Shown here in pieces: positions 1 to 64,000 of a DNA stretch of 64,000 nucleotides (positions are counted from its first letter, which is position 1; each line of letters begins with the position of its first letter). The position numbers and the translations under genes were made by a program. This stretch comes from Escherichia coli (GTDB lineage: Bacteria > Pseudomonadota > Gammaproteobacteria > Enterobacterales > Enterobacteriaceae): the NCBI RefSeq assembly GCF_003018235.1, contig NZ_CP027437.1. The stretch is one strand, 5' to 3'. The notes under the pieces were generated by a model. The model worked only from the letters and a program-made list of their open reading frames with translations, was not told where the DNA came from and did no database searches.

Positions 1-935
1 TTTATCAGGACACCATCCCGATCCTGTCTGAAAATCCAGAGATTAACGCGCTCTACGGCATAAAAAATAAAAAAGCAAAAGCCTCAGAAAAAATCGCCAA
101 CTTTTTTCATCTCATCAAGGTATTACGTGCCAATAAGTATGACCTTATCGTCAATCTTACCGATCAATGGATGGTTGCTATACTGGTTCGCTTATTAAAT
201 GCCCGTGTGAAAATTTCCCAGGATTATCATCATCGGCAGTCTGCTTTTTGGCGTAAAAGTTTCACCCATTTGGTGCCGTTGCAGGGTGGAAATGTGGTGG
301 AAAGTAACTTATCCGTGCTGACACCATTGGGACTTGATTCGTTGGTGAAGCAGACAACCATGAGTTACCCGCCTGCAAGCTGGAAACGTATGCGTCGCGA
401 ACTTGATCACGCTGGTGTTGGACAAAATTATGTGGTTATCCAACCTACGGCGCGGCAAATCTTCAAATGCTGGGACAACGCCAAGTTTTCCGCTGTGATT
501 GATGCCTTACATGCTCGTGGTTATGAAGTCGTTCTGACGTCCGGCCCAGATAAAGACGATCTGGCCTGCGTCAATGAAATTGCGCAGGGATGCCAGACGC
601 CACCAGTAACGGCGCTGGCCGGAAAGGTGACCTTCCCGGAACTTGGTGCGTTAATCGATCATGCGCAGCTGTTTATTGGCGTTGATTCCGCACCGGCGCA
701 TATTGCCGCAGCAGTTAATACGCCGCTGATATCGCTGTTTGGTGCGACAGACCATATTTTCTGGCGTCCCTGGTCAAATAACATGATTCAATTCTGGGCG
801 GGAGATTACCGGGAAATGCCAACGCGCGATCAGCGTGACCGAAATGAGATGTATCTTTCGGTTATTCCGGCGGCAGATGTCATTGCTGCTGTCGATAAAT
901 TACTGCCCTCCTCCACGACAGGTACGTCGTTATGA
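1..935 (+). CDS. waaQ: LPS heptosyltransferase III, 5'-truncated at window edge (reading frame open from nt 3)
   Basis: Frame continuous from window start with no stop; C-terminal sequence and position immediately upstream of waaG; overlaps waaG start (ATGA at 932-935). Confidence 0.85.
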   Translation, partial: YQDTIPILSENPEINALYGIKNKKAKASEKIANFFHLIKVLRANKYDLIVNLTDQWMVAILVRLLNARVKISQDYHHRQSAFWRKSFTHLVPLQGGNVVESNLSVLTPLGLDSLVKQTTMSYPPASWKRMRRELDHAGVGQNYVVIQPTARQIFKCWDNAKFSAVIDALHARGYEVVLTSGPDKDDLACVNEIAQGCQTPPVTALAGKVTFPELGALIDHAQLFIGVDSAPAHIAAAVNTPLISLFGATDHIFWRPWSNNMIQFWAGDYREMPTRDQRDRNEMYLSVIPAADVIAAVDKLLPSSTTGTSL

Positions 936-2056
936 TCGTTGCTTTTTGTTTATATAAATATTTTCCCTTTGGCGGTTTGCAGCGCGATTTTATGCGTATT
1001 GCTCAGACAGTCGCCGCCCGAGGTCATCATGTTCGGGTTTATACCCAGTCGTGGGAAGGCGAATGCCCTGATGTATTTGAACTGATCAAAGTGCCGGTTA
1101 AATCGCATACCAATCACGGGCGCAATGCGGAGTATTTTGCCTGGGTGCAAAAACATTTACGCGAACATCCCGTCGATAAAGTCGTTGGATTCAACAAAAT
1201 GCCGGGGCTGGACGTTTATTATGCCGCTGATGTTTGTTATGCCGAGAAAGTAGCGCAGGAGAAAGGCTTTTTCTATCGCCTGACGTCACGTTATCGCCAT
1301 TATGCCGCCTTTGAGCGGGCAACCTTCGAACAGGGTAAGCCGACACAGCTGCTGATGCTGACAGATAAGCAAATCGCCGATTTCCAGAAACATTATCAGA
1401 CTGAAGCGGAGCGTTTTCATATTCTGCCACCGGGGATTTACCCTGATCGTAAATATAGCCAGCAGCCAGCCAATAGCCGTGAAATCTTCCGTAAGAAGAA
1501 TGGAATAACCGAACAGCAATATTTATTGTTGCAGGTCGGTTCAGACTTCACGCGTAAAGGTGTCGATCGTTCCATTGAAGCACTTGCTTCGTTACCGGAT
1601 TCGCTGCGCCACAACACATTGCTATATGTTGTTGGGCAGGATAAACCGCGAAAATTTGAGGCGCTGGCAGAAAAACGCGGCGTGCGCAGTAATGTTCACT
1701 TCTTCTCGGGGCGCAACGATGTCTCGGAATTAATGGCGGCGGCGGATTTATTACTGCATCCTGCCTACCAGGAAGCGGCGGGAATTGTGCTGCTGGAAGC
1801 GATTACTGCAGGATTACCGGTACTAACAACAGCCGTTTGTGGCTATGCGCCTTATATTGTCGAGGCCAATTGCGGCGAGGCTATTGCTGAGCCATTCCGC
1901 CAGGAAACATTGAATGAGATTTTACGCAAAGCGTTAACGCAATTTTCATTGCGCCAGGCCTGGGCGGAAAATGCGCGACATTATGCTGATACACAAGATT
2001 TATACAGTCTGCCAGAGAAAGCGGCGGACATCATAACGGGTGGTCTGGATGGTTGA
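932..2056 (+). CDS. waaG: LPS core alpha-1,3-glucosyltransferase I (GT4)
   Basis: 374-aa ORF beginning [20 protein letters not shown]; length and context match WaaG. Confidence 0.9.
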
Positions 2057-2846
2057 ACTTAAAGAGCCGTTTGCCACGTTATGGCGCGGAAAAGATCCTT
2101 TTGAGGAAGTTAAAACTTTGCAGGGTGAGGTATTTCGTGAACTGGAAACTCGCCGTACTCTACGCTTTGAAATGGCGGGCAAAAGCTATTTTCTCAAATG
2201 GCATCGCGGCACGACCCTGAAAGAGATAATCAAAAATTTACTCTCATTGCGGATGCCAGTATTAGGCGCAGACCGCGAATGGAATGCGATTCATCGACTG
2301 CGGGATGTCGGCGTTGATACTATGTATGGGGTGGCATTCGGCGAAAAAGGCATTAATCCGCTCACCAGAACCTCGTTTATTATAACCGAAGATCTGACAC
2401 CAACCATCAGTCTGGAAGATTACTGTGCTGACTGGGCGACTAACCCACCAGATGTTCGCGTAAAGCGTATGCTTATTAAGCGTGTCGCGACGATGGTGCG
2501 CGATATGCATGCTGCGGGCATTAACCACCGTGACTGTTATATCTGTCATTTCCTGCTGCACTTGCCTTTTTCCGGTAAGGAAGAGGAGTTAAAAATTTCG
2601 GTAATTGACCTGCACCGGGCGCAGCTTCGCACGCGCGTTCCACGTCGTTGGCGCGATAAAGATCTTATAGGGCTTTATTTTTCTTCGATGAATATTGGCC
2701 TGACTCAGCGGGATATCTGGCGGTTTATGAAAGTGTATTTTGTCGCCCCGCTTAAAGACATTCTCAAGCAGGAACAAGGGCTGCTGTCGCAAGCAGAAGC
2801 AAAAGCCACAAAAATCAGGGAAAGAACGATTAGAAAATCGTTGTAA
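2049..2846 (+). CDS. waaP: LPS core heptose(I) kinase
   Basis: ORF track starts at 2040 ([10 protein letters not shown]...); internal ATG at 2049 gives 265 aa beginning [21 protein letters not shown], matching WaaP length. Confidence 0.85.
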
Positions 2847-2888
2847 CCCGTAACTTATTTTTGCCAAAATTTTGGATACAGAATAAAT

Positions 2889-3896
2889 ATGTCTCAACTC
2901 AATGATAGTGACATCATCCTTTTTGAGTATAACTTTCATTATCAAAATATAAGATCTAAAAATACTCTTGATATCGCATTTGGTATTGACAGAAATTTTC
3001 TTTTTGGATGTGGTGTAGCCATCGCATCTATTCTATTAAACAATAGCGAAATCTCTTGTGAATTTCATGTTTTCACAGATTATATCAGTGATAAAGACAA
3101 GTTATATTTTTCCGATTTAGCAAAACAATATAATTCAAGAATTAATATTTATGTAATCAATTGTGATAAACTGAAGTCATTACCAAGCACGAAAAACTGG
3201 ACTTACGCAACATATTTTCGATTTATAATTGCAGATTATTTCTATCATAAACATGAAAAAATACTATATCTTGATGCAGATATTGCTTGCAAGGGTAGTA
3301 TTAAAGAACTCTTAGATTATCAATTTTCTCCTAATGAAATTGCCGCAGTTGTAGCTGAAAGAGATGTTGAATGGTGGCAAAATCGAGCCTCGGTATTAAC
3401 TACACCACAGTTAGCTTCTGGATATTTCAATGCTGGTTTTTTACTGATAAATATTGATGAGTGGAATCTAAATAACATTTCGTCAAAAGCTATTGAAATG
3501 TTGCGTGATCCAGATTGGGTAAGTAAAATTACCCACCTTGATCAAGATGTACTGAATGTATTATTGAATGGTAAAGTGAAGTTTATTTCGGGGAAATATA
3601 ATACCCGATATAGTATTAACTACGAATTAAAAGACAAAGTTGATAATCCAGTCAATGATGACACCGTGTTTATACACTATGTGGGACCTACAAAACCCTG
3701 GCATGAGTGGGCTGATTATCCGGTGTCACGTAGTTTTTTGATCGCCAAGGCAGCTTCTCCGTGGAGTAAAGAAGATTTACTTAAACCTGTAAATAGCAAT
3801 CAGTATCGGTATTGTGCAAAACATAAATTTAAACAAAAGCATTATATGGCAGGCATTTTTAATTATTTAAAGTATTATAAAGAAAAATGTTTCTAA
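2889..3896 (+). CDS. LPS outer-core alpha-1,3-glycosyltransferase, GT8 family (WaaI/WaaO-like)
   Basis: 335 aa; GT8 hallmarks (NxxFxxG...YLDADI...DQD...HYxGxxKPW); AT-rich; follows waaP. Confidence 0.75.
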   Translation: MSQLNDSDIILFEYNFHYQNIRSKNTLDIAFGIDRNFLFGCGVAIASILLNNSEISCEFHVFTDYISDKDKLYFSDLAKQYNSRINIYVINCDKLKSLPSTKNWTYATYFRFIIADYFYHKHEKILYLDADIACKGSIKELLDYQFSPNEIAAVVAERDVEWWQNRASVLTTPQLASGYFNAGFLLINIDEWNLNNISSKAIEMLRDPDWVSKITHLDQDVLNVLLNGKVKFISGKYNTRYSINYELKDKVDNPVNDDTVFIHYVGPTKPWHEWADYPVSRSFLIAKAASPWSKEDLLKPVNSNQYRYCAKHKFKQKHYMAGIFNYLKYYKEKCF

Positions 3897-3921
3897 AGAT
3901 TTAAGGTTAAAATAATTCATT

Positions 3922-4629
3922 ATGATATATAATAAAACGATAAACGGATTGAAAGTTTTCATAAAAGATAATGATCCCTTTTATGAGCAAGTTCTGAATG
4001 ACTTTTTAACTTGCAGGGTTAAAACATTAAAAGTTTTTCGTTCTATTGATGATACTAAAGTCATTCTTATTGACACTGCTCGTGGACCTCTTGTACTTAA
4101 AGTTTATGCGCCAAAGCATAAAATGATCGAACGTTTCTTAAAATCTTGCATAAAAAAAGATTATTATGAAAATTTAATTTATCAAACCGATCGGGTACGT
4201 GGTGAAGGCGTTCAATCAATTAATGACTATTTTTTGCTTGCTGAACGTAAAACATTAAATTTCGCGCATTATTATATTATGCTCATTGAGTATATTGAAG
4301 GTGTCGGGTTAAATGAGTATTTGGAAATTTCTGAAGATCTGAAGGATCAATTATCAGAATCGATAAAAGAGCTGCATCAGCATGGAATGGTGTCTGGCGA
4401 TCCTCATAAAGGAAATTTTATAGTATCCGAAAAAGGTTTAAGACTAATTGACCTTTCAGGTAAAAAAACAACCGCTGTTTTAAAAGCAAAAGATCGCATT
4501 GATCTTGAACGGCACTATAATATAAAAAATGAATTGAAAGACTTTGGCTATACATATCTTATATTCAAAAAGAAAATTAAAAAAGTAATCAGGGATGTAA
4601 AAGTCAAACTAGGATTGAAGAGCAAATAA
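3922..4629 (+). CDS. waaY: LPS core heptose(II) kinase
   Basis: 235 aa, small kinase-like protein embedded between two GT8 genes in the waa operon; length and position as for WaaY. Confidence 0.7.
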   Translation: MIYNKTINGLKVFIKDNDPFYEQVLNDFLTCRVKTLKVFRSIDDTKVILIDTARGPLVLKVYAPKHKMIERFLKSCIKKDYYENLIYQTDRVRGEGVQSINDYFLLAERKTLNFAHYYIMLIEYIEGVGLNEYLEISEDLKDQLSESIKELHQHGMVSGDPHKGNFIVSEKGLRLIDLSGKKTTAVLKAKDRIDLERHYNIKNELKDFGYTYLIFKKKIKKVIRDVKVKLGLKSK

Positions 4630-4653
4630 TGATTATGATGAAGGGTAATTAAA

Positions 4654-5667
4654 TTGGATTTTAAACATCTTACTCAATTTAAAGATATAATTGAACTGGA
4701 CAAGCGCCCTGTTAAACTTGATGAACGGGAAACGTTTAATGTCTCATGGGGTATTGATGAGAACTACCAGGTAGGGGCTGCGATTTCAATTGCTTCAATT
4801 CTTGAAAATAATAAACAAAACAAATTTACCTTTCACATAATCGCTGATTACTTAGACAAAGAGTATATTGAATTATTATCACAATTAGCAACGAAGTATC
4901 AAACAGTAATTAAATTATATCATATTGATTCTGAGCCATTGAAGGCGCTACCTCAATCAAATATCTGGCCAGTATCTATTTATTATCGTTTGCTTTCATT
5001 TGATTATTTTTCTGCGCGATTGGATTCATTATTATATCTTGATGCTGATATCGTCTGTAAGGGTTCATTGAACGAGTTAATAGCATTAGAGTTTAAAGAT
5101 GAATATGGGGCTGTGGTAATTGATGTAGATGCTATGCAAAGTAAAAGCGCTGAGCGTTTATGTAATGAGGATTTTAACGGTAGCTATTTTAACTCTGGTG
5201 TAATGTATATTAATTTACGGGAATGGTTACAACAAAGACTAACGGAGAAATTCTTTGATCTATTATCAGATGAGTCAATTATCAAAAAATTAAAGTATCC
5301 GGATCAAGATATTTTAAACTTAATGTTTTTACATCATGCTAAAATATTACCGAGAAAATATAATTGTATTTATACTATAAAGTCAGAATTTGAAGAAAAA
5401 AATAGTGAATATTACACCCAGTTTATTAATGATGAAACTGTCTTCATACATTATACTGGTGTAACTAAGCCATGGCATGATTGGGCGGACTACGCATCTG
5501 CAGATTATTTCCGTAATATTTATAATATATCTCCATGGAGAAATATACCTTATAAAAAAGCTGTTAAAAAACATGAGTACAAAGAAAAATATAAACACTT
5601 GCTTTACCAGAAAAAATTTCTCGATGGTGTTTTTACAGCAATTAAATATAATGTTATGAAAGGTTAA
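4654..5667 (+). CDS. LPS outer-core glycosyltransferase, GT8 family (WaaJ/WaaT-like)
   Basis: 337 aa, paralogous to the 2889-3896 product (same YLDADI / DQD / KPWH motifs). No in-frame ATG after the upstream stop; TTG at 4654 preceded by AAGGG Shine-Dalgarno. Confidence 0.7.
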   Translation: MDFKHLTQFKDIIELDKRPVKLDERETFNVSWGIDENYQVGAAISIASILENNKQNKFTFHIIADYLDKEYIELLSQLATKYQTVIKLYHIDSEPLKALPQSNIWPVSIYYRLLSFDYFSARLDSLLYLDADIVCKGSLNELIALEFKDEYGAVVIDVDAMQSKSAERLCNEDFNGSYFNSGVMYINLREWLQQRLTEKFFDLLSDESIIKKLKYPDQDILNLMFLHHAKILPRKYNCIYTIKSEFEEKNSEYYTQFINDETVFIHYTGVTKPWHDWADYASADYFRNIYNISPWRNIPYKKAVKKHEYKEKYKHLLYQKKFLDGVFTAIKYNVMKG

Positions 5668-5675
5668 TACTCGAG

Positions 5676-6818
5676 ATGGTTGATAAAATAATATTTACAG
5701 TCACTCCTATTTTTTCAATTCCTCCTCGCGGAGCGGCCGCTGTTGAAACGTGGATGTATCAGGTTGCTCAGCGTACCAATTTCCCAAATCGTATTGTTTG
5801 TATCAAGAATCCAGGATACTCAAATTACACCTTTGTTAATGATAATTGTAGTATTCATAGGGTTGGATTCAGTCGCATATATAAGCGGTTATTTCAAAAA
5901 TGGACAAGACTTGATCCTCTTCCATATTCACAGAGAATATTGAATATTGCCCATGATTTTCCTATAACGAAAGAAAGTGTTATTGTAGTTCATAATAGCA
6001 TGAAACTATACACTCAAATTCGTAAGCGAGCTCCTCAGGCAAGAGTGGTTATTCATATGCATAATGCATTTGAACCAAAATTGCTTGAGCAAAATGTTAA
6101 AATGATAGTGCCTAGTTTATACTTGAAAAAGTATTACCAATCTTATTTAGCAAATGCAGATATTGAGATTGTACCAAATGGAATTGATTTAGAAACCTAT
6201 CAATCTACTTTTCAGCCGATCACTAGAAGCGAACTTAATATCTCCCCTGAAGAGAAAATTATTTTTTATGCTGGGCGTATCGTCCCTGATAAAGGCATAT
6301 TACTGTTGATGCAATCATTCGAAAAATTGGCCGCTGCTCACAAAAATTTAAAATTAGTTGTGATTGGTGATTATACAGAAATGAGTAAAAGTGACAAAGG
6401 TGCATATCAACGCAATGTCAGGGAAATTGCAAAACGTTTGAAGGATCGTTGCATTATGTTAGGAAGCATACCGCCTGAAAATATGCATTGTTATTACCCA
6501 CTGGCGGATTTAGTCGTCATTCCTTCCCAGTTCCAGGAACCATTTTGCATGGTGGCAATTGAAGCTATGGGGGCTGGTAAGCCTGTTTTAGTGAGTACGC
6601 GTGGGGGGATGACGGAATTTGTCAAAGAAAATACTACGGGATTCCATTTAAAAGAACCTATGACTGCAGACTCCATAAGCAGCGATATTTTAAAAACGTT
6701 AGCGAATCCTGAATTAACAGCAGTTGCAAAGCAAGGTCAGGATTTTGTGTTTGATCACTACAGTTGGGATGGCGTAACTCAAAGATTTGAAGAGGTTATT
6801 CATAATTGGTTTGAATAA
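5676..6818 (+). CDS. LPS core glycosyltransferase (GT-B fold, GT4-like), last gene of the waaQ operon
   Basis: 380 aa; C-terminal region resembles GT4 retaining glycosyltransferases (EPFCMVAIEAMGAGKPVL); lies where strain-specific outer-core transferases sit. Confidence 0.65.
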   Translation: MVDKIIFTVTPIFSIPPRGAAAVETWMYQVAQRTNFPNRIVCIKNPGYSNYTFVNDNCSIHRVGFSRIYKRLFQKWTRLDPLPYSQRILNIAHDFPITKESVIVVHNSMKLYTQIRKRAPQARVVIHMHNAFEPKLLEQNVKMIVPSLYLKKYYQSYLANADIEIVPNGIDLETYQSTFQPITRSELNISPEEKIIFYAGRIVPDKGILLLMQSFEKLAAAHKNLKLVVIGDYTEMSKSDKGAYQRNVREIAKRLKDRCIMLGSIPPENMHCYYPLADLVVIPSQFQEPFCMVAIEAMGAGKPVLVSTRGGMTEFVKENTTGFHLKEPMTADSISSDILKTLANPELTAVAKQGQDFVFDHYSWDGVTQRFEEVIHNWFE

Positions 6819-6820
6819 AT

Positions 6821-6856
6821 AAAAAGGCCGCATTATGCAGCCTTTTTATTTTTTAC
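6821..6856. terminator. Putative bidirectional terminator between the convergent waaQ operon and waaL
   Basis: Imperfect hairpin AAAAAGGCCGCA-TTA-TGCAGCCTTTTT flanked by A/T runs, in the 34-bp gap between the two convergent stops. Confidence 0.4.
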
Positions 6857-8061
6857 TTGTTTTTCATCGCTAATAATAAGCCGGCGTAAACACCTAATAA
6901 ATTTGGTTCAATTTGTTCTACGTTTCCACGGATAACAAAATAACCTATAAAAGATAGTAAGATTATATAATATGCATTATATGGTGAGCGGTATTTATTC
7001 TGGACGCCATTTTTTATACACTCTTTCAATATTGCACAGTATAGCATCATAAGACTTACCAGCCCTAATAAACCAGTGCCAAACCAGATGAATAGCGCAA
7101 AATTATGTGGCCCTATTGATTGTCTAAAGGTCCATTCTGGATAATCAACGACACGTTTATTATAGACATCTTTATATGCAACGTTACCGTAACCATAACC
7201 AATAACAGGATTCTCTAATATTAGATCGAGTGCGCTGCCTTGAGTACCATTTGCATAGCGATAAGAACTATTAGTTTGTTGAAGTTTATACGTTAGCTTT
7301 GCGGTCATCTCCTTATGTGTGAAAATAACCGACAATGCAATGATGGAAACCATTACTCCTACTAATAGTAACTTCCATTGTTTAAACATCAGAATCCATA
7401 TTAATCCAATGACTAACACGGAAAGCCAGGCCCCTCTGGATAAAGTTCCTAATATCAGAAAAATAAAAATAAAGCTTAGAACCACAAAAGAAATGCGGTA
7501 TTTTGCTGATTTGATAAGCCAGAGATTTAACAATGCAGGGAATAAAAAGACCATCGAGTCAGAAATGCTACGGTGTCTATAATCTGCGAATGGCATTATC
7601 CCTTGTTGATAGTCCTTATAATAGGCAATCAATTCAGAAAAACAGCGTAAGCCCAACGCACTAATAAATGAGAAGAAAACGATTTTTTCGACATCTTCTC
7701 TTTTCTCGTCTCTCAATATGACTGGTATTGCTATTGTGCATAGTAAAGTATTCTCAATAATAGCTTTGAAAATTTCCTTCATGCTAGCCCCTGCATCAGG
7801 GGATTGAAGAAGTGACAGCAATGCAGCAATAGTTAATATGGCAACACTACCAAAAAGAAATGTTTTAAATAGTGAGAGATAATGTTTTGGCCGTTTGCAG
7901 AGATAGACGATTGTCGTTATTGTCATAAGAATAACGATAAGATGTTTATACCTTGTAATCCCACCCAAAAAATAGGTGGTAATGAATAAGAATACGAGAG
8001 CTCTGTTCCAGTACGCTATCCAGTTTTTTTTCTCGAGAGAGAAAAATAATGTTGAGGTCAT
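6853..8061 (-). CDS. waaL: O-antigen ligase
   Basis: 402 aa, highly hydrophobic polytopic membrane protein, last gene of the hldD-waaF-waaC operon; AT-rich. Confidence 0.75.
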   Translation of the reverse strand: MTSTLFFSLEKKNWIAYWNRALVFLFITTYFLGGITRYKHLIVILMTITTIVYLCKRPKHYLSLFKTFLFGSVAILTIAALLSLLQSPDAGASMKEIFKAIIENTLLCTIAIPVILRDEKREDVEKIVFFSFISALGLRCFSELIAYYKDYQQGIMPFADYRHRSISDSMVFLFPALLNLWLIKSAKYRISFVVLSFIFIFLILGTLSRGAWLSVLVIGLIWILMFKQWKLLLVGVMVSIIALSVIFTHKEMTAKLTYKLQQTNSSYRYANGTQGSALDLILENPVIGYGYGNVAYKDVYNKRVVDYPEWTFRQSIGPHNFALFIWFGTGLLGLVSLMMLYCAILKECIKNGVQNKYRSPYNAYYIILLSFIGYFVIRGNVEQIEPNLLGVYAGLLLAMKNK

Positions 8062-9050
8062 CTTATCTCCGATGTCAACTTATTGGTTATTATTTCAAGA
8101 TTTAAATTTTGAAAAACGGTTTGAGCTGGCAAATCTGCAAGAGACATACTTGTAGAACGACACTCTACTTGATTCTTCCCATACCCACCAATTAATCCAG
8201 GATCGGTTGGTCCATAAACCGTGATATTGGGTCTATCCAGTGCCGCCGTTAAATGGCTTAACCCCGTATCCACCGACACTACAAATTTAGCCCCGGCCAG
8301 CACGCGGGCAACGCCTTCCAGACTCATCTTCGGCAATACTTCAACATAAGCAAATCCTTCCGCCAGTCGTTTCGCCCGTTCTTCCTCATGCGGCGCGCCC
8401 CACGGAAGTTTAATCCGTATTCCTGAATCAGCCAGTAAACCAATCAATTCTCGCCAGTGTTCTTCCGGCCAGTGTTTATCATCTCGGGTTGTTGCATGAA
8501 GAAATACGGCATATTCGCCAGCATCTGTAGGCAGGTTCGTCAGGAAATGCTGTGCGATAGCATAATCGCCCTGGGTTTGTGGTTTGCTATAGCCCAGACT
8601 TTTGGCAAACAGTTCGCGGGTGCGTTCTACGGCGTGCTGCTGTTTTGCAATATGATGCTTACGATTGTAAAACAGGCTGGCTAAAGGTTCGCGAGCGGTT
8701 TGCCAGTCCATTCCATGCTTTACGCCATGCGCCAGACGCGTCACCAGCGCCGCGCTTTTTACCAGCCCCTGAGCGTCGATAACTGCGTCATAGTTCTCTG
8801 CTTGTAGCGCTTCACGAAACGCTTTCCGTTCAGCTTTTATGGGGGCCGAGAACCAGGCTTTACGCCAGCGACGTATTGCCACAGGAATAACTCGCTCAAC
8901 AGCGGCGTGCCAGGAAGGAATTTGTGCGAACCCTTCTTCCACCACCCAGTCAAACTTAATCCCCGGGATTGCCTGCTGGGCATCAGTGAGTGCGGGCAAC
9001 GTATGGAGAACATCGCCCATCGACGATGTTTTAACGATCAAAACCCGCAT
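8058..9050 (-). CDS. waaC: LPS heptosyltransferase I
   Basis: 330-aa ORF starting MRVLIVKTSSMGDVLHTLPALTDA, GT9 heptosyltransferase; between waaF and waaL. Confidence 0.85.
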   Translation of the reverse strand: MRVLIVKTSSMGDVLHTLPALTDAQQAIPGIKFDWVVEEGFAQIPSWHAAVERVIPVAIRRWRKAWFSAPIKAERKAFREALQAENYDAVIDAQGLVKSAALVTRLAHGVKHGMDWQTAREPLASLFYNRKHHIAKQQHAVERTRELFAKSLGYSKPQTQGDYAIAQHFLTNLPTDAGEYAVFLHATTRDDKHWPEEHWRELIGLLADSGIRIKLPWGAPHEEERAKRLAEGFAYVEVLPKMSLEGVARVLAGAKFVVSVDTGLSHLTAALDRPNITVYGPTDPGLIGGYGKNQVECRSTSMSLADLPAQTVFQNLNLEIITNKLTSEIR

Positions 9051-9053
9051 CCG

Positions 9054-10100
9054 TCAGGCTTCCTCTTGTAACAATAGCGCGTTAAGTTCTTCCAGTACGC
9101 GCTGGGGAGTAATGTCGATCAAGCTCTGGTGATAACCCTCCGCAGCGTCACCTTTACGCACTTTGTGATAGCCGGTAATCAGGCGGATCACGCGTGCTTT
9201 ATGGGATAGCGGCGGTGTGAAGTCCGGGCTACTCGGACCATACAAGGCAACCAGCGGACGATTGAGCGCCGCCGCAACGTGCATCAGGCCAGAATCGTTA
9301 GTGACAATGGCTTTACAGGCTGTAATCAGGATAACCGCTTGATCAAGCTGTGTTTCCCCTGCCAGGTTCCGGCACCATGCCTGCTGCTCGGTATTTAAAG
9401 CGGCAAGAATCTCATTGCCCGCTTCATGATCTTTCGCCGAGCCAAACAGAACCACCTGATAACCTTCATCAATCAGCTGCTTTGCCAGCTCCGCATAGTG
9501 GTAGTGTGGCCAGCGTTTTGCCGGACCAAACTCCGCACCCGGGCAAAAGCCAATCATCGGACGTTCTGATGAAAGCGAAAATTGATTACAGGTATATGAT
9601 TTTTCACCTTCGCTCACCTGCAACTGCGGCCATAACAATGGCTGCGGCAGATCTTGTGCTGTACGCATAATGCCTTTGTCATAGGCCAGCGCGACATAGC
9701 GTTCCACCATTAGCGGCCAGGCTTCTTTATCGAGCACGCGTACATCGTTAAGTAAACCGTAGCGCATCTCGCCGCGCCAGCCGGTGCGATGAGGAATACC
9801 CGCGAAGAAAGGCACTAATGCGGATTTGAAGGAGTTGGGTAAGACGTAGGCGCGGTCGTAGCGCTTTTCACGCAGACTATGACCCAGTTTGCGGCGTTCG
9901 CCGATTTCCAGCGCTCCGTGACCGAGAGGCATAGGAATAGCTTCGTTAACTTCCGGCATCCGCGATAATAATGGACGGCACCATGCCGGTGCCATCACGT
10001 CGATTATCGCCTGGGGATAGCGCGCCTGGAGCGTGCGATAGAGACTTTGCGACATCATCATGTCGCCAACCCAAGACGGGCCGATCACCAGTATTTTCAT
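9054..10100 (-). CDS. waaF: LPS heptosyltransferase II
   Basis: 348 aa, MKILVIGPSWVGDMMMSQSLYRTL..., GT9; directly downstream of hldD. Confidence 0.9.
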   Translation of the reverse strand: MKILVIGPSWVGDMMMSQSLYRTLQARYPQAIIDVMAPAWCRPLLSRMPEVNEAIPMPLGHGALEIGERRKLGHSLREKRYDRAYVLPNSFKSALVPFFAGIPHRTGWRGEMRYGLLNDVRVLDKEAWPLMVERYVALAYDKGIMRTAQDLPQPLLWPQLQVSEGEKSYTCNQFSLSSERPMIGFCPGAEFGPAKRWPHYHYAELAKQLIDEGYQVVLFGSAKDHEAGNEILAALNTEQQAWCRNLAGETQLDQAVILITACKAIVTNDSGLMHVAAALNRPLVALYGPSSPDFTPPLSHKARVIRLITGYHKVRKGDAAEGYHQSLIDITPQRVLEELNALLLQEEA

Positions 10101-10109
10101 GCAGAGCTC

Positions 10110-11042
10110 TTATGCGTCGCGATTCAGCCAGGCCATGTATTCCGTTACACCTTCAGCAACGGTTTTGAACGGTTTATCGTAACCCGCCGCGCGCAGATTC
10201 GTCAGATCTGCCTGAGTGAACGCCTGGTAGCGGCCTTTCAGTTTATCCGGGAACGGAATGTATTCGATCTGGCCTTTCTTGTGATAAGCCAGCGTAGCAT
10301 CGGCTACCGCCTGGAAGGATTCCGCACGACCGGTGCCGAGGTTGAAGATGCCGGAAACGCCATTTTCCAGGAACCACAGGTTTACATCTGCCACGTCGCC
10401 TACGTAAACGAAGTCGCGTTTGAAGTTCTCGCTACCTTCAAACAGCTTCGGCGATTCACCGTTGTTAAGCTGAGTGTTGAGATGGAAAGCGACGCTCGCC
10501 ATGCTGCCTTTATGGCCTTCACGCGGTCCATAAACGTTGAAATAGCGGAAGCCAACAATCTGCGAGTTCGCTTCTGGCAGGATTTGACGAACATATTCAT
10601 CAAACAGGAATTTTGAGTAACCGTAGACGTTCAACGGTTTTTCGTACTCGCGGGATTCAATAAAGTCGGAGGTGCGACCGCCGTAAGTGGCCGCGGAAGA
10701 GGCATACAGGAACGGGATTTCGCGTTCCAGACAGTAGTGCAGCAGCTCTTTGGAGTATTGATAGTTGTTATCCATCATATACTTGCCATCCCACTCGGTG
10801 GTGGAAGAGCATGCGCCTTCGTGGAAAATCGCTTCGACATCACCGAACTCTTCGCCAGCCATAATCTGGATCAGGAAGTCTTCCTTATCCATATAGTCCG
10901 CGATATCCAGATCCACCAGGTTCACAAACTTGGTGCCGTCTTTCAGGTTGTCCACCACCAGAATATCGGTGATGCCTTTATCATTCAGGGCCTTAACGAT
11001 GTTGCTGCCGATAAAGCCCGCGCCGCCGGTAACGATGATCAT
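10110..11042 (-). CDS. hldD: ADP-L-glycero-D-manno-heptose 6-epimerase
   Basis: 310 aa, N-terminal Rossmann motif [16 protein letters not shown]; first gene of the hldD-waaF-waaC-waaL operon. Confidence 0.9.
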
Positions 11043-11330
11043 AACTGTAACCTTCGAATTATGGAGTCAGAGACAATCTCAGACACGAATGTCTGTAATC
11101 ATACCATCACATCCGAATCCCTTCAGCCCTTTACATAGAGGTGCAAGGATGCTAATTGCAACAAACTAGTTTGGGTTTTAGCTAGTCCTTCATGGCGGAT
11201 GTTGGTTTTGTATGTGAATAGTGCTTTAGTATCAATATTCCGATGTATGATAAATAACGGAAGCATTTGAATGGATAATATACAGTATACATTCTGTTAA
11301 TATTTATGATATAATTCTTTTTTTATATTA

Positions 11331-12203
11331 ATGGTCTTATTAGTAATGAAATCATCCACCACAATTATCACTGCATATTTTGACATTGGTAGAGGGGATT
11401 GGACTGCTAATAAAGGGTTCCGTGAAAAACTAGCTCGTTCAGTTGATGTTTATTTTAGTTACTTTGAGCGTCTGGCCGCACTTGAAAATGAGATGATTAT
11501 TTTCACTTCTCCCGATTTGAAACCAAGGGTTGAAGCGATTCGCAACGGAAAACCAACAACGGTTATCGTTATCGATATAAAAAAGAAATTTAGATATATC
11601 AGAAGTCGTATCGAAAAAATTCAAAAAGATGAGTCGTTTACAAATAGACTTGAGCCTCGACAATTAAAAAACCCAGAGTACTGGTCACCAGAGTATGTTT
11701 TGGTATGTAACCTTAAGGCCTATTTTGTAAATAAAGCTATCAACATGGGCTTAGTGAAAACTCCTCTTGTTGCGTGGATAGATTTTGGCTATTGCCGTAA
11801 GCCAAATGTAACTCGAGGATTGAAAATTTGGGATTTCCCATTTGATGAAAATAAGATGCATCTTTTCACTATAAAAAAAGGGCTTACTGTCACATCTCAA
11901 CAACAGGCTTTTGATTTCATGATTGGCAATCATGTATATATTATTGGTGGCGCAATTGTTGGTTCACAGCATAAATGGAAAGAATTCTATAAATTAGTTC
12001 TGGAAAGTCAAAAAATAACCCTAAACAATAACATTGTGGACGATGACCAGGGCATCTTTGTCATGTGCTATTACAAACGTTCCGATCTCTTCAACCTAAA
12101 CTATCTGGGGAGAGGAAAATGGTTCGATTTGTTTCGCTGCTTCAGGAGTAACACTTTAGGGGCAAAAATGCAGGCGCTGAGAATTTTCCTTTCAAGAAAA
12201 TAG
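11331..12203 (+). CDS. htrL: HtrL/YibB-family protein (LPS-associated, AT-rich gene)
   Basis: 290-aa AT-rich ORF between hldD and kbl, the K-12 position of htrL (yibB). Start uncertain: the ATG at 11346 (MKSSTTIITAYF) is an alternative. Confidence 0.6.
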   Translation: MVLLVMKSSTTIITAYFDIGRGDWTANKGFREKLARSVDVYFSYFERLAALENEMIIFTSPDLKPRVEAIRNGKPTTVIVIDIKKKFRYIRSRIEKIQKDESFTNRLEPRQLKNPEYWSPEYVLVCNLKAYFVNKAINMGLVKTPLVAWIDFGYCRKPNVTRGLKIWDFPFDENKMHLFTIKKGLTVTSQQQAFDFMIGNHVYIIGGAIVGSQHKWKEFYKLVLESQKITLNNNIVDDDQGIFVMCYYKRSDLFNLNYLGRGKWFDLFRCFRSNTLGAKMQALRIFLSRK

Positions 12204-12477
12204 GTTTCCCTCCATTAGTGGGTAGCGTTTTGATACCAAATGAGATTGGAAAAATGATGCTCTGGCATCATTTTTTCTTTTTATATCAATGCAGTAAAAT
12301 CACTCATCATTATGCCCAGCCAAAACTGTACAGTTTTTCTACTATCTATAGGTGTTGAGAGACATCAAGATTCACGTTATTTATCCTGAATTTTGCAGAA
12401 GTGTTAACGCGTCATCTCGTCGCGACCTATAAGTTTGGGTAATATGTGCTGGAATTTGCCCTGTCTGGAGAATCGCA

Positions 12478-13674
12478 ATGCGTGGAGAATTTTATCAGCA
12501 GTTAACCAACGATCTGGAAACCGCACGGGCGGAAGGGTTGTTTAAAGAAGAGCGCATTATTACGTCTGCGCAGCAAGCAGATATCACTGTGGCTGATGGA
12601 AGCCACGTCATTAACTTTTGTGCCAATAACTATCTCGGACTGGCGAATCATCCGGATCTGATTGCGGCGGCAAAGGCGGGAATGGATTCTCACGGTTTCG
12701 GCATGGCTTCGGTGCGTTTTATTTGCGGCACTCAGGACAGCCATAAAGAGCTTGAACAAAAACTGGCGGCCTTCCTGGGGATGGAAGATGCGATTCTCTA
12801 CTCTTCCTGCTTTGATGCTAACGGTGGCCTGTTCGAAACGCTGTTAGGCGCGGAAGACGCCATTATCTCCGACGCACTGAACCACGCGTCTATTATTGAT
12901 GGTGTGCGTCTGTGCAAAGCTAAACGCTATCGTTATGCCAACAACGATATGCAGGAGCTGGAAGCACGTCTGAAAGAAGCGCGTGAAGCCGGTGCGCGTC
13001 ATGTGCTGATTGCCACCGATGGTGTGTTCTCGATGGACGGCGTGATTGCCAACCTGAAAGGTGTTTGCGATCTCGCAGATAAATATGATGCCCTGGTGAT
13101 GGTAGATGACTCACACGCGGTAGGTTTTGTCGGTGAAAACGGTCGTGGTTCCCATGAATACTGCGATGTGATGGGCCGGGTCGATATTATCACCGGCACG
13201 CTCGGTAAAGCGCTGGGCGGGGCTTCTGGTGGTTATACCGCGGCGCGCAAAGAAGTGGTTGAGTGGCTGCGCCAGCGTTCTCGTCCGTACCTGTTCTCCA
13301 ACTCGCTGGCACCGGCCATTGTTGCCGCTTCCATCAAAGTGCTGGAGATGGTTGAAGCGGGTAGCGAGCTGCGTGACCGTCTGTGGGCGAACGCGCGTCA
13401 GTTCCGTGAGCAAATGTCGGCGGCGGGCTTTACCCTGGCGGGAGCCGATCACGCCATTATTCCGGTCATGCTTGGCGATGCGGTAGTAGCGCAGAAATTT
13501 GCTCGTGAGCTGCAAAAAGAGGGGATTTACGTCACCGGTTTCTTCTATCCGGTCGTTCCGAAAGGTCAGGCGCGTATTCGTACCCAGATGTCTGCGGCGC
13601 ATACCCCTGAGCAAATTACGCGTGCAGTAGAAGCATTCACGCGTATTGGTAAACAACTGGGCGTTATCGCCTGA
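12478..13674 (+). CDS. kbl: 2-amino-3-ketobutyrate CoA ligase (glycine C-acetyltransferase)
   Basis: 398 aa, PLP-dependent aminotransferase class II fold; GGAGA Shine-Dalgarno before the ATG; followed 10 bp later by tdh. Confidence 0.9.
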
Positions 13675-13683
13675 GGATGTGAG

Positions 13684-14709
13684 ATGAAAGCGTTATCCAA
13701 ACTGAAAGCGGAAGAGGGCATCTGGATGACCGACGTTCCTGTACCGGAACTCGGGCATAACGATCTGCTGATTAAAATCCGTAAAACAGCCATCTGCGGG
13801 ACTGACGTTCACATCTATAACTGGGATGAGTGGTCGCAAAAAACCATCCCGGTACCGATGGTCGTGGGCCATGAATATGTCGGTGAAGTGGTAGGTATTG
13901 GTCAGGAAGTGAAAGGCTTCAAGATTGGCGATCGCGTTTCTGGCGAAGGCCATATCACCTGCGGTCACTGTCGCAACTGTCGTGGCGGTCGTACCCATCT
14001 GTGCCGCAACACGATCGGCGTCGGCGTTAACCGTCCGGGCTGCTTCGCCGAGTATCTGGTGATTCCGGCGTTCAACGCTTTCAAAATCCCCGACAATATC
14101 TCCGATGATCTGGCTTCCATTTTTGATCCCTTCGGTAACGCCGTGCATACCGCGCTGTCGTTCGATCTGGTGGGTGAAGATGTGCTGGTCTCTGGTGCAG
14201 GCCCGATTGGTATTATGGCGGCGGCGGTGGCGAAACACGTTGGTGCACGTAACGTGGTGATTACTGATGTTAACGAATACCGCCTTGAGTTGGCGCGTAA
14301 AATGGGTATCACCCGTGCGGTTAACGTCGCTAAAGAGAACCTCAATGATGTGATGGCAGAACTGGGCATGACCGAAGGCTTTGATGTCGGTCTGGAAATG
14401 TCCGGTGCGCCACCAGCGTTTCGTACCATGCTCGACACCATGAACCACGGCGGTCGTATTGCGATGCTGGGTATTCCACCGTCTGATATGTCTATCGACT
14501 GGACCAAAGTGATCTTTAAAGGCTTGTTCATTAAAGGTATTTACGGTCGTGAGATGTTTGAAACCTGGTACAAGATGGCGGCGCTGATTCAGTCTGGCCT
14601 CGATCTTTCGCCGATCATTACCCATCGTTTCTCTATCGATGATTTCCAGAAGGGCTTTGACGCCATGCGTTCGGGCCAGTCCGGGAAAGTTATCCTGAGC
14701 TGGGATTAA
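13684..14709 (+). CDS. tdh: L-threonine 3-dehydrogenase
   Basis: 341 aa, Zn-dependent alcohol dehydrogenase motifs ([16 protein letters not shown]); kbl-tdh operon. Confidence 0.9.
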
Positions 14710-14716
14710 CACAAAC

Positions 14717-14741
14717 AAGGGCTGGTATTCCAGCCCTTTTT
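14717..14741 (+). terminator. Rho-independent terminator of the kbl-tdh operon
   Basis: AAGGGCTGG-TATT-CCAGCCCTT hairpin followed by T-run, 8 bp after the tdh stop. Confidence 0.6.
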
Positions 14742-14947
14742 CCTGAGGATAATCTGTTAAATATGTAAAATGCTGTCAGTAAAATAAAGAATGGGTAATT
14801 GCGCTGATCTCTTATATAGCTGTTCTCATTATCTCTCTACCCTGAAGTGACTCTCTCACCTGTAAAAATAATATCTCACAGGCTTAATAGTTTCTTAATA
14901 CAAAGCCTGTAAAACGTCAGGATAACTTCAGAGGTAGTCGGTAATTT

Positions 14948-15982
14948 ATGATGAACAGCACCAATAAACTTAGTGTTATTATTCCGTTATATAATGCGGG
15001 TGATGATTTCCGCACTTGTATGGAATCTTTAATTACGCAAACCTGGACTGCTCTGGAAATCATTATTATTAACGATGGTTCAACGGATAATTCTGTTGAA
15101 ATAGCAAAGCATTACGCAGAAAACTATCCGCACGTTCGTTTGTTGCATCAGGCGAATGCTGGCGCATCGGTAGCGCGTAATCGTGGGATCGAGGTGGCGA
15201 CGGGCAAATATGTCGCTTTTGTCGATGCTGACGATGAGGTCTATCCCACCATGTACGAAACGCTGATGACCATGGCGTTAGAGGACGACCTCGACGTGGC
15301 GCAGTGCAACGCTGACTGGTGTTTTCGTGAAACGGGAGAAACCTGGCAATCCATCCCCAGCGATCGCCTTCGCTCAACCGGCGTATTAACCGGCCCGGAC
15401 TGGCTGCGAATGGGGCTTTCTTCCCGCCGTTGGACTCATGTTGTCTGGATGGGCATTTATCGTCGCGATGTCATTGTTAAAAATAACATTAAATTTATTG
15501 CCGGATTACATCATCAGGATATTGTCTGGACAACAGAATTTATGTTTAACGCGCTACGTGCGCGATATACCGAGCAATCGTTATATAAATATTATCTGCA
15601 TAATACGTCAGTAAGTCGCTTGAATAGACAGGGAAATAAAAACCTTAATTATCAACGCCACTATATTAAGATTACCCGACTGCTAGAGAAATTAAATCGA
15701 AATTATGCCGACAAAATTACGATTTATCCGGAATTTCATCAGCAAATAACTTACGAAGCATTGCGTGTTTGCCATGCGGTGCGCAAAGAGCCGGATATTA
15801 TTACCCGCCAACGGATGATTGCCGAGATATTTACTTCTGGTATGTATAAGCGCCTGATTACCAATGTGCGCAGCGTGAAGGTGGGTTATCAGGCGTTACT
15901 GTGGTCTTTCCGCTTATGGCAATGGCGCGACAAAACGCGGTCGCACCATCGCATTACGCGTAGCGCCTTTAATTTACGCTAG
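14948..15982 (+). CDS. waaH: GT2-family glycosyltransferase (LPS glucuronic acid transferase WaaH/YibD)
   Basis: 344 aa, GT2 signature [13 protein letters not shown]...DADD; position between tdh and yibQ. Confidence 0.8.
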
Positions 15983-16928
15983 CGTTAAGCTTCGCCGCTT
16001 CAGGCTGTTTGCCCCAGCCTTGCCACTGATGCTGGAAGTAAACGATCAGCGTGCTCTGGCTGATGCTTTCGCTTAATACTTCAAAGAAGCGATTAGCATA
16101 AACAGGTTCTATCGGTTTCTTCGGTTTGCACAGCTTCACGCCACGGAACGGATTACGCGGTGTGTCAGGCACAGTGTTTTTCGGCGGTGTAGACGTATCA
16201 ACCTGCGGTTCATTCAGCAAGCTGCTGGCTTTCACCAGCGTAATGTCTGGCGGCAGGTTATAAACCATCTGTTGTAGCACGCGTACCGTTGAAGGGTGAG
16301 GATGCCCAATGGCAATGGTTGAACCGTTGCGACGCGCCAGATCAATTGCGCGATTGAACTGCACACGGATGTCCGCTTCATTTTGCGAATCGTCGAGGAA
16401 CACTTTCCGTTTGATCACCTTCACGCCAGTGCCTTGCGCTGCGCGCATCGCCTGGGTATTACCGATGGTTACGCTGTCGAGGAAGTAAAGATTGTAACGC
16501 TCCAGCGCCTGCATCACTTTCTGCATACCAAACAGGTTAGAGGTCATCTTGCTGCCCATGTGGTTGTTGATCCCCACGGCATAGGGCACGTTATTGACCG
16601 CACTACGAATAATGCGCTCAATTTCGTCGCTGCTCATCTCCGGGCGTAGCGTATTTTTCTCCAGCGGCTGTTTACTCAGTGGTGCCATCGGTAGATGAAT
16701 CAACACTTCGTGACCGCTGTTATGCGCTTTGGTCGCCATCTCTCTGGCGTGTGGTGAATCGGGTAATACAGCGACGGAGATAGCGGAAGGCATCGCCAGC
16801 ACCTGGTTTTCGTTGTGCGGGCGATACCCAAAATCATCAATGACGATGGCAAGTTTGCCAGCAATTACGGGGGAGGAGAGCGCCAACAGAGCGGCAAATG
16901 CAAGAACGTTACGACGAAATGGAAACAA
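15969..16928 (-). CDS. yibQ: Divergent polysaccharide deacetylase family protein
   Basis: 319 aa with N-terminal signal peptide ([24 protein letters not shown]); the 3' end overlaps the waaH 3' end by 14 bp (convergent). Confidence 0.8.
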
Positions 16929-16931
16929 AAC

Positions 16932-18191
16932 TTATCTTCCCAACCACGGCTGTGGATTGACCGCCTGACCCTGGCGGCGAATTTCGAAATAGAGTGAAGG
17001 CCGACCCTGACCGCCACTGCTGCCCACCAGTGCAATCGGCTGGCCCGCGCGAACCTGCGAACCAACGCTCACCAGTGCGCTCTGATTATAGCCGTAAAGA
17101 CTCATGTCGCCTTTACCATGCTCAACCACCACCACCAGACCGTAGCCTTGCAGCCAGTCAGCCAGAATCACCCGACCGTCGGCAATTGCTTTAACTTCAG
17201 TACCTTCAGAGGCACCGATAACCATTCCTTTCCAGCGTAATTCGCCCTGTAGCTGCTCGCCATAGCGATGCAGCGTCGGCCCGCGAACTGGCCAGAATGC
17301 CTGACCACGCGGCGCACCCAGGCCACCAGTTCGGGACATCAGCGATTTTTCGCTTTCGGTCGGTTTGTAGGTGGTGCCTTTGCGCGTCGCTTCTTTCTGG
17401 CGGTCGCGAACCGCCTGGGCCTCACGCGCTTCTCGTTCAGCACGCGCTTTCGCCGCGGCTTCCGCACGGGCAATGCTGTTACGCAGACGGGATTCGTTGG
17501 CGCGCAGCTCGCTCAACTGTTGCTGACCTTGCTGGATGGAAGACTCCAGCCCTGCCAGCGTCTTTTTACGCTCGTTCAGCGCCTGGGTCAGCTTCGCCTG
17601 TTGGGCGCGCTGCTCATACAACAGCGTTTGTTGCTCGCTCTGTTTCTCTTCCAGCTCGGCGCGTTGCATAGCGACTTCTTCACGCGTTTGTTTCAACTGA
17701 GCAATGGTTTCTTGTCGCGCCTGGTTGAGATAGCCGAAATAAGCCTGTAAACGCTGTCCACGCTGGCTTTCTTCACCGCTGAGAATCAGCTGAATACCGG
17801 TATGCTCGCCCTGACGGAATGCGGCATCCAGTTGTGCGGCGAGGCTGCGCTCCTGGGCGGCTTTTTGCTGCTCCAGTTTGGCAATCGACGCGTTCATCTC
17901 ATCAATCTGTTTATTCAGTTGATTGAGCGTGTTTTGCGTTTCGCGCAGTTTGCGAGTGGCTTCCGAGATCGCTTCTTCCTGCTTTTTCAATTGTGCGAGC
18001 AGGCTTGCGCGTTGTTGTTGCTTTTGGCGTACCGCGCGCTCTTTCGCGGCGATATCGGCCTGAATAGATTTGAGTTGGTCACGCTCATCCGCGTGGGCGG
18101 AAAAGGCGCACAACAATACGCCAGCGCTAAGAACGCTGGCGTAGATGATGGGCCTGATTGCAAACCTGCGCGGTTTCACGGCCCGTGTCAT
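16932..18191 (-). CDS. envC: Murein hydrolase activator EnvC (coiled-coil plus LytM/M23 domain)
   Basis: ORF track gives 427 aa; internal start MTRAVKPRRFAIRPIIYASVLSAG followed by a long Q/E-rich coiled coil and a C-terminal M23 domain. Confidence 0.85.
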   Translation of the reverse strand: MTRAVKPRRFAIRPIIYASVLSAGVLLCAFSAHADERDQLKSIQADIAAKERAVRQKQQQRASLLAQLKKQEEAISEATRKLRETQNTLNQLNKQIDEMNASIAKLEQQKAAQERSLAAQLDAAFRQGEHTGIQLILSGEESQRGQRLQAYFGYLNQARQETIAQLKQTREEVAMQRAELEEKQSEQQTLLYEQRAQQAKLTQALNERKKTLAGLESSIQQGQQQLSELRANESRLRNSIARAEAAAKARAEREAREAQAVRDRQKEATRKGTTYKPTESEKSLMSRTGGLGAPRGQAFWPVRGPTLHRYGEQLQGELRWKGMVIGASEGTEVKAIADGRVILADWLQGYGLVVVVEHGKGDMSLYGYNQSALVSVGSQVRAGQPIALVGSSGGQGRPSLYFEIRRQGQAVNPQPWLGR

Positions 18192-18224
18192 GGTATTAAT
18201 CGCCTTTCCCCTCATGGGGAGGGA

Positions 18225-19769
18225 TTATTCCACGATGAACAGCGGCTTACCAGTCATCTCTTGCGGGATTTCCATACCCATCAGCGACAACATGGTCGGC
18301 GCGATGTCAGAAAGTTTGCCGCCTTCAACCGCTTTCACGTTCTTATCACCAACGTAAATCAGCGGAACTGGCAGGTTGGTGTGTGCCGTGTGTGCCTGAC
18401 CCGTTGCCGGATCGCGCATCTGTTCAGCGTTACCGTGGTCAGCGGTGATCAGCAGTTGTCCACCCACGGACTCAACCGCTTTCGCGACTTCTTCCACGCA
18501 GTGATCCAGCGCTTCAACCGCTTTAACCGCCGCTTCCATCACCCCGGTGTGACCTACCATGTCGCCGTTCGGATAGTTACAGATAATGGTGTCGTATTTG
18601 CCGCTCTTGATTGCCGCAACCAGTTTTTCGGTCAGCTCTGCAGAGCTCATTTCCGGTTGCAGATCGTAGGTAGCCACTTTCGGTGAGTTGATCAGAATGC
18701 GATCTTCGCCTTTGAACGACTCTTCTACGCCACCGTTGAAGAAGAAAGTAACGTGGGCATATTTTTCGGTTTCGGAAATACGCAACTGAGTTTTGTCGTT
18801 TTTCGCCATCCACTCGCCGAAGGTGTTAACCAGGGACGCTGGTGGGTAAGCAACCGCAGTTTTGATGTCAGCGGCGTATTCGGTCAGCATCACGAAATCG
18901 ACGTTAACCACTTTCTTGCGCGCGAAGCCATCGAAATCAGCGTTCACGAATGCACGAGTGATTTCACGCGCGCGGTCAGCACGGAAGTTCATGAAAATCA
19001 GCGTATCGCCGTCTTCCATTGCCGCGTCTGGCTGACCTTCTGCACGAATAACGGTCGCTTTCACGAATTCGTCGTTTTCGTCGCGAGCATAAGCAGCCTG
19101 CAAACCAGCAACGGCGGTATCGGCCTGGAACTCACCCTGCGCCAGAGTCAGCAGGTCATAAGCTTTTTCAACGCGATCCCAGCGGTTATCGCGGTCCATG
19201 GCGTAGTAACGACCAATGATGGACGCTACGCGGCCTTTACCCAGCGCGGCAAATTTCTCTTCGAATTTTTTCAGCGAGGATTCAGCACTGCGCGGCGGAG
19301 TGTCGCGACCGTCAAGGAATGCGTGCAGGTAGATTTTTTCTGCGCCGCGTTCAGCGGCCAGTTCTACCATCGCCATGATGTGATCTTCGTGGCTGTGTAC
19401 GCCGCCTGCGGAGAGCAGACCCATAATGTGAACTGCTTTGCCTGCGTTTTTCGCTTTATCTACCGCGCCAGTCAGTACCGGGTTAGCGAAGAAAGCGCGA
19501 TCTTTGATTTCAACGTCCAGACGAGTCAGGTCCTGATACACGATGCGGCCGGCACCCAGGTTAACGTGACCTACTTCGGAGTTACCCATCTGACGGTCAG
19601 GCAGACCGACTTCCAGACCGGAAGCGTCGATCAGGGTATGCGGACGATTGGCCCACAGTGCATCCATTACCGGGGTTTTAGCACTAAAAATGGCGTTATC
19701 CTGCTGTTCTTCACGATAGCCATAGCCATCCAGAATCACCAGTACCATAGGTTTTTTAGAAACCGACAT
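18225..19769 (-). CDS. gpmM: 2,3-bisphosphoglycerate-independent phosphoglycerate mutase
   Basis: ORF track 562 aa; start at internal ATG 19769 ([19 protein letters not shown]) gives 514 aa typical of iPGM. Confidence 0.9.
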
Positions 19770-20013
19770 TGCGACAACCTCATACTCAAGAGTCAAAATT
19801 TGCGTAATTTTACTACAGCTGAATCGATAAAATAGCCTCTGAAGATCAAAATATACGACCGCTCGCAGCAAGCCGATGCCAGATTTGCGCTTTTTTTTCG
19901 TCGCGCCCCGCAAAATTGCATTCCAGTTAACGCGCTGGCTGTATTTGCCGCACCGCGCAGGTATACTCCTTTCCTGGTTTTTTTAATCACTACGTCGGGA
20001 GTTGTTACCCCCC

Positions 20014-20445
20014 ATGCAAGAAATTATGCAATTTGTTGGCCGTCATCCCATACTGAGTATCGCCTGGATCGCGTTACTGGTGGCGGTTCTTGTGACTACG
20101 TTTAAGAGCCTGACCTCGAAAGTGAAGGTGATTACTCGTGGTGAAGCTACGCGTCTGATCAACAAAGAAGATGCTGTGGTTGTGGATTTACGTCAGCGTG
20201 ATGACTTCCGTAAAGGCCATATCGCAGGTTCTATCAACCTGTTGCCGAGCGAAATCAAAGCCAACAATGTTGGTGAGCTTGAGAAGCACAAAGACAAACC
20301 GGTTATCGTGGTAGACGGTTCTGGCATGCAGTGCCAGGAGCCTGCAAACGCGCTGACGAAAGCTGGTTTTGCGCAAGTATTCGTGCTGAAAGAGGGCGTT
20401 GCTGGCTGGGCTGGCGAAAACTTACCTCTGGTGCGCGGCAAATAA
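20014..20445 (+). CDS. yibN: Rhodanese-domain inner membrane protein
   Basis: Start [25 protein letters not shown] (TM helix) then rhodanese fold; position between gpmM and grxC. Confidence 0.8.
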
Positions 20446-20586
20446 TTTACCTGTCGTCTTTCATGATGCAGGCCGTTAGCTGCAATTAGGCCCCCAGCGA
20501 CTTATTGTTATAAGCTTCTGGGGATACTCCATTTTGCAGCCGCCCTGCAACAAGAAATTTCAGGGTAAAAAAACAGGAGCTAAGTT

Positions 20587-20838
20587 ATGGCCAATGTTGA
20601 AATCTATACCAAAGAAACCTGCCCGTATTGCCATCGTGCGAAAGCACTGCTGAGCAGCAAGGGCGTGAGTTTTCAGGAGTTGCCGATCGATGGCAACGCC
20701 GCTAAGCGTGAAGAGATGATCAAACGCAGCGGTCGCACCACGGTTCCCCAGATTTTTATTGACGCACAGCACATTGGCGGCTGTGATGACTTGTATGCAT
20801 TGGATGCACGTGGTGGACTGGATCCCCTGCTGAAATAA
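20587..20838 (+). CDS. grxC: Glutaredoxin 3
   Basis: 83 aa with CPYC active site ([14 protein letters not shown]). Confidence 0.9.
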
Positions 20839-20900
20839 CGTGTGAACGTTGGCATTACATTGTGCAGTATTTAAGGACAACACTTAAGGGTTTTCTACAC

Positions 20901-21368
20901 ATGTCAGAACAAAACAACACCGAAATGACTTTCCAGATCCAACGTATTTATACCAAGGATATTTCTTTCGAAGCGCCGAACGCGCCGCACGTTTTCCAGA
21001 AAGATTGGCAGCCAGAAGTTAAACTTGATCTGGATACGGCATCTTCTCAACTGGCAGATGACGTTTACGAAGTGGTACTGCGTGTTACCGTAACGGCCTC
21101 CCTGGGCGAAGAAACCGCGTTCCTGTGTGAAGTTCAGCAGGGCGGTATTTTCTCCATCGCGGGTATCGAAGGCACCCAGATGGCACATTGCCTGGGTGCA
21201 TACTGCCCGAACATTCTGTTCCCGTATGCTCGTGAGTGCATCACCAGCATGGTATCCCGCGGTACATTCCCGCAACTGAACCTTGCGCCGGTTAACTTCG
21301 ATGCGCTGTTCATGAACTATTTGCAGCAGCAGGCTGGCGAAGGTACTGAAGAACATCAGGATGCCTGA
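20901..21368 (+). CDS. secB: Protein-export chaperone SecB
   Basis: Internal ATG at 20901 gives 155 aa beginning [29 protein letters not shown]. Confidence 0.9.
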
Positions 21369-22387
21369 TGAACCAACGTAATGCTTCAATGACTGTGATC
21401 GGTGCCGGCTCGTACGGCACCGCTCTTGCCATCACCCTGGCAAGAAATGGCCACGAGGTTGTCCTCTGGGGCCATGACCCTGAACATATCGCAACGCTTG
21501 AACGCGACCGCTGTAACGCCGCGTTTCTCCCCGATGTGCCTTTTCCCGATACGCTCCATCTTGAAAGCGATCTCGCCACTGCGCTGGCAGCCAGCCGTAA
21601 TATTCTCGTCGTCGTACCCAGCCATGTCTTTGGTGAAGTGCTGCGTCAGATTAAACCGCTGATGCGTCCTGATGCGCGTCTGGTGTGGGCGACCAAAGGG
21701 CTGGAAGCGGAAACCGGGCGTCTGTTGCAGGACGTGGCGCGTGAGGCGTTAGGCGATCAAATTCCGCTGGCGGTTATCTCTGGCCCAACGTTTGCGAAAG
21801 AACTGGCGGCAGGTCTACCAACGGCCATTTCGCTGGCCTCTACCGACCAGACCTTTGCCGATGATCTCCAGCAATTGTTGCACTGTGGCAAAAGTTTCCG
21901 CGTTTACAGCAACCCGGATTTCATCGGTGTGCAGCTTGGCGGCGCGGTGAAAAACGTCATTGCCATTGGCGCGGGGATGTCCGACGGTATCGGTTTTGGT
22001 GCGAATGCGCGTACGGCACTGATCACCCGTGGGCTGGCTGAGATGTCGCGTCTTGGCGCGGCGCTGGGTGCCGATCCTGCCACCTTTATGGGCATGGCGG
22101 GGCTGGGCGATCTGGTGCTTACCTGTACCGACAACCAGTCGCGTAACCGCCGTTTTGGCATGATGCTCGGTCAGGGCATGGATGTACAAAGCGCGCAGGA
22201 GAAGATTGGTCAGGTGGTGGAAGGCTACCGCAATACGAAAGAAGTCCGCGAACTGGCGCATCGCTTCGGCGTTGAAATGCCAATAACCGAGGAAATTTAT
22301 CAAGTATTATATTGCGGAAAAAACGCGCGCGAGGCAGCATTGACGTTATTAGGGCGTGCACGCAAGGACGAGCGCAGTAGCCACTAA
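21368..22387 (+). CDS. gpsA: NAD(P)H-dependent glycerol-3-phosphate dehydrogenase
   Basis: 339 aa, N-terminal [11 protein letters not shown]ossmann motif; start overlaps the secB stop. Confidence 0.9.
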
Positions 22388-22466
22388 ACCCAGGGAACCT
22401 TTGTTACCGCTATGACCCGGCCCGCGCAGAACGGGCCGGTCATTATCTCATCGTGTGGAGTAAGCA

Positions 22467-23288
22467 ATGTCGTGTGAAGAACTGGAAATTGTCTGGAACA
22501 ATATTAAAGCCGAAGCCAGAACGCTGGCGGATTGTGAGCCAATGCTGGCCAGTTTTTACCACGCGACGCTACTCAAGCACGAAAACCTGGGCAGTGCACT
22601 GAGCTACATGCTGGCGAACAAGCTGTCATCGCCAATTATGCCTGCCATTGCTATCCGCGAAGTGGTGGAAGAGGCCTACGCCGCCGACCCGGAAATGATC
22701 GCTTCTGCGGCCTGTGATATTCAGGCAGTGCGTACCCGCGACCCGGCGGTGGATAAATACTCGACTCCATTGTTATATCTGAAAGGTTTTCATGCCTTGC
22801 AGGCCTATCGTATCGGTCACTGGCTGTGGAATCAGGGCCGCCGCGCACTGGCAATATTTCTGCAAAACCAGGTTTCTGTAACGTTCCAGGTTGATATTCA
22901 CCCGGCAGCAAAAATTGGCCGCGGTATCATGCTTGACCACGCCACGGGCATCGTTGTGGGTGAAACGGCGGTGATTGAAAACGACGTATCGATTCTGCAA
23001 TCTGTGACGCTTGGCGGTACGGGTAAATCTGGTGGCGACCGTCATCCGAAAATTCGTGAAGGTGTGATGATTGGCGCGGGCGCGAAAATCCTCGGCAATA
23101 TTGAAGTTGGGCGCGGCGCGAAGATTGGCGCAGGTTCCGTGGTGCTGCAACCGGTGCCGCCGCATACCACCGCCGCTGGCGTTCCGGCACGCATTGTCGG
23201 TAAGCCGGATAGCGATAAACCGTCAATGGATATGGATCAGCATTTCAACGGTATTAACCATACATTTGAGTATGGTGATGGGATCTGA
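22467..23288 (+). CDS. cysE: Serine O-acetyltransferase
   Basis: 273 aa with C-terminal left-handed beta-helix hexapeptide repeats; downstream of gpsA. Confidence 0.9.
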   Translation: MSCEELEIVWNNIKAEARTLADCEPMLASFYHATLLKHENLGSALSYMLANKLSSPIMPAIAIREVVEEAYAADPEMIASAACDIQAVRTRDPAVDKYSTPLLYLKGFHALQAYRIGHWLWNQGRRALAIFLQNQVSVTFQVDIHPAAKIGRGIMLDHATGIVVGETAVIENDVSILQSVTLGGTGKSGGDRHPKIREGVMIGAGAKILGNIEVGRGAKIGAGSVVLQPVPPHTTAAGVPARIVGKPDSDKPSMDMDQHFNGINHTFEYGDGI

Positions 23289-23302
23289 CGTCCTGTGATT
23301 GT

Positions 23303-23335
23303 GCCGGATGCGATGTAATCATCTATCCGGCATAC
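23303..23335. repeat. REP-like palindromic element between convergent cysE and trmL
   Basis: GCCGGATGCGATGTAATCATCTATCCGGCATAC: GCCGGAT/ATCCGGC arms resembling the E. coli REP consensus. Confidence 0.5.
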
Positions 23336-23340
23336 AGTAA

Positions 23341-23814
23341 CTAATCTCTCAATACCGCTCCCGGATACCCCAGCTGCCGCCAGGCTTCATACACCACGAC
23401 CGACACCGCATTGGACAGGTTCATGCTGCGGCTGTCCGGCACCATTGGAATGCGAATTTTTTGTTCAGCGGGCAGGGCATCAAGAATGCTTGCTGGCAGG
23501 CCGCGCGTTTCCGGGCCGAACATCAGATAATCGCCATCCTGATAGCTTACGGCGCTGTGAGCAGGCGTACCTTTCGTGGTGAGGGCAAACAGGCGCTGGG
23601 GATTTTCTGCTTCGAGGAACGCGCGATAGTCATGATGACGCGTAACGGCGGTAAACTCGTGATAGTCCAGCCCCGCGCGGCGCAGGCGCTTATCGTCCCA
23701 GGCAAATCCCATTGGTTCGATGATATGCAGACGAAAGGCGGTATTAGCGCAAAGACGGATGATGTTGCCAGTATTTGGCGGAATTTCTGGTTCGTAAAGT
23801 ACGATGTTTAGCAT
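23341..23814 (-). CDS. trmL: tRNA (Cm34/cmnm5Um34) 2'-O-methyltransferase, SPOUT family
   Basis: 157 aa, [27 protein letters not shown]...; position next to lldD. Confidence 0.85.
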
Positions 23815-23861
23815 ACTGCCCCCTTAGTGCGGGGGCAGAATAGCAGATATTAATCTAACCC

Positions 23862-35694: not shown

Positions 35695-36842
35695 TATTGC
35701 ATTGCTTTATAAGCGGTTACCGCCTCGGATACAACCTCGCTGTTGGCATCAAGACCGGAAATCTGTGCCAGCGCCGCCAGCGGACCTTTGTCAGCGATCA
35801 GTGCTGCCAGTTCCTGAGCCTGCGGATCATCTTCACTGCGGAAGTGCATTGCAGCGGCAATACCTTCAATCAGGTTTTTATGTGGCAGACTATATTCCAG
35901 CGTTCCGAGCAGTGGCTTGATCAGACGGTCGCCAGCACTCAGTTTACGCAGCGGCTGACGGCCTACGCGCTCTACATCATCTTTCAGGTACGGGTTCTCG
36001 AAACGACCGAGGATTTTCCGGATGTACGCCGCATGTTTGTCTGCGTCAAAGCCGTAGCGCTTGATCAATACTGCACCACTTTCTTCCATCGCACCTTTTA
36101 CCACCGCGCGGATTTTCTCGTCGAGAATCGCATCACGAATGGTCTGATGACCCGCCAGTTTTCCGAGGTACGCGGTTATAGCATGACCCGTATTCAGGGT
36201 GAAGAGTTTACGTTCGACAAATGCCATCAGGTTGTCGGTTAACTCCATGCCTGGGATGTTCGGCAGCGCGCCTTTGAACTGGGTTTTATCAACAATCCAT
36301 TCGCTGAATGTTTCTACCGTCACTTCCAGCGGATCGTTGGTTGCAGAAGCCGAAGGCGGCACGATGCGGTCAACGGCGGAATCGACAAAGCCAACGTGTT
36401 CTTCTACCCACGCTTTGGCATCTTCCGGCAGGGCGTTCATCACATGGCCTTTCAGCTGCGTGGTGCCGCGTACCATGTTTTCACAGGCGATAATGTTCAG
36501 CGGGGATTCATTACCTTGTTCTTTACGTTTCACCAGCCCTTTGGCGATTGCCGGGGCAATACGTTCCAGCACAACCGGACCAACGGCGGTAGTGACTAAA
36601 TCAACCAGAGCAATCAGATCAACGACATCATCACCAATGCTGCTGACGGCATTGACGCCGGAAACGGTATCTACCTGCTCGGTTTCACCGACCACATGAA
36701 CCTGATAGCTATGACGGGCATTCAGGGCATCAAGTACCACCTGATTGACATCGGCAAACGTCAGTTGGATACCCGCGTCTGCCAGCAGTTTACCGATAAA
36801 GCCACGACCGATATTACCTGCGCCAAAATGTAATGCTTTCAT
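35694..36842 (-). CDS. mtlD: Mannitol-1-phosphate 5-dehydrogenase
   Basis: ORF track 443 aa reads through intergenic palindromes; true start at ATG 36842 ([20 protein letters not shown], Rossmann) gives 382 aa. Confidence 0.9.
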
Positions 36843-36881
36843 AGTATTAACCTTCATCAATGTTTTTACCCGAGAGGGCTG

Positions 36882-36926
36882 GGGTGAGGCTTTTCCCTCA
36901 CCCAAACCCTCTCCGTGAGGAGAGGG
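36882..36926. repeat. Two adjacent GC-rich perfect hairpins in the mtlA-mtlD intergenic region
   Basis: GGGTGAGG-cttttc-CCTCACCC (36882-36903) and CCCTCTCC-gtga-GGAGAGGG (36907-36926). Confidence 0.5.
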
Positions 36927-36936
36927 TAGGATTGGA

Positions 36937-38850
36937 TTACTTACGACCTGCCAGCAGTTCCAGCACTTCATCCACGCTGGTGGTGTGTGCCAGACGCTCG
37001 ATGACGGATTCATCATCCAGTGCATTGGTCAGGCTGGTGATAACCTGAATGTGCTCGTTGTTACGGGCAGCAATACCAATTACCAGACGGGCAATGTCAT
37101 CTTCTTCTTCACCGAAGCGCACGCCTTCTGGGTACTGGCAGAACACCACGCCCGTTTTCAGTACGCGATCTTTTGCTTCAACCGTACCGTGCGGCACCGC
37201 GATAGACTCACCCAGATAAGTCGGGGTCAGTTTTTCACGATCCAACATCGCCTGAACGTATTCTGGCTCAACGTAACCGCCTTTCACCAGCTGCTCGCCA
37301 GCAAAACGAATCGCTTCTTCTTTGGTTGCCGCTTTGCGACCGAGGAAGATGTTCTCCGCGCCCAGTTTGAACAGGTTAGCACTGGAATCGTCAAAGCTGT
37401 CTTTCAGACTGTCTTTCACTTTTACTTCGTTTTCAGTATGGCGCTGAGCAGCAACCAGACGTTCGGTCAGGCTGGTGTACAGGCCGCTGTCGAGGAAGTT
37501 GGTCAGCGAAATATGCTGTGCCTGCGGAACCTGGCGCATAGCGCGTTCGGTCAGGTCACGGTGAGTGATGACCAGGTCCACATCTGGCGGCAGGTTGTTG
37601 ATCGCGCTGTTAGTAACAGAAATCTGCGACAGACCTGCATCCTGAATTTTCTTACGCAGCACGCCTGCGCCCATCGCACTGGAACCCATACCGGCATCAC
37701 AGGCAACGATGATTTTACGTACGTGGCTCAGGTCGTTAGTCACATCGCCTGCAGACAGCGGAGACGCACCTTTAGACTCAGCTTTCATGTCCTGCATACG
37801 ACGAGTTGCTGCTTCAATATCATCTTCTTCTTTCACTTTGCTGGTTTTCAGCAGAATGGCAGAGACAACGAAGGAGACAGCCATCGCCGCACACACACCC
37901 GCGATGTTAGCGAAATAAGCACCTTTTGGTGTCATCGCCAGTACAGCAAGGATAGAACCCGGAGATGCCGGAGAAACCAGACCACCGCCCAGGATAGTCA
38001 GCGTGAACACGCCAGTCATACCGCCGAGGATAACGGCCAGAATCAGACGCGGATTCATCAGCACATACGGGAAGTAGATTTCGTGGATACCGCCCAGGAA
38101 GTGGATGATTGCCGCACCGCCCGCAGACTGTTTAGCGCTACCACGCCCAAAGAACATGTACGCCAGCAGCACGCCCATACCCGGACCTGGGTTAGCTTCA
38201 ATCAGGAAGAAGATGGATTTACCCAGTTCATGGGACTGCTGAATACCCAGCGGCGAGAAGATACCGTGGTTAATGGCGTTGTTGAGGAACAGGATTTTCG
38301 CCGGTTCAACAAAGATAGACGCCAGCGGCAGCATGTCATGGACAACCATGAAGTTAACGCCCGCAGCCAGCATTTTAGACAGAGCTTCAACAATCGGGCC
38401 AATGCCGAGGAATGCCAGAATAGCGAGGATCATCCCGATGATGCCTGCGGAGAAGTTATTCACCAGCATCTCAAAACCGGATTTGATCTTACCGTCTACC
38501 CAGCGGTCGAAGTGCTTAATGCACCAGCCGCCCAGCGGACCTGCAATCATAGAACCGAGGAACATCGGCATATCTGCGCCGACGATAACGCCCATGGTGG
38601 TGATGGCACCGACTACACCGCCACGTTCGCCGCCTACCAGCTTACCACCGGTATAACCGATCAGCAGCGGCAGGAGATAAGTGATCATCGGCCCGACCAG
38701 CTTCGCCAGCGTTTCGTTCGGTAACCACCCTGTTGGAATAAATAACGCGGTGATGATACCCCACGCGATAAACGCGCCGATATTTGGCATCACCATGTTG
38801 CTGAGGAAACGACCAAAGCTTTGCACTTTGATCTTAATATCGGATGACAT
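36937..38850 (-). CDS. mtlA: PTS mannitol-specific EIICBA component
   Basis: 637 aa; N-terminal membrane EIIC, then EIIB and EIIA domains; upstream of mtlD-mtlR. Confidence 0.9.
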
Positions 38851-39110
38851 AAAAACACCCCTTCTTATGTTTGCTGTCGCGCAGGCTGGAAGCCCGAGGT
38901 TTTTTGTTAATGTGGCGGCAGAGGTAGCCGGACCTTGTAGATACTGCGAAATCTGGCACTGAATCGGTTAACTGTCCAGTCGACGGCCTTTTGTGTGATA
39001 TCAGTCACATAAATATAGGGGGTAGAGAGGTAATTGACGTGATGCTCATCACAAAACGACTGTGTAAAAAAGCAACAAGGCGGCGATTTTCGCTAAAAAT
39101 GGCATTTAAA

Positions 39111-39126
39111 TGTGAGTAATGTCACA
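39111..39126. promoter_or_regulatory. CRP binding site (perfect TGTGA-N6-TCACA) in the mtlA upstream region
   Basis: TGTGAgtaatgTCACA, about 260 bp upstream of the mtlA start. Confidence 0.55.
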
Positions 39127-39154
39127 TTTTTGTTTTGTTAGTTTGTTGAATCTT

Positions 39155-39170
39155 TGTGATCTGAATCACA
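39155..39170. promoter_or_regulatory. Second CRP binding site (perfect TGTGA-N6-TCACA) in the mtlA upstream region
   Basis: TGTGAtctgaaTCACA; a third weaker half-site, TGTGAtctgcaGCATG, lies at 39198-39213. Confidence 0.55.
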
Positions 39171-39386
39171 AGATATTTTCTTACGGCGTTCACCTGATGT
39201 GATCTGCAGCATGTTATGCCTTCGTCATAAAATCGTTATGTAACTAAGCAACTCATCACCTCTAAAAATTATTCTTTGGTGTTATGGCGAGAATCGCGAA
39301 CCCGAATTATTGTCAAAATATCAGCCTGACTCCCTTCTGGCTGCCAGCCAAAAAACAACACCGATAAACGTGAATCCGAGGCAGAT

Positions 39387-39749
39387 ATGTTTCTAAACTA
39401 TTTCGCGTTGGGAGTGCTGATCTTCGTCTTTCTGGTGATTTTTTATGGAATCATCGCGATACATGACATCCCTTATCTGATTGCCAAAAAGCGCAACCAT
39501 CCCCATGCCGACGCTATTCATACGGCGGGCTGGGTGAGCCTGTTTACTCTACATGTTATCTGGCCGTTCCTGTGGATCTGGGCGACGCTCTATCAACCGG
39601 AGCGCGGCTGGGGCATGCAGTCACATGTTGCGTCGCAAGAGAAAGCGACTGACCCGGAAATCGCCGCACTTTCTGACCGAATTTCCCGGCTGGAGCACCA
39701 ACTCGCCGCCGAGAAAAAGACTGACTATTCCACGTTCCCGGAGATCTAA
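39387..39749 (+). CDS. yibI: Small inner membrane protein YibI (DUF3302)
   Basis: 120 aa, N-terminal TM helices; divergent from mtlA and followed 2 bp later by yibH. Confidence 0.75.
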
Positions 39750-39751
39750 AT

Positions 39752-40888
39752 ATGGATCTATTGATTGTTTTAACTTACGTGGCGCTGGCGTGGGCGGTCT
39801 TTAAAATCTTCCGCATTCCGGTGAATCAGTGGACGCTGGCGACGGCGGCGCTGGGAGGCGTGTTTCTGGTGAGTGGTTTGATTTTGTTGATGAACTACAA
39901 CCACCCTTACACTTTTACCGCGCAAAAGGCAGTGATAGCGATCCCCATCACGCCACAGGTGACGGGAATTGTTACTGAAGTCACCGACAAAAATAATCAG
40001 CTTATTCAAAAGGGCGAGGTGCTTTTTAAACTCGACCCGGTTCGTTACCAGGCGCGAGTTGACAGACTTCAGGCTGACCTGATGACGGCGACGCATAATA
40101 TAAAGACGCTGCGCGCGCAGCTCACTGAAGCGCAGGCCAACACCACCCAGGTTTCAGCGGAGCGCGACCGTCTGTTTAAAAATTATCAACGTTATCTGAA
40201 AGGCAGCCAGGCGGCGGTGAATCCGTTCTCGGAACGTGACATCGACGATGCGCGGCAAAATTTCCTCGCGCAGGATGCGCTGGTGAAAGGCTCGGTGGCG
40301 GAGCAGGCGCAGATCCAGAGCCAGCTCGATAGTATGGTTAACGGCGAGCAATCGCAGATTGTGAGCTTAAGAGCGCAACTTACTGAAGCAAAATATAACC
40401 TTGAGCAGACTGTCATTCGCGCGCCGAGCAATGGCTACGTTACTCAGGTACTGATCCGCCCAGGTACATACGCAGCTGCCTTGCCGTTGCGTCCGGTGAT
40501 GGTTTTCATCCCCGAGCAAAAACGGCAAATTGTCGCCCAATTTCGGCAAAACTCGCTGTTACGTCTGAAACCCGGCGATGATGCGGAAGTGGTGTTTAAC
40601 GCGCTACCTGGGCAGGTGTTCCACGGCAAACTGACCAGTATTTTACCTGTCGTGCCAGGCGGTTCTTATCAGGCGCAGGGGGTATTGCAATCATTAACGG
40701 TCGTGCCCGGCACGGACGGTGTGCTGGGAACCATTGAACTGGACCCTAACGATGATATCGATGCCTTACCCGACGGCATCTACGCCCAGGTGGCGGTTTA
40801 CTCCGACCATTTCAGCCATGTTTCGGTGATGCGGAAAGTGCTGCTAAGAATGACCAGCTGGATGCATTATCTTTATTTGGATCATTGA
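39752..40888 (+). CDS. yibH: HlyD-family membrane fusion/secretion protein
   Basis: 378 aa, N-terminal TM anchor, long coiled coil and barrel-sandwich hybrid region. Confidence 0.8.
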
Positions 40889-40958
40889 GACTTATATCAC
40901 CTGTGTTTTGCGTGAGCCTGAGCCATACTGATATTTTTCCTCGCACAAAGGACTCGGC

Positions 40959-41567
40959 ATGAAACTCGTCGGTAGCTACACCAGCCCGTTTGTACGCAAA
41001 CTTTCTATTCTGTTGTTAGAAAAGGGCATAACTTTCGAATTTATTAATGAACTGCCCTATAACGCGGACAACGGCGTGGCGCAATTTAACCCGTTAGGGA
41101 AAGTGCCGGTGCTGGTGACCGAAGAGGGCGAATGTTGGTTTGATTCGCCGATCATCGCTGAATATATTGAATTAATGAATGTCGCTCCGGCGATGTTGCC
41201 GCGCGATCCGCTGGAGTCGTTGCGGGTGCGCAAAATTGAGGCGCTGGCGGATGGCATTATGGATGCCGGGCTGGTATCGGTGCGTGAACAGGCGCGTCCG
41301 GCGGCGCAGCAGTCTGAAGATGAATTGTTACGCCAGCGGGAGAAAATCAACCGCAGTCTGGATGTGCTGGAAGGATATCTGGTCGATGGCACGCTCAAAA
41401 CCGATACGGTCAATCTGGCGACTATCGCCATTGCCTGTGCCGTCGGATATCTCAATTTCCGCCGCGTTGCGCCAGGCTGGTGTGTCGACCGCCCACACTT
41501 AGTCAAACTGGTCGAAAACCTGTTTAGCCGCGAAAGTTTTGCTCGCACCGAACCGCCAAAGGCTTGA
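40959..41567 (+). CDS. yibF: Glutathione S-transferase-like protein
   Basis: 202 aa GST fold ([24 protein letters not shown]...); position before selA. Confidence 0.8.
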
Positions 41568-41664
41568 TGCGCGATATGTCCTCCTGACCCATCTCACGTT
41601 ACAATCCGTGGTTATGTTAAACGCCCTTCTCCGTGTGAGAGGGCCTTGATCAGCCAGGTTTCCT

Positions 41665-43056
41665 ATGACAACCGAAACGCGTTCCCTCTATAGTCAACTT
41701 CCGGCTATTGATCGCTTATTGCGCGATAGCTCCTTCCTTTCTTTGCGTGATACTTATGGTCACACCCGCGTGGTGGAATTGCTGCGTCAGATGCTTGACG
41801 AAGCGCGAGAAGTGATTCGTGACAGCCAGACGCTGCCCGCATGGTGTGAAAACTGGGCGCAAGAAGTCGATGCCCGACTGACAAAGGAGGCGCAGAGCGC
41901 GCTGCGTCCGGTGATCAACCTGACGGGAACCGTGCTGCATACCAATCTTGGGCGAGCTTTACAGGCGGAAGCCGCAGTGGAAGCCGTTGCGCAGGCTATG
42001 CGTACGCCAGTGACCCTCGAGTACGATCTGGACGACGCCGGACGCGGACATCGCGATCGGGCGCTGGCGCAGCTGCTGTGCCGCATTACGGGAGCGGAAG
42101 ATGCCTGTATCGTTAATAACAATGCGGCGGCGGTGTTATTGATGTTGGCGGCCACTGCCAGCGGGAAAGAGGTGGTGGTATCTCGCGGCGAACTGGTGGA
42201 GATTGGCGGCGCGTTTCGTATTCCTGATGTCATGCGTCAGGCAGGCTGCACCCTACACGAAGTGGGGACCACCAACCGCACGCACGCTAATGATTATCGT
42301 CAGGCGGTGAATGAAAATACCGCGCTGTTGATGAAAGTACATACCAGTAACTACAGCATTCAGGGATTCACCAAAGCGATAGATGAAGCGGAACTGGTGG
42401 CGCTCGGCAAAGAGCTGGATGTTCCCGTAGTGACTGATTTAGGCAGTGGCTCGCTGGTTGATCTTAGCCAGTACGGTTTGCCGAAAGAGCCAATGCCGCA
42501 GGAGTTGATTGCGGCGGGTGTCAGTCTGGTGAGCTTCTCCGGCGACAAGTTGTTAGGCGGGCCGCAGGCAGGAATTATTGTTGGTAAAAAAGAGATGATC
42601 GCCCGCCTGCAAAGCCACCCGCTGAAGCGTGCATTACGCGCGGATAAAATGACCCTCGCGGCGCTGGAAGCCACGTTGCGTCTTTATTTACACCCTGAAG
42701 CACTGAGTGAAAAATTACCGACCCTGCGCCTGCTTACCCGCAGCGCAGAGGTCATTCAAATCCAGGCACAACGTTTACAGGCCCCCCTTGCCGCACATTA
42801 CGGCGCGGAGTTTGCGGTACAGGTTATGCCATGTCTTTCGCAGATTGGCAGTGGTTCGCTGCCGGTTGATCGCCTGCCGAGCGCGGCATTAACGTTTACA
42901 CCCCATGATGGACGCGGTAGCCACCTTGAGTCATTAGCCGCCCGCTGGCGTGAATTGCCAGTGCCGGTGATTGGTCGTATTTATGACGGACGATTGTGGC
43001 TGGATTTACGCTGCCTTGAAAATGAGCAACGGTTTTTGGAGATGTTGTTGAAATGA
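41665..43056 (+). CDS. selA: L-seryl-tRNA(Sec) selenium transferase
   Basis: 463 aa; start overlaps selB by 4 bp. Confidence 0.9.
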
Positions 43057-44897
43057 TTATTGCGACTGCCGGACACGTTGACCACGGCAAAACAACCTTA
43101 TTGCAGGCGATTACTGGCGTAAATGCCGACCGTCTGCCGGAAGAAAAAAAGCGCGGCATGACCATCGATCTCGGCTATGCCTACTGGCCGCAGCCGGATG
43201 GCCGTGTGCCTGGTTTTATCGACGTACCCGGTCATGAAAAGTTTCTTTCCAACATGCTGGCTGGCGTTGGTGGTATCGATCACGCGCTGTTGGTGGTGGC
43301 GTGCGATGACGGCGTGATGGCACAGACCCGTGAGCATCTGGCGATTTTGCAGCTGACCGGTAACCCGATGCTGACAGTGGCGCTGACCAAAGCCGATCGC
43401 GTGGACGAAGCGCGTGTTGATGAGGTTGAACGCCAGGTAAAGGAGGTGCTGCGGGAATACGGTTTTGCTGAGGCAAAACTGTTTATCACCGCAGCAACCG
43501 AAGGTCGGGGAATTGATGCCCTGCGCGAGCATTTGCTTCAGTTACCAGAACGTGAACACGCCAGCCAACATAGTTTCCGCCTCGCGATCGACCGTGCATT
43601 TACCGTAAAAGGTGCCGGGCTGGTCGTCACCGGTACGGCGTTAAGCGGGGAAGTGAAGGTAGGCGATTCACTATGGCTGACTGGTGTAAATAAACCGATG
43701 CGCGTGCGTGCGCTGCATGCGCAAAATCAGCCAACAGAAACTGCCCATGCCGGTCAGCGTATCGCGCTTAACATCGCGGGTGATGCGGAAAAAGAGCAGA
43801 TTCACCGTGGTGACTGGCTGCTTGCCGATGCGCCGCCGGAGCCTTTCACACGGGTGATTGTCGAGCTTCAAACCCATACACCGCTGACCCAGTGGCAGCC
43901 GCTGCATATTCACCACGCCGCCAGCCACGTCACGGGACGCGTTTCGCTGCTGGAAGATAACCTTGCCGAGCTGGTGTTCGACACGCCGCTATGGCTGGCG
44001 GATAACGATCGCCTGGTGCTGCGCGATATCTCGGCCCGCAACACGCTGGCGGGGGCGCGTGTGGTGATGCTTAACCCGCCGCGTCGCGGTAAGCGTAAGC
44101 CGGAATATCTGCAATGGCTGGCGTCTCTTGCACGGGCGCAGAGCGATGCCGATGCGTTATCTGTTCATCTGGAACGCGGAGCGGTTAACCTTGCGGATTT
44201 CGCCTGGGCACGGCAGCTCAACGGCGAAGGGATGCGCGAACTGCTGCAACAGCCTGGCTATATTCAGGCTGGTTATAGCTTGTTGAATGCGCCGGTTGCC
44301 GCCCGCTGGCAGCGGAAAATTCTCGACACATTAGCGATTTATCATGAGCAACATCGCGATGAACCTGGTCCTGGGCGCGAACGTCTGCGACGTATGGCGT
44401 TGCCAATGGAAGATGAAGCGCTGGTACTGTTGCTGATTGAAAAGATGCGCGAAAGCGGCGACATCCTCAGTCATCACGGTTGGCTGCATCTGCCGGATCA
44501 TAAAGCGGGCTTCAGCGAAGAGCAGCAGGTCATCTGGCAAAAAGCAGAGCCGCTGTTTGGTGACGAACCGTGGTGGGTGCGTGACCTGGCAAAAGAGACG
44601 GGAACCGACGAGCAGGCAATGCGCCTGACGCTACGCCAGGCGGCGCAGCAGGGGATAATTACCGCGATCGTTAAAGATCGTTATTACCGTAACGATCGGA
44701 TTGTCGAGTTTGCCAATATGATCCGCGATCTCGATCAGGAGTGTGGTTCAACCTGCGCGGCGGATTTCCGCGATCGCTTAGGTGTAGGCCGAAAGCTGGC
44801 AATTCAGATTTTGGAATATTTTGACCGCATTGGCTTTACGCGTCGTCGTGGAAATGATCATTTATTGCGCGACGCATTATTATTTCCGGAAAAATAA
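43053..44897 (+). CDS. selB: Selenocysteine-specific translation elongation factor
   Basis: 614 aa; N-terminal GTPase motifs ([23 protein letters not shown]). Confidence 0.9.
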
Positions 44898-44957
44898 GGA
44901 AATGATTAATTAAGTTTTAAAATAAATTAATACAAAATTCTTATGAATTTAAAAAAA

Positions 44958-44995
44958 GCACATTGTTTAATGAATACAATGTGCTTTTTATTAGA
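44958..44995 (+). terminator. Rho-independent terminator downstream of selB
   Basis: AGCACATTG-tttaatgaata-CAATGTGCT perfect 9-bp stem followed by TTTTTATT, preceded by an A-run (potentially bidirectional). Confidence 0.65.
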
Positions 44996-45086
44996 TTAAT
45001 TTTGATAATCAATAATACTGATCATATTTTCAAATGAAAATCCTCAGTAAGCTGCCCGCCCTTTTTTACACTTTCAGGAGTGTGTT

Positions 45087-46238
45087 ATGGCAGCTTCAAC
45101 CTTTTTTATTCCTTCCGTGAATGTTATTGGTGCTGATTCATTGAATGATGCAATGAATATGATGGCAGATTATGGATTTACCCGTACCTTAATTGTCACT
45201 GACAATATGTTAACGAAATTGGGTATGGCGGGTGATGTGCAAAAAGCACTGGAAGAACGCAATATTTTTAGTGTTATTTATGATGGCACCCAACCTAACC
45301 CCACCACGGAAAACGTCGCTGCAGGTTTGAAATTACTTAAAGAAAATAATTGCGATAGCGTGATTTCCTTAGGCGGTGGTTCTCCACACGACTGCGCAAA
45401 AGGTATTGCGCTGGTGGCAGCCAATGGTGGCGATATTCGCGATTATGAAGGCGTTGACCGCTCTGCAAAACCGCAGCTGCCGATGATCGCCATCAATACC
45501 ACGGCGGGTACGGCCTCTGAAATGACCCGTTTCTGCATCATCACTGACGAAGCGCGTCACATCAAAATGGCGATTGTTGATAAGCACGTGACCCCGCTGC
45601 TTTCTGTCAATGACTCCTCTCTGATGATCGGTATGCCGAAGTCACTGACCGCCGCAACCGGTATGGATGCCTTAACACACGCTATTGAAGCGTATGTTTC
45701 AATTGCTGCAACGCCGATCACTGACGCTTGCGCACTGAAAGCGGTGACCATGATTGCCGAAAATCTGCCGTTAGCCGTTGAAGATGGCAGCAATGCTAAA
45801 GCGCGTGAAGCAATGGCTTATGCCCAGTTCCTCGCTGGCATGGCATTCAACAACGCATCTCTTGGTTATGTTCATGCGATGGCGCACCAGCTGGGCGGTT
45901 TCTACAACCTGCCACATGGTGTATGTAATGCCGTTCTGCTGCCACACGTTCAGGTGTTCAACAGCAAAGTCGCTGCTGCGCGTCTGCGTGACTGTGCTGC
46001 TGCCATGGGCGTTAACGTGACAGGCAAAAATGACGCGGAAGGCGCAGAAGCGTGCATCAATGCCATCCGTGAACTGGCGAAGAAAGTGAATATCCCGGCA
46101 GGCCTGCGTGACCTGAACGTGAAAGAAGAGGATTTCGCGGTACTGGCCACCAATGCCCTGAAAGATGCGTGTGGGTTTACTAACCCGATTCAGGCAACTC
46201 ACGAAGAGATTGTGGCAATTTATCGCGCTGCGATGTAA
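45087..46238 (+). CDS. yiaY: Iron-containing (group III) alcohol dehydrogenase
   Basis: 383 aa, Fe-ADH family; GGGSPHD motif; position before aldB. Confidence 0.85.
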
Positions 46239-46438
46239 TCATCATTCCCCCAATGGCTGGCTAATTGTCAGCCATTTTTTAAACTATCTCAAAATTTGCG
46301 ATTTTTGAGAGAGTTTTAGTTATCTCTGTAGTCCTTGCCCGTAAATTCGTGATAGCCGTCGTAAAGCTGTTACCGACTGGCGAAGATTTCGCCAGTCACG
46401 TCTACCCTTGTTATACCTCACACCGCAAGGAGACGATC

Positions 46439-47977
46439 ATGACCAATAATCCCCCTTCAGCACAGATTAAGCCCGGCGAGTATGGTTTCCCCCTCAAGTT
46501 AAAAGCCCGCTACGACAACTTTATTGGCGGCGAATGGGTAGCCCCTGCCGACGGCGAGTATTACCAGAACCTGACGCCGGTGACCGGGCAGCTGCTGTGC
46601 GAAGTGGCGTCTTCGGGCAAACGAGATATCGATCTGGCGCTGGATGCTGCGCACAAAGTGAAAGATAAATGGGCGCATACCTCGGTGCAGGATCGCGCGG
46701 CGATTCTGTTTAAGATTGCCGATCGGATGGAGCAGAACCTCGAACTGTTAGCGACCGCTGAAACCTGGGATAACGGCAAACCCATTCGCGAAACCAGTGC
46801 TGCTGATGTGCCGCTGGCGATTGACCATTTTCGCTATTTTGCCTCGTGTATTCGGGCGCAGGAAGGCGGTATTAGTGAAGTGGATAGCGAAACTGTGGCT
46901 TATCACTTCCACGAACCGTTAGGCGTGGTGGGGCAGATTATTCCGTGGAACTTCCCGCTGCTGATGGCGAGCTGGAAAATGGCTCCCGCGCTGGCGGCGG
47001 GCAACTGTGTGGTGCTGAAACCCGCACGTCTTACCCCGCTTTCTGTACTGCTGCTAATGGAAATCGTCGGTGATTTACTGCCGCCGGGCGTGGTGAACGT
47101 GGTTAACGGCGCTGGTGGGGAAATTGGCGAATATCTGGCGACCTCGAAACGCATCGCCAAAGTGGCGTTTACCGGCTCAACGGAAGTGGGTCAACAAATT
47201 ATGCAATACGCCACGCAAAACATTATTCCGGTGACGCTGGAGCTGGGCGGCAAATCGCCAAATATCTTCTTTGCTGACGTGATGGATGAAGAAGATGCCT
47301 TTTTTGATAAAGCGCTGGAAGGCTTTGCACTGTTTGCCTTTAACCAGGGCGAAGTTTGCACCTGTCCAAGCCGTGCTTTAGTGCAGGAGTCTATCTACGA
47401 ACGCTTCATGGAACGCGCCATCCGCCGTGTTGAAAGTATTCGTAGCGGTAACCCGCTCGACAGCGTGACGCAAATGGGTGCGCAGGTATCTCACGGGCAA
47501 CTGGAAACCATCCTCAATTACATTGATATCGGCAAAAAAGAGGGCGCAGACGTGCTCACCGGCGGGCGGCGCAAGCTGCTGGAAGGCGAACTGAAAGACG
47601 GCTACTACCTCGAACCGACTATTTTGTTTGGTCAGAACAATATGCGGGTGTTCCAGGAGGAGATATTTGGCCCGGTGCTGGCGGTGACCACCTTCAAAAC
47701 GATGGAAGAAGCGCTGGAGCTGGCGAACGATACGCAATATGGCCTGGGCGCTGGCGTCTGGAGCCGCAACGGTAATCTGGCCTATAAGATGGGGCGCGGC
47801 ATTCAGGCTGGGCGCGTGTGGACCAACTGTTATCACGCTTACCCGGCACATGCGGCGTTTGGCGGCTACAAACAGTCGGGCATCGGACGCGAAACCCATA
47901 AGATGATGCTTGAGCATTACCAGCAAACCAAATGCCTGCTGGTGAGCTACTCGGATAAACCGTTGGGGCTGTTCTGA
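46439..47977 (+). CDS. aldB: Aldehyde dehydrogenase B
   Basis: ORF track 542 aa; internal ATG at 46439 ([22 protein letters not shown]) gives 512 aa; aldehyde dehydrogenase catalytic motifs (ELGGKSP, CTCPSR). Confidence 0.9.
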
Positions 47978-47981
47978 TGTG

Positions 47982-48020
47982 AAAGGCAGGCAACGTTAAT
48001 AGTTGTCTGCCTTTGTTTTA
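47982..48020. terminator. Putative bidirectional terminator between convergent aldB and the 359-aa nuclease-like gene
   Basis: AAAGGCAGGCAAC-gttaata-GTTGTCTGCCTTT (13-bp stem, 1 mismatch) followed by a T-rich run. Confidence 0.5.
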
Positions 48021-49097
48021 GTTGTATAAAGCGGCAGTCGCTTTTAACTCATCGCTGAAAGAATAAATATCATCGAGAGATTCAATAGGATGGCGGGTTT
48101 CGTTTTTCTCTAAGTCAAATAAACCAATATATTTTTGATTTCGATTGAAATGTAATCTACAGAGTGGCTTTCGATTATTGTCATCTACAAGTATACCAAA
48201 ATAGCTTTTTGTATCTCTGTGGACTATTCGTGGTGCATCAAGCACTACGCGAACTATAGCTTTAACAATATGAAATCCTTCAAGTTCCTCCATAGTAGTA
48301 GCAATATCGGTTTCTTCTTTATTAATACATTCTACTTCCTCATTGTGTGAATTCGAATCAATTACAGATAATGACCCACCACCTATTGCCGATTTCAATC
48401 TTTCGTTTATTTGAGAGTTAATATATTGATTGGCAGCTTTCTTTGTTAATTTTGCAAACGTATCTTTTACCTTTTGTGTTAACATACCTTCATAAATTCT
48501 TGCTGCAAAGAATTTTACAAAATCCTCTTCAGGATTATTCATTTGTGCATGGAGAACTTTTTTAATTAAACTAACATATTTTAATTCACCTGCAGCATTA
48601 ATTATTGATTCCAAATCAAATGCTGATTTAGTAAGCTTCTTTATCTCGGGAACAACTGTTTCATCTAAGTCAAGTAGATCTATCTCAAGAAATGGTTTTT
48701 CATCCATTTTATTAGGTGCTTCTAAATCAGTAAAAAATTTATAAACTTGTCCATTGGTTAGAATAGATATTCTTGCATTTGTTACATGAAAGTATCGAAA
48801 AAGCTGTGAAGCATGATTTATATTTAGAGGATCGCCAATTTTTTTGCATTCAATGAGAATCTGAACCTCGCTATTTTTTAAGATTGCATAGTCAATCTTT
48901 TCACCTTTCTTCGTTCCAATATCGCATACAAACTCTGGGATAACTTCGGTAGGATCAAAGACATCATAACCTAACACATTGTTAATGAACGGCATTACGA
49001 AAGCATTTTTGGTAGCTTCCTCCGTTTCAATGACTCCGGCTTGTTGTTTTATTTTTGCGGATAATGAATTCAGCTTATCTATAAACTCCATAGACAT
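48018..49097 (-). CDS. Hypothetical protein with N-terminal HsdR_N-like PD-(D/E)xK nuclease domain and an uncharacterised C-terminal domain
   Basis: 359 aa; AAGGAG Shine-Dalgarno 6 nt upstream; N-terminus has the HsdR_N pattern (TEEATKNAFVMPFINNVLGYD, then IDYAIL ... ILIECKK as D...ExK); gene is markedly AT-rich. Confidence 0.6.
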   Translation of the reverse strand: MSMEFIDKLNSLSAKIKQQAGVIETEEATKNAFVMPFINNVLGYDVFDPTEVIPEFVCDIGTKKGEKIDYAILKNSEVQILIECKKIGDPLNINHASQLFRYFHVTNARISILTNGQVYKFFTDLEAPNKMDEKPFLEIDLLDLDETVVPEIKKLTKSAFDLESIINAAGELKYVSLIKKVLHAQMNNPEEDFVKFFAARIYEGMLTQKVKDTFAKLTKKAANQYINSQINERLKSAIGGGSLSVIDSNSHNEEVECINKEETDIATTMEELEGFHIVKAIVRVVLDAPRIVHRDTKSYFGILVDDNNRKPLCRLHFNRNQKYIGLFDLEKNETRHPIESLDDIYSFSDELKATAALYN

Positions 49098-49571
49098 TAT
49101 AACTCCTTTTATATATATTTAATAAAAATGCGTTTTATAAAAATATAGAAAATATTTATATATTAACGCGTTATCATTGGTCATAGTTAATGTATAACAC
49201 ACAAAAAATAATGTTTGCACATTGTAAATACAATGGTGAAACAAACTTGATATTTATCAAGAAAATAAAACAATGTCTTTTATTGGTTGTTTTAAACGTT
49301 CAATGAATACGAGTTGGAGCTATAGCAAGACTAGCTTCGATATCGCATGGATAATCTAATACAGATTTTTTAACACCTAATACTATGAGTTATATGTAAA
49401 TTGCGAGCATCCTCGCATCTTTTCAACAAGTTACTGCACACCGTTATTCTCCTTCCGAGCGGCATTCCTGAGTCAACTTTATCCCCCTGACGGCCCATAT
49501 AAATCGCGCTATCGTGATTGTTATCGCTAATTGTGTGTGTATCGTGTGTATAATCATGGAAGGGCAGGGAT

Positions 49572-49757
49572 GTGAAAAGTGCAGACGTGATCGCCATCCT
49601 GAAGCAGCATGGCTGGGAACATATTCGAACCCGTGGCAGTCATCATCAGTTCCGCCACCCTGTTCATCCGGGTCTGGTGACGGTTCCGCACCCTAAAAAA
49701 GATATTAAGCCCGGTACGCTGGCGCAAATTGGGCGTCAGGCTGGTTTAACATTTTAA
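49572..49757 (+). CDS. hicA: HicA-family toxin (mRNA interferase)
   Basis: 61 aa; HicA motif HGWEHIRTRGSHHQFRHP...VPHPKKDIKPGTLAQIGRQAGL; GTG start assumed, exact start uncertain. Confidence 0.75.
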   Translation: MKSADVIAILKQHGWEHIRTRGSHHQFRHPVHPGLVTVPHPKKDIKPGTLAQIGRQAGLTF

Positions 49758-49773
49758 AATTTCAGGAGGCAAT

Positions 49774-50184
49774 ATGTTTTATCCCGCCTATATCCACAGT
49801 GATCCTGACGGCAGCGCCAGCGGTTTTTTCCCTGATGTTCCAGGCTGTTATTTTGCTGGTGATACGCTGGACAACGCTTTCCAGGATGCGCGAAGTGCAC
49901 TGGTCGCGCACTTCGAAACCTTATGCGAGATGAATGAAGAGTTGCCGCTTCCAGGCTCTGTGGAAACACATCTGGTCCAGCGTGCGCAGGACTTTATTGG
50001 CGGGCAATGGTTGCTGGTGGATATCAATATGAATCAGTTCGAAGGTCGGGCTGAACGTATCAATATTACGATGCCGAAAAGATTACTGAACAAGATTGAT
50101 ACCTACGTGCGCAATAACCCAGACTACGCCAACAGAAGTGCGTTTCTGGCGGAAGCTGCCCGGCGTGTATTGCCGGGCGCTTAA
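49774..50184 (+). CDS. hicB: HicB-family antitoxin (RNase H-like fold with C-terminal ribbon-helix-helix)
   Basis: 136 aa; AGGAGG Shine-Dalgarno; C-terminal RHH-like segment (ITMPKRLLNKIDTYV...SAFLAEAARRVL); 16 bp after hicA. Confidence 0.75.
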   Translation: MFYPAYIHSDPDGSASGFFPDVPGCYFAGDTLDNAFQDARSALVAHFETLCEMNEELPLPGSVETHLVQRAQDFIGGQWLLVDINMNQFEGRAERINITMPKRLLNKIDTYVRNNPDYANRSAFLAEAARRVLPGA

Positions 50185-50255
50185 TCCCGCGTTTCGATGG
50201 TTGGCGGGCAACCGCACCGATATGTTGATACTGATAAGACGCGTTAAGCGTCGCA

Positions 50256-52220
50256 TCATGCGCTGGTTTCCTCATTCACCCAGATCCGCATTTCGCCTTC
50301 ACCCCGGTTAGCCCAGCTAAACCACGGGATAAACGTCAGAGTTTGCGGCTGGCGTTTGGCTGGCGCGCTGTCGTAATGCCACAGCGGTTGCTGCTCTGGA
50401 TTGCTCTGTTCATACCGGTAACCCGGTGCCTGGATTAAGATCTTATGGCTGAACAATCCCTTGCCTTCAAAGGTCGTAAATGGCGCATCGGCGGGCAGCC
50501 ACAGGTTATGTAGTGACTCGCCGTTGTCGGCCTGTTCCAGGCAATACACCAGCGGGCCGCGCTGAATCGCCACTTTTCCGGCGACGTGACGCACCAGCGG
50601 GTTACCGTAAACGCGGCGTACCGGCATCGGCAAAGTCAGATTCAGCGTATCGCCCTCCTGCCATTCGCGGGTAATGTGCAAATACCCTTTACGAATATCC
50701 TGCCCGACCTCTTCCCCATTCAATATGATCTGCGGCTGTGTGCACCAGTCCGGCAGACGTAAAGCCAGCGTATGACGCACCGGCTGGGGCGATTCAACCG
50801 CAATTGTCACCTGTTCCTGCCACGGATAGTTCCCGCTAATCCGCAGGCGCAACGTGCCATTTTCTACCGGCACTTCCATGCTGTTTCCTGCATATATGTT
50901 GATATACAACGCATCTTCACGCGGCGTGTAGAGATAATGACCAATCGAGGTCAGTACGCGGGCGATATTTGGCGGACAACAAGCGCAGCCAAACCAACGC
51001 TGGCGGATCGGCTTAACGTGATCGTAGATATGGTTGAATTTCAGCGATTTTGGATGTACTTCCAGCGGATTCACATAGAAGAAATGTTTGCCATCCAGTG
51101 CCATGCCGCCGAGCACAGTGTTGTACAGTGCGCGCTCCATCACATCGGCATATTGACTGTCGCCTTCCATTTCCAGCATTCGTCGGGCGAACATCATCAG
51201 GCCGATGGAAGCACAACTTTCGGCGTAAACCGTGTCATTCGGCAGATCGTAATCGCTGCTAAACGCTTCGCCGCTGCTTTGTGAGCCAATGCCGCCGGTA
51301 ATATATAACTGACGCTGGGCCATATTGTTCCACAGCCGCAGGCAATCCTGACGCTTGCTTTCATCGTGACTTAAACGCGCCAGATGTGCGACGCCAGTCA
51401 TCAGGTAGACAAAGCGTACTGCATGTCCGATGGCGGTTTGTTGCTGTGCGATGGGCAAATGCGCCTGGCTGTAGGCTTTATCTTTCACCATCCACGCCGG
51501 GCCGTAGGTGTGCCAGTGCGAGGTCTGCCCGCGCTTTTCATATTCCTGGTCGTAATAGTGCGGTTGCGCACCACGCTGTTCGACAAAATAGTTCGTCAGC
51601 GCCAGGTAGCGCGGCTCTTCGGTCACTTCATACAGGCGCATTAGTGCCAGTTCAATTTCCGGGTGACCAGGATAACCGTGTAACTTACTTTCACCTGGAC
51701 CAAATACGCTGTCGATATGATCGGCCAGACGGCAAACCACTTCCAGCAAGCGCCGCTTGCCCGTGGCCTGGAAGAAGGCGACTCCGGCTTCAATCAGATG
51801 ACCGGCGCAGTAAAGTTCATGACACTCCGCCAGATTGCTCCAGCGTTCTTCGGGCGCTTTTACCGTAAAGTAAGTATTGAGATAGCCATCTTCGCACTGG
51901 GCGGAGGCGATCAGTTCAATCACCTCGTCAGCAGTTTTTTCCAGTTCGGCATCCGGCTTCTGGCACAGCGACCAGGCTACCGCTTCCAGCCATTTGGCGA
52001 CGTCGCTGTCCTGAAACACCATCCCGTAAAATTCACCGTCTTGCAGTCCTGCGGCAATGCGAAAGTTTTCAATCGCATGGCTGGGTTCCGCTTCTGGGAT
52101 ACGATCGTTCAAGGCGTCCCACTGATAAGGAATCACCACATCGCGGACCAGTTGTTGGTACTGACCGAGGAACGGATCGCTGACCGTCAGTTTATGCAGA
52201 TCGACTTCCGAAATGTTCAT
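50256..52220 (-). CDS. Glycoside hydrolase family 127 (DUF1680; beta-L-arabinofuranosidase-like)
   Basis: ORF track starts at an upstream TTG; ATG at 52220 (MNISEVDLHKL) is preceded by AAGGAG and gives about 654 aa; Cys-rich motif WFGCACCPPNIARVL. Confidence 0.75.
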   Translation of the reverse strand: MNISEVDLHKLTVSDPFLGQYQQLVRDVVIPYQWDALNDRIPEAEPSHAIENFRIAAGLQDGEFYGMVFQDSDVAKWLEAVAWSLCQKPDAELEKTADEVIELIASAQCEDGYLNTYFTVKAPEERWSNLAECHELYCAGHLIEAGVAFFQATGKRRLLEVVCRLADHIDSVFGPGESKLHGYPGHPEIELALMRLYEVTEEPRYLALTNYFVEQRGAQPHYYDQEYEKRGQTSHWHTYGPAWMVKDKAYSQAHLPIAQQQTAIGHAVRFVYLMTGVAHLARLSHDESKRQDCLRLWNNMAQRQLYITGGIGSQSSGEAFSSDYDLPNDTVYAESCASIGLMMFARRMLEMEGDSQYADVMERALYNTVLGGMALDGKHFFYVNPLEVHPKSLKFNHIYDHVKPIRQRWFGCACCPPNIARVLTSIGHYLYTPREDALYINIYAGNSMEVPVENGTLRLRISGNYPWQEQVTIAVESPQPVRHTLALRLPDWCTQPQIILNGEEVGQDIRKGYLHITREWQEGDTLNLTLPMPVRRVYGNPLVRHVAGKVAIQRGPLVYCLEQADNGESLHNLWLPADAPFTTFEGKGLFSHKILIQAPGYRYEQSNPEQQPLWHYDSAPAKRQPQTLTFIPWFSWANRGEGEMRIWVNEETSA

Positions 52221-52230
52221 CTTGTGCTCC

Positions 52231-53631
52231 TTAAGGCTGTACATGACGCTGACGCAGGTCGCTAGCAATGCGTGACATCATAGGGTTATTGAGTTTGCAA
52301 AAGCGGATCGCCATCGCCAGCAGTAGGTGGAATAGCGCAGGCAGCAATGTTTCCATCGCCGTGATCCCGCCAAGCGAACTGGCGGTCTGGTTTTCTACGC
52401 CTGGCTGGTAGGCGACAAAAATAAACAGCAGGCTGATGATCCCGGCGCTGGAGGCCCAGGCCAGTTTGATGAAAAACAGATTGAAGGCGAAGTTCATGCC
52501 GGAAGAACGTACGCGGGTTTTCCACTCGCCGTAGTCATCGGCAAAGGCCATCAATGAGAAGTGCAGTGGCAATGTGAAGCCAAGAATCACGCCATTACCG
52601 AGGATCACCGCCAGCCACAGCGTTTGATAAGCCGGGCCGGAGGGCAGGAACCACATCAACACCGCCAGTGAAGCGAGGAGCAGGTTGGTGTAGTAATAAA
52701 TTTTGACGGTATCGAAACGCCGCGTTAACGGGCTGACAATCACCGAGCCGATAATGGAGGCGAAGGTGACCATAGTGAAGAACAGCGACGTGTAGCCCGT
52801 ACTGCCTTGTAAGACGTAGGTAATGAAGTACATATACCCACCGCCGCGAATATTAAAGACGTTAATCAGCAGGAAAGACATGACCAGCATCAGCAGCAGT
52901 TGGTCGTTGTTTCGCAGCCCGGCAAGATGTTCGCGCAGGGTAAATTTCCCCATTGTGGAGAGTGGTACCCGTTCACGAACCCAGAAGAAACAGCACAGGA
53001 ACATCACCACAGCGATGGCGCACAGCACGCCGACGCCCAGTTGATAGCCGCGCGCGGCATTACCCTGACCGAAGAGATCCACCATCCACGGTAAGCCTAC
53101 CGAAACCAGAAATCCCGCTACACCGCAGAGAACGAATCGCCAGGACTGGCAGGAGATCACTTCATTGTGGCGGGTGGTCATGGTGTTGATCAGCGCGCAG
53201 TACGGCACGTTGATGGCGGTATAACCGACTGAAAGGAGCAGGTAAGTGCCGAACGCCCAGGCGATTTTTACTCCCATGCTGGCATCTGGCACGGTGAACG
53301 TCAGGATGCCGATAATGCCGATGGGAATGGCAATCCATAACTGCCACGGACGAAAGCGCCCCCAGTGACTTTGCGTCCGGTCGGCAATGACGCCCATCAC
53401 CGGGTCGGAGATGGCATCAAACACGCGCAGTGCAATAAACAGCGTGCCGACCAGCGCCGGAGTTAAGCCAAAAACGTCGGTGTAGAAAAAGGTGAGAAAG
53501 TTCATGATCAGGCAAGTTATTACGGTGCCGCCTGCGTCACCCAGGCCGTAGCCTATTTTTTCCCGTACAGATAACGCATCGTCAATTTTACCTTTAGCGA
53601 TATCAGCGGTAGTAATCGGTGTAGAGGTCAT
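52231..53631 (-). CDS. MFS glycoside-pentoside-hexuronide (GPH):cation symporter
   Basis: 466 aa, polytopic; GPH signature [25 protein letters not shown]; its stop lies 10 bp before the GH127 start. Confidence 0.8.
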
Positions 53632-53856
53632 AGATATTCCTCGTGAATAGGGAGCAATTTTTAGTTTTATTGCAATGACCTGATTAATTCTGCCGTGAAC
53701 GGGAATATCAACAAGGCGAGAAAAGAGTAAAAAAAGGTGACGATTCCGACCTGAATTTAAAAGTGTGAATTGGATCAGGTGAAATTAATGTTTTTGATTA
53801 ATAATCAAAAGGTAATGTGTTTAATCATTAATGAATAAGCGGGAAATTACATATCA

Positions 53857-54672
53857 ATGCTCGAATTATCCATGACGTTACCGATTAAAGTGCAAAATGG
53901 TGGATTATTTATTTCCCGTGGCGTAGGGAGGCATCCGGCAAGGCGGCTGGAGTCATGGGAAATTATCTTTGTCGAAAAAGGTCGATTAGCGATTCAGGAA
54001 GAAGAGCGGATATTTCTGGTCGATGCGGGAGAGAGTTTATTACTCTGGCCGAACCGACAGCATGTTGGGGTAGAGGATTTTCCCGCCGATCTCAAATTTT
54101 ACTGGCTGCATTTTGAGGTTAAAGCGCCGGATAGCGACCCGCGCTGGCTCACTCATCTTAGCGTGCCGCAACAAACGAAGGTTGCCGATCCGCAGGCGCT
54201 GGTGGCCCTGTTTCGCCAGTTCTTAAGCGAACAGGAAAAGCATCAACGCACTCCGGCGCTGGAGTTTATTGTGCTGCTGATTTTGCAGCAGCTCACCCGT
54301 GACGCGCGTCTTGATGAACAGGCCGATGCCGCAGGTACCACGCTTGCCTGGAAAGCGCAGAAACTGATCCGCACGCAATATCATCGCCCGCTTTCTACGG
54401 CGCTTTTAGCCCGCGAGCTGTACTGCAATGCCGATTATCTTGGGCGTGTCTATCGGCGGGTGTTTCATCTGACGTTAACAGAAGCAATTCATCGCCAGCG
54501 AGTGCGCGAAGCCGAAAAGCTGTTAATTAGCGAAGCGCGATCGCTCACTGAAGTGGCGGCGTTGTGCGGGTTTAATGACGTTGGCTATTTCCGGCAGATT
54601 TTTCGCAAACACACCGGTTTAACGCCAGCTGCGTGGAAGCGACGTTACAGCAAGGAACATATCAATTCGTAG
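53857..54672 (+). CDS. AraC/XylS-family transcriptional regulator
   Basis: 271 aa, N-terminal cupin-like domain and C-terminal double HTH (...EVAALCGFNDVGYFRQIFRKHTGLTPAAWKR); divergent from the transporter-GH127 pair. Confidence 0.8.
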   Translation: MLELSMTLPIKVQNGGLFISRGVGRHPARRLESWEIIFVEKGRLAIQEEERIFLVDAGESLLLWPNRQHVGVEDFPADLKFYWLHFEVKAPDSDPRWLTHLSVPQQTKVADPQALVALFRQFLSEQEKHQRTPALEFIVLLILQQLTRDARLDEQADAAGTTLAWKAQKLIRTQYHRPLSTALLARELYCNADYLGRVYRRVFHLTLTEAIHRQRVREAEKLLISEARSLTEVAALCGFNDVGYFRQIFRKHTGLTPAAWKRRYSKEHINS

Positions 54673-54703
54673 TGCCGGGGCAATGAAGCCCCGGCGTGAG
54701 GGA

Positions 54704-55399
54704 TTACTGCCCGTAATAGGCATTGGCCCCATGCTTACGCAGGTAGTGCTTATCCAACAGTTCGTTTTGCATCGCAGGAAGCTGCGGCGCAAGCTGACGC
54801 GAGAACAGGCCCATATAGGCACACTCTTCCAGCACCACGGCGTTATGCACTGCATCGGCGGCATTTTTTCCCCAGGCGAACGGGCCGTGAGAATGTACCA
54901 GAACCGCCGGGATTTGCGCTGGACTCCTGCCGCGTTCTTCGAGGGTTTCAATGATCACTTCGCCAGTCTGGTATTCATACTCGCCGTTGATCTCTTCTGC
55001 GGTCATCAGGCGCGTGCAGGGGATGGCTCCATAGAAGTAATCGGCGTGCGTGGTGCCCCAGGCGGGGAGATCCAGCCCGGCCTGTGACCAGATGGTCGCG
55101 TGGCGCGAGTGGGTATGCACAATGCCACCGATTTCGGCATAGCGACGGTAGAGCGCCAGATGCGTTGGCGTGTCGGACGAGGGCTTTTTGCTGCCTTCCA
55201 CCCCCTTACCGCTGGCTATCTCAACCACCACCATATCGTCGGCGGTCATCACGTCGTACTCGACGCCGGAAGGTTTGATTACCATCCATTGCCGCGTTTC
55301 GTCTACCGCGCTGACATTGCCCCAGGTGAACGTCACCAGATGGTGAGCGGGAAGTGCCAGATTTGCCGCCAGCACGTCGGCTTTCAGTTGCTCTAACAT
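54704..55399 (-). CDS. sgbE: L-ribulose-5-phosphate 4-epimerase
   Basis: 231 aa class II aldolase/epimerase fold; last gene of the yiaK-sgbE operon. Confidence 0.85.
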
Positions 55400-56253
55400 A
55401 TAAAACCTGCCTCCTGCATACGCGCTTCAATCCAGCGCCGCGCCTGAATAATCTCCAGCACCGGCTCTTTGGCTTTTTCGGTCCACATCTCAATCAGGAA
55501 AGAACCGCGATAGTTCAGTTCATGCAGCGTTTTGAAGATGCCAACGAAATCGACGCAGCCTTCGCCAAACGGCACGTCGCGGAACTGTCCGGGGCTTTGC
55601 TCGGTGACTGGCTGGGTGTCTTTCAGGTGGATCGCGGCGATACGATCAATGCCCAGTTTCAGTTCGGCGGGAACATCATTGCCCCAGGCGCTGAGGTTGC
55701 CGACGTCCGGGTAGACGGTGAACCACGGCGAGGCGAGCATCTCGTCCCATTTTTTCCATTTGCTGATGGAGTTCATAAACGCGGTATCCATAATCTCCAC
55801 TGCCAGCATGACTTGTGATGCCGCCGCCTGTTCGACCGCCCACGCCAGCCCTTCAGCAAAACGTTGCTGGGTGCCTTCGTCGTGGTCTTCGTAATAGACG
55901 TCGTAACCTGCCAGTTGAATAGTACGAATGCCGAGATCGCGCGCCAGGCGAATCGCTTTACTCATGATCTCCCGTGCTCGCTGGCGTACCGCGTCGTCAC
56001 GGCTACCAAAAGGAAAGCGACGATGTGCGGACAGGCACATCGACGGAATGGCAACACCCGTTTGGATCATCGCAGTGACCAGCAAAGCACGTTGTGCGGC
56101 GCTCCAGTCAAGGCGTGACAGACGCTCGTCAGTTTCATCCACCGACATTTCGACAAAATCAAAGCCGCAGCTTTTTGCCAGCACCAGCCGCTCCGGCCAG
56201 GAGAGATCTTTCGCCAGCGCTTTTTCATAAATCCCTAACGGATGATTACGCAC
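55393..56253 (-). CDS. sgbU: L-xylulose-5-phosphate 3-epimerase (putative)
   Basis: ORF track 316 aa; GTG at 56253 gives 286 aa ([17 protein letters not shown]...), TIM-barrel sugar epimerase; overlaps its neighbours. Confidence 0.8.
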
Positions 56254-56908
56254 GCGCGCCTCCCCAGATAGCGTCGATTTGCGCATGGAAATCGCCTGCC
56301 ACCTGTGCCGGATTTGCCGCGCCTGCCAGCGCCCGTCCGGCAATAAACGCCTTTACGCGGATATCTTTAAACAGTGGCAGATCAGCAGGAGTAATACCGC
56401 CGGTAATGGAAAGCTCAAGGCCGATATCGGAAAGCGCCTTCATGCGTGCAAGATCGGCTTCGCCCCACTGTTGCCCGCTGGCTTGCGCGTCGCGACCGCG
56501 ATGATAAATCGCCTGCCGCACGCCAATACGATGCCAGTCGCGGGCGTCGTCCAGCGTCCAGTTACCGAACAGCTCTATCTGAATTTCACCGCCGCAGCGT
56601 TGCGCCATCGCGTGGCCTTTTTCCACCGTCGCGAGCGGTGCGGCGCAGATGATGGTCATCCAGTTAGCGCCTGCGCCAAATGCCTGTTGCGCGAGCGTTT
56701 CACCGGCATCGGCGACCTTCCAGTCAGCGACGATGATTTTGTTCGGGCACTGTTCGCGCAAGGCTTTCACTGCGCCAAGCCCTTCGTTTAAACAGAGAAT
56801 GGTGCCCGCTTCGACGATATCGACGCTGTCTTTTAACAGCATCACGTCGCGCTGTGCGTCTTCAAGTGATGAGTGGTCGAGGGCCAGTTGCAGAAGTGGT
56901 CGGCTCAT
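56246..56908 (-). CDS. sgbH: 3-keto-L-gulonate-6-phosphate decarboxylase
   Basis: 220 aa, OMP-decarboxylase-like; context. Confidence 0.85.

Positions 56909-64000: not shown

Follow-up and report, generated by a model that had tools for sequence, protein, structure and literature searches.

The window analysed here is a 64,000-nt stretch (64 kb) of Escherichia coli chromosome, and its first 11 kb hold a waa gene cluster in which waaQ-G-P-I-Y-J-D converge on waaL-waaC-waaF-rfaD, arranged as follows:

1–935, + strand: waaQ (rfaQ), heptosyltransferase III, with its 5′ end lost at the window start (NCBIfam PRK10422, 499 bits; PGAP CDS in AF39, a 99.5%-identical genome)
932–2056, + strand: waaG, GT4 glucosyltransferase I for the first outer-core glucose, common to all core types (PGAP annotation)
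2049–2846, + strand: waaP, core heptose(I) kinase, final gene of the shared left flank (NCBIfam PRK15123, 481 bits)
2847–8169: AT-rich, R3 type-specific cassette with waaI-waaY-waaJ-waaD, waaL and the waaC 3′ end (breakpoints from blastn with the R1, R4 and K-12 loci)
2889–3896, + strand: waaI, predicted GT8 UDP-galactose:(glucosyl)LPS alpha-1,3-galactosyltransferase of 335 aa, labelled ‘waaO’ by PGAP (NCBIfam PRK15171 equivalog)
3922–4629, + strand: waaY, core heptose(II) kinase of 235 aa, R3 allele (NCBIfam PRK10359; Pfam WaaY)
4654–5667, + strand: waaJ, second GT8 gene, 337 aa, TTG start (Pfam GT8 and GT8C)
4738–5758: in silico R3 diagnostic amplicon (R3-R to R3-F) of 1,021 bp, both primers with 0 mismatches
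5676–6818, + strand: waaD, predicted R3 outer-core GT4 transferase of 380 aa, distinct from rfaD (Pfam Glycos_transf_1; NCBIfam PRK15484)
6821–6847: putative bidirectional intrinsic-terminator hairpin (A-run, GC stem, T-run; folding) separating the stop codons of waaD and waaL, which converge
6853–8061, − strand: waaL, O-antigen ligase of 402 aa, R3 allele (NCBIfam PRK15487; Pfam Wzy_C)
8058–9050, − strand: waaC, heptosyltransferase I of 330 aa (NCBIfam PRK10964, 634 bits)
9054–10100, − strand: waaF, heptosyltransferase II (NCBIfam PRK10916, 751 bits)
10110–11042, − strand: rfaD (hldD/gmhD), ADP-L-glycero-D-manno-heptose 6-epimerase (PGAP annotation of AF39)

The names waaI, waaY, waaJ and waaD are assigned by orthology. 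Our ORFs agree in coordinates with the PGAP annotation of AF39, all cassette genes are full length and, just as the original prediction had read from the sequence, waaQ-waaG-waaP are followed by a GT8 gene, waaY, a second GT8 gene, a GT4 gene encoding 380 aa and then a convergent waaL, with the ORFs exactly at the positions predicted. The interval 2889–6818 proposed for the divergent outer-core set was correct in its gene positions but too short in extent: in blastn, homology to R1 and R4 stops exactly at 2846, the end of waaP, and homology to other core types picks up again only at ~8167–8170, inside the waaC 3′ end, so that the type-specific segment runs from 2847 to ~8167–8169 and includes waaL. 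It also takes in the 3′ end of waaC, which overlaps the start of waaL by 4 nt. GC content is 31–38% in the cassette and ~50% in the flanks.

The hairpin between waaD and waaL, first found by eye and then confirmed by RNA folding, has predicted folding energies of −15.7 (+ strand) and −20.2 (− strand) kcal/mol, with z-scores of −6.1 and −6.7, respectively, and 0 of 200 shuffled sequences folding as well, and may terminate transcription from both sides. Consensus scans of the cassette gave no excess of promoter-like sites (24 versus 28.6 in shuffled sequence) or of terminator-like sites (3 versus 3.0).

Family assignments for the cassette ORFs were far above chance. Both the 335-aa and the 337-aa protein combine Pfam Glyco_transf_8 and Glyco_transf_8C domains (PF01501 and PF08437; E 8e-74 and 3e-63), with LgtC (1G9R/1GA8; E 6e-18) as the nearest solved structure, and WaaI, at 617 bits, exceeded the 461-bit cutoff of the NCBIfam equivalog for lipopolysaccharide 3-alpha-galactosyltransferase. 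In an alignment of nine LPS GT8 enzymes, D129-A-D131, D218-Q-D220 and H263 were invariant, the first of these being the DxD motif, intact in WaaI; domains and DxD motif together place WaaI and WaaJ in the retaining CAZy family GT8. WaaY matched the RfaY/WaaY profile (388 bits; cutoff 248) and WaaL the RfaL profile (690 bits; cutoff 277), the latter having no solved structure that sequence searches could relate to it at E <= 0.01. WaaD carries the Glycos_transf_1 domain (PF00534) typical of CAZy GT4 and scored 767 bits against 618 for PRK15484; its E-x7-E motif is intact, E288 and E296 being invariant in an alignment with O157 WaaD, R2 WaaK and WaaG, as befits a retaining GT4 enzyme of the GT-B fold.

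We then typed the locus in silico, searching the whole 64 kb with the nine LPSTyper primers of Trofimova et al. 2025 (PMC13293308). Only R3-F (5739–5758, − strand) and R3-R (4738–4760, + strand) matched, with 0 mismatches each, and their product equals in size the published 1,021-bp waaJ-waaD R3 amplicon (PMC13293308), while the other seven oligonucleotides (R1, R2, R4 and K-12) found no site with <=4 mismatches anywhere in the 64 kb. Core-type PCR had been proposed beforehand as a check, and in this in silico form the R3 pair alone responded. Applied to the comparison loci, the nine primers returned the right type for R1, R4, K-12, R2 and R3, the R1, R2 and R4 loci having themselves been assigned to type by primers and gene content, not by chemistry.

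Protein comparisons gave the same answer. O157:H7 and F653 are R3 core strains (PMC13293308, PMC9927288), and full-length tblastn identities to O157:H7 were 99.1% for WaaI, 98.7% for WaaY, 98.2% for WaaJ, 99.5% for WaaD and 98.5% for WaaL, with the same gene order and orientation. The title of Kaniuk et al. 2004 is a further literature source for the R3 status of these strains. The O157 protein 98.2% identical to WaaJ is named by PGAP UDP-glucose--(galactosyl) LPS alpha1,2-glucosyltransferase. Against their nearest R1, R2, R4 or K-12 counterparts, the cassette proteins reached only 35–58% amino acid identity in tblastn (WaaI <=58%; WaaY 52–57%; WaaD 57% to R2 WaaK; WaaL 51.5% to R2 WaaL), and WaaL gave no detectable tblastn match to R1, R4 or K-12 WaaL. 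Better matches to one of these loci than to R3 had been named in advance as the outcome that would overturn the original prediction, which had likened the gene order to the waaI-waaY-waaJ-waaD of the R3 locus; with R3 best throughout and no other type above 58%, that reading is borne out. In the reverse direction, reciprocal tblastn over the whole 64-kb window detected no orthologue of R1 WaaV, WaaW or WaaT, of R4 WaaX, or of K-12/R2 WaaS, WaaB, WaaZ, WaaU or WaaK, nor any of the R1, R4 or K-12 WaaL, and the genes of other types produced just paralog- or homolog-level matches (32–57%) to waaI, waaJ, waaD or waaH. Comparison with the R3 prototype F653 covered ~700 nt of published primer sequence only: its knockout-primer arms (PMC9927288) map at 95–100% identity to the 5′ and 3′ ends of waaI, waaJ, waaD and waaG, for example at 2812–2891 and 3955–3876 for the waaI knockout and at 5694–5658 and 6780–6813 for waaD.

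In a megablast search of 5426 complete E. coli genomes with 2889–8061, this 5.2-kb block was found at 100% coverage and 96–99.8% identity in 1363, O157:H7 and O111 strains among them; this share of 25.1% is near the published R3 frequency of 25.8% (PMC13293308). Gene content and order, identity to O157:H7 and to the F653 primers, the diagnostic PCR product and the lack of genes of other types all point the same way, with nothing in the sequence to the contrary, and the region is almost certainly a canonical, intact R3-type waa locus. It is known biology, a typical copy of one of the five textbook E. coli core types.

The R3 core structure is Glc-alpha1,2-Glc-alpha1,2-[GlcNAc-alpha1,3]Gal-alpha1,3-Glc. 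By orthology with O157:H7 and F653, WaaG would transfer the first glucose onto the inner-core heptose, after which WaaI would be expected to add the alpha-1,3-galactose and WaaJ an alpha-1,2-glucose, the likely site of O antigen ligation; WaaD, on orthology and the literature, may then cap the WaaJ-added glucose with a further alpha-1,2-glucose. WaaP and WaaY are predicted to phosphorylate heptose I and heptose II respectively, and WaaL, which matches the R3 allele, would ligate the O polysaccharide. The three outer-core transferases are all retaining enzymes by family (GT8 and GT4), in keeping with an R3 outer core linked entirely in alpha and with the lack of an inverting GT2 or GT25 gene such as those of R1 (waaV) and R4 (waaX). 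For R3, waaI has been assigned to the HexII galactose, waaJ to the HexIII glucose and WaaD to the glucose substituent on HexIII (PMC9927288, citing Kaniuk et al. 2004).

There is disagreement over which sugar WaaD adds: its PGAP/NCBIfam label is N-acetylglucosaminyltransferase. The abstract of the 2004 Kaniuk report is said to call it a glucosyltransferase. A waaD mutant was interpreted as being without GlcNAc (PMC3184986), whereas WaaD is a glucosyltransferase in PMC9927288.

The GlcNAc residue of the R3 structure bears on a further reading, in which the genotype is R3 but the core is incomplete, the alpha-1,3-GlcNAc branch on the galactose being missing because the strain may not carry WabB. 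That WabB is the GlcNAc transferase is reportedly a finding of Kaniuk et al. A full R3 core would need wabB, a gene located outside the waa locus on large virulence plasmids and absent within the 64-kb window, as are its operon partners (pO157 p79, p81 and p82); the sole wabB match in the window reflects GT4 paralogy to waaD, at 24% identity. Among the complete genomes, wabB occurs in 548 of 5426 and lies on plasmids at 547 of its 550 places, so that, set against the 1363 genomes with an R3 locus, at most ~40% of the latter can carry it. Carriers among the matches listed were mostly O157, O111, O121 and O145, while the closest relatives of the window, none of them of a recognised EHEC serotype, comprise human isolates and a human rectal swab, faecal isolates from chicken and pig, and a sample taken outdoors at a veterinary site. 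Against this, the 64 kb of the window are chromosomal and silent on plasmids, where wabB normally sits. We regard the loss of the branch as a serious possibility, although we lean somewhat against it.

Very improbable is a hybrid R3 locus, or one altered in function, in which recombination, or the 2–6 substitutions per protein relative to O157:H7, changed transferase or ligase specificity to give a new core. R2/K-12 hybrid loci are on record in E. coli (PMC13293308), and the allele in the window is a minority one, only 5 of the 1363 R3 loci being >=99% identical to it over the cassette and most ~98.5%. The 197 differences from O157 are nevertheless evenly spread over 12.3 kb, with 1–17 in each 500 bp, whether in the cassette or in its flanks; this absence of SNP clustering led us to reject a mosaic structure and points to ordinary lineage divergence. 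The full-length genes are collinear with O157:H7, none being extra or missing, the GT8 and GT4 catalytic motifs are intact, and each of the five cassette proteins exactly matches E. coli proteins on 21–581 contigs apiece, their sequences thereby recurring on tens to hundreds of contigs. It is likewise very doubtful that this allele, ~1.5% diverged from the predominant O157-like one, with 2–6 substitutions each in WaaI, WaaJ, WaaD and WaaL and possibly wabB-free, would make the outer core, or the O-antigen acceptor preference, slightly different from that of canonical R3. That the locus is K-12, R1, R2 or R4, with an R3 likeness merely of superficial gene order, we consider effectively ruled out by primers, protein identity and reciprocal tblastn: homologues of the GT8 and WaaY genes do occur in every core type, and WaaD and WaaL do resemble their R2 counterparts, but at identities far below the 98–99.5% to O157:H7, and waaL is convergent here whereas in R1 and R4 it is co-oriented with the waaQ operon.

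The practical value of the canonical R3 assignment is limited to core type. Core type determines the O-antigen ligase allele, and the outer core is a receptor for many phages and a target of cross-reactive antibodies. The R3 type is over-represented among EHEC and within phylogroups B1 and E (PMC13293308).

Set beside the other known core loci, the window shares its flanks widely. WaaG shares 98.9–99.2% amino acid identity with its R1, R4 and O157 counterparts and 88–90% with those of K-12 and R2, and RfaD is 99–100% identical in all reference loci. R1 and R4 are nearly identical to the window in waaQ-waaG-waaP (99% nt) and also in the waaC-waaF-rfaD flanks, but differ in having three GT8 genes (waaO, waaT and waaW), to which they add GT2 waaV or GT25 waaX as an inverting transferase, and in a waaL that is co-oriented and unrelated to that of the window. 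K-12 resembles it in the rfaD-waaF-waaC flank (98% nt), the convergent waaL and the homologous GT8 and WaaY genes (40–57% aa). As the original prediction held, the outer-core set itself differs: MG1655 has seven genes, waaS-waaB-waaO-waaJ-waaY-waaZ-waaU, between waaP and waaL versus four in the window, which has neither this set, with its waaS, waaB, waaZ and waaU, nor the unrelated K-12 waaL allele. In the K-12 gene list of that prediction, ‘waaI’ and ‘waaK’ are the former names of waaO and waaU. R2, with its Salmonella-type waaK-waaL pair, is alike in the convergent waaL and the terminal PRK15484-family GT4 gene adjoining it; it differs in having wabA, waaB and waaZ, none of which is in the window, in its order (waaI-like, waaJ, waaY) and in its divergent waaQGP alleles (71–88% aa identity). 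Only the R3 locus, as in F653, O157:H7 and Shigella flexneri 2a, has the same genes, order, orientation and diagnostic amplicon; the layout in O157:H7 ATCC 35150 is identical, with 98.4% nt identity over 12.3 kb, and the R3 references differ from the window by alleles only, at 2–6 amino acid substitutions per protein relative to O157.

The ORF map of the window exactly reproduced the layout in the original prediction, which proposed a non-K-12 LPS core type, probably R3, from the genes at 2889-6818:

1-935, +: waaQ, 5' end cut by the window start
932-2056, +: waaG
2049-2846, +: waaP
2889-3896, +: waaI, 335 aa, GT8 LPS 3-alpha-galactosyltransferase (curated HMM, 617 bits against a cutoff of 461)
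3922-4629, +: waaY, 235 aa, RfaY/WaaY (curated HMM, 388 bits)
4654-5667, +: waaJ, 337 aa, TTG start, second GT8 protein (HMM)
5676-6818, +: waaD, 380 aa, GT4, family PRK15484 (curated HMM, 767 bits)
6853-8061, −: waaL, 402 aa, convergent, RfaL/WaaL (curated HMM, 690 bits)
beyond waaL, −: waaC, waaF and rfaD

This gene set is indeed unlike that of K-12, where MG1655 has waaS-waaB-waaO-waaJ-waaY-waaZ-waaU between waaP and waaL; the K-12 list in the prediction gave waaO and waaU under their older names, waaI and waaK. At the waaY-waaJ junction (4627-4656), the waaJ ORF lacks an in-frame ATG, the TTG at 4654 being its sole start past an in-frame stop (4639-4641), and just 5' of it a seven-codon ATG mini-ORF (MIMMKGN, then a stop), read in a different frame, spans the stop of waaY.

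Nine type-diagnostic oligos (PMC13293308) were matched across all 64 kb. Only R3-R (4738-4760, +) and R3-F (5739-5758, −) matched, both perfectly, giving in silico an R3 product of the very length published, 1,021 bp, while the remaining seven had no site in the 64 kb even at four mismatches. Knockout primers based on F653, the R3 prototype strain (PMC9927288), were 95-100% identical to the window and fell where waaG, waaI, waaJ and waaD begin and end; R3-waaI-up, for instance, finishes on the ATG of waaI (2889-2891), and those for waaD lie at 5694-5658 and 6780-6813. 'waaD' has been applied in the literature both to the GT4 transferase gene and to rfaD/hldD (10110-11042): PMC13293308 calls the 'waaD' target of R3-F an ADP-L-glycero-D-mannoheptose 6-epimerase, but the oligo actually lies within the GT4 outer-core gene.

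The comparison loci, typed by the same oligos plus gene content, were R1 (L002; waaO-waaT-waaY-waaW-waaV, waaL co-oriented), R4 (L003; GT25 waaX), K-12 MG1655 (L004), R2 (L005; wabA, waaB, waaZ, waaK) and O157:H7 ATCC 35150 (L006). Best matches were all to R3 and clearly not to K-12, R1, R2 or R4: WaaI, WaaY, WaaJ, WaaD and WaaL were 99.1, 98.7, 98.2, 99.5 and 98.5% identical over their full length to those of O157:H7 (R3), versus best non-R3 matches of 58% for WaaI (an R2 WaaI-like protein), 57% for WaaY, 43% for WaaJ, 57% for WaaD (R2 WaaK) and 51.5% for WaaL (R2 WaaL). WaaL had no detectable match in the R1, R4 or K-12 loci, and reciprocal searches of the whole window found no orthologues of WaaV, WaaX, WaaS, WaaB, WaaZ or WaaU. 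By megablast, the block 2889-8061 occurs in 1,363 of 5,426 complete E. coli genomes (25.1%), many O157:H7 and O111 strains among them, with 100% coverage in every case and identities of 96-99.8%. A survey published in 2025 (PMC13293308) assigned R3 to 25.8% of its 4,549 genomes and to 97.9% of EHEC. The window allele is slightly uncommon: at least 99% identity to the window block was seen in only about five complete genomes. Distribution, in-silico PCR, protein comparison and prototype primers, four independent lines, all support the predicted R3 core type at the sequence level.

R1/R4 homology breaks off precisely where waaP stops (2846), restarting at ~8167-8170 within the waaC 3' end, and the type-specific cassette therefore spans ~2847-8169; the predicted interval, 2889-6818, lies within it but is too short, since the cassette takes in waaL. 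GC content is 31-38% in the block versus ~50% in the flanks, AT-richness being characteristic of the variable region in waa loci. With the recombination boundary inside the waaC 3' end (8058-8170), WaaC has 330 aa here versus 319 aa in K-12; the waaC stop and waaL start overlap by 4 nt. Beyond the cassette, the AT-rich, variably present yibB (htrL; 11331-12203) adjoins rfaD in the window, O157, K-12 and some R1 genomes; the R4 and R2 loci compared here lack it, as do the many genomes in which the match stops at 11090.

All genes aligned over their full length with those of O157, and each of the five type-specific proteins exactly matched E. coli proteins, on 21-581 contigs. The GT8 motif DxD (D129-A-D131), D218-Q-D220 and H263 are invariant in nine LPS GT8 enzymes, and the WaaD GT4 motif E-x7-E (E288, E296) is intact. 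A strong hairpin at 6821-6847, bordered by runs of A and of T, separates the convergent waaD and waaL stops and, folding at −15.7 kcal/mol on one strand and −20.2 kcal/mol on the other (z about −6), looks like a putative bidirectional terminator. A mosaic origin was rejected: cassette and flanks alike carry an even scatter of differences from O157 (197 in 12.3 kb), as in ordinary lineage divergence.

Elsewhere in the window, a 1.4-kb segment (47981-49398) lying between aldB and the hicAB toxin-antitoxin pair is absent in AF39, the closest complete genome, and present in 191/5426 complete E. coli genomes. Its single ORF (48018-49097, −, 359 aa) has the nuclease N-terminal domains HSDR_N and HSDR_N_2; in PGAP it is annotated as 'type I restriction endonuclease', there are no adjoining methylase or specificity genes, and PADLOC gave only a weak match to a type IIG restriction-modification model. 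Tandem-like internal repeats (~29590-31566) occur within a large gene for a YadA-like trimeric autotransporter (5.3 kb in AF39); here the alignment of the window with AF39 falls into several offset registers, suggesting that repeat number or sequence varies.

By orthology, and from PMC9927288 (citing Kaniuk et al. 2004) together with general background on the waa pathway, WaaG would add Glc I, WaaI an alpha-1,3-Gal, WaaJ the alpha-1,2-Glc to which O antigen is attached and WaaD a terminal alpha-1,2-Glc. WaaP and WaaY would phosphorylate Hep I and Hep II, and WaaL would ligate the O polysaccharide. For the sugar added by WaaD, sources conflict: PGAP/NCBIfam (PRK15484) names it an N-acetylglucosaminyltransferase, by family with WaaK, and a Shigella waaD mutant was read as lacking GlcNAc (PMC3184986), whereas it is treated as a glucosyltransferase in PMC9927288 (citing Kaniuk 2004), and one partial member of its protein cluster carries the name UDP-glucose--(glucosyl)LPS alpha-1,2-glucosyltransferase.

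The GlcNAc side branch of the full R3 core has been linked to wabB, a homologue of pO157 p80. Neither p80 nor its operon neighbours had a counterpart within the 64-kb window, and wabB (L009:37659-38765) occurred in only 548 of the 5,426 complete genomes, at 547 of 550 places on plasmids, versus 1,363 with an R3 waa locus. Because wabB is absent from the window, mostly plasmid-borne and rarer than R3 loci, waa genotype alone is no proof of the complete R3 structure in this strain; if WabB were the only GlcNAc transferase for the side branch, most R3-genotype strains would lack it.

The R3 assignment is a typing result that bears on phage receptors, antibody cross-reactivity and ligase allele, with no further use, and the locus, intact and standard for the R3 core type, is already known biology. 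GT8 and GT4 are retaining families, and this set fits an all-alpha outer core. R1 and R4, in contrast, have inverting GT2 or GT25 enzymes, which the R3 locus lacks, in line with its retaining-only set.

Follow-up and report, generated by a model that had tools for sequence, protein, structure and literature searches.

The window analysed here, a stretch of 64,000 nucleotides, is a segment of the Escherichia coli chromosome. It carries the waa core cluster and kbl-tdh, followed by waaH, which lies opposite yibQ, envC and gpmM. The waaH gene (yibD) occupies 14948..15982 on the + strand and encodes 344 residues ending in ...SAFNLR, with the stop codon TAG at 15980-15982. On the - strand, yibQ (sddA) occupies 15969..16928 and encodes 319 residues ending in ...KLNASVN; its stop codon is TAA, the reverse complement of TTA at 15969-15971. 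The list of open reading frames, the raw sequence and the RefSeq annotation agree on the ends of both genes. The 14 bp at 15969..15982 belong to both coding sequences. Read on the + strand they give the WaaH ending ...F-N-L-R-stop, and on the - strand the YibQ ending ...(A)S-V-N-stop. In E. coli the yibQ stop codon corresponds to the antisense of the junction between the WaaH Phe and Asn codons (TT|A). An imperfect inverted repeat (ACGCGTAGCG ... CGCTAGCGT) at 15957..15984 brackets both stop codons and folds weakly on either strand.

The 14-bp overlap of the 3' ends of waaH (+) and yibQ (-) at 15969-15982, as given in the original prediction, is exact in the open reading frames, the sequence and RefSeq. 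RefSeq annotates identical ends for both genes in a 99.9%-identical genome. In K-12 MG1655, yibQ lies at 3788101..3789060 and waaH at 3789047..3790081, with the same 14-bp overlap. Since the 3' end of a coding sequence is set by its first in-frame stop, there is no ambiguity of the kind that affects start codons. If the genes lost their own stops, the next in-frame stop would lie one codon on for waaH and four codons on for yibQ, which leaves little scope for the overlap to lengthen.

The waaH-yibQ locus is present in 5424 of 5426 complete E. coli genomes. Two overlap-bearing haplotypes of 38 nt cover 5081 of the 5426 (4702 with the K-12 allele and 379 with the allele of this window). Seven convergent gene pairs are found in the window, and waaH/yibQ is the only overlapping one; the other gaps range from 11 to 71 bp. 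A full-text literature search found no paper naming both yibQ and waaH. Elsewhere in the window, a glycosyltransferase family 8 gene of the waa core cluster at 4922-5950 (+) is annotated in a near-identical RefSeq genome as a pseudogene with an internal stop.

Experimental work has been published on both genes. WaaH is annotated as a UDP-glucuronate:LPS(HepIII) glycosyltransferase of family GT2, and Pfam places the GT2 domain at residues 9-137 (E 9e-39). The gene is expressed and has a phenotype. YibQ, which has been renamed SddA, is the product of a gene of the envC operon. It is a divergent polysaccharide deacetylase that acts on denuded glycan strands in the periplasm, with the Pfam domain Polysacc_deac_2 at residues 28-238 (E 4.9e-76). 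Both catalytic domains are thus far from the overlap. Residues 239-319 of SddA are predicted to be disordered and are not needed for activity; the last four residues are encoded by the overlap. The gene is the final one of gpmM-envC-yibQ. Its upstream partners, envC and gpmM, occupy 16932..19769 on the - strand, and their transcripts pass through yibQ into the overlap.

An apparent overlap could also be an artefact of annotation, if one of the genes is not expressed or has its true end further upstream. In many orthologues YibQ does stop 9-10 residues earlier, and the original prediction had named an ortholog alignment of this kind as the place to look for an earlier end. Such ends are real in the relatives, but neither E. 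coli gene contains an earlier in-frame stop, and the overlap stands. The end of WaaH is invariant in orthologues. Full-length SddA 1-319 carrying a C-terminal tag has been detected, and expression of waaH is accompanied by a phenotype. An earlier end of either gene is ruled out by the in-frame sequence, the invariant WaaH end and the detected SddA 1-319, and an artefact is almost certainly the wrong explanation. The locus shows all three features of a convergent overlap: genuine genes on opposite strands, shared 3' nucleotides and retention in orthologous loci. The overlap of waaH and yibQ is genuine, old, already annotated and ordinary in kind.

How the overlap arose can be addressed by comparing related species. 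The yibQ locus was taken from 80 species-representative (GTDB) genomes of Enterobacteriaceae, and the stops of yibQ and of any waaH homologue were located in each. The distances given here refer to loci with a full-length waaH. A gap of -14 bp is found at 11 loci, from E. coli, E. albertii, Salmonella diarizonae, several Citrobacter, Leclercia, Enterobacter, Silvania and Cedecea. A gap of 0 bp occurs at 10 loci, from the Citrobacter freundii group and some Kluyvera; nine of these have a divergent waaH (63-67% identity), and the tenth has one that is 70% identical. At five loci the gap is -4 bp, where the two genes share palindromic stops. Gaps of +6, +14, +72 and +113 bp are each found once, as is one of -152 bp in Superficieibacter electus.

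The -14 geometry is exactly identical at its 11 loci, which represent at least seven genera (Escherichia, Salmonella, Citrobacter, Leclercia, Enterobacter, Silvania and Cedecea), while the stop codons vary. Because the same geometry recurs across at least seven genera despite differing stop codons, the 14-bp overlap is more than a product of chance. Throughout this group the yibQ stop corresponds to the WaaH Phe/Leu-Asn codon junction read in antisense, where T-Y-A on the waaH strand yields TAA or TGA.

The two proteins behave very differently at the junction. The end of WaaH does not move: all 32 full-length orthologues stop at the same residue, whatever the type of junction, and the closer type ends in ...R-[KS]-A-[FL]-N-L-x-stop. 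It is YibQ that varies, with a tail whose length after a conserved WQGW motif differs by group. At the 46 loci without waaH the tail is mostly 4-5 residues long (GKKA, DNPTN). Beside the divergent "type B" waaH (63-67% identity) it comprises 1-3 residues. In the -14 group it comprises 12-14 residues and extends into waaH. Over the last four residues the mean pairwise identity is 0.67 for WaaH and 0.34 for YibQ, and the polymorphism within E. coli is synonymous in waaH (TTG/TTA) and changes Ala/Val in yibQ. Judged from these sequences, WaaH is the better conserved partner inside the shared 14 bp.

A fixed WaaH end combined with a variable YibQ tail means that the overlap is a displaced yibQ stop codon. 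In the proposed course of events, the YibQ/SddA frame would end in a disordered and catalytically dispensable tail, next to a gene whose own C-terminus is fixed. In Escherichia, Salmonella and the other genera the frame would then continue up to the antisense stop that lies 14 nt inside waaH. The preferred reading is an ordinary convergent overlap made by displacement of the yibQ stop codon, without a demonstrated regulatory role, and we give it a probability of about 75%.

An alternative is that the overlap has been kept because the C-terminal residues of YibQ matter, for instance as a tail recognised by Prc, a tail-specific protease of the periplasm, so that the 14 bp would be under a true dual coding constraint. 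SddA builds up when prc is mutated, and in an AlphaFold3 model its C-terminal KFNASAN sits in the Prc active site; together these would be consistent with a recognition tail. The retention of the -14 geometry in at least seven genera points the same way, as do tails that end in small residues (ASAN, ANAD, VNPG, AKTD). However, the last four residues of YibQ are poorly conserved (see above), in a pattern that follows from the antisense reading of the WaaH tail. In most Enterobacteriaceae the tail is short and quite unlike this one, and the authors of the Prc work state that the site of proteolysis is not known. Given the poor conservation and the different short tails of most relatives, a specific function of the last four residues is possible but unlikely, and the same holds for their having preserved the overlap.

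Displacement of the yibQ stop codon describes the junction of E. coli; several relatives show other outcomes. Two Citrobacter strains, Awk 4 and R56 (loci L008 and L010), have no waaH and yet have a YibQ tail of 14 residues (..INANAN*). The sequence around their yibQ stop (at position 4963 of the locus) still resembles the 3' end of waaH. These loci seem to reflect a secondary loss of waaH that left the extended yibQ frame behind. In Superficieibacter electus (L023, 3709-3860) yibQ lacks its usual stop, reads 152 bp into waaH and ends in a tail of 58 residues. This is either a real long overlap, or a frameshift or assembly error.

More generally, the slot between yibQ and tdh is variable in the family, as in Klebsiella, Raoultella, Enterobacter, Lelliottia and others (for example L028, L031, L049 and L071). 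Some loci have one of two divergent waaH types there; in others the place is taken by glycosyltransferases that are only weakly related (27-34% identity) or by some other sequence of about 1 kb, or it is empty. On this comparison the slot looks like a replacement hot spot between conserved genes.

A second aspect of the junction is how the two transcripts end. The original prediction stated that the overlap leaves no room for a terminator. There is indeed no intergenic DNA, but elements of the kind found at 3' ends lie inside waaH: a hairpin of -22 kcal/mol that begins 16 nt past the yibQ stop, and a tract with more C than G behind it. The expectation that each transcript carries the antisense of the other gene follows from the geometry, and in the yibQ direction it is backed by a published region of Rho termination.

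The hairpin spans 15919..15952 and forms in yibQ-sense RNA (- strand, read from 15952 to 15919). It has a 13-bp stem and an 8-nt loop, folds at -22.2 kcal/mol and lies inside waaH codons. It lacks a U-tract, with one U in the next 9 nt (tail CAUAAGCGG). Among all 36-nt windows on both strands of the 64 kb it ranks third in strength. The 111-nt region around it has a folding z of -3.64 in the yibQ sense; in the waaH sense the value is -1.63, which is unremarkable. The same hairpin folds at -15.4 kcal/mol on the + strand. Directly past it in the yibQ direction, 15809..15928 (- strand) is a C-rich, G-poor tract (C 0.29-0.33, G 0.17-0.25, C/G 1.3-1.6) that is rut-like.

Evidence for Rho comes from Adams et al. 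(2021), who report a Rho region at MG1655 3789384 (+), classed as antisense to waaH, with a score of 5.55 (p 1.8e-15). Reads upstream/downstream of it are 106/28 without bicyclomycin and 187/274 with bicyclomycin. A position in the window equals 3805029 minus the K-12 coordinate, a conversion that reproduces the tdh coordinates exactly. The peak falls at 15645 (- strand), about 324 nt past the yibQ stop, although the published measure uses 800-nt windows and its peak positions are coarse. A bicyclomycin-sensitive region at about this distance means that yibQ transcripts enter antisense waaH and are ended by Rho.

According to these data, transcripts of gpmM-envC-yibQ run on into antisense waaH and are ended by Rho a few hundred nucleotides downstream. 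They could then be trimmed back to the hairpin 16 nt past the stop. We propose that the hairpin may act as a 3' stem-loop protecting yibQ transcripts that Rho has terminated. In three growth conditions, curated Term-seq data have no 3' end between MG1655 3786938 and the tdh terminator at 3790287, an interval that includes the hairpin. Low expression may be the reason.

An intrinsic terminator was considered for the junction and rejected. The strong hairpin has no U-tract, and a consensus scan finds only weak sites, five against 2.6 expected; an example, with six pairs, is 16045-16064. A scan of 14500-17500 against Rfam, at E up to 1, gives one chance match far below threshold. Terminators of the classical type are found in relatives. 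A canonical hairpin with a T-tract lies past the yibQ stop at 21 of the 46 loci without waaH, and such sites are essentially missing where waaH abuts yibQ.

The hairpin is not claimed as a conserved RNA element. In a covariation test over 15 loci, 79% of cells are paired, which is no better than in shuffles, and the full 13-bp stem is confined to Escherichia. Within E. coli its sequence is identical in 5054 of 5426 genomes. Its conservation is slightly above that of the flank at the overlap (4702 genomes with the K-12 allele and 379 with the allele of this window) and clearly above that of the flank inside waaH (2883 and 562). The contrast with the flanks is real only on the side inside waaH and weak towards the overlap. 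The low own-allele counts of 379 and 562 mostly reflect one common SNP per flank, and the K-12 alleles number 4702 and 2883.

Natural deletions affect this region in a few genomes. Coverage of a 751-nt junction query is below 80% in 15 of 5424 E. coli genomes. In E. coli ETEC1748 (L083, NZ_CP122719.1; 3191-4019) waaH is a pseudogene whose 3' part is deleted. The breakpoint, equivalent to about 15951 in the window, is at the 5' edge of the hairpin, some 18 nt after the end of yibQ, such that yibQ is intact and the hairpin is gone. In Escherichia sp. MOD1-EC7003 (L005, 899-1457) yibQ and tdh are only about 560 bp apart. Here waaH is mostly deleted internally, and its last ~100 bp are kept, hairpin and overlap included.

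Strong hairpins (-20 kcal/mol or lower) occur at other convergent pairs of the window as well, at 47980-48015, 54660-54709 and 23300-23335. Two of them lie inside coding sequences, in the final ~25 nt of aldB and of a gene of the AraC family, and the third occupies the spacer between cysE and trmL. Convergent junctions may often have hairpins that extend into the coding 3' ends. Very strong hairpins on both strands (-23 to -26 kcal/mol) are found at 42718-42755 and 36875-36910, one inside selA and the other at the mtlA-mtlD junction.

Another model for the ends of these transcripts is termination by collision. Bidirectional terminators of this type are said to have been seen between convergent genes by SEnd-seq, reportedly by Ju and colleagues in 2019. 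In this model, the hairpin would pause the polymerases of both genes, and head-on and trailing collisions would give sharp 3' ends without Rho. Collision-driven bidirectional terminators are described as a class that is Rho-independent and unlike intrinsic terminators (Wang et al. 2022, bioRxiv 10.1101/2022.10.23.513370). The pair studied here is convergent, its hairpin forms on both strands at the energies given above, and the hairpin is unlike an intrinsic terminator, as in that class.

However, the hairpin at 15919-15952 lies upstream of the waaH stop at 15980-15982 and would leave waaH mRNAs without a stop codon. A hairpin placed before the waaH stop is unable to serve waaH. Read-through on the yibQ strand is sensitive to bicyclomycin, against the Rho independence of the class. 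No sharp 3' ends are curated here, and there is little transcription from the waaH side in rich medium. The locus thus departs from the class in two defining points, the independence from Rho and a hairpin that lies beyond both stop codons, and termination by collision is very unlikely.

On the waaH side, the 3' end is less clearly marked. A weak hairpin in waaH-sense RNA at 16031..16072 (+ strand; -13.3 kcal/mol, tail TTAATACTT) lies 49 nt past the waaH stop, inside yibQ, and is only a candidate for the 3'-end structure of waaH transcripts. No C-rich tract is found for about 350 nt past the waaH stop, the first being at about 16343-16462.

A second Rho region of Adams et al. (2021), at MG1655 3790042 (-) with a score of 5.77, has its peak at 14987 (+ strand), 39 nt into waaH. 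Since this region was recorded in LB so close to the start of the gene, little transcription from the waaH side should arrive at the overlap in rich medium. In uninduced cells, Rho may therefore silence whatever transcription comes into waaH, whether initiated at the waaH promoter or reading through from tdh. The published data show that in rich medium Rho curtails transcription of the waaH strand close to the 5' end of the gene. In phosphate-starved cells, waaH transcripts would enter antisense yibQ without meeting an intrinsic terminator, and would probably be ended by Rho too.

The role of PhoB at the waaH promoter is disputed. Fitzgerald 2023 reports no ChIP-seq signal and regards the control as indirect; gel shifts and Pho boxes have been described by others. 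At up to three mismatches, a strict Pho-box consensus has no match in 14710-14947. The sequence ctgtaaaaataatatctcac at about 14861-14880 is Pho-box-like by eye.

The strong induction of waaH allows the consequences of convergent transcription to be assessed. In O157:H7, waaH rises 80-fold in low phosphate and is 15-fold PhoB-dependent. In MG1655 its counts are 13872/11547 in the wild type and 3032/2925 in delta-phoB, a 4-fold difference. If convergent transcription or pairing of the mRNA 3' ends were regulatory, phosphate-induced waaH should lower yibQ/sddA and perhaps envC. Such antisense coupling would tie the Pho response to septal cell-wall processing. The geometry does force complementary 3' ends, and waaH has neither an intrinsic terminator after its stop nor a nearby C-rich tract. 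Its induction can reach about 80-fold, and envC (yibP) falls 2.16-fold in low versus high phosphate in O157:H7 and has a log2 of -0.4 in MG1655 wild type versus delta-phoB.

The fall of envC in O157:H7 is, however, not PhoB-dependent, against the 15-fold dependence of waaH, and hundreds of growth-related genes fall likewise. In MG1655 the value of -0.4 has q = 0.19. The yibQ gene is not among the rows listed, down to q = 0.57, of the significance-sorted wild type/delta-phoB table, from which we infer no significant change in yibQ; nor is it listed in the O157:H7 phosphate/PhoB data. Species without waaH show no difference that hints at a lost regulator.

The antisense interference raised in the original prediction thus finds no backing in the part of the published record that lists these genes. 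The evidence consists of steady-state RNA levels from two published data sets, and in what they list no PhoB-dependent change of envC or yibQ is seen while waaH shifts 4- to 15-fold. At the level of RNA, and as far as these sources list the genes, one partner does not fall as the other is induced, as it would in a cis-antisense pair. Because these are steady-state levels, the listed values weigh against strong interference and are still compatible with a small effect. The available expression data give, for the genes they list, no sign of a measurable cost of waaH to the mRNA of yibQ or envC, and regulatory antisense coupling is distinctly improbable.

A weaker form of the idea combines the two ends of the junction. 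During phosphate starvation, waaH transcripts might run hundreds of nucleotides into antisense yibQ/sddA and have a modest effect on how much envC-sddA message there is, or on its 3' end. The Prc-sensitive end of SddA might in addition be tied to an LPS-modifying gene through its last four residues, which WaaH dictates. We regard this as a long shot; if true, it would form a small physical link from the Pho response to daughter-cell separation.

Under the preferred reading, displacement of the yibQ stop codon, the overlap means little beyond correct bookkeeping, since the reference annotation already has it and its class is well described. The pair is nevertheless a clean worked example of how an overlap originates, from a fixed end on one side and a disordered tail that reads to the first antisense stop on the other. 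It also appears to be a case in which the classic terminator of relatives is replaced in E. coli by Rho-dependent termination inside the neighbouring gene. The arrangement is relevant for work on the strong phosphate-responsive promoter region of yibD/waaH, when that region is engineered, and for strains in which waaH or yibQ/sddA is to be deleted. A clean deletion of either gene takes the last codons of the other. It may also remove the hairpin, by which the yibQ message is probably stabilised.

Three known kinds of terminator can be compared with the locus. The collision-driven terminators (Ju et al. 2019; Wang et al. 2022) are alike in the convergent pair and the non-intrinsic hairpin, and differ from the locus, where the yibQ strand is Rho-dependent. 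Intrinsic bidirectional terminators follow yibQ in waaH-less Enterobacteriaceae (L027, L034, L040 and L079). They have the same position and the same task, ending gpmM-envC-yibQ, but lie in true intergenic DNA as canonical hairpins with A- and T-tracts on their flanks, whereas E. coli is without any.

The third kind was described by Dar & Sorek 2018 (PMC6061677) as Rho-dependent transcripts with stable stem-loops that lack a U-tract, an enrichment of C over G downstream, and in some cases ends within the coding sequence of the next gene. The yibQ side shares the U-tract-less stem-loop past the gene, the excess of C over G downstream, the bicyclomycin-sensitive read-through and the location inside the next coding sequence. 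It differs in that no steady-state 3' end has been reported at the hairpin and in that the hairpin is without covariation support. Termination on the yibQ side mostly fits this Rho-dependent, stem-loop-protected type.

The overlap itself is best compared with the convergent overlapping pairs of Huvet & Stumpf 2014 (PMC4161906), who counted 75 of them in an E. coli reference genome and attributed them to movement of stop codons. The waaH/yibQ pair has the same short shared 3' ends, real genes, movement of a stop (that of yibQ) and conservation in relatives. Other forms of its junction (0, -4, +6 and +14 bp) exist in other genera. Nothing essential sets the pair apart from this class; what is particular to it is the combination of a fixed WaaH end with a variable, disordered YibQ tail.

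Follow-up and report, generated by a model that had tools for sequence, protein, structure and literature searches.

The mtlADR operon of Escherichia coli carries G+C-rich hairpins in the spacer between mtlA and mtlD, which raises the question of what these hairpins are and what they do to the mtl transcript. A sequence-only reading of the window (i.e., the whole 64,000-nt stretch of contig NZ_CP027437.1 analyzed here) had described them as two perfect palindromes that fill the spacer inside the operon transcript, of a kind that usually acts as mRNA stabilizers or partial terminators. Judged by sequence and predicted structure, the hairpins form the core of a single palindromic element of 60 nt, a compact inverted pair of the BoxC/PIT/TMECO repeat family that is truncated on its right side. 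The reading that we favor, with a probability of roughly 0.55, is that an ancient BoxC-type copy was fixed before mtlD, where it would work as an RNA structure inside the transcript and have a post-transcriptional role, and would not be a terminator.

The mtl region of the window is 100% identical to that of E. coli strain 1190, and the mtlD protein annotated in strain 1190 and K-12 starts with MKALHFGAG (Table 1). In the ORF track, mtlD reaches position 37025 and has 443 instead of 382 amino acids. The sequence-only reading had called this N-terminal extension of 61 codons spurious, with good reason: it is an annotation artefact that results from the palindromes in the spacer. As a coding sequence, the extension was rejected, given that the spacer lengths differ by non-multiples of three and that the upstream in-frame ATG is not conserved. 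An in-frame ATG (AUGAAGGUUAAUACUAUG; 36855-36857, - strand) is found five codons 5' of the mtlD start; the upstream in-frame ATG position is TTG in Klebsiella and is missing in Cedecea-type leaders. A weak A/U hairpin is also predicted at 36846-36861, with the mtlD Shine-Dalgarno sequence GAAGG inside its loop. Elsewhere at this locus, the interval between lldD and mtlR is ~6 kb longer in the window than in K-12, and a 1724-aa ORF between the two genes (27777-32951, - strand) encodes a trimeric autotransporter adhesin with an ESPR signal, a YadA head, a stalk and an anchor. An expressed cis-antisense RNA to mtlA has been reported in E. coli from genomic SELEX for Hfq-binding RNAs (PMC2887942).

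Both perfect 8-bp palindromes were found in the spacer where they had been described. In the first, GGGTGAGG (36882-36889) pairs with CCTCACCC (36896-36903) around a 6-nt loop. In the second, CCCTCTCC (36907-36914) pairs with GGAGAGGG (36919-36926) around a 4-nt loop, and the stem has 9 bp if the flanking A/T is counted. Their combined cover is only ~46 of the 94 nt, so that they do not fill the spacer as had been claimed. The sequence-only reading had also overlooked a third half-site, GAGAGGG (36872-36878), which is complementary to CCCTCTC (36907-36913), produces an 18-nt inverted repeat of 89% complementarity around the GGGTGAGG hairpin and allows a long-hairpin fold. On the mtl mRNA (- strand), the blocks are ordered a'-a-b-b'-a'-GGG, and the transcript reads ACCCUCUCC-UCAC-GGAGAGGGU-UU-GGGUGAGGG-AAAAG-CCUCACCC-CAG-CCCUCUC-GGG. 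The 3' a' arm has two possible partners, namely block a, which gives the long hairpin, and, for its CCC only, the next GGG, which gives a mini-hairpin (H3).

Table 1. Features of the mtlA-mtlD region in the window
Feature	Position	Strand	Remarks
mtlA	36937-38850	-	ORF track; annotated in strain 1190
mtlA stop codon (TAA)	36937-36939	-	ORF 36937-38850; annotated in strain 1190
mtlA-mtlD spacer	36843-36936	-	94 nt
Whole BoxC-type element	36868-36929	-	limits from covariance model R1
5' a' arm of H1 (ACCCUCUCC)	36919-36927	-	inverted repeat, folds
CCCTCTCC core of 5' a' arm	36919-36926	-	inferred deletion junction of the short allele, from alignment with long alleles
H1 loop (UCAC)	36915-36918	-	varies between genera in sequence and length (3-8 nt)
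Block a (GGAGAGGGU)	36906-36914	-	alternative partners: 5' a' arm in H1, 3' a' arm in the long hairpin
Block b (GGGUGAGGG), 5' arm of H2	36895-36903	-	inverted repeat, folds
Block b' (CCUCACCC), 3' arm of H2	36882-36889	-	five H2 pairs changed on both sides
3' a' arm (CCCUCUC)	36872-36878	-	inverted repeat; in MFE fold
GGG, 3' arm of H3	36869-36871	-	leftover of the right-hand unit's a block, from alignment with K-12 BoxC pairs
A/U-rich mtlD leader (UAAAAACAUUGAUGAAGGUUAAUACU)	36843-36868	-	Shine-Dalgarno GAAGG at 36851-36855; length nearly invariant between genera
True mtlD start codon	36840-36842	-	annotation in strain 1190 and K-12
mtlD	35694-36842	-	annotated in strain 1190 and K-12
mtlR	35107-35694	-	third gene of the mtl operon

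RNA folding predicted a structure of -40.2 kcal/mol for the sense RNA, compared to -25.5 ± 3.0 kcal/mol for its shuffles (z = -4.8), none of 200 shuffles being as good, and the composite palindrome pattern has 0.00 expected occurrences in shuffles of the window. The placement of the hairpins within the mtlADR operon transcript also stands. Constrained folding gave nearly the same predicted energy for three hairpins (H1 = a'/a, H2 = b/b' and H3 = CCC/GGG; -40.1 kcal/mol) and for one long hairpin (a-b with b'-a'; -40.2 kcal/mol) in the window, and the median ddG between the two folds is +0.4 kcal/mol across sequences. This near-equality follows for the most part from the way in which the palindromic pair is built, and the tandem palindromes of Pantoea have the same alternative.

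Classification of the palindromes by alignment with K-12 loci and by a covariance model led to BoxC/PIT/TMECO, a family found in E. coli and other Proteobacteria, in which PIT stands for potential intrastrand triplex (Bachellier; Hoyne & Maher, 2000; PMC4666352; PMC2267715). Published sources count 22-32 BoxC copies in K-12, 22 sequences being given by Petrillo et al. (2008, PMC2267715), while Holder et al. (2015, PMC4666352) reported 23 K-12 copies of the motif CCCTCNCCC-N3-6-GGGNGAGGG-N3-GGGNGAGGG, five pairs of which are inverted 'type A + type B' dimers. In the K-12 BoxC loci that we fetched, the dimers read a'-a-b-[16-27 nt]-b'-a'-loop-a. Alignment of the mtl element with four K-12 pairs (alignment A3) revealed a common block order and invariant a, b, b' and a'. 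Like other members of the family, the mtl element is intergenic and consists of three blocks (C-rich, GGGAGAGGG-like and GGGTGAGGG) with similar loops, and its right half, CCTCACCCC-AG-CCCTC, is identical to that of the K-12 fepB-entC copy. An inverted pairing of type A (TTA loop) with type B (CCG/CTG loop) is also found, though the right unit is truncated: the loop of the left unit is TTT (TTA or CTA in other genera), and the right unit has CAG, the complement of CTG, as in fepB-entC. The differences lie in the completeness and spacing of the units. While nothing is missing from the left unit (a'-loop-a-TTT-b), truncation has reduced the right one (b'-CAG-a') to CCCTCTC-GGG, and the central spacer is 5 nt long compared to 16-27 nt in the K-12 pairs. 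With a covariance model (R1) for which 13 mtl elements from other genera, and none from E. coli, were used, the scores were 65.5 bits (- strand; E = 6e-15) and 26.9 bits (+ strand) for the window copy and 44-60 bits (E from 1e-9 to 1e-13) for the K-12 BoxC pairs. Thus, A3 and R1 both place the mtl element with the accepted family members in sequence and structure at the profile level.

The mtl element is a member of an already known repeat family, but this copy is absent from two published K-12 inventories: it is found neither among the 23 copies in Table 1 of PMC4666352 nor among the 22 BoxC sequences of PMC2267715. The window copy, which reads CCCTCTCC-TCAC-GGAGAGGG-TTT-GGGTGAGGG, does not match the strict form of the family motif given above when at most one mismatched base pair is allowed. 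In E. coli, the first two blocks of the mtl element are 8 nt rather than the 9 nt of the strict pattern, and 9-nt blocks, if forced, leave a T/C mismatch and a 2-nt loop. The short blocks and the failed match account for the absence of the mtl copy from Table 1 of PMC4666352. The strict pattern is matched by the orthologues in most other genera (e.g., Leclercia and Enterobacter). The mtl copy is the only BoxC-type copy within the 64-kb window, and BLAST of E. coli genomes with the whole 67-nt unit returned no locus besides mtl, which is attributed to short diverged copies falling below the E-value limit in a 28-Gb database. Because BLAST is blind to such short copies, family membership was demonstrated with the fetched K-12 BoxC loci and the covariance model. 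In an Rfam scan at a permissive E-value, all matches were at chance level and none reached the gathering score of its family, the best being mir-2954 (19 bits vs. 96).

In addition to the mtl elements, R1 matched sequences at 24-34 bits ~1 kb downstream of mtlD-mtlR in Enterobacter (L036, 3790-3844; L034, 3721-3780; L035, 3806-3902; and L054, 3672-3738), which presumably are ordinary BoxC copies of those genomes. The motif GGGAGAGGGNNNGGGTGAGGG was found in more than 120 stretches of viral-classified contigs in IMG/VR (L090-L169, e.g., L114-L116 and L161-L163), with 7-9 copies per contig in some, and the BoxC pair query also matched replicons of Azospirillum and Rhizobium in a plasmid collection. 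The published claim that mobile elements do not carry the motif may have to be checked again, although host flanks of proviruses could explain the viral matches.

In E. coli, the mtl element is present in 5404 of 5426 genomes, 4827 of which carry it at 99% identity or more, and the presence/absence variability between strains that is usual for BoxC copies was not found for the mtl copy. This is in contrast to the K-12 lldD-trmL BoxC pair (~165 bp, TMECO 17+18), in place of which the window has ~15 nt (23848-23862; the K-12 equivalent is L005, 519-715). Only 2715 of 5426 E. coli genomes have 80% or more of that K-12 spacer, the others having one unit or none. Only the mtlA-side flank of the mtlA-mtlD spacer is variable in E. 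coli. The spacer is 94 nt in the window, 229 nt in K-12 and 319 or 419 nt in others, which makes at least four alleles. The extra DNA of the long alleles is located between the mtlA stop codon and the element and comprises an additional hairpin (CCCACCCTCTCC-ACAT-GGAGAAGGTGGG) and, after it, one to three BIMEs with CTAC/GTAG-flanked REP palindromes; the alleles of K-12, EcN and ZH063 have one to three REP pairs directly 5' of the element. REP sequences are imperfect palindromes of 30-40 nt with a conserved GTAG (CTAC) at the foot and usually occur as inverted pairs (PMC3333891), and no such palindrome is found in 36843-36936 of the window.

In an even sample of 60 from 5405 matching E. coli genomes, the K-12 type spacer (+135 nt) was found in 39, the short 94-nt spacer in 10 (~17%; O157:H7 and O103:H2 included), a longer spacer in 10 and a partial match only in one. 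The window sequence corresponds to the long alleles minus everything between two CCCTCTCC direct repeats. Given that the junction falls inside CCCTCTCC, that the short allele has the 5' flank of the upstream hairpin arm in the long alleles and that E. albertii carries the long form, the short allele is most simply explained as a derived deletion. From these alignments, the 94-nt allele is probably a derived minority allele of E. coli, in which the extra hairpin and BIME were deleted between the CCCTCTCC repeats. For annotation, the analysis of the element accounts for the length polymorphism of the mtlA-mtlD spacer as well as for the spurious mtlD extension.

For comparison across genera, a scan with MtlD, restricted to one genome per species, listed 80 Enterobacterales loci, with Yersiniaceae and Hafniaceae outside the set; the mtlA stop codon was located in each and the spacers were extracted. 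The element is present in the spacers of 66 of the 80 loci listed, from dozens of Enterobacteriaceae genera that include Citrobacter, Salmonella, Klebsiella, Enterobacter, Kosakonia, Leclercia, Lelliottia, Yokenella, Pluralibacter, Cedecea, Buttiauxella, Siccibacter, Franconibacter, Mangrovibacter and Atlantibacter, and the covariance model recovered all 66 carriers at 46-95 bits. The copy of Salmonella has one unpaired change in block b. The remaining 14 loci, which belong to Pantoea, Mixta, a few Enterobacter-labelled contigs with Pantoea-type spacers and two Cedecea-like MAGs, have other G+C-rich hairpins instead. Among the 66 sequences, the distance from the end of the element to the mtlD ATG varies from 27 to 35 nt (median 29), and that from the mtlA stop codon to H1 from 7 to 171 nt (9 nt in the window). 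All lineage-specific insertions (REP, BIME and ERIC-like) are on the mtlA side of the element, with REP-like hairpins in Citrobacter and Salmonella and BIMEs in Escherichia. An insertion of ~125 nt after the mtlA stop codon in C. werkmanii/youngae and RIT691 (L017, L019 and L055), which reads ...GTGAATCCCCAGGAGC.TAC.T.AGTA.GTGACTGGGGTGAGCGAGG..., looks like an ERIC/IRU element. The few nucleotides between the mtlA stop codon and H1 are a hotspot for different repeat families.

Mean pairwise identity is 0.85-0.96 for the stem blocks of the element (0.955 for block a in 66 sequences) and 0.39 for its central spacer. For positions 1, 2 and 3 of the mtlD codons, it is 0.94, 0.98 and 0.58, respectively, and the conservation of the stems is comparable to that of codon positions 1-2. 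The spacers of Erwiniaceae (Pantoea and Mixta) have unrelated G+C-rich palindromes (GGGGCGGGC...GCCCGCCC), single or twice in tandem (L076, 1407-1500; L089, 1434-1500; and the spacers of L083 and L087), and the two Cedecea-like MAGs retain a single H1-like hairpin (CCCTCCCTG/CAGGGAGGG). That Erwiniaceae have different hairpins in the same spacer makes a strong hairpin at this site a conserved theme, which indirectly supports a role in setting an expression ratio.

The alignments were also examined for pairing on the sense RNA. For the three-hairpin model, 95.8% of the cells are paired and seven pairs are changed on both sides in the alignment fitted with the covariance model, which leans towards the modelled structure; 0 of 500 shuffles reached the observed value and slid controls gave 47-68%, the shuffles ignoring phylogeny and the cells not being independent events. 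H3 is 97.9% paired in the same model-fitted alignment. For the long hairpin, a plain MAFFT alignment gave 91.5% paired cells and seven pairs changed on both sides, and the internal triplet TTA/CAG is changed to TTC/GAA in Klebsiella oxytoca, to TTC/GAG, and to CCA/TGG in Siccibacter. Because the 5' arm of H1 is out of register in MAFFT alignment A2, this hairpin was judged by the model-fitted alignment and by folding each sequence, two approaches that are biased towards pairing. When folded one by one, 65 of 66 sequences formed H1, with loops of 3-8 nt that have no conserved sequence. On the sense strand, the ratio of G·U to A·C cells is 32:2 in H2 and 16:4 in the outer stem, and G-to-A changes in block b are accompanied by a matching U in b'. 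The toleration of G·U with almost no A·C fits pairing of the sense RNA, not of duplex DNA, a cruciform or an antisense RNA. This comparative pattern of stem conservation with compensatory and G·U changes favors selection on RNA structure. It should be noted that a constraint on sequence throughout the family, such as a binding factor, rather than RNA pairing could explain why a and a' are invariant.

That the mtl element is a functionless (selfish or neutral) BoxC copy, conserved by gene conversion or a low mutation rate and without a role in mtl expression, is unlikely but is the rival that we take most seriously. The family is dispersed and no function has been assigned to it despite tests, other copies such as the lldD-trmL pair come and go, and a and a' hold the family consensus, all of which would be expected of such a copy. 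Neutrality does not, however, account for the retention of the element in Salmonella, from which TMECO copies were reported to be absent (Holder et al., PMC4666352), or for the lineage-specific compensatory changes that leave the consensus and yet pair (e.g., GGGAAAGGG/CTCTTTCCC and GGGTGAAAGG/CCTTTCACCC). The constant distance to the mtlD ATG while the mtlA side takes insertions and the stem conservation equal to that of codon positions 1-2 also argue against it.

The strand asymmetry bears on whether the element acts as DNA instead, i.e., as an intrastrand purine-motif triplex, a G-quadruplex or a cruciform that affects replication, recombination or genome stability. In vitro, TMECO oligonucleotides fold into intrastrand triplexes, and hypervariability between E. 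coli strains is known for TMECO loci, while the triplex was not detected in vivo or in duplex DNA (PMC4666352). Consistent with a DNA-level structure are the length polymorphism of the spacer, with its short allele that looks like a repeat-mediated deletion, and the sequence GGGAGAGGGTTAGGGTGAGGG, which is present in many genera and is a canonical G4 motif. As selected features, both structures were nevertheless rejected: only 1 of 29 block b changes is compatible with the triplex, vs. 14 of 29 that keep Watson-Crick or G·U pairing with b', and no more than 37 of 66 sequences contain the canonical G4 motif, which is missing in E. coli, Salmonella and many Citrobacter. Moreover, the toleration of G·U but not of A·C is not predicted by a role as duplex DNA or cruciform, and we consider a DNA-level role improbable.

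Equally improbable in our view is a bistable RNA switch that couples translation of mtlA to the fate of the mtlD segment. In such a switch, H1 would form first, a ribosome terminating at the mtlA stop codon 9 nt upstream would open it, and the freed block a would re-pair with the 3' a' arm to form the long hairpin. Both pairings of block a are kept (97.6% paired for H1, and pairing of the outer stem in 60-66 of 66 sequences), the two folds are predicted to be nearly isoenergetic, H1 begins 7-14 nt past the stop codon in at least 26 genera, and a three-way constraint would explain why a and a' are nearly invariant while b and b' covary. The near-degeneracy, however, follows automatically from the palindromic pair architecture, as the tandem palindromes of Pantoea illustrate. 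Many lineages, including most E. coli, have 30-170 nt of inserted repeats between the stop codon and H1, 6 of 66 sequences have an interrupted long outer stem, and no downstream effect on the mtlD ribosome-binding site (RBS) is predicted.

The weakest of the rivals, that the hairpins are a partial intrinsic terminator or attenuator that passes only a fraction of RNA polymerases from mtlA into mtlD, is very improbable: the element resembles Rho-independent terminators in being a stable G+C-rich hairpin 3' of a stop codon, between two cistrons, and the Erwiniaceae spacer holds different hairpins, one of which, in Mixta, is followed by TTCGTCTTTT and has a terminator-like score, but neither hairpin of the window is followed by a U-tract (they are followed by CAGCCC... 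and GGGUAAAAAC), an intrinsic terminator scan of 35000-39500 returned no match, the Pantoea rodasii spacer site is also negative in the scan, and the family was reported to show no promoter and no terminator activity (Hoyne & Maher, as recounted in PMC4666352). The absence of a U-tract means that the element is not an intrinsic terminator, and the partial-terminator part of the sequence-only reading found no support; its stabilizer part is plausible. Two further candidates were also rejected. A simple role as an 'insulator' that keeps the mtlD RBS open is not supported, as the predicted accessibility of the RBS is 0.49 with the intact and 0.51 with a shuffled element and is the same across four spacer alleles. 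A riboswitch-like aptamer is unlikely, given that the loops and the central spacer are variable and only the stems are conserved.

A structure for intercistronic mRNA stability or processing is the most likely role of the mtl element, as far as comparative and predicted features indicate. In the proposed course of events, a BoxC-type copy would have been fixed in the mtlA-mtlD spacer before the sampled Enterobacteriaceae genera diverged and held ~29 nt upstream of the mtlD start codon since then. Transcribed within the mtlADR mRNA, it would fold into very stable G+C-rich stem-loops, either H1, H2 and H3 or the isoenergetic long hairpin, and thereby mark the boundary between the mtlA and the mtlD-mtlR segments. 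The structure could be a barrier to 3'-5' exonucleases for the mtlA segment and/or a structured end that adjoins an A/U-rich single-stranded stretch open to an endonuclease cut, after which the mtlA and mtlD-mtlR segments would decay or be expressed at different rates. A conserved A/U-rich stretch, UAAAAACAUUGAUGAAGG, is found beside the element and resembles the preferred sites of RNase E, which are single-stranded and contain uridine (PMC5222698). No usable record of 3' ends, of sites for RNase E or RNase III or of half-lives at mtlA-mtlD was found in the literature searched.

Two kinds of known systems are comparable to the proposed one. REP/BIME sequences are G+C-rich extragenic palindromes in operon transcripts that, like the mtl element, have no U-tract and could block 3'-5' exonucleases, and they share the mtlA-mtlD spacer with it in K-12 and most E. 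coli. The paradigm of REP/BIME as an intercistronic mRNA stabilizer is malE-malF (Newbury et al., 1987). REP/BIME belong, however, to a different sequence family, and their copy number in the spacer varies between strains, whereas the BoxC-type element is constant. If the proposed role holds, the mtl element would also resemble the protective structures of Dar & Sorek (2018, PMC5927463), i.e., conserved stem-loops bounding segments of different stability in polycistronic mRNAs, although those were mapped by Term-seq and are mostly within coding regions. In PMC5927463, mtlADR is found only in the operon list, without a reported protective element.

The mtl copy also differs from typical BoxC copies, which are strain-variable, in being positionally fixed across genera and near-universal in E. 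coli. It is conceivable, though doubtful, that this BoxC copy was exapted as a cis-acting RNA device, a bistable stem-loop module 29 nt upstream of mtlD that would set the ratio of MtlA to MtlD (and MtlR) via processing, segment-specific decay or sensing of mtlA translation. The mtl copy also bears on the balance between MtlA and MtlD, given that mannitol-1-phosphate has been reported to be toxic if MtlD is limiting (PMC11784389).

In the ~30 years since BoxC/PIT/TMECO repeats became known, no function has been assigned to them and they have been described mainly as unstable DNA; in earlier tests, family members had no effect on transcription or reverse transcription. The mtl copy behaves differently and is a concrete, easily mutated test case for whether such repeats can work as RNA elements. 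If its exaptation is true, it would offer a first functional handle on a family that has been without a known function since the 1990s.

What the first reader, a model, noticed from the sequence alone, without database searches (positions are those of the whole stretch)
39100..39215. Two perfect CRP sites (plus a third half-site) in the mtlA upstream region
TGTGAgtaatgTCACA (39111-39126) and TGTGAtctgaaTCACA (39155-39170) both match the CRP consensus core exactly, with a weaker TGTGA-N6-GCATG at 39198-39213. Multiple CRP sites fit the known catabolite control of the mannitol operon. The same intergenic region also serves the divergent yibI-yibH genes, so these sites may regulate both directions.
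Basis: partly seen in the sequence, partly recalled or inferred. Interest (0 to 1): 0.3.

Follow-up and report, generated by a model that had tools for sequence, protein, structure and literature searches.

The report
Known five-site CRP array of mtlA
The two perfect CRP sites and the weak third one are real, but they are the three promoter-distal members of the already well-studied five-site CRP array that switches the E. coli mannitol operon on and also docks its repressor MtlR, so the finding is correct but ordinary.

Summary
The window is E. coli. mtlA runs leftward from 38850 and yibI rightward from 39387. They are CRP3 (39111-39126), CRP2 (39155-39170) and CRP1 (39198-39213) of the published mtl operator.

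The centre-to-centre spacings of 43, 44, 73 and 44 bp match the published -262.5, -219.5, -175.5, -102.5 and -58.5 positions exactly.

A matrix built from independent ChIP-seq sites ranks CRP2, 5, 4 and 3 as the four best 16-mers in the 64 kb. CRP1 is at chance level on sequence alone and is supported only by its spacing.

In 40 Enterobacterales species the 44-73-44 spacing is invariant and the core bases are conserved, whether or not yibI is the neighbour.

Published experiments show that CRP2, 4 and 5 are essential for activation and that CRP1 is dispensable. They also show that MtlR, which has no DNA-binding domain, represses by bridging CRP dimers 43-46 bp apart.

Catabolite control of mtlA is supported. 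Control of yibI is untested, and the comparative evidence argues against it. The feature is already known and of low interest.

The parts
39198..39213 (.). CRP1, the weak distal site TGTGAtctgcaGCATG (7 of 10 core bases), centred at -262.5 from the mtlA start site.
   Evidence: Sequence. It scores 9.8 bits, rank 14, and lies 43 bp from CRP2. The literature reports it as dispensable and left unoccupied when CRP2 and CRP3 are available. A site of at least 9 bits 41-43 bp upstream of CRP2 is present in 14 of the 40 Enterobacterales loci that keep the 44-73-44 spacing.
39155..39170 (.). CRP2, the perfect site TGTGAtctgaaTCACA, centred at -219.5.
   Evidence: It scores 19.8 bits, the best in the window. 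Its core is conserved at 1.85 bits per column across 40 species. It is essential for mtl expression in a chromosomal mutant and lies under a ChIP-seq peak in ETEC.
39111..39126 (.). CRP3, the perfect site TGTGAgtaatgTCACA, centred at -175.5.
   Evidence: It scores 15.2 bits, with core conservation of 1.76 bits per column. Mutating it gives a slight reduction in expression.
39038..39053 (.). CRP4, CGTGAtgctcaTCACA (9 of 10 core bases), centred at -102.5.
   Evidence: It scores 16.9 bits, with core conservation of 1.79 bits per column. It is essential for expression.
38994..39009 (.). CRP5, the perfect site TGTGAtatcagTCACA, centred at -58.5.
   Evidence: It scores 17.1 bits, with core conservation of 1.71 bits per column. 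It is essential for expression and lies under a ChIP-seq peak.
38973..38978 (-). The -35 element of the mtlA promoter, TGGACA, at -35 to -30.
   Evidence: Its position follows from anchoring the published site centres on the window, which puts the start site at about 38943. The block is conserved in the 40-species profile.
38950..38955 (-). The -10 element of the mtlA promoter, CAGATT, at -12 to -7. The 17-bp spacer and the inferred start site at about 38943 give a 5' UTR of about 93 nt.
   Evidence: It matches only 3 of 6 consensus bases, so the generic promoter scan did not find it. That is typical of an activator-dependent promoter.
38958..38971 (+). A full match, ACTGAATCGGTTAA, to the Cra (FruR) consensus RSTGAAWCSNTHHW, lying between the -35 and -10 elements.
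   Evidence: 4 matches in the window against 0.51 expected. Cra is cited as a repressor of mtl. Its binding at this exact position is my inference.
39142..39147 (-). The block AACAAA at -204 to -199 in the CRP2-CRP3 spacer. It is as conserved as the CRP cores and its role is unknown.
   Evidence: 1.0-1.8+ bits per column. (ACAAA is present in this spacer in 42 of 47 loci, but absent in Aeromonas, Vibrionaceae and Tolumonas).
36937..38850 (-). mtlA, the mannitol PTS enzyme IICBA and the first gene of the regulated operon.
35694..36842 (-). mtlD, mannitol-1-phosphate 5-dehydrogenase.
35107..35694 (-). mtlR, the repressor without a DNA-binding domain that docks on paired CRP dimers. The window copy keeps R167 and L178, the published CRP-contact residues.
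   Evidence: published contacts.
39387..39749 (+). yibI (DUF3302), the divergent neighbour, followed by yibH (39752-40888, HlyD-like). It shares the spacer but is not shown to be controlled by the array.

Best explanation
The three sites are the distal part (CRP3, CRP2, CRP1) of the five-site cAMP-CRP operator of the mtlADR operon.

The promoter itself is weak: -35 TGGACA, -10 CAGATT, start site at about 38943 on the minus strand. It depends on CRP. CRP5 at -58.5 probably recruits RNA polymerase directly. CRP4 (-102.5), CRP2 (-219.5) and, to a lesser degree, CRP3 (-175.5) are also needed. How they act is unresolved; an architectural, looping or anti-silencing role has been proposed.

The sites form two pairs with 44 bp between centres, CRP2/3 and CRP4/5, separated by 73 bp. 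The weak CRP1 lies 43 bp beyond CRP2.

The 43-46 bp spacing is what the repressor reads. An MtlR dimer has no DNA-binding domain. It bridges two CRP dimers bound at that distance and blocks CRP-dependent activation. When mannitol is transported, dephosphorylated enzyme II-Mtl pulls MtlR to the membrane and repression ends. Dephospho-HPr, which accumulates on glucose, counteracts this.

Shown here: the sites, their scores, their spacing, their conservation and their independence from yibI. Taken from the literature: binding, activation, and the MtlR mechanism.
For: Identity and layout:
- The window is 98% identical to K-12 across the spacer with no indels. Every substitution inside a CRP site falls in its central 6 bp.
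- Site centres at 39001.5, 39045.5, 39118.5, 39162.5 and 39205.5 give spacings of 44, 73, 44 and 43 bp. These are identical to the published centres of -58.5, -102.5, -175.5, -219.5 and -262.5.

Strength of the sites:
- Only three exact consensus cores occur in 64 kb, all here.
- The ChIP-derived matrix ranks the four strong sites 1 to 4, against 0.17 such sites expected.

Conservation:
- 40 Enterobacterales species keep exactly 44-73-44.
- Core positions carry 1.7-1.85 bits per column, against 0.44-0.61 for the central 6 bp and 0.56 for inter-site DNA. The -35 and -10 elements are conserved in register.
- Aeromonas, Tolumonas and some Vibrionaceae keep 45-73-44-like layouts. Firmicute mtlA loci have 0-1 weak hits.

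Repressor:
- mtlR is present in the operon with R167 and L178 intact.

Literature:
- Five footprinted sites.
- EMSA, spacing series, chromosomal site mutants and the MtlR mechanism.
- Two ChIP-seq peaks over the array in ETEC.
- SELEX enrichment of this spacer.
Against: Nothing in the sequence conflicts with this explanation. The remaining gaps are as follows.
- The start site position was transferred from the published numbering and was not measured for this strain.
- No binding or expression data exist for this particular strain, although its cores are identical to K-12.
- CRP5 at -58.5 is about 3 bp off the classical -61.5 class I position.
- How sites more than 170 bp upstream activate transcription is unresolved in the literature.
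- CRP1 on its own is not distinguishable from chance matches, and it is dispensable.
Confidence: 0.94

Rival explanations
1. The array is bidirectional. The distal sites (CRP1, CRP2, CRP3) also activate or repress the divergent yibI-yibH promoter, as CRP does at malEp-malKp.
For: - yibI and mtlA share the 536-bp spacer.
- The ChIP-seq table lists the distal peak (CRP2 plus CRP1) under yibI.
- The SELEX paper notes that both genes lie downstream of the bound DNA.
- A sigma-70-like pair sits on the yibI strand: TCTGCA (39203-39208), a 19-bp spacer, then TAAAAT (39228-39233). In K-12 this reads TCTACA-19-TACAAT, and it is listed in a holoenzyme SELEX table for this spacer. It overlaps CRP1, so CRP bound there could affect it.
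Against: - The assignments to yibI are by distance only. No crp-dependent yibI expression was found in the searchable literature.
- The array is invariant in at least 28 Enterobacterales species that lack yibI upstream of mtlA.
- Where yibI is present, the distance from CRP2 to its ATG is 121, 220-224 or 344-355 bp, so no fixed register exists.
- The yibI-proximal DNA is poorly conserved, at 55% mean column identity.
- A urine-induced yibI promoter-trap insert maps to 39242-39477 and contains none of the sites.
- CRP1, the nearest site, is weak and unoccupied in vitro when CRP2 and CRP3 are present.
Confidence: 0.1
2. The weak third site (CRP1, 39198-39213) is a non-functional near-match, either a vestige or a chance occurrence, and not a working CRP site.
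For: - It has 7 of 10 core bases. Three-mismatch matches are at chance frequency, and about 8.6 sites of its score or better are expected per 64 kb.
- The chromosomal CRP1 mutant behaves like wild type, and the site stays empty in EMSA when CRP2 and CRP3 are available.
- No site of at least 9 bits occupies that position in 26 of the 40 Enterobacterales loci that keep the 44-73-44 spacing.
Against: - Its spacing of 43 bp from CRP2 has a chance probability of about 0.001.
- A comparable site at 41-43 bp is present in 14 species from several genera, with or without yibI.
- It was among the five footprinted sites, and MEME picked it under the ChIP peak.
- CRP1 and CRP2 together can recruit MtlR, and they appear to back up CRP3 when that site is mutated.
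Confidence: 0.35
3. The matches are chance palindromes with no regulatory role.
For: None beyond the general point that short consensus matches do occur by chance.
Against: - Three exact cores were found against 0.04 expected, all within 177 bp.
- The four strong sites are the top four matrix scores in the window.
- Cores and spacing are conserved across 40 species, while the DNA between them is not.
- Direct published binding and mutant data exist.
Confidence: 0.01

Closest known systems
E. coli K-12 mtlADR operator with five cAMP-CRP sites (Ramseier & Saier 1995; Lee et al., Nucleic Acids Res 2026, PMC13421365)
   Same: It is the same locus. The five sites are the same, the spacings of 43, 44, 73 and 44 bp are the same, and the -35 and -10 elements and core pentamers are identical. 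mtlR is intact, with its CRP-contact residues R167 and L178.
   Different: There are about a dozen single-base differences from K-12 in the spacer. Those inside sites fall in the non-contacted central 6 bp: CRP5 T to C; CRP4 A to G and G to A; CRP3 C to T; CRP1 T to C, all read on the mtlA strand. No functional difference is expected.
malEp-malKp divergent control region (three to four CRP sites between two divergent promoters)
   Same: Several CRP sites lie in a spacer between divergent genes.
   Different: At mal the CRP sites, together with MalT, demonstrably serve both promoters. They are 34 bp apart and do not recruit MtlR. At mtl there is no evidence for the second direction, and the array is conserved where the divergent gene is absent.
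CytR-CRP repression complexes (for example deoP2)
   Same: A repressor acts by contacting tandem DNA-bound CRP dimers and turns the activator into part of a repression complex.
   Different: CytR is itself a DNA-binding protein of the LacI family. MtlR has no DNA-binding domain and reads only the 43-46 bp geometry of two CRP dimers.

Membership tests
cAMP-CRP binding site | A 16-bp two-fold symmetric core, TGTGA-N6-TCACA | tested here: met
   CRP2, CRP3 and CRP5 match 10 of 10 core bases, CRP4 matches 9 of 10 and CRP1 matches 7 of 10. For CRP1 taken alone the match is at chance level.
cAMP-CRP binding site | A score within the range of sites bound in vivo, using a matrix built from independent ChIP-seq sites | tested here: met
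   The scores are 19.8, 17.1, 16.9, 15.2 and 9.8 bits. The training-site median is 12.8 and the 10th percentile is 8.1. The four strong sites are ranks 1-4 of 63,985 positions, with 0.17 such sites expected by chance.
cAMP-CRP binding site | A phylogenetic footprint: the contacted core bases are conserved while the central spacer and flanks drift | tested here: met
   Across 40 species the cores carry 1.71-1.85 bits per column, the central 6 bp 0.44-0.61 and the inter-site DNA 0.56.
cAMP-CRP binding site | Physical, cAMP-dependent binding of CRP | not testable with these tools
   Published for K-12 (footprints in 1995, EMSA in 2026) and for ETEC in vivo by ChIP-seq. The site cores there are identical to those of the window.
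cAMP-CRP binding site | Transcription of the target depends on CRP and on the sites | not testable with these tools
   Published: a crp deletion strain has low mtlA expression and cannot grow on mannitol. Mutants of CRP2, CRP4 or CRP5 lose expression, CRP3 gives a slight loss and CRP1 none.
MtlR-recruiting mtl operator (paired CRP dimers) | Adjacent CRP sites 43-46 bp apart, centre to centre | tested here: met
   The spacings are 43 bp (CRP1-2), 44 bp (CRP2-3) and 44 bp (CRP4-5). CRP3-4 is 73 bp and is not a recruiting pair. The 44-73-44 spacing is invariant in 40 species.
MtlR-recruiting mtl operator (paired CRP dimers) | An mtlR gene in the operon, with the CRP-contact residues R167 and L178 | tested here: met
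   There is a 195-aa ORF at 35107-35694 (minus strand) downstream of mtlD. R167 and L178 are present (residues defined).
MtlR-recruiting mtl operator (paired CRP dimers) | Formation of the ternary MtlR-CRP-DNA complex, and repression relieved by mannitol | not testable with these tools
   Published for K-12 and Salmonella.
Divergent CRP-controlled promoter pair (yibI as second target) | The array co-occurs with the second gene | tested here: not met
   yibI and yibH flank mtlA in only 12 of the 40 loci that keep the 44-73-44 spacing. The array is unchanged in the other 28.
Divergent CRP-controlled promoter pair (yibI as second target) | A fixed register between a CRP site and the second promoter or gene | tested here: not met
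   The distance from CRP2 to the yibI ATG is 121, 220-224 or 344-355 bp in different genera. No conserved promoter block is shared.
Divergent CRP-controlled promoter pair (yibI as second target) | yibI transcription depends on CRP or on the sites | not testable with these tools
   No such data were found. A promoter-trap insert lacking all the sites was still recovered as urine-induced. This is suggestive only, because it rests on a single clone carried on a plasmid.

The most novel reading that the evidence does not exclude
In Escherichia and Citrobacter, where yibIH has come to lie about 180-220 bp from the distal end of the array, CRP bound at CRP1 and CRP2 may also modulate a yibI promoter that overlaps CRP1 (TCTGCA-19-TAAAAT, 39203-39233). 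MtlR docked on that pair could contribute. This would tie expression of the uncharacterised DUF3302 and HlyD-like membrane pair to cAMP and to mannitol/PTS status.
Probability: 0.08. Interest if true: 0.3.

Novelty: already known. Interest (0 to 1): 0.08.

Why it matters
It matters little as a discovery. The five-site CRP array of the mannitol operon has been known since 1995, and its logic was worked out experimentally in 2026: the proximal sites and CRP2 are needed for activation, and the 43-46 bp spacing serves as the docking geometry for the repressor MtlR, which has no DNA-binding domain.

This check adds three things. It shows independently that the 44-73-44 architecture is invariant across 40 Enterobacterales species. 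It also shows that the architecture travels with mtlADR and not with yibI, which weakens the one speculative part of the finding.

Tried and rejected
- Core-only matching with up to 3 mismatches found 205 hits against 222 expected. It is useless for judging the weak site, so I replaced it with a matrix built from published ChIP-seq sites, leaving the mtl sites out.
- The generic sigma-70 scan of 38800-39450 did not find the real mtlA promoter. It found only one irrelevant hit inside mtlA. The real -10 element, CAGATT, matches only 3 of 6 consensus bases, as expected for a CRP-dependent promoter. The promoter was placed instead from the published site numbering and from cross-species conservation.
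- I tried to locate a conserved yibI promoter by aligning the yibI-proximal DNA of 12 species. The result was 55% identity, and only the Shine-Dalgarno sequence and the ATG were invariant. No promoter could be assigned.
- Literature searches for crp-dependent yibI expression found only proximity-based assignments.
- I considered that the distal sites might belong to yibI rather than to mtlA. I rejected this on the comparative evidence.

Full report
**Locus**

The window is Escherichia coli. An 801-bp stretch around the finding is 100% identical to several complete E. coli genomes and is present in 5,404 of 5,426.

mtlA (mannitol PTS enzyme IICBA) lies on the minus strand at 36937-38850. It is followed by mtlD (35694-36842) and mtlR (35107-35694). 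yibI (DUF3302, 39387-39749) and yibH (HlyD-like, 39752-40888) run the other way. The shared spacer is 38851-39386, 536 bp long.

**Observation**

Exact TGTGA-N6-TCACA occurs three times in the 64 kb, against 0.04 expected, and all three are in this spacer. The third perfect site is 38994-39009. A one-mismatch site, CGTGAtgctcaTCACA, lies at 39038-39053. Both are nearer to mtlA than the reported sites.

For a score that does not depend on the sites themselves, I built a symmetrised matrix from the 103 CRP sites under ChIP-seq peaks in ETEC H10407 (PMC4287617, Table 1). The four mtlA/yibI entries were left out.

- The four strong sites score 19.8, 17.1, 16.9 and 15.2 bits. They are the four best of the 63,985 positions in the window.
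- The next best site anywhere scores 12.2 bits.
- Dinucleotide shuffles give 0.17 sites of 15 bits or more per 64 kb.

On sequence alone that is chance level. One search found 205 three-mismatch matches against 222 expected, and expects about 8.6 sites of its score or better per window. However, a site of that strength lying 43-46 bp beyond either end of the array has a chance probability of about 0.001.

**What it is**

The five site centres are 39001.5, 39045.5, 39118.5, 39162.5 and 39205.5. They are spaced 44, 73, 44 and 43 bp apart.

This is exactly the published mtl operator. CRP5, CRP4, CRP3, CRP2 and CRP1 are centred at -58.5, -102.5, -175.5, -219.5 and -262.5 from the S1-mapped start site, with the same spacings (Lee et al., Nucleic Acids Res 2026, PMC13421365). 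The five sites were first footprinted by Ramseier & Saier in 1995 (cited).

Anchoring the published numbering on the window puts the start site at about 38943 on the minus strand. The -10 element is CAGATT at 38950-38955 and the -35 element is TGGACA at 38973-38978, with a 17-bp spacer. The 5' UTR is about 93 nt.

The window differs from K-12 at about a dozen positions in the spacer and has no indels. Every difference inside a CRP site falls in its central 6 bp.

**Independent comparative evidence**

A scan of one genome per species with MtlA returned 80 loci. I scanned the 600 bp upstream of each mtlA with the matrix.

- Forty Enterobacterales species have four strong sites spaced exactly 44-73-44. 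They include Escherichia, Citrobacter, Enterobacter, Klebsiella, Cedecea, Pantoea, Erwinia, Serratia, Yersinia, Rahnella, Pectobacterium, Hafnia and Budvicia.
- Providencia (44-72-44), Edwardsiella (44-63-44), Aeromonas (45-73-44), Tolumonas (45-74-43) and some Vibrionaceae are close variants.
- Firmicute mtlA loci, which serve as a natural negative control, have 0-1 weak hits.

In a gapless profile of the 40 operators, the ten core positions of each site carry 1.71-1.85 bits per column. The central 6 bp carry 0.44-0.61 and the inter-site DNA 0.56. The -35 and -10 blocks are conserved in register.

A CRP1-like site 41-43 bp beyond CRP2 is present in 14 of the 40.

**How it works (from the literature)**

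- CRP is required. A crp deletion strain has low mtlA expression and cannot grow on mannitol.
- Chromosomal replacement of CRP2, CRP4 or CRP5 abolishes expression and growth. Replacing CRP3 gives a slight loss, and replacing CRP1 gives none. In vitro, CRP1 stays empty when CRP2 and CRP3 are available.
- CRP5 is thought to contact RNA polymerase. How the far-upstream sites contribute is unresolved; looping, helical phasing and anti-silencing have been proposed.
- MtlR has no DNA-binding domain. [quoted passage not shown] It contacts CRP near activating region 2 and blocks activation.
- On mannitol, dephosphorylated enzyme II-Mtl sequesters MtlR at the membrane. Dephospho-HPr competes for MtlR and restores repression on glucose.
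- The window's MtlR keeps the contact residues R167 and L178.
- In vivo, ChIP-seq in ETEC shows two CRP peaks 136 bp apart over the array. This spacer was the second most abundant CRP SELEX clone.

**The yibI idea**

I found no direct evidence for this.

The ChIP-seq table lists the distal peak under yibI, and the SELEX paper notes that both genes are downstream of the bound DNA. Both assignments rest on position only.

Comparative data argue that the array belongs to mtlADR.

- yibIH is the divergent neighbour in only 12 of the 40 loci that keep the 44-73-44 spacing. The array is unchanged in the other 28.
- Where yibI is present, CRP2 lies 121 bp (Pseudescherichia), 220-224 bp (Escherichia, Citrobacter, Pseudocitrobacter) or 344-355 bp (Enterobacter, Leclercia) from its ATG.
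- The yibI-proximal DNA shows no conserved promoter block.
- In a UPEC promoter-trap screen, two urine-induced yibI inserts were recovered. Mapped onto the window, they cover 39057-39538 and 39242-39477. The shorter insert contains no CRP site, so a yibI promoter seems to lie within 145 bp of the ATG and to be active without the sites.

One feature keeps the idea alive. A sigma-70-like pair on the yibI strand overlaps CRP1: TCTGCA (39203-39208), a 19-bp spacer, then TAAAAT (39228-39233). In K-12 it reads TCTACA-19-TACAAT and is listed for this spacer in a holoenzyme SELEX table. I rate bidirectional control at about 0.1.

**Verdict**

The catabolite-control interpretation is correct and already known in detail. 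The bidirectional suggestion is unsupported. Novelty: already known. Interest is low.

Side observations are listed separately. They cover the conserved AACAAA block in the CRP2-CRP3 spacer, a full Cra consensus inside the core promoter, a YadA-type adhesin with 234-bp repeats, the absent rhsA island, and the short mtlA-mtlD spacer.

Noticed in passing
window 39142-39147 (minus strand AACAAA, -204 to -199) and 39174-39180 (A-tract, -237 to -231): In the 40-species profile, a 6-bp block AACAAA inside the CRP2-CRP3 spacer is as conserved as the CRP cores (up to 1.8 or more bits per column). ACAAA is present in that spacer in 42 of 47 loci, but is missing in Aeromonas, Vibrionaceae and Tolumonas. 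An A-tract just upstream of CRP2 is also conserved. The 2026 paper describes the spacers as lacking sequence similarity to each other and does not discuss this block. It could be a curvature or alpha-CTD element relevant to the unexplained long-range activation.
   Followed up: partly
window 38958-38971: ACTGAATCGGTTAA matches all 14 positions of the Cra (FruR) consensus RSTGAAWCSNTHHW. It lies between the -35 and -10 elements of the mtlA promoter. The pattern occurs 4 times in the window against 0.51 expected; the other matches are at 19818, 40216 and 63298. This fits the reported repression of mtl by Cra. The exact published site position was not checked.
   Followed up: partly
window 27777-32951 (minus strand), repeats at 30171-31392: A 1,724-aa intact ORF encodes a YadA-type trimeric autotransporter adhesin. 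It has an ESPR signal, 8 head repeats, 14 stalk repeats and a membrane anchor. It contains a 234-bp tandem repeat of 4.1 copies at 94% identity. In strain 118UI the corresponding region is annotated as two overlapping CDSs.
   Followed up: partly
window 40888-40959: Here yibH is followed directly by yibF and selA. K-12 carries an island of about 8.3 kb at this junction, containing rhsA, yibA, yibJ, yibG, yibS, yibW, yibV and yibU. The Rhs element is therefore absent from this strain, as it is in strain 118UI.
   Followed up: yes
window 36843-36936: The mtlA-mtlD spacer is only 94 bp here, against 228 bp in strain 118UI and, from memory, about 229 bp in K-12. It holds one G+C-rich palindromic hairpin, ccctctcctcacggagaggg, followed by tttgggtgaggg. 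This looks like variation in the copy number of a repetitive extragenic element. It also shows that the window does not come from strain 118UI, despite the 100% match in the promoter region.
   Followed up: no
mtlA/yibI spacer (literature, E. coli long-term stationary-phase lineages): A 1,200-day evolution experiment reports a fixed 1-bp insertion in the mtlA/yibI intergenic region, with no position given (PMC7858067). MtlR recruitment depends on a 43-46 bp site spacing, so a 1-bp indel between paired sites could change repression.
   Followed up: no

Follow-up and report, generated by a model that had tools for sequence, protein, structure and literature searches.

The 70 bp that separate yibH from yibF in the stretch of Escherichia coli DNA analyzed here (64 kb in all, hereafter the window) are very probably the ancestral, never-occupied form of the yibH-yibF spacer, ordinary intergenic DNA in which the lineage of the source strain has kept the original state. 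In E. coli K-12 the same position holds the RhsA element, none of which is present in the window. The presence/absence polymorphism at yibH-yibF is in itself ordinary and already known, having been on record since 1990 and taken up again in 2009.

The yibH-yibF junction in the window and in K-12

In the window the site is bordered on its left by yibH and on its right by yibF, which is followed by selA and selB. Gene yibI, the first member of the yibIH pair, precedes yibH, and mtlA lies upstream of yibI on the minus strand (ORF list). The genes and the spacer are:

39387-39749, plus strand: yibI, encoding a DUF3302 protein of 120 aa (ORF list; Pfam PF11742, 2.7e-41; annotated as yibI in matching genomes)
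39752-40888 (stop included), plus strand: yibH, encoding an HlyD-family membrane-fusion/periplasmic adaptor protein of 378 aa (NCBIfam and Pfam)
40889-40958, plus strand: yibH-yibF intergenic spacer of 70 bp, the unoccupied RhsA site
40959-41567, plus strand: yibF, encoding a glutathione S-transferase-like protein of 202 aa (NCBIfam equivalog NF007682, 7e-123)
41665-43056, plus strand: selA (ORF list; NCBIfam equivalog)
43053-44897, plus strand: selB (ORF list; NCBIfam equivalog)

An earlier, sequence-only reading of this DNA had placed the end of yibH at 40888, the start of yibF at 40959 and a spacer of 70 bp between them, all of which proved exact by the sequence and the ORF list. The adjacency of the two genes is a statement of gene order, so chance is not at issue. 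The YibH protein of the window is 100% identical to that of K-12 (tblastn). Neither tblastn with K-12 RhsA nor blastn with the whole 8,249-bp element returned a match to Rhs sequence in the 64-kb window, and no ORF corresponding to a YD-repeat core (ca. 1,200–1,400 aa, from a GC-rich core of 3.7 kb) was present in it.

The annotation of K-12 MG1655 (NC_000913.3) locates the two flanking genes as follows:

3,761,347-3,761,955, minus strand: yibF
3,770,243-3,771,379, minus strand: yibH

Between them are annotated rhsA, yibA, yibJ, yibG, yibS, yibW, yibV and yibU. The gene order that the sequence-only reading had given for K-12, with the RhsA element and yibA, yibJ and yibG between yibF and yibH, is therefore correct, and the two genes are not directly adjacent in that reference. 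Local blastn of the window against the reverse-complemented K-12 locus set the breakpoints at 40889 and 40922. Window positions 40700-40889 match K-12 3,770,431-3,770,242 perfectly, and 40922-41098 likewise match 3,761,992-3,761,816, so that window and K-12 agree completely for about 180 bp to either side of the junction. Between the breakpoints the window has 32 bp (40890-40921) and K-12 has 8,249 bp (NC_000913.3 3,761,993-3,770,241). The spacer accordingly consists of two parts:

40890-40921, plus strand: 32-bp segment ACTTATATCACCTGTGTTTTGCGTGAGCCTGA, present in the empty allele only (blastn breakpoints)
40922-40958, plus strand: yibF leader/promoter-proximal segment of 37 bp, common to the empty and the RhsA-bearing alleles and, from 40922 onward, 100% identical to K-12

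The RhsA locus of K-12, an Rhs/YD-repeat polymorphic toxin locus, thus stands at the homologous position, with flanks that are 100% identical up to the breakpoints, but the element itself is absent from the window. That the spacer represents an insertion site in its empty state, as had been proposed, holds with regard to the unoccupied allele; a clean insertion it is not, as 32 bp were swapped for 8,249 bp. The K-12 element has a core of 56–65% GC and a tail mostly of 27–44% GC, apart from one 500-bp bin of 51% that covers the yibJ core fragment, and its flanks have 51–55% GC. In composition the RhsA element is foreign and composite, its core being GC-rich and its tips AT-rich.

Frequency of the empty and occupied states in E. 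coli

The distribution of both junction types was determined in 5,426 complete E. coli genomes. The contiguous junction of the empty form was found in 1,521 of them (28%), and the 32-bp segment in ca. 1,522, every time at yibH-yibF. The K-12-type junction was observed on the yibF side in 3,745 genomes and on the yibH side in 3,723, giving ca. 3,730 genomes (ca. 69%) with K-12 junctions overall, and other contents made up ca. 3% of the collection. In occupied genomes homology to the window ends at the same two points, 40889 and 40922. Strains CFT073, UTI89, Nissle 1917, F11, BEN2908, CE10 and O145:H28 are empty; K-12, W, O157:H7, O111 and O91 are occupied. The existence of two major alleles with fixed junctions points to a single ancient event. 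Phylogroup E is mixed, with O157:H7 occupied and O145:H28 empty, which indicates that the state was switched by recombination in some lineages.

Outgroup evidence for the ancestral state

A scan of species-representative genomes for YibF yielded 55 loci, which were then searched by tblastn with YibI, YibH, YibF, SelA and RhsA. Synteny of yibF and selA was kept in nearly all of these 55 loci from other species. The arrangement yibI-yibH-yibF-selA without Rhs was found in Escherichia whittamii, in Escherichia sp. E1V33 and in two divergent E. coli-like representatives, as well as in Citrobacter amalonaticus, C. koseri, Kluyvera, Lelliottia, Huaxiibacter, Pluralibacter and several other Enterobacteriaceae. 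Outgroup spacers between yibH and yibF measure 61–92 bp, with the exception of C. koseri (174 bp). Those of other Escherichia are almost identical to the 70 bp of the window, and the spacer of C. amalonaticus is recognisably similar.

A position-weight matrix was built from the 28 nt upstream of CCATACT, a motif of the spacer described below, in 26 unique non-Escherichia sequences. On this matrix the window segment scored 12.9 bits, with an empirical p of ~3e-5 per position and of ~1.6e-4 after correction for five offsets. Judged by this score, the 32-bp segment is a homologue of the spacers of other genera, i.e. ancestral spacer. Deletion of RhsA would be unable to recreate these 32 bp, and together with the homology to outgroups this identifies the empty form as ancestral and not as the result of a deletion.

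An empty spacer could also have been regained after occupation, if an occupied allele had been swapped for an empty one by homologous recombination in yibH and yibF. State switching is real, as O145:H28 is empty and its relative O157:H7 occupied, and the ca. 180 bp of complete identity to K-12 on each side of the junction would be in line with such an exchange. Secondary loss is nevertheless an unlikely origin for the spacer of the window, which is of the conserved ancestral type and includes 32 bp that are absent from RhsA-bearing genomes and that simple deletion could not restore. In addition, the identity of the window to K-12 across 8 kb (97.8%) hardly differs from that to CFT073 (97.6%) or O145:H28 (97.7%), and these near-equal distances give no hint of a recent K-12-like import. 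The best complete-genome match to the window reached 99.3% over 16 kb; strain 118UI is 100% identical to the window at the junction and 96.4–99.3% identical over the remainder, with lower values in a YadA-type adhesin gene. We infer from these comparisons that the original empty state was retained vertically in the source lineage.

Conserved features of the spacer

The 37 bp adjacent to yibF contain the following elements:

40923-40929, plus strand: CCATACT box, invariant across genera
40924-40929, plus strand: CATACT, a putative -10 hexamer with 4/6 matches, including A2 and T6
40948-40952, plus strand: Shine-Dalgarno AAGGA, 6 nt before the yibF ATG

Alignment of 26 enterobacterial yibF upstream regions with MAFFT gave the consensus ATCnCCTGCCTTTT-N-CCTGAGCCATACTTAT-TTTTTGTTGGCAAAAAGGAC-ATG. 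Six residues of the CCATACT(N)A box (C, A, T, A, T and A) do not vary among the 26 aligned sequences, and CCATACT precedes the yibF start codon by ca. 30 nt whatever gene stands upstream. A second motif, CTGCC/CTGTG-TTTT, is located 22 nt upstream of CCATACT, within the 32-bp segment, its CTGCC part lying ca. 17–18 nt upstream of CATACT; in some genera it constitutes the 3' half of a hairpin followed by a T-run, the terminator of the upstream gene. The CCATACT box is probably the -10 element of yibF, and its invariance, combined with yibF-selA-selB synteny, suggests a conserved yibF(-selAB) promoter. No canonical sigma-70 promoter emerged from a consensus scan of the spacer, and a simple scan predicted no intrinsic terminator in it, so that these functional labels derive from conservation only.

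Two further candidates for a function of the region were discarded. An anti-Shine-Dalgarno hairpin, formed between the T-run motif and AAAGGA, folded no better than shuffled sequences (single-sequence z = +0.88), and RNAalifold returned a consensus structure of 0 pairs for the 26 sequences. SELEX and BglJ-RcsB papers also mention rhsA and yibF, but the sites they describe fall within rhsA or upstream of it and have no bearing on the empty spacer.

Other inserts at the yibH-yibF site

Within Escherichia, at least four different states of the yibH-yibF site are found. Apart from the RhsA element, a minimum of three further inserts have entered the spacer in this genus, with the CCATACT box and the leader preserved each time. 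In E. coli 09-02E (NZ_AP022650.1) an island of 10.35 kb and 36.5% GC is bordered by the yibH stop on one side and by a divergent spacer copy on the other, and in E. albertii (CP099910.1) an insert of 860 bp with a MOSC/YiiM-like gene of 215–230 aa lies between yibH and yibF. In Escherichia sp. MOD1-EC7003 the yibF side shows a K-12-type junction, together with 184 bp of the left end of RhsA at 92% identity; this locus may represent an RhsA-type element of another Escherichia species that has decayed or been rearranged. The contents are:

5636-15990 of the extracted 09-02E locus: helix-turn-helix regulator, chaperone-usher fimbrial operon and S6-family (SPATE-type) autotransporter peptidase
9141-10000 of the extracted CP099910.1 locus: E. 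albertii insert
1-2962 of the extracted MOD1-EC7003 locus: 157-aa ORF, H-repeat (DDE_Tnp_1_assoc) transposase fragment and 229-aa ORF, no rhsA

Like RhsA, the 09-02E island and the E. albertii insert are placed between the yibH stop and the CCATACT box, but their content is unrelated, and both are absent from the window. Homology of the RhsA element to these two inserts was considered and rejected, as none was detected beyond a GGGGARGGGG decamer that follows the yibH stop in K-12 and 09-02E: immediately after this stop the 09-02E island starts with GGGGAAGGGG and the K-12 RhsA element with the similar GGGGAGGGGGG. Separately, one E. albertii strain was seen to carry an additional copy of IS1 between yibH and yibF.

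Mode of entry of the RhsA element

The junctions are identical in ca. 3,700 genomes and other islands are found in the same yibH-yibF spacer, both of which would be expected if RhsA were mobile by transposition or site-specific recombination and the empty spacer were its excision scar or attachment site. One ancient event would, however, equally give identical junctions, and the anatomy of the locus makes a mobile element highly improbable. The aligned K-12 junctions contain neither a target-site duplication nor terminal repeats, whether inverted or direct, local repeats around the window junction amounted to short matches at chance level, and 32 bp were replaced, not duplicated; the locus was on these grounds rejected as a target site of a transposon or IS. 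An integrase-type att site was likewise rejected, with no tRNA within positions 35000-46000 of the window and no integrase among the annotated genes of the K-12 RhsA element, which is also without an active transposase. An assembly artefact, in which the repeat-rich Rhs element collapsed out of the assembly, can be dismissed almost entirely: multi-copy Rhs cores can break short-read assemblies, but collapse would not yield a specific 32-bp ancestral segment, and 1,521 complete genomes, those of CFT073, UTI89 and Nissle 1917 among them, share the junction.

The boundary of the K-12 element next to yibF was also analyzed. Upstream of rhsA, 117 bp are common to RhsC, within a 236-bp alignment of 94.5% identity that reaches into the rhsA/rhsC coding region, and of the region upstream of rhsA only the 73 bp adjoining yibF (CACCATGATAAATATG...CCCATCACCAG) have no counterpart in RhsC. 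The final 23 nt of this tip, CTGCCCTTTTTCCCATCACCAGG, carry CTGCC-TTTT with a spacing of 23 nt, a 1-nt offset from the 22 nt found in other genera. MAFFT aligned the K-12 tip in register with the other sequences, and on the outgroup matrix it gave a p of ~0.04. The tip resembles E. albertii, and the BLAST alignment between E. albertii and K-12 extends 17 nt beyond the boundary. A tentative reading of these similarities is that the last ca. 23–73 bp of the K-12 'element' do not belong to the insert but are ancestral spacer in a strongly diverged allelic form, closest to that of E. albertii. If so, a divergent Escherichia-like donor that already bore RhsA at this site might have passed the locus to E. 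coli by homologous replacement, and later recombination might have sharpened the boundary. A synthetic query consisting of an RhsA-free spacer with the K-12-type 73 bp matched 0 of the 5,426 genomes at a coverage of at least 80%, and the evolutionary intermediate is thus absent from the collection.

Other variable regions of the window

Several further differences from related strains were noted. A segment of ca. 1.4 kb (47979-49398), located between aldB and hicA, is missing in the otherwise similar strain 118UI. Within it, an ORF on the minus strand (48018-49097) encodes 359 aa with matches to HSDR_N (2e-11) and HSDR_N_2 (8e-8) and no helicase part, and may be a stand-alone nuclease or defence gene. 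From ca. 49570 to 54800, a hicA/hicB toxin-antitoxin pair and genes for a GH127 glycoside hydrolase, an MFS transporter and an AraC regulator stand between aldB and araD/sgbE, an arrangement also present in strain 118UI; CFT073, O145:H28, 09-02E and E. albertii have instead a Fic-family gene between yiaY and aldB. The aldB region is therefore a second variable spot, ca. 6–9 kb downstream of the yibH-yibF site.

On the minus strand, positions 27777-32951 hold an ORF of 1,724 aa for a YadA-family trimeric autotransporter adhesin with an ESPR signal, similar to UpaG/EhaG. The identity of this region to strain 118UI is 88–93%, against 96.4–99.3% for the rest of the window, which indicates a divergent or mosaic adhesin allele. 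Strain 118UI also carries IS1397 between trmL and cysE (5617-7048 of the extracted locus), which is absent at positions 23317-23319 of the window.

Discussion

The favoured history of the site, in which the spacer of the window was never occupied, would run as follows. The 3' 37 bp of the ancestral spacer carry the ribosome-binding site of yibF together with CCATACT, the probable -10 of a yibF(-selAB) promoter, and the 5' 32 bp would derive from the yibH terminator-tail or -35 region (CTGCCTTTT motif) of other Enterobacteriaceae. The 32 bp would have been displaced, in the lineage from which phylogroups A and B1 and most of E descend, by a composite segment of foreign origin made of the GC-rich rhsA core and AT-rich tips with toxin, immunity and orphan genes. 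This displacement would have occurred by illegitimate recombination or allelic replacement, and not by transposition or site-specific integration, and the alleles would later have spread through homologous recombination in the flanks. The lineage of the source strain would have retained the original empty state.

Both alleles have a history in the literature. Feulner et al., in 1990, reportedly compared rhsA in K-12 with a Rhs-free isolate and contrasted 8,249 bp with an 'unrelated 32-bp sequence'; the 32 bp and 8,249 bp computed here agree with these figures. We take the spacer of the window to be their 'Rhs0' allele of the rhsA locus, from which it shows no difference in kind, the site and the sizes being the same. 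What goes beyond that description are the counts over 5,426 genomes, the comparison with outgroups that shows the 32 bp to be ancestral, and the interpretation of the spacer in functional terms. The added value is modest: the 'unrelated' 32 bp are recognized as ancestral spacer, inserts at the site are recurrent, and CCATACT is kept across genera in every state.

The yibF/yibH site was later catalogued as Rhs locus 10, variably present among E. coli strains and inferred to postdate the split from B2-type 'pathogenic' strains (Jackson et al. 2009, PMC2935791). In that work presence and absence were scored in 20 strains, and breakpoints and spacer were left undescribed. The same source gives 'rearrangement hotspot' as the historical name of the Rhs repeats, derived from recombination between rhsA and rhsB (PMC2935791). 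The sequence-only reading had spoken of a known rearrangement-hotspot insertion site; the locus is indeed a known variable one, but the term names the repeats and does not describe a property of the site.

With the original state kept, the source strain has neither an RhsA toxin/immunity cassette nor an rhsA repeat for rhsA-rhsB unequal crossing-over. Without the cassette it is presumably sensitive to the RhsA-type effectors of other strains, and without the repeat it has no rhsA copy able to recombine with rhsB. At the level of the species, with 28% of genomes empty, 69% occupied and the junctions fixed, the yibH-yibF locus is a handy lineage marker.

Follow-up and report, generated by a model that had tools for sequence, protein, structure and literature searches.

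An old enterobacterial locus of independent gene modules, probably eroded by differential loss, between aldB and sgbE of Escherichia coli

The closest described counterparts of the locus analyzed here are the pseudogene scars of Escherichia coli K-12 and the insertions and deletions associated with REP/BIME elements; partial genes, REP elements and short microhomologies are common to them and to this locus. There is also no difference in kind from the presence/absence polymorphism that is typical of the E. coli pan-genome. Particular to the interval between aldB and sgbE is that its two common alleles are reciprocal deletion derivatives, so that they have no intact gene in common. A literature search found no description of polymorphism at the aldB-sgbE locus; the only relevant report that it returned concerns the variable presence of GH127 in IBD isolates.

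The window analyzed here is a stretch of 64,000 nucleotides from an E. coli genome (contig NZ_CP027437.1) with an overall GC content of 0.50. The features of the aldB-sgbE interval are listed in Table 1. An initial annotation had described the gene content, coordinates and composition of this interval, and the open reading frames and the RefSeq annotation agree with that description. It had also stated that K-12 carries yiaW, yiaV, yiaU and yiaT between the same flanks, which is correct for the K-12 derivative XL1-Blue. The GC contrast is real; in a windowed analysis the nuclease gene and its upstream region have values of about 0.27-0.35 and the sugar genes values of about 0.51-0.58. The RefSeq annotation of the best-matching complete genome places exactly six CDS in the aldB-araD/sgbE interval, with no integrase, transposase or IS among them, as had been proposed. 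A repeat scan found no terminal direct or inverted repeats around the gene block, and a promoter and terminator scan likewise gave no mobile-element signature, with fewer promoter-like matches than the shuffled expectation. An integrative genomic island or replacement cassette was rejected on these grounds, and because the modules occur independently of each other.

Table 1. Coordinates of features in and around the aldB-sgbE interval of the window
Feature	Position	Strand	Remarks
aldB (aldehyde dehydrogenase B)	46439-47977	+	conserved left flank
13-bp-stem hairpin	47982-48014		between the convergent aldB and nuclease genes
nuclease gene	48018-49097	-	359 aa, GC 0.33
AT-rich region 5' of the nuclease gene	49098-49405		
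hicA toxin gene	49572-49757	+	61 aa, GTG start
hicB antitoxin gene	49774-50184	+	136 aa
yiaWVUT deletion junction	50210-50261		~22 bp filler (50210-50231), then REP element (50232-50261)
GH127 beta-L-arabinofuranosidase gene	50256-52220	-	654 aa counted from ATG
GPH-family cation symporter gene	52231-53631	-	
AraC-family regulator gene	53857-54672	+	divergent from the symporter gene
sgbE (L-ribulose-5-phosphate 4-epimerase)	54704-55399	-	right flank

The limits of the variable block had been set at 47978 and 54700. The left limit coincides with the aldB stop codon (47978-47980), which is the end of the homology common to all alleles. Position 54700 is not a junction; the right end of the K-12 deletion lies inside the AraC gene at about 54568. 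The hairpin behind aldB, a probable bidirectional terminator, is part of the nuclease module and stands where other alleles have the post-aldB REP element. The right edge of this module is at about 49399-49410 and adjoins a small hairpin (49402-49417).

The distribution of the genes was examined in 5426 complete E. coli genomes, with allele counts obtained from an 80% coverage threshold and arithmetic and not from typing of each genome. The nuclease gene is present in 189 genomes (3.5%) and hicAB in 505 (9%), while yiaWVUT occurs in 3728 and the GH127-GPH-AraC sugar block in 2312 (~43%). K-12 and about 97% of E. coli hence differ from the window, in line with the view that its gene content is not that of most E. 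coli. In 1254 of the 5426 genomes yiaWVUT and the sugar block are found side by side, yiaT adjoining the intact GH127 gene, and in 16 genomes an intact hicAB adjoins yiaW, with yiaWVUT and then the sugar block behind it. Direct reading of the locus gave seven allele types, among them the near-complete allele aldB-hicAB-orf104-yiaWVUT-GH127-GPH-AraC-sgbE of strain EC42405. This comparison, which the initial annotation had suggested, defined alternative alleles and their junctions; the modules turned out to be independent and not two alternatives. At least four modules, each varying on its own, make up the aldB-sgbE interval.

The junctions show how these alleles are related. K-12 retains 190 bp of the GH127 gene (50358-50547 only) and 102 bp from the 3' end of the AraC gene (54569-54672 only), both annotated by PGAP as partial pseudogenes, and the same remnants occur in ~2470 genomes. 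Between aldB and yiaW it also retains the last ~27 codons of hicB (81% nucleotide identity over 114 bp; tblastn E 5e-7); a 49-bp exact piece of this scar is present in ~3400 genomes. The fact that scars of the hicB, GH127 and AraC genes remain indicates that the K-12 state is a deletion derivative. The junction of the 4021-bp deletion has at most 2 bp of microhomology, and the smaller deletion has a GGCTGG repeat at its junction. In the window ~25 bp are kept past hicB, followed by the filler of ~22 bp and the REP element; at the same junction EC42405 has 3824 bp with orf104 and yiaW-V-U-T. The window has thus lost yiaWVUT by a 3.8 kb deletion that ends at the REP element. REP elements are found both at the 3' end of aldB and at the yiaT/GH127 junction.

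We then compared the locus with its counterparts outside E. coli. When species genomes were scanned with AldB as anchor, most matches were distant aldehyde dehydrogenases; ~14 enterobacterial loci were useful, none of them from E. fergusonii or the cryptic clades. The gene order is aldB-nuclease-yiaWVUT-GH127-GPH-AraC in Citrobacter freundii and Citrobacter sp. S2-9, and aldB-yiaWVUT-GH127-GPH-AraC in Citrobacter FP75 and C. werkmanii; in FP75 sgbE, sgbU and sgbH follow the AraC gene, and the C. werkmanii locus stops after it. The order is aldB-yiaUT-GH127-GPH-AraC in Leclercia and aldB-GH127-GPH-AraC in Enterobacter cloacae, Kluyvera and Pseudescherichia. Salmonella enterica likewise has the nuclease gene in convergent orientation to aldB, and the two genes are ~35-40 bp apart there and in two Citrobacter species. 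The Enterobacter nuclease lies in the same locus, but its order relative to a hicAB scar differs and is circularly permuted. No hicAB was found at the aldB locus of Citrobacter or Salmonella.

An alignment of the window with C. freundii runs unbroken across aldB and the nuclease gene (80.4%). Amino acid identities to C. freundii fall into a similar range for the nuclease (0.83), GH127 (0.88), GPH (0.90) and AraC (0.71) proteins. Relative to the Citrobacter, Salmonella and Enterobacter copies the nuclease of the window has 72-76% nucleotide and 78-86% amino acid identity; one ENA fragment of 301 aa is 93% identical over 90% of the query. At four-fold sites the identity to Citrobacter is 0.36 for the nuclease gene versus 0.43-0.55 for its neighbours, and because these sites are near saturation in both, orthology is not strictly demonstrable. 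The GC content of the nuclease gene is 0.33-0.35 in all three genera measured (Escherichia, Citrobacter and Enterobacter), which indicates that the low value is a property of the gene and no sign of recent import.

From these data we consider it probable, at roughly 80%, that the aldB-sgbE interval is an old enterobacterial locus of independent modules eroded by differential loss, of which the window and K-12 have kept different leftovers. The modules of the old locus would have been arranged in the order solitary nuclease, hicAB, small ORF plus yiaW-V-U-T, and GPH-GH127/AraC. Small illegitimate deletions, some of them ending at REP elements or short repeats, would have removed different modules in different E. 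coli lineages, and we infer that homologous recombination in the conserved flanks then redistributed the alleles between lineages. The window allele would have retained the nuclease, hicAB and the sugar cluster and lost orf104-yiaWVUT; from the K-12 allele, which retained yiaWVUT, the sugar cluster would have been lost together with the nuclease and most of hicAB. Since such reciprocal losses leave no shared intact gene, a comparison of the two resembles a replacement. The same resemblance, together with the mosaic composition, the lack of mobility genes and the recombination mosaic that the window shows against its best match, could also reflect a single foreign cassette of nuclease, hicAB, GH127, GPH and AraC genes that was swapped for yiaT-W in one step via recombination in the flanks. 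This is very unlikely, because each module is found without the others and also combined with yiaWVUT, because K-12 contains internal scars of the hicB, GH127 and AraC genes, and because its right-hand breakpoint lies within the AraC gene and not in the flank. In addition, the sugar cluster is located downstream of aldB in six other genera, including Citrobacter, Leclercia, Enterobacter, Kluyvera and Pseudescherichia, with a divergence at the level of orthologues. The term replacement-type region, used in the initial annotation, is hence appropriate in so far as different intact genes lie between the same flanks, but no single block was exchanged for yiaT-W; the coexisting modules, the K-12 scars, the intermediate alleles and the outgroup gene order contradict a cassette mechanism.

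The data do not prove in which direction the nuclease and hicAB changed within E. coli. Of the 189 nuclease genes, 182 share at least 99% identity, against a difference of 2-5% in the flanking genes, so that a recent introduction with recombinational spread also fits. The nuclease, with or without hicAB, would then be a mobile defence islet that a few E. coli lineages recently acquired behind the aldB stop codon and that later spread by recombination, with the sugar cluster and yiaWVUT being ancestral. Its low GC in a window of 0.50, its presence in so few genomes, the occurrence of its family in temperate phages and plasmids across phyla and the permuted order in Enterobacter all agree with this scenario, as does the finding that the module displaces ~100 bp of REP element and spacer and carries its own terminator hairpin. 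We nevertheless judge it unlikely, given the convergent position next to aldB in two Citrobacter species and Salmonella, the presence in the same locus in Enterobacter and the equally low GC in all three genera. Furthermore, no recent donor is visible, since the full-length homologues from outside E. coli among the matches listed are at most 85% identical; neither a recombinase nor repeats are present, and PADLOC recognises no defence system. Differential loss from an old locus remains the better account of the interval as a whole. That the arrangement is an artefact of assembly or chimerism in the window has a negligible probability. The 10-kb region reaches only 98.3% identity to any complete genome, but 189 complete E. 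coli genomes contain the same gene order and the same aldB-nuclease-hicA junction, one of them being 100% identical over 2.1 kb across aldB, the nuclease gene and hicA. The differences from the best-matching genome are scattered across the region as in ordinary allelic mosaicism. The fact that the best matches stop at 98.3% and 98.2% indicates that the window is an allelic, recombination mosaic; the 98.2% match is a chromosome misfiled in PLSDB.

Together, these results indicate that the aldB-sgbE interval varies because an old locus has lost different genes in different lineages, which is ordinary genome variation. This is a corrective: seen from K-12 the window seems to contain an exotic replacement island, while the eroded form is that of K-12. 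The GH127/GPH/AraC cluster, an old trait of the enterobacteria that is predicted to serve the use of beta-L-arabinofuranosides, was kept in ~43% of E. coli; ~46% of the genomes, including K-12, have deleted it and left identical scars. This loss is relevant to how strains differ in plant glycan use, and to association studies that treat GH127 as "acquired", an example being the correlation with invasiveness (PMC11879602).

The product of the nuclease gene has the restriction-endonuclease-like fold and the conserved D...(D/E)-x-K motif of the PD-(D/E)XK superfamily. Among described systems it is closest to the N-terminal PD-(D/E)XK domains found in HsdR of type I and in type IIG/IIL enzymes (3h1t, EcoR124I 2w00, BpuSI 3s1s, DrdV 7lo5); in contrast to these, it lacks helicase/translocase and methyltransferase domains as well as an adjacent methylase gene. 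Pfam detects HSDR_N/HSDR_N_2 only, at residues 26-129. The AF2 model consists of an N-terminal HsdR-N-like nuclease domain, a helical linker and a small, conserved, beta-rich C-terminal domain, the latter without a significant structural match. An identity as HsdR was rejected: the protein has 359 aa versus ~1000 aa and is devoid of SF2 helicase/translocase motor domains, and there are no hsdM/hsdS neighbours. Next to the nuclease gene are aldB and hicAB in E. coli; the other three genera, Citrobacter, Salmonella and Enterobacter, have aldB, yiaW or yiaT there. The product is therefore wrongly named in RefSeq ("type I restriction endonuclease").

The protein belongs to a large conserved family without characterised function, with at least 1200 clusters at 50% identity from chromosomes, plasmids and temperate phages of many phyla; a literature search found no description of what the family does. 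PADLOC-DB v2 gave a single match, weak and partial, to the nuclease domain of REase_MTase_IIG (E 2.7e-7, 27 bits), and an NCBIfam search of the nuclease, HicA and HicB had no match. The protein, whose active site is intact, is predicted to be an endonuclease that acts alone. It is most likely a restriction-like or defence nuclease, which we propose with low confidence. A bolder and rather doubtful proposal is that of a single-gene system targeting nucleic acids, e.g. a modification-dependent or phage-sensing defence nuclease with the C-terminal domain as sensor, in which the adjacency to hicAB might be functional. If true, the solitary nuclease beside aldB would be an uncharacterised system of this kind in Escherichia, Citrobacter and Salmonella.

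The neighbouring hicAB genes have the hallmarks of a type II toxin-antitoxin pair, i.e. both domains in adjacent, co-oriented genes with the toxin first. HicA contains HicA_toxin (PF07927, E 2e-23; phrog_353), in agreement with the RefSeq annotation, and HicB contains HicB_lk_antitox (PF15919, E 9e-36). Neither protein has a match in PADLOC-DB v2, and profile searches of PDB sequences with the nuclease and HicAB families gave nothing significant. Gene order, the 16-bp gap and both domains are as in known HicAB systems such as K-12 hicAB; this copy is separate, located elsewhere, and its function is a prediction only. HicA would be an mRNA-cleaving toxin restrained by HicB, going by the sequence. 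The nuclease and hicAB are neighbours in E. coli and again in Enterobacter, where hicAB is a scar.

The GH127 protein is similar over its full length (residues 11-650) to PDB 4qjy (E 1e-235) and to HypBA1 (3wkw, E 8e-153), and its Citrobacter orthologue contains PF07944, PF20736 and PF20737. The alignment pairs yaEsCas with ygEtCas and fgCaCCPpN with fgCaCCPaN, so that the E-x-C and C-x-C-C-P motifs are conserved. We take E338, C340, C417 and C418 to be the catalytic and Zn-binding residues of HypBA1. With the aceric acid hydrolase equivalog NF049879 of NCBIfam the protein scores 455 bits, below the cut-off of 950. The symporter scores 330.8 bits with TIGR00792 (cut-off 231.35). An orthologue of the arabinose operon regulator AraC was rejected for the third gene, which reaches 61 of the required 208 bits with NF007860 and is an AraC-family member only. 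The symporter gene is 10 bp upstream of the GH127 gene on the same strand, and the two therefore probably form one operon, which the divergent AraC-type regulator is predicted to control. The symporter would import a beta-L-arabinofuranoside, which the cytoplasmic GH127 enzyme would cleave to free L-arabinose. The pairing of GH127 with a dedicated transporter and regulator is like that in the clusters of Bifidobacterium longum HypBA1 and of the Geobacillus type. Unlike in those clusters the transporter is a GPH cation symporter and not an ABC importer, extracellular GH121/GH43 partner enzymes are absent, and the substrate is predicted. Carriers of the sugar cluster include B strains, O157 and ST131; in the one ST131 genome examined it is frameshifted.

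The aldB-sgbE interval is modular in E. coli. The window carries there a nuclease module, hicAB and a sugar block comprising genes for a GH127 glycosidase, a GPH symporter and an AraC-family regulator. The initial annotation had described this content correctly: it agrees with the ORF listing, the base composition and the annotation of the best-matching complete genome, which has the identical set of six CDS between aldB and araD/sgbE, and a K-12 derivative was found to have yiaW, yiaV, yiaU and yiaT (yiaWVUT) between the same flanks. The best-match annotation also upheld the absence of an integrase or IS between aldB and sgbE, and a repeat scan found no repeats flanking the block. Window 46300-56400 aligns with the best match as a mosaic (0 differences over 46300-47799; between 9 and 30 in each 500 bp of sgbE and sgbU), and identity over the 10 kb was at most 98.3% for every genome in the collections searched.

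Features of the aldB-sgbE interval in the window
Feature	Position	Strand	Remarks
aldB	46439-47977	+	left flank (ORF listing and composition)
hairpin	47982-48014		stem 13 bp
nuclease ORF	48018-49097	-	359 aa, GC 0.33
AT-rich region upstream of nuclease gene	to ~49400		part of nuclease module
hicA	49572-49757	+	61 aa
hicB	49774-50184	+	136 aa
GH127	50256-52220	-	654 aa
GPH symporter	52231-53631	-	10 bp upstream of GH127
AraC-family regulator	53857-54672	+	divergent from symporter gene
sgbE	54704-55399	-	right flank

When the 10-kb region was compared by megablast with 5426 complete E. coli genomes, the hits fell into several coverage classes, of which representatives were then read.

Alleles of the interval in E. 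coli
Allele	Modules	Examples
a	nuclease + hicAB + sugar block	window; HCP5S3_I2
b	hicAB + sugar block	WP2-W18-ESBL-10
c	yiaWVUT + sugar block	strain 2779; O157:H7 (also without whole sgb/yia operon)
d	sugar block alone	ST131 (GH127 frameshifted)
e	yiaWVUT alone	K-12
f	empty, aldB abuts sgbE	KKo003; also E. albertii
g	hicAB + orf104 + yiaWVUT + sugar block	EC42405

At ≥80% coverage (n = 5426), yiaWVUT was present in 3728 genomes, the sugar block in 2312, hicAB in 505 and the nuclease gene in 189; every nuclease carrier had the aldB-nuclease-hicA junction (189/5426). An intact GH127 gene was adjoined by yiaT in 1254 of the 5426 genomes, and intact hicAB adjoined yiaW in 16. Simple arithmetic on these counts gives approximate allele frequencies: about 2474 genomes (46%) for the K-12 type, 1254 (23%) for yiaWVUT with the sugar block, about 569 (10%) for the sugar block without other modules and about 489 (9%) for hicAB and the sugar block without yiaWVUT, these last including the 189 (3.5%) of the window type with nuclease. 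About 640 genomes fall outside these types. Hundreds of RefSeq genomes already have annotations for the genes of the block, and the variation is of the ordinary pan-genome kind.

Homology among all alleles ends at 47978-47980, right after the aldB stop. Most alleles have REP/BIME elements here; the window has its own terminator hairpin and then the nuclease gene, and its nuclease module (~47981-49405) stands where the hicAB-only allele has ~100 bp of REP and spacer. Between aldB and yiaW, K-12 keeps the 3' end of hicB (last ~27 codons; 81% nucleotide identity over 114 bp; tblastn E = 5e-7), and a 49-bp exact piece of this remnant occurs in about 3400 genomes. K-12 also lacks window 50548-54568 (4021 bp), with microhomology of ≤2 bp at the junction; a second deletion, bounded by GGCTGG repeats, covers the BIME and the GH127 3' end. 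Of GH127 a 190-bp fragment is left, and of the AraC gene the final 102 bp, both annotated by PGAP as partial pseudogenes. Since identical remnants are common to about 2470 genomes, the K-12 state is a widespread deletion derivative. Compared with EC42405, the window is missing 3824 bp (orf104-yiaW-V-U-T) and has instead ~22 bp of filler, up to a REP element at 50232-50261. In window coordinates, the module and scar junctions are 47978, ~49400, 50210/50232, 50262-50357 and 50548-54568.

The 104-aa hydrophobic orf104 lies between hicB and yiaW in EC42405 (locus L093, 9610-9924, minus strand). Its K-12 version is cut to 47 aa and annotated as hypothetical (L003, 3376-3519), and ~25 bp of it are left in the window (~50185-50209).

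Gene orders in other genera indicate that the sugar block and yiaWVUT are ancestral residents of the aldB locus. Citrobacter freundii and Citrobacter sp. S2-9 have selAB-yiaY-aldB-nuclease-yiaW-V-U-T-GH127-GPH-AraC, and Citrobacter FP75 and C. werkmanii have aldB-yiaWVUT-GH127-GPH-AraC, followed in FP75 by sgbE-sgbU-sgbH (the C. werkmanii locus stops there). Leclercia has aldB-yiaUT-GH127-GPH-AraC, while Enterobacter cloacae, Kluyvera and Pseudescherichia have aldB-GH127-GPH-AraC. The window and K-12 alleles derive reciprocally, by deletion, from a composite ancestral locus and by chance have no intact gene in common. The initial annotation had taken the block for a replacement-type region; its content does differ from that of K-12, but it is one of several deletion derivatives rather than a replacement cassette, and the earlier interpretation was K-12-centred.

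The nuclease gene, too, is an old resident of this locus, though one that is sporadically retained. In Salmonella enterica it is convergent with aldB, and in Enterobacter asburiae the order is aldB-yiaU-yiaT-[hicA'-hicB' scar]-nuclease-[AraC scar]-ysaA. Window and C. freundii align contiguously across aldB and the nuclease gene (80.4%), with amino acid identities of 0.83 for the nuclease, 0.71 for AraC, 0.88 for GH127, 0.90 for GPH, 0.91 for YiaY and 0.96 for AldB. The AT-richness is intrinsic to the nuclease gene, as its GC is 0.33-0.35 in all three genera measured. Within E. coli the gene could have been retained continuously or regained; the very low diversity (≥99% identity in 182 of 189 carriers) and the occurrence of the family on phages and plasmids elsewhere leave room for regain. 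The family corresponds to phrog_4225 'endonuclease', found in temperate phages of Porphyromonas, Corynebacterium, Enterococcus and Pseudomonas, and is also on plasmids of many phyla. RefSeq/PGAP names the window protein 'type I restriction endonuclease'; it carries the N-terminal nuclease domain only, lacks motor domains and has no hsdM/S partner genes.

In E. asburiae the hicA'-hicB' scar (L008/L010, 6085-6258; HicA residues 43-59, HicB residues 1-24 and 124-135) lies just past the stop of the nuclease gene (5001-6077). As hicAB lies beyond the nuclease start in E. coli, the two orders are circular permutations.

The symporter, GH127 and regulator likely form a predicted beta-L-arabinofuranoside utilisation set. 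Along its whole length GH127 matches beta-L-arabinofuranosidases of solved structure (4qjy, E = 1e-235; HypBA1, E = 8e-153) with the Glu-x-Cys and Cys-x-Cys-Cys-Pro motifs conserved, the transporter passes the GPH symporter model, and the regulator belongs to the AraC family but is not AraC itself. The symporter would import a beta-L-arabinofuranoside, which cytoplasmic GH127 would hydrolyse to L-arabinose, and the divergent regulator would induce the pair. HicA and HicB match their respective Pfam families strongly. What remains of interest is the nuclease family, which is uncharacterised, and the fact that K-12 has lost a cluster for plant-glycan utilisation.

Just left of the block, a Fic-family gene (431 aa) between yiaY and aldB is a further independent presence/absence module: it occurs in ST131, O157:H7, KKo003 and E. 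albertii (L005 1-306, L006 2718-4013, L026 91-1383) and is absent from the window (46239-46438) and K-12. On the right, O157:H7-type genomes are without the whole yiaJ-S/sgb operon; after AraC come the C-terminal remnant of an IclR gene (yiaJ) and then ysaA-avtA (L006 14058-14773; L012 915-2318). The order AraC-ysaA-avtA is also found in Citrobacter freundii, Enterobacter and Leclercia, so the sgbE 'flank' itself lies in a variable module. The yiaWV pair has a nearby duplicate, a paralogous DUF3302 and HlyD pair (yibI/yibH-like) 68-78% identical to YiaW/YiaV, which in Citrobacter, Leclercia, Kluyvera and Enterobacter lies near selA/yibF, a few kb upstream (L013 3057-4549, L012 18111-19606). 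EC42405 has an rhs element protein annotated upstream of yibF, and the window has a 1724-aa ORF upstream of the selAB region (27777-32951, minus strand). Several PLSDB records of 4.8-4.9 Mb (NZ_CP134663.1, NZ_CP141089.1 and NZ_OL790696.1) are in fact E. coli chromosomes, misfiled in this plasmid collection, and match this chromosomal locus.

What the first reader, a model, noticed from the sequence alone, without database searches (positions are those of the whole stretch)
48018..49097. AT-rich standalone HsdR_N-like PD-(D/E)xK nuclease gene beside a HicAB module: candidate uncharacterised single-gene defence determinant
The 359-aa protein has a confident start (AAGGAG Shine-Dalgarno) and its first ~110 residues follow the type I restriction HsdR N-terminal nuclease pattern (TEEATKNAFVMPFINNVLGYD, then IDYAIL and ILIECKK as the D...ExK catalytic core). 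The remaining ~250 residues (helical linker, then GFHIVKAIVRVVLDAPRIVHRDTKSYFGILVDDNNRKPLCRLHF...) match nothing I can name. The gene is far more AT-rich than its neighbours, sits in a block that replaces K-12 yiaT-yiaW, and is divergent from a hicA-hicB pair. A lone restriction-type nuclease fold with an unknown sensor or effector domain, acquired horizontally beside a toxin-antitoxin, is typical of phage-defence or abortive-infection genes.
Basis: partly seen in the sequence, partly recalled or inferred. Interest (0 to 1): 0.75.

Follow-up and report, generated by a model that had tools for sequence, protein, structure and literature searches.

The report
Orphan restriction-type nuclease, likely phage defence
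This is an intact gene for a lone DNA-cutting enzyme from a very large, mobile but untested protein family that temperate phages carry next to their repressor gene, so it is a reasonable though unproven candidate for a single-gene anti-phage defence.

Summary
A 359-aa ORF lies at 48018-49097 on the minus strand, with an AAGGAG ribosome-binding site and about 30% GC against about 55% in the flanks. Its N-terminus is an HsdR/Type IIG-type PD-(D/E)xK nuclease with an invariant D69...E83-x-K85 and a QxxxY motif. Its C-terminal domain matches no Pfam family and no solved structure convincingly.

The protein is not unique. It is an ordinary full-length member of a huge family (PHROG 4225 "endonuclease"; over 5,000 50%-identity clusters). 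NCBI's name, "type I restriction endonuclease", is misleading: there is no translocase domain and no hsdM/hsdS.

The gene is a 1.4-kb presence/absence cassette found in 189 of 5,426 complete E. coli genomes. hicAB occurs without it, so the two are independent modules.

Support for a defence role:
- Homologues have lower GC than their host almost everywhere.
- They are usually solitary, with no methyltransferase among the annotated neighbours examined.
- In eight of ten annotated temperate phages they sit just downstream of the repressor gene.
- Some relatives are fused to RAMA or TerD domains.

Against it, I found no PADLOC full-length match, no clear enrichment next to known defence genes and no experimental paper. 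Verdict: a plausible, untested defence nuclease of moderate interest.

The parts
48018..49097 (-). CDS of the 359-aa nuclease (stop codon at 48018-48020). RefSeq product WP_000061477.1, annotated 'type I restriction endonuclease'.
   Evidence: ORF list; identical annotated gene in E. coli strain MEW; full-length match to PHROG 4225, E=3e-130.
48678..49097 (-). Residues 1-140: HsdR/Type IIG-type PD-(D/E)xK nuclease domain. Conserved features are the TEEATK helix (E26, E27, K30), E55, D69, E83-x-K85 and Q98-x-x-x-Y102.
48378..48677 (-). Residues 141-240: helical middle domain (helices 146-153, 162-187, 191-201, 208-238). It resembles the helical connector that follows the nuclease domain in Type IIG enzymes.
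48315..48377 (-). Residues 241-261: low-confidence linker of variable length and acidic/polar composition.
   Evidence: pLDDT below 50 for residues 243-259; gappy, unconserved alignment columns.
48021..48314 (-). Residues 262-359: family-specific C-terminal alpha-beta5-alpha domain. Conserved residues are T267, T268, E271, D295, D305 and R314. I propose it is the DNA- or target-recognition module.
49103..49108 (-). Shine-Dalgarno AAGGAG, 5 nt upstream of the ATG.
   Evidence: Read directly from the sequence.
49098..49395 (-). AT-rich (27-31% GC) upstream region that belongs to the cassette. The promoter is presumed to be here. H-NS binding is a possibility inferred from composition only.
   Evidence: Composition. 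The region is absent, together with the ORF, from hicAB-positive strains that lack the nuclease. The consensus scan found no strong minus-strand sigma-70 site here.
47982..48014 (.). A 13-bp-stem hairpin between the convergent aldB and nuclease genes, likely a bidirectional terminator. It is part of the cassette.
   Evidence: Terminator scan and inverted repeat I5.
47979..49395 (.). The approximately 1.4-kb presence/absence cassette (hairpin, ORF and upstream region). In strain THO-008 a roughly 110-bp REP-like sequence occupies this site.
   Evidence: Alignment with L091. 189 of 5,426 genomes carry the cassette. No terminal inverted or direct repeats mark the ends.
49572..50184 (+). The neighbouring hicA (49572-49757) and hicB (49774-50184) toxin-antitoxin pair. 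It is adjacent but is an independent module.
   Evidence: ORFs; annotation; hicAB is present without the nuclease in other E. coli.

Best explanation
The gene encodes a catalytically competent, free-standing DNA endonuclease. In effect it is the nuclease-plus-helical-connector module of Type I/Type IIG restriction enzymes, cut loose from any methyltransferase or motor and joined to a small family-specific C-terminal alpha/beta domain.

Its most likely job is to exclude foreign DNA, that is, phage defence or superinfection exclusion. The family travels as a one-gene cassette on prophages, plasmids and small chromosomal insertions.

Proposed mechanism, with each step marked:
1. Shown: the active site (E55, D69, E83-x-K85, Q98...Y102) is intact and under strong constraint.
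2. Inferred: the helical domain and C-terminal domain provide dimerisation and target recognition.
3. Inferred: no methyltransferase appears among the annotated neighbours examined, so self DNA must be spared some other way. Either the enzyme recognises a feature found only on invader DNA (a Type IV-like, modification-dependent mode), or it stays inactive until infection.
4. Inferred: cleavage of the invading genome, or of all DNA in an abortive mode, stops the phage.

In this E. coli strain the copy is a solitary AT-rich cassette between aldB and hicAB. It may be H-NS-silenced under laboratory conditions, which I infer from composition only.
For: - Mobility: 189 of 5,426 E. coli genomes, as a clean 1.4-kb indel. 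GC is below that of the host in 61 of 69 loci, with a median difference of -10 points. No partner gene is conserved. Relatives occur on 48 plasmid records, 19 phage records and at least 525 IMG/VR contigs.
- Position in phages: the gene lies just downstream of the repressor gene on the same strand, in several followed by the integrase, in phages of Corynebacterium, Acetoanaerobium, Fusobacterium, Enterococcus, S. pneumoniae, Terrisporobacter, Clostridium and Klebsiella.
- IMG/VR loci: the downstream contig end lies within 3.5 kb in 37 of 80 loci, against 14 for the upstream end. In 33 of 80 a recognisable integrase, repressor or ImmA-like gene is adjacent on the same strand.
- Defence or toxin neighbours on mobile elements: HicAB plus an anti-CRISPR candidate; a DUF4041 protein and a RES toxin; RES; an AAA-ATPase/UvrD pair that I read as Gabija-like (a reading from the annotated names, not a test), plus RelBE; Fic; SIR2.
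- Fusions of relatives to RAMA (a domain associated with restriction enzymes and methylases) and to TerD.
- No methyltransferase appears in any annotated context examined.
Against: - No member matches any PADLOC v2 model at full length. The only hits are partial (REase_MTase_IIG, nuclease part) or non-significant (PDC-S26, E=0.032).
- In 44 dereplicated chromosomal loci, 24 have no other low-GC gene within two genes either side.
- Of 20 low-GC neighbours scanned, only one pair, HigBA-like, hit PADLOC.
- Several megaplasmid copies sit among metabolic genes.
- The C-terminal domain resembles no known reader of modified bases.
- I found no experimental phenotype for any member. The only mention is a correlation in C. 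jejuni, where the authors state the role is unclear.
- In Enterobacter the gene occupies the same aldB neighbourhood in 19 of the 24 contigs read. That could mean long residence rather than recent mobility.
Confidence: 0.5

Rival explanations
1. The nuclease serves the mobile element's own DNA transactions. Examples would be help with excision or integration, replication or recombination, degradation of host DNA at induction, or control of the lysogeny switch together with the neighbouring repressor and ImmA-type protease. On this view chromosomal copies such as the E. coli one are left-over cargo.
For: The gene is tightly embedded in repressor-(ImmA)-nuclease-integrase modules, often only 3-44 nt from the repressor or ImmA gene. 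In Fusobacterium and Enterococcus phages, RecT/exonuclease genes lie on the other side of the switch.
Against: Most homologues are solitary chromosomal or plasmid genes with no phage genes nearby, yet they keep every catalytic residue. Related phages evidently do without the gene, since only 19 of 50,697 phage records carry it. That pattern fits an accessory gene rather than a core function. In Porphyromonas phages it sits in an accessory-gene cluster between head and tail genes instead.
Confidence: 0.15
2. It is a selfish, homing-type or addiction-type nuclease gene. It spreads or persists by cutting cassette-free alleles or genomes and gives the host no benefit.
For: It is a clean single-gene indel between conserved genes, with no transposase, integrase or repeats. 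It is a solitary low-GC insert in 24 of 44 loci. Identity across phyla is very high (55-70% between E. coli, Pseudomonas and Actinobacteria), implying frequent transfer.
Against: Insertion sites are unrelated between taxa, so there is no conserved target gene. There is no intron or intein context. A recurrent fixed slot in prophage immunity regions fits cargo selected for a lysogen phenotype. An addiction mechanism would need an antidote, and none is conserved.
Confidence: 0.1
3. It is a housekeeping or stress-related DNA repair or processing nuclease of the host, structure-specific rather than directed at invaders.
Against: It is present in only 3.5% of complete E. coli genomes. Composition is foreign nearly everywhere. 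It occurs on phages and plasmids. It never sits in an operon with repair genes.
Confidence: 0.07
4. It is a non-cutting decoy or regulator. An HsdR-N-like protein might bind Type I methyltransferase cores or DNA and so modulate restriction, acting as an anti-restriction or restriction-alleviation factor carried by phages.
For: It resembles only the N-terminal part of HsdR, and it is carried by phages.
Against: Invariance of D69, E83, K85, E55, Q98 and Y102 across the family is what one expects of an active enzyme, not a mimic. In the repressor slot it would be made in lysogens, not early in infection, when anti-restriction is needed.
Confidence: 0.05

Closest known systems
N-terminal endonuclease domain of Type I restriction subunit HsdR (EcoR124I HsdR, PDB 2w00; HsdR fragment 3h1t; Pfam PF04313/PF13588)
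   Different: The protein has no SF2 translocase domains and no C-terminal HsdM-contact domain, and there are no hsdM/hsdS genes nearby. At 359 aa it is far shorter than the 842-residue HsdR chain of 2w00. NCBI's product name 'type I restriction endonuclease' is therefore not a functional description.
Type IIG/IIL restriction-modification enzymes BpuSI (3s1s) and DrdV (7lo5); I recall MmeI as a member of the same class
   Different: Only positions 61-217 of that 1,011-position profile are matched. The methyltransferase and target-recognition domains are absent and are replaced by an unrelated 100-residue alpha/beta domain.
Type IV (modification-dependent) restriction enzymes and other one-gene PD-(D/E)xK defence nucleases (Mrr, Upx, Shedu SduA)
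   Different: There is no significant PADLOC match to Upx, Shedu, Mrr or any other model. The C-terminal domain is not recognisable as an SRA, EVE/YTH or Mrr-N winged-helix reader. Dependence on DNA modification is untested.
Exclusion or defence genes expressed from the prophage immunity region (lambda rexAB downstream of cI; prophage-mediated defence genes between repressor and integrase in actinobacteriophages). This comparison rests on established knowledge, not on a test here.
   Same: The genomic slot and orientation match: immediately downstream of the repressor on the same strand, often followed by the integrase.
   Different: The proteins are unrelated, and no exclusion phenotype has been shown for this family.

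Membership tests
HsdR_N-type PD-(D/E)xK nuclease domain (PF04313/PF13588) | Match to the family profile | tested here: met
   HSDR_N_2 over residues 26-123, E=1.8e-7; HSDR_N over residues 52-129, E=1.9e-7. The same domains are precomputed for all 120 listed homologues.
HsdR_N-type PD-(D/E)xK nuclease domain (PF04313/PF13588) | Catalytic D...(D/E)xK triad and the following QxxxY helix | tested here: met
   D69 and E83 are invariant. K85, Q98 and Y102 are conserved in at least 90% of 78 sequences.
HsdR_N-type PD-(D/E)xK nuclease domain (PF04313/PF13588) | Structural similarity to solved HsdR or Type IIG nuclease domains | tested here: met
Type I restriction enzyme (the HsdR subunit, as the RefSeq name implies) | SF2 helicase/translocase domains in the same polypeptide | tested here: not met
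   The protein is 359 aa and Pfam finds no ResIII, DEAD or Helicase_C domain.
Type I restriction enzyme (the HsdR subunit, as the RefSeq name implies) | Adjacent hsdM and hsdS genes | tested here: not met
   The neighbours are aldB and hicAB. No hsdM or hsdS appears in any of the annotated homologue contexts.
Type IIG restriction-modification enzyme | Fused N6-adenine methyltransferase and target-recognition domains | tested here: not met
   Only positions 61-217 of the 1,011-position PADLOC profile are matched. Pfam finds no methyltransferase domain.
Type IV modification-dependent restriction enzyme | Nuclease without a cognate methyltransferase | tested here: met
   No methyltransferase is adjacent here or in the annotated contexts. 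In 24 of 44 loci the gene is a solitary insert.
Type IV modification-dependent restriction enzyme | A recognisable domain that binds modified bases | tested here: inconclusive
Type IV modification-dependent restriction enzyme | Cleaves modified DNA but not unmodified DNA | not testable with these tools
   This needs biochemistry or plaque assays with phages whose DNA is modified and unmodified.
Any defence system in PADLOC-DB v2.0.0 | Significant full-length match to a system protein model | tested here: not met
   The only hits are a partial one to REase_MTase_IIG (2.7e-7) and PDC-S26 at E=0.032.
Defence-island gene (guilt by association) | Homologues enriched next to known defence genes | tested here: inconclusive
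   Only the low-GC neighbours within two genes either side were scanned. One of 20 gave a hit, and it was HigBA-like. About half of the eight plasmid contexts have toxin or defence-type neighbours. No genome-wide statistic with a background was possible.
PHROG 4225 ('endonuclease') | Full-length profile match | tested here: met
   E=3e-130, residues 3-356 against profile positions 2-352 of 357.
Three-gene module with HicAB | Obligate co-occurrence of the nuclease with hicA and hicB | tested here: not met
   hicAB is present without the nuclease in other E. coli. HicB lies within 8 kb in only 5 of the 72 loci whose homologue was clustered. The Porphyromonas phage HicA is only 33% identical to this one.

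The most novel reading that the evidence does not exclude
The family is a previously unrecognised and extremely widespread one-gene anti-phage system. It would pair an HsdR-type nuclease with a new kind of C-terminal sensor or DNA-reader domain. Temperate phages of Actinobacteria, Firmicutes, Fusobacteria, Bacteroidetes and Proteobacteria would place it in the repressor-proximal slot to protect their lysogens, and it would also circulate as a naked 1.4-kb cassette in chromosomes such as this E. coli.
Probability: 0.4. Interest if true: 0.65.

Novelty: new variant of a known kind. Interest (0 to 1): 0.48.

Why it matters
If the defence reading is right, a family with thousands of sequence clusters in bacteria, an archaeon, plasmids and prophages would move from a misleading automatic name ("type I restriction endonuclease") to a defined one-gene immunity function. 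Its C-terminal domain would then be a new recognition module worth studying for what it senses. The fixed position beside prophage repressors would add a cross-phylum example of lysogens being armed by their prophage. If it is wrong, the result still corrects the annotation: this is not a Type I enzyme, and it is not functionally tied to HicAB.

Tried and rejected
- Sequence searches of the PDB, with the single protein and with profiles of the whole family and of the C-terminal domain, found nothing usable.
- NCBIfam gave only noise.
- A Pfam scan of 50 C-terminal domains gave nothing.
- Foldseek against AFDB50 with the C-terminal domain returned only the same family, so it revealed no new domain architectures.
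- Looking up a 50%-cluster representative (P0125) for genomic context returned a 1.4-kb contig, a wasted look-up.
- My first gene caller, which took the longest ORFs, produced antisense artefacts in high-GC loci (seen). I replaced it with a GC3-aware caller plus gap filling.
- I dropped the plan to paste about 55,000 residues of neighbours into PADLOC. Instead I scanned only the 20 low-GC neighbours, so native-GC neighbours were never scanned.
- Literature searches for COG4748, PF13588, phrog_4225, WP_000061477, 'HsdR-like' with 'anti-phage', and 'Prophage Lp2 protein 6' found no functional study.
- Rfam found no RNA family in the cassette or intergenic region.
- No terminal repeats or target-site duplication mark the cassette ends.
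- I rejected HicAB as a functional partner.
- I rejected the RefSeq label 'Type I enzyme'.

Full report

Yes. AAGGAG lies at 49103-49108 on the minus strand, 5 nt before the start codon.

GC is 0.27-0.35 over 48000-49400 and 0.52-0.57 in the genes on either side. The gene converges on aldB, and the two share a 13-bp-stem hairpin at 47982-48014. It diverges from hicA (49572-49757) and hicB (49774-50184).

A K-12-type strain has yiaW-yiaV-yiaU-yiaT between aldB and sgbE. This strain has nuclease-hicAB-GH127-MFS-AraC instead. One caveat: most homologues begin at the residue aligned to M3, so the second ATG could be the real start.

**2. What the protein is**

- *N-terminal domain.* Pfam finds only the N-terminal HsdR nuclease families: HSDR_N_2 over residues 26-123 (E=1.8e-7) and HSDR_N over residues 52-129 (E=1.9e-7).
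- *Conservation.* I aligned 78 homologues that share only 37-55% identity with this protein, apart from two close enterobacterial ones. K30, E55, D69, E83, L99, G116 and E271 are invariant. K85, Q98, R101 and Y102 are conserved in at least 90%. So the D...ExK triad is intact, as is the QxxxY helix that follows it, a motif I recall being described for EcoR124I HsdR as a RecB-family motif.
- *Structure.* An AlphaFold2 model built on that alignment is confident (mean pLDDT 92.4). It shows three parts: a nuclease domain (about residues 1-140), a helical domain (146-238) and, after a disordered linker (243-259), an alpha-beta5-alpha domain (262-359).
- *C-terminal domain.* Modelled alone it is also confident (pLDDT 91.9), but it has only weak, generic fold matches with Z no higher than 6.6: Med17, the MotA C-terminal DNA-binding domain, YdhG/frataxin-like proteins and YjbR. 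It has no Pfam match and no PDB sequence match.

**3. It is not an orphan**

The whole protein matches PHROG 4225 ("endonuclease") end to end (E=3e-130). A search of 1.84 billion cluster representatives finds 5,266 clusters at E no higher than 1e-3 and 1,210 at E no higher than 1e-30. Most listed hits are 350-390 aa and match over almost the whole query. Close homologues (78-85% identity) fill Enterobacter, Citrobacter and Salmonella.

Relatives at 55-70% identity occur in Pseudomonas, Aeromonas, Vibrio, Arthrobacter and many other Actinobacteria. An archaeal member appears in AFDB.

[quoted passage not shown] The first name is wrong as a functional statement. The protein has no translocase domain, and there is no hsdM or hsdS here or in any annotated context I examined.

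**4. Population genetics in E. coli**

The gene is present in 189 of 5,426 complete genomes, always on the chromosome and always at this site. Other strains have aldB-hicAB-GH127 without it (H66), or aldB-GH127, or the K-12 arrangement.

Alignment with strain THO-008 delimits a cassette of about 1.4 kb (roughly 47979-49395), made up of the hairpin, the ORF and a 300-bp AT-rich upstream region. In THO-008 a roughly 110-bp REP-like sequence takes its place. No terminal repeats mark the ends. HicAB is therefore an independent neighbour, not a partner.

In Enterobacter asburiae the 78%-identical homologue sits in the same aldB-yiaU-yiaT neighbourhood in 19 of the 24 contigs read. The site is either an old residence or a recurrent hotspot.

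**5. Context elsewhere**

*Chromosomal loci.*
- In 80 genome loci no neighbouring gene family is shared by more than nine loci, and those that share belong to related taxa.
- The gene's GC is more than 5 points below that of its flanks in 61 of 69 loci, with a median difference of -10 points.
- In 24 of 44 dereplicated loci no other low-GC gene lies within two genes either side, so the gene is a solitary insert.
- Of 20 low-GC neighbours scanned against PADLOC, only a HigBA-like pair matched. NCBIfam named almost none of the ten I submitted.
- This is a limited test. Native-GC neighbours were not scanned and I had no background set. It gives no support for defence-island enrichment.

*Plasmids.* About half of eight contexts contain toxin or defence-type neighbours:
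- a DUF4041 protein and a RES toxin;
- RES;
- an AAA-ATPase/UvrD-helicase pair, which I read as Gabija-like from the annotated names, plus RelBE;
- Fic;
- SIR2.

The rest are metabolic or unannotated.

*Phages.* This is the strongest pattern.
- In eight of ten annotated temperate phages the homologue is co-directional with, and just downstream of, the repressor gene. These are Corynebacterium Juicebox, Acetoanaerobium ANDSL2_ph1, Fusobacterium FNU_1P, Enterococcus EG-TP1, S. pneumoniae IPP25, Terrisporobacter TPELB_ph1, Clostridium CWou-2020a and Klebsiella KpF5. The common order is repressor-(ImmA protease)-nuclease-integrase.
- The ninth record, Lacticaseibacillus P7.1, has no functional annotation.
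- In Porphyromonas phages the gene lies in an accessory-gene cluster with HicAB and an anti-CRISPR candidate. That HicA is only 33% identical to the E. coli one, so the adjacency arose independently.
- IMG/VR holds at least 525 viral contigs with a relative. In the 80 best, the contig end downstream of the gene is within 3.5 kb in 37, against 14 for the upstream end.
- With a small seed set, 33 of those 80 have an integrase downstream, or a repressor or ImmA-like gene adjacent, on the same strand.

From established phage biology, genes in that slot are transcribed in lysogens and are typically exclusion or defence functions. Lambda rexAB is the classic example.

**6. Fusions**

Some relatives carry an N-terminal TerD domain (E=7e-26) or a C-terminal RAMA domain (E=1.1e-13). 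RAMA is a domain associated with restriction enzymes and adenine methylases. Both fit a role in restriction or stress defence on DNA.

**7. Mechanism**

*Shown:* a conserved, complete nuclease active site; single-gene mobility; no methyltransferase among the annotated neighbours examined; and expression-slot logic in prophages.

*Inferred:* an unprotected, active, sequence-specific nuclease would be lethal to its host. So the enzyme must either recognise something absent from host DNA (a Type IV-like, modification-dependent mode) or be held inactive until infection. The helical and C-terminal domains would supply dimerisation and recognition. I cannot choose between these two modes.

I put 0.5 on "defence or exclusion nuclease" overall. 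Rivals are a role in the mobile element's own life cycle (0.15), a selfish homing or addiction element (0.10), host DNA repair (0.07) and a non-catalytic decoy (0.05). The remainder is unassigned.

**8. Literature**

I found no functional study. A C. jejuni comparative paper lists a gene of this name and size in a phage-resistant strain that is absent from a sensitive one, and calls its role unclear (PMC8713573). A proteomics paper detects the strain-specific "prophage Lp2 protein 6" as protein (PMC3845652). I did not verify either gene as a homologue by sequence. A Tn7-cargo survey counts COG4748 among restriction endonucleases (PMC8649781). That COG4748 corresponds to this family is my recollection, not a test.

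**9. Verdict**

The gene is an ordinary member of a catalogued but uncharacterised family. As a kind of system it would be a new variant of restriction-type nuclease defence, carrying a novel recognition domain. Interest is moderate. The family's size and its repressor-proximal slot across phyla make it a good experimental target, but nothing here is mechanistically surprising and the defence role is unproven.

Noticed in passing
window 50256-~54700, compared with L184 13145-13438: K-12-type strains keep a truncated AraC-family pseudogene next to sgbE. This suggests the GH127-MFS-AraC block of this window once occupied that site and was replaced by yiaW-yiaT, or the reverse.
   Followed up: partly
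L091 about 580-690, corresponding to window 47979-49395: In hicAB-positive strains that lack the nuclease, a roughly 110-bp REP-like sequence (GCCTGATGCGACGCTTACGCG...) sits where the 1.4-kb cassette is in this window.
   Followed up: partly
window 49572-50184: The hicA/hicB pair is itself polymorphic. Some E. coli have aldB-GH127 with neither hicAB nor the nuclease, for example EC958.
   Followed up: no
L084-L089 (Enterobacter asburiae), gene at 10001-11077: The 78%-identical homologue lies beside MipA (yiaT-like), a LysR regulator and aldB-selB-selA. This is the same chromosomal neighbourhood as in E. coli, and 19 of the 24 contigs read share it. It points to an old residence or a shared insertion hotspot.
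   Followed up: partly
P0123, P0220, P0243; P0126; P0122, P0144, P0192: Longer relatives are fused to an N-terminal TerD domain or a C-terminal RAMA domain. A third recurrent C-terminal extension of about 110 aa has no significant Pfam match; the best is SeqA_C at E=0.25.
   Followed up: partly
L002 5247-7074 (Porphyromonas phage 019b): HicA, HicB and the nuclease homologue are consecutive and co-directional, with an annotated anti-CRISPR candidate 1 kb downstream, all between head and tail genes. HicA is only 33% identical to the E. coli HicA.
   Followed up: yes
L098 8384-11976; L187 7465-8469; L096 4690-6480: On plasmids the homologue sits next to an AAA-ATPase/UvrD-helicase pair (Gabija-like by my reading of the names), a SIR2-family protein, and a DUF4041 protein.
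   Followed up: no
plasmid hits H58-H64 (Borrelia/Borreliella, 20-36 kb plasmids): At least 21 Borrelia-group plasmid records encode 28-30%-identical relatives covering residues 3-306, also annotated 'type I restriction endonuclease'. Their C-terminal part appears to differ.
   Followed up: no
window 46349-47977: The mechanical ORF for aldB starts at an upstream GTG (542 aa), whereas RefSeq annotates 512 aa. This is only a difference in the called start.
   Followed up: no

What the first reader, a model, noticed from the sequence alone, without database searches (positions are those of the whole stretch)
49572..50184. HicA/HicB-like toxin-antitoxin pair in the variable block
The 61-aa protein has the HicA signature (GSHH...VPHPKKD) and the 136-aa protein has a HicB architecture with a C-terminal ribbon-helix-helix, in toxin-first order with 16 bp spacing and a strong Shine-Dalgarno on hicB. 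The sequences differ from the K-12 hicAB pair as I remember it, so this looks like an additional, horizontally acquired module. It may stabilise the island or act together with the adjacent nuclease gene.
Basis: partly seen in the sequence, partly recalled or inferred. Interest (0 to 1): 0.45.

Follow-up and report, generated by a model that had tools for sequence, protein, structure and literature searches.

The report
Ordinary HicA/HicB toxin–antitoxin pair
This is a correctly recognised but ordinary toxin–antitoxin gene pair of the well-known HicAB family; it is an old resident of this chromosomal site that most E. coli strains have since deleted, not a newly imported gene module.

Summary
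The two ORFs exist exactly as described: hicA at 49572-49757 (GTG start, 61 aa) and hicB at 49774-50184 (136 aa), with a 16-nt gap and an AGGAGG before hicB. Pfam, solved structures and an AlphaFold model place them in the HicAB family. HicA keeps the Gly22/His24 needed for toxicity in relatives. HicB has the N-terminal HicB fold plus a C-terminal ribbon-helix-helix, which is Gerdes class 4, like B. pseudomallei HicAB and Y. pestis HicA3B3. K-12 HicAB is the different HTH class. RefSeq already annotates both proteins.

The "horizontally acquired island module" reading is not supported. GC content matches the flanks, and no close copy was found on plasmids or phages. The pair lies in the same aldB…GH127 neighbourhood in at least eight enterobacterial genera and is under purifying selection. 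505 of 5426 complete E. coli genomes carry it. Another 3397, including K-12 and BL21, keep a 49-bp fossil of the hicB 3' end at the same site.

The 359-aa nuclease-like gene is a separate low-GC cassette. It accompanies only 189 of the 505 carriers and occurs without hicAB in other genera.

Conserved upstream motifs suggest a HicB operator over the -10 box. No toxicity or regulation was tested. Interest is low.

The parts
49399..49417 (+). Left edge of the sequence block shared by all E. coli hicAB carriers. It includes a terminator-like hairpin (49402-49417) followed by a T-run.
   Evidence: The breakpoint with the 359-aa cassette is at 49398/49399. The hairpin was found. A homologous hairpin is visible upstream of hicA in Enterobacter loci.
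49487..49515 (+). Candidate upstream promoter (P1): -35 CTGACG (49487-49492), a 17-nt spacer, then -10 TATCGT (49510-49515). The conserved island GCGCTAnnGTGAT (49506-49518) overlaps it. An alternative reading is a CRP-like half-site centred about -40.5/-41.5 from the downstream promoter. This is inferred, not shown.
   Evidence: Conserved columns in the 16-genus upstream alignment. The (T/C)GTGAT element lies a fixed 35-38 nt from the -10. The site scores below the threshold of the promoter scan.
49536..49551 (+). Two direct TGTGTAT copies 9 nt apart (49536-49542 and 49545-49551). This is the candidate HicB (RHH) operator, and it overlaps the -10 box.
   Evidence: It is the only such site in the 64-kb window, against 0.02 expected by chance. 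It is conserved in 16 enterobacterial loci. The same TGTGTA/TACACA hexamer recurs, mostly in pairs 9 nt apart, upstream of hicA in Serratia, Nicoletella, Avibacterium and Massilia. In Massilia it forms the palindrome GTGTGTATAATACACAC over TATAAT. A single copy occurs in Janthinobacterium.
49549..49554 (+). Perfect -10 hexamer TATAAT (candidate autoregulated promoter, P2), 17 nt before the hicA start. The predicted transcription start at about 49560-49562 falls on the hicA Shine-Dalgarno.
   Evidence: The sequence is shown. The hexamer is conserved, and the distance from the -10 to the start codon is 16-20 nt in 15 of the 16 loci and 13 nt in Serratia.
49558..49564 (+). Shine-Dalgarno-like GGAAGGG for hicA. 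The conserved AGG core is at 49561-49563.
49570..49575 (+). ATGTGA: a two-codon ATG-TGA 'start-stop' overlapping the GTG start of hicA out of frame. It may act as a translational throttle on the toxin. This is speculative.
   Evidence: Present as ATGTGA in 13 of 16 enterobacterial loci, as GTGTGA in one more, and as ATGTGA in Avibacterium.
49572..49757 (+). hicA: a 61-aa HicA-family toxin (predicted RNase) with a GTG start and Gly22-Ser23-His24 in the motif required for toxicity in relatives.
   Evidence: RefSeq lists it as WP_000833473.1. dN/dS against other genera is 0.05-0.14.
49764..49769 (+). Strong Shine-Dalgarno AGGAGG for hicB.
49774..50184 (+). hicB: a 136-aa antitoxin. Residues about 1-90 form the HicB N-terminal fold. 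Residues about 95-135 form a ribbon-helix-helix DNA-binding domain, with helices at 102-114 and 121-135.
   Evidence: RefSeq lists it as WP_000499743.1. dN/dS is 0.05-0.11.
50101..50149 (+). The part of hicB (codons about 110-125) that survives as a 49-bp fossil between aldB and yiaW in 3397 other complete E. coli genomes, including K-12 MG1655, BL21, W and C.
50181..50213 (-). Last ~10 codons of a 47-aa convergent small ORF whose stop codon overlaps the hicB stop. The rest of that ORF and yiaW-yiaV-yiaU-yiaT are deleted in this strain. The deletion junction lies between 50213 and 50231.
   Evidence: Comparison with BL21 (L002) and Escherichia sp. E1V33 (L006).

Best explanation
**What it is.** A chromosomal type II toxin-antitoxin operon of the HicAB family, in the subclass whose antitoxin carries a C-terminal ribbon-helix-helix (Gerdes class 4).

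**How the proteins work (inferred from homology).**
- HicA is a small ribosome-independent RNase-type toxin that uses His24.
- HicB neutralises it through its N-terminal domain.
- As a tetramer, HicB uses its RHH domains to repress the operon.

**How expression is arranged (inferred from conserved sequence).**
- The operator is the pair of TGTGTAT repeats over the TATAAT box at 49536-49554.
- This promoter is so close to hicA that its transcript should start on the hicA ribosome-binding site and mainly yield HicB.
- A weaker upstream promoter (49487-49515) would give the full hicA-hicB message.
- A GTG start, a weak SD and perhaps the overlapping ATG-TGA would keep toxin translation below that of hicB, which has an ATG and AGGAGG.

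**Evolution.** The pair is an old, vertically inherited resident of the aldB-GH127 interval in Enterobacteriaceae. It has been lost from most E. coli.
For: **Shown: family membership**
- Pfam matches at E=2e-23 and 9e-36 over the full model lengths.
- PDB homologues 4c26/6g26, 6g1n and 4p78.
- The AF2 HicB model has pLDDT 89.7. Its best full-length PDB matches are 6g26, 6g1n and 4p7d, and it has C-terminal helices at 102-114 and 121-135.
- Gly22 and His24 align with the residues required in B. pseudomallei HicA. The 4c26 crystal is the H24A mutant, and the query has His at that position (residue roles from PMC11594946).

**Shown: constraint and gene structure**
- dN/dS is at most 0.14 for both genes, with synonymous sites saturated.
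- The GTG start and the 14-16-nt gap are conserved in most enterobacterial loci.

**Shown: synteny and loss**
- Synteny across genera.
- hicB fossils in 3397 E. coli genomes and in E. whittamii and Escherichia sp. MOD1-EC7003.
- Escherichia sp. E1V33 keeps hicA(frameshifted)-hicB followed by yiaWVUT.
- GC content is typical of the flanks.
- The best genuine plasmid match is 58% identical and the best phage match 43%.

**Inferred: regulation**
- Conserved motif islands in otherwise diverged leaders.
- A HicB operator overlaps the -10 box in Y. pestis (PMC11594946).
- In K-12, the autoregulated promoter yields a transcript truncated at the hicA RBS while an upstream promoter gives the full message (PMC7167474).
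Against: - Nothing about toxicity, neutralisation, RNase activity, DNA binding or transcription starts was or could be tested here.
- All Escherichia copies have Gly54 where 13 of 15 other enterobacterial orthologues have Trp. The toxin may be attenuated.
- Toxin decay is frequent in relatives: internal hicA deletions in L007 and L014, a frameshift in L006, and H24P in Enterobacter chuandaensis.
- The consensus promoter scan found no site upstream of hicA.
- No inverted repeat, the usual operator form in characterised HicB systems, is present in this leader. The repeats here are direct.
- NCBIfam and PADLOC gave no hit for either protein.
Confidence: 0.85

Rival explanations
1. One reading: a recently and horizontally acquired extra TA module that stabilises a variable island or works together with the adjacent 359-aa nuclease gene.
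For: - The pair is present in only 505 of 5426 complete E. coli genomes.
- It lies next to a low-GC gene with a PD-(D/E)XK nuclease domain.
- Homologues of that gene also lie directly next to hicB, on the other side, in Trabulsiella, Enterobacter chuandaensis, Lelliottia and an Enterobacter MAG.
Against: - hicAB has native GC content.
- It is syntenic across genera, with divergence like its flanks.
- hicB fossils at the same site in 3397 E. coli genomes show ancestral presence followed by deletion.
- No close copies were found on plasmids or phages.
- 316 of 505 carriers lack the 359-aa gene.
- The 359-aa gene occurs beside aldB without hicAB in C. freundii, Salmonella and Superficieibacter.
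- PADLOC knows no such system.
Confidence: 0.05
2. A decaying module. The toxin is attenuated or inactive in Escherichia, and HicB persists mainly as an autoregulated DNA-binding protein. The locus would then be on its way to the deletion seen in most strains.
For: - Gly54 replaces the Trp found in most enterobacterial orthologues.
- Toxin-first decay is seen repeatedly in relatives: L006, L007, L014 and L015.
- Most E. coli have deleted hicA and the 5' part of hicB.
Against: - hicA is intact, and the same HicA protein (WP_000833473.1) is annotated in the three E. coli carriers inspected.
- Gly22 and His24 are kept.
- Position 54 is variable across the wider family: Q in B. pseudomallei, and L, M or C elsewhere.
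- dN/dS is low.
Confidence: 0.15
3. The pair's biological role is abortive-infection type anti-phage defence, as proposed for HicA-domain systems, rather than stress response or locus stabilisation.
For: - Literature proposal for HicA domains (PMC10865869).
- The interval also hosts a nuclease-like cassette in some strains. This is reminiscent of a small defence hotspot.
Against: - No PADLOC match.
- Long-term vertical synteny is unlike typical fast-turnover defence islands.
- No experimental data are available.
Confidence: 0.15

Closest known systems
Burkholderia pseudomallei HicAB (PDB 4c26, 6g1n, 6g26)
   Same: - Toxin-first order.
- The ~60-aa HicA aligns end to end at E=1.2e-16, with the same G-S-H motif.
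- HicB aligns over residues 2-133 at E=2.7e-25, including the C-terminal RHH.
- It is the best structural match of the AF2 HicB model.
   Different: - Foldseek reports about 35% HicB identity.
- The B. pseudomallei operator is described as palindromic (PMC11594946). Here the conserved repeats are direct and 9 nt apart.
- Different genomic context.
Yersinia pestis HicA3-HicB3 (PDB 4p78, 4p7d)
   Same: - HicB3 has the same two-domain architecture with an RHH (E=1.6e-21 over residues 1-131).
- Its main operator overlaps the -10 box (PMC11594946), as inferred here.
   Different: - HicA3 is only distantly similar (E=1e-4).
- hicA3 and hicB3 are separated by 174 bp (PMC11594946), against 16 nt here.
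- The operators there are 15-bp inverted repeats.
E. coli K-12 HicAB (PDB 6hpb; Gerdes class 3)
   Same: - Same family and gene order.
- The HicB N-terminal domain is 33% identical over 66 aa.
- The inferred two-promoter logic, in which the autoregulated promoter gives an RBS-less hicA transcript, parallels the K-12 description (PMC7167474).
   Different: - K-12 HicB ends in an HTH domain, not an RHH.
- HicA shows no significant pairwise similarity.
- It lies at a different locus (yncJ-ydcR).
- It is complete in 4253 of 5426 genomes, against 505 for this pair.

Membership tests
HicAB type II toxin-antitoxin, RHH subclass (Gerdes class 4) | Toxin with a HicA domain (PF07927; small dsRBD-like protein of about 60 aa) | tested here: met
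   Pfam E=2.1e-23 over model positions 2-58 of 58. Matches PDB 4c26/6g26 at E~1e-16.
HicAB type II toxin-antitoxin, RHH subclass (Gerdes class 4) | Conserved Gly and catalytic His (Gly22/His24 in B. pseudomallei numbering) | tested here: met
   G22-S23-H24 is present and aligned to those residues. The roles of the residues are taken from PMC11594946.
HicAB type II toxin-antitoxin, RHH subclass (Gerdes class 4) | Antitoxin with the HicB N-terminal fold | tested here: met
   PF15919 at E=9e-36. The AF2 model matches the HicB N-terminal domain structure 6g1c with TM-score 0.85 (normalised by target length) and rmsd 2.0 Å.
HicAB type II toxin-antitoxin, RHH subclass (Gerdes class 4) | C-terminal ribbon-helix-helix DNA-binding domain on HicB | tested here: met
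   - Full-length alignment to the RHH-bearing B. pseudomallei HicB and Y. pestis HicB3.
- The model has a conserved extended segment, RINIT at residues 95-99, followed by helices 102-114 and 121-135.
- The strand itself is not assigned in the monomer model.
HicAB type II toxin-antitoxin, RHH subclass (Gerdes class 4) | Toxin gene first, closely linked bicistronic arrangement | tested here: met
   hicA precedes hicB with a 16-nt gap. The same order is found in all orthologous loci, with gaps of 14-16 nt in most enterobacterial ones.
HicAB type II toxin-antitoxin, RHH subclass (Gerdes class 4) | HicA arrests growth or cleaves RNA, and HicB neutralises it | not testable with these tools
   This needs expression and biochemical experiments. 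Purifying selection is only indirect support.
HicAB type II toxin-antitoxin, RHH subclass (Gerdes class 4) | HicB autorepresses the operon by binding an operator in the promoter | tested here: inconclusive
   Conserved TGTGTA repeats lie over the -10 box across three bacterial families. They are direct rather than palindromic repeats, and binding was not tested.
K-12-type HicAB (HTH subclass, class 3) | HicB C-terminal helix-turn-helix domain and close similarity to K-12 HicA and HicB | tested here: not met
   HicA compared with K-12 HicA gives E=0.011. Only the N-terminal 66 aa of HicB align.
Recently acquired genomic-island cargo | Atypical composition, a copy on mobile elements, and no synteny in relatives | tested here: not met
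   GC is 51-52%, against 54-55% in the flanks. The best plasmid match is 58% identical and the best phage match 43%. Synteny holds in at least eight genera.
Three-gene system with the 359-aa HsdR_N-domain protein | Consistent co-occurrence of the genes | tested here: not met
   189 of 505 E. coli carriers have both. The 359-aa gene is found without hicAB in L032-L035.

The most novel reading that the evidence does not exclude
This HicAB lineage may carry an unrecognised, deeply conserved control design, shared from Enterobacteriaceae to Pasteurellaceae and Oxalobacteraceae. It would have three elements.
- An RHH operator built from TGTGTA hexamers 9 nt apart, sitting on the -10 box.
- A promoter placed so that its transcript begins on the hicA ribosome-binding site and makes antitoxin only.
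- An ATG-TGA 'start-stop' overlapping the GTG start, which diverts ribosomes from the toxin frame.

Separately, K-12 and most laboratory E. coli carry an unannotated fossil of this second hicB between aldB and yiaW.
Probability: 0.3. Interest if true: 0.3.

Novelty: already known. Interest (0 to 1): 0.12.

Why it matters
It matters little beyond correct annotation. The family, its fold, its mechanism and this subclass are established, and RefSeq already names both proteins.

There are three modest points of value.
- It is a clean example of a chromosomal TA pair that is old and vertically inherited and is being lost piecemeal, rather than being mobile cargo. Most E. coli, including K-12, retain a datable fossil.
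- The comparative data give a specific, testable operator and promoter model for RHH-type HicB.
- It corrects the assumed link to the neighbouring nuclease-like gene.

Tried and rejected
- **NCBIfam** gave no hit for HicA, HicB or the 359-aa protein. **PADLOC** gave none for HicA or HicB, and only a weak type IIG REase-MTase hit for the 359-aa protein.
- **Rfam** at E≤1 found nothing relevant in 47500-50800.
- **The consensus promoter scan** found no site between 49300 and 49572. Its only terminator-like site is at 49402-49417.
- **The repeat finder** found no inverted repeat in the hicA leader. Its hits are all in the AT-rich spacer at 49108-49303, which belongs to the 359-aa cassette. A palindromic operator like those of Y. 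pestis and B. pseudomallei was therefore rejected for this locus, in favour of direct repeats.
- **The CRP class II reading** of (T/C)GTGAT could not be separated from the 'upstream -10' reading. The distal half-site is not conserved.
- **Co-presence of the K-12-type pair** in carriers could not be shown by inclusion-exclusion. The K-12 type is complete in 4253 of 5426 genomes, which is too few for a bound.
- **Literature.** The HicA accession WP_000833473 appears in one paper, only as a BLAST query. No paper links hicAB to this aldB locus.
- **Fold search of the 359-aa model** matched only its N-terminal nuclease domain, weakly (3h1t, E=7e-3). The C-terminal two-thirds had no solved relative.

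Full report
**Observation.** The window is an E. coli chromosomal segment with the gene order selA-selB-yiaY-aldB … GH127-MFS-araC-sgbE.
- At the reported coordinates there are two same-strand ORFs. hicA is at 49572-49757 (GTG start, 61 aa, containing RGSHHQF…VPHPKKD). hicB is at 49774-50184 (ATG start, 136 aa).
- They are separated by 16 nt that contain AGGAGG at 49764-49769.
- Every descriptive element of the finding is correct.

**Identity.**
- HicA matches Pfam HicA_toxin over the whole model (E=2.1e-23). HicB matches HicB_lk_antitox over the whole model (E=9.1e-36).
- Among solved structures, HicA is closest to B. pseudomallei HicA (4c26/6g26, E~1e-16). It aligns from its first residue to that protein's Met1. 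Its His24 sits opposite the Ala of the H24A crystal mutant, and Gly22 is conserved. These are the residues reported as required for toxicity (PMC11594946).
- HicB aligns over residues 2-133 to B. pseudomallei HicB (E=2.7e-25) and over 1-131 to Y. pestis HicB3 (E=1.6e-21). Both carry a C-terminal ribbon-helix-helix. K-12 HicB matches only residues 1-66.
- An AF2 model built on 19 orthologues has pLDDT 89.7. It shows a β-β-β-α-α-β N-domain and then helices at 102-114 and 121-135. Its best PDB hits are 6g26, 4p7d and 6g1n at full length.
- In Gerdes' scheme this is class 4, meaning hicAB with an RHH HicB. K-12 is class 3, with an HTH (PMC10865869).
HicA has no significant similarity (E=0.011). 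HicB is 33% identical over 66 aa only.
- RefSeq already annotates both proteins, as WP_000833473.1 and WP_000499743.1.

**Start codon.**
- The GTG at 49572 is the first start codon in the frame, and RefSeq uses it.
- A GTG sits at the homologous position in all 16 enterobacterial loci aligned, and the Pasteurellaceae orthologues also start with GTG.
- A conserved AGG lies about 7-8 nt upstream.

**Distribution in E. coli.** The counts below are from 5426 complete genomes.

| Locus state | Genomes |
|---|---|
| Whole hicAB pair present | 505 |
| – also carry the 359-aa gene | 189 |
| – aldB-hicA-hicB-GH127 with no 359-aa gene | 316 |
| Only a 49-bp stretch matching window 50101-50149 (hicB codons ~110-125), between aldB and yiaW; includes K-12 MG1655, BL21, W and C | 3397 |

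- In the fossil-only genomes the 49-bp stretch is 98-100% identical to the window.
- In BL21 the fossil continues, more diverged, through the hicB stop into a convergent 47-aa ORF and then yiaWVUT.
- The window strain has the complementary deletion. Homology to the yiaW-type allele stops at 50213 and resumes at 50231 and 50267. So the 47-aa ORF (except its last ~10 codons) and yiaWVUT are missing.
- Escherichia sp. E1V33 has hicA (with a 1-nt deletion), hicB, the 47-aa ORF and yiaWVUT together. This is the likely ancestral Escherichia arrangement.
- E. whittamii and Escherichia sp. MOD1-EC7003 carry fossils like K-12.

**Other genera.**
- A scan of species-representative genomes found hicAB orthologues with HicB 68-86% identical. 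They occur in Pseudocitrobacter, Pluralibacter, Trabulsiella, Citrobacter, Yokenella, Enterobacter, Lelliottia, Phytobacter and Serratia.
- In most of these the pair lies between aldB (or yiaU-yiaT) and the same GH127-MFS genes.
- Flank identities are comparable: GH127 80-86%, MFS 83-90% and AldB 91-96%.
- Synonymous sites are saturated. Where it can be computed, dN/dS is 0.05-0.14 for hicA and 0.05-0.11 for hicB.
- hicA and hicB have 52% and 51% GC, against 55% for aldB and 54% for GH127.
- The closest genuine plasmid copy is 58% identical and the closest phage copy 43%.
- Together with the fossils, this supports long vertical residence and repeated loss, not recent import.
- Decay is also visible elsewhere. 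There are internal hicA deletions that keep the promoter and hicB (L007, L014). There is a broken hicB with no hicA (L029). Enterobacter chuandaensis has H24P.

**The 359-aa neighbour.**
- Positions 47979-49398 form a low-GC cassette: 33% in the gene and 25% in its upstream spacer. It replaces 103 bp of the aldB-hicA spacer found in E. coli that lack it.
- The protein has an HsdR_N-type PD-(D/E)XK domain (Pfam E~2e-7) with invariant D69, E83 and K85.
- It belongs to a very large family of ~360-aa stand-alone proteins, with 1210 cluster representatives at E<1e-30.
- Its confident AF2 model (pLDDT 90.9) matches solved structures only weakly, and only through the nuclease domain.
- Homologues 76-78% identical lie directly downstream of hicB in Trabulsiella, Enterobacter chuandaensis, Lelliottia and an Enterobacter MAG.
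- Other homologues lie beside aldB with no hicAB at all, in C. freundii, Salmonella and Superficieibacter.
- The two elements therefore share a variable interval but are not a unit.

**How it probably works.**
- The protein mechanism is inferred from homology. HicA would be a His24-dependent RNase-type toxin. HicB would block it with its N-domain and, as an RHH tetramer, repress transcription (PMC11594946).
- For regulation, I aligned 120 nt upstream of hicA from 16 genera. Only a few islands are conserved in otherwise diverged sequence:
  - TTCCnG at 49465-49470.
  - cTGaCg-17 nt-TAnnGT, with GCGCTAnnGTGAT, at 49487-49518.
  - GTGTGTAT-NN-TGTGTATAAT at 49535-49554.
  - The AGG of the Shine-Dalgarno.
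  - ATGTGA around the start codon.
- The two TGTGTAT copies are 9 nt apart, and the second overlaps a perfect TATAAT. The pattern is unique in the window, against 0.02 expected by chance.
- The same hexamer (TGTGTA or TACACA) recurs upstream of hicA in Serratia, Nicoletella, Avibacterium and Massilia, mostly in pairs 9 nt apart, and as a single copy in Janthinobacterium. In Massilia it forms a palindrome centred on TATAAT. I take this to be the HicB operator.
- The -10 box ends 16-20 nt before the start codon in 15 of the 16 loci and 13 nt before it in Serratia. Transcription should therefore begin on the hicA Shine-Dalgarno.
- This parallels K-12 hicAB, where the autoregulated promoter makes a transcript lacking the hicA RBS and an upstream promoter makes the full message (PMC7167474). 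The conserved 49487-49515 element is a candidate for that upstream promoter.
- A class II CRP-like half-site is an alternative reading that I could not exclude.
- The GTG start, and possibly the overlapping ATG-TGA mini-ORF (13 of 16 loci), would further limit toxin translation relative to hicB.
- None of these regulatory steps has been tested.

**Caveats.**
- Toxicity, neutralisation, RNA cleavage and DNA binding are all untested.
- Escherichia HicA has Gly54 where most enterobacterial orthologues have Trp. This could mean attenuation.
- I could not establish whether this strain also carries the K-12-type pair.
- In the searchable literature I found no functional study of this particular orthologue group.

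**Verdict.**
- The family assignment is right and already in the databases.
- The 'acquired island module linked to the nuclease' interpretation is not supported.
- Interest is low. The operator and promoter model and the K-12 fossil are small by-products worth a note.

Noticed in passing
window 47979-49398 (gene 48018-49097, - strand): A low-GC cassette (33% in the gene, 25% in its spacer) encodes a 359-aa protein. The protein has an HsdR_N-type PD-(D/E)XK nuclease domain with invariant D69/E83/K85. A helical region and a C-terminal beta-rich domain follow, and these have no solved-structure match. The family is very large (1210 50%-identity cluster representatives at E<1e-30) and appears uncharacterised. 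Homologues recur in the aldB-GH127 interval of several genera, on either side of hicAB or without it.
   Followed up: partly
window 50101-50149; K-12 MG1655 NZ_CP025268.1 3756696-3756744 (L036 1501-1549): K-12, BL21, W, C and about 3400 other complete E. coli genomes carry an unannotated 49-bp fossil of this hicB between aldB and yiaW. It is preceded by REP elements.
   Followed up: yes
window 49570-49575: ATGTGA: an ATG-TGA start-stop overlaps the GTG start of hicA. It is conserved in 13 of 16 enterobacterial loci and in Avibacterium. It may act as a translational throttle, but its significance was not tested against a genome-wide background.
   Followed up: partly
window 49731-49733 (HicA codon 54): All Escherichia HicA copies examined have Gly54 (QIGRQAG). 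Thirteen of 15 other enterobacterial orthologues have Trp (QIWRQAG). This may indicate an attenuated toxin.
   Followed up: no
window 50181-50213 (- strand); BL21 L002 5069-5212: A 47-aa hypothetical ORF (WP_001066080.1, hydrophobic) is convergent with hicB, and their stop codons overlap. It follows hicB in Escherichia sp. E1V33, and weakly in Pseudocitrobacter. Only its last ~10 codons remain in the window.
   Followed up: partly
L007 5870-6010, L014 5840-6010, L015 (HicA H24P), L006 169-350, L029 6001-6245: Toxin-first decay recurs in orthologous loci. There are internal hicA deletions that leave the promoter/operator and hicB intact, a 1-nt deletion in an A-run, loss of the catalytic His, and a broken hicB.
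   Followed up: yes
L005 (JAIJJM010000854.1, 1246 bp, labelled Collinsella sp. MAG); PLSDB records NZ_CP141089.1 and NZ_CP134663.1: A 1.2-kb contig binned as Collinsella is 99% identical to the E. coli aldB-hicAB-GH127 junction, so it is probably binning contamination. Two 4.9-Mb 'plasmid' records in PLSDB that carry this hicB are evidently chromosomes.
   Followed up: no
window 27777-32951 (- strand): A very long ORF of 1724 aa lies upstream of the selAB region. It was not examined.
   Followed up: no
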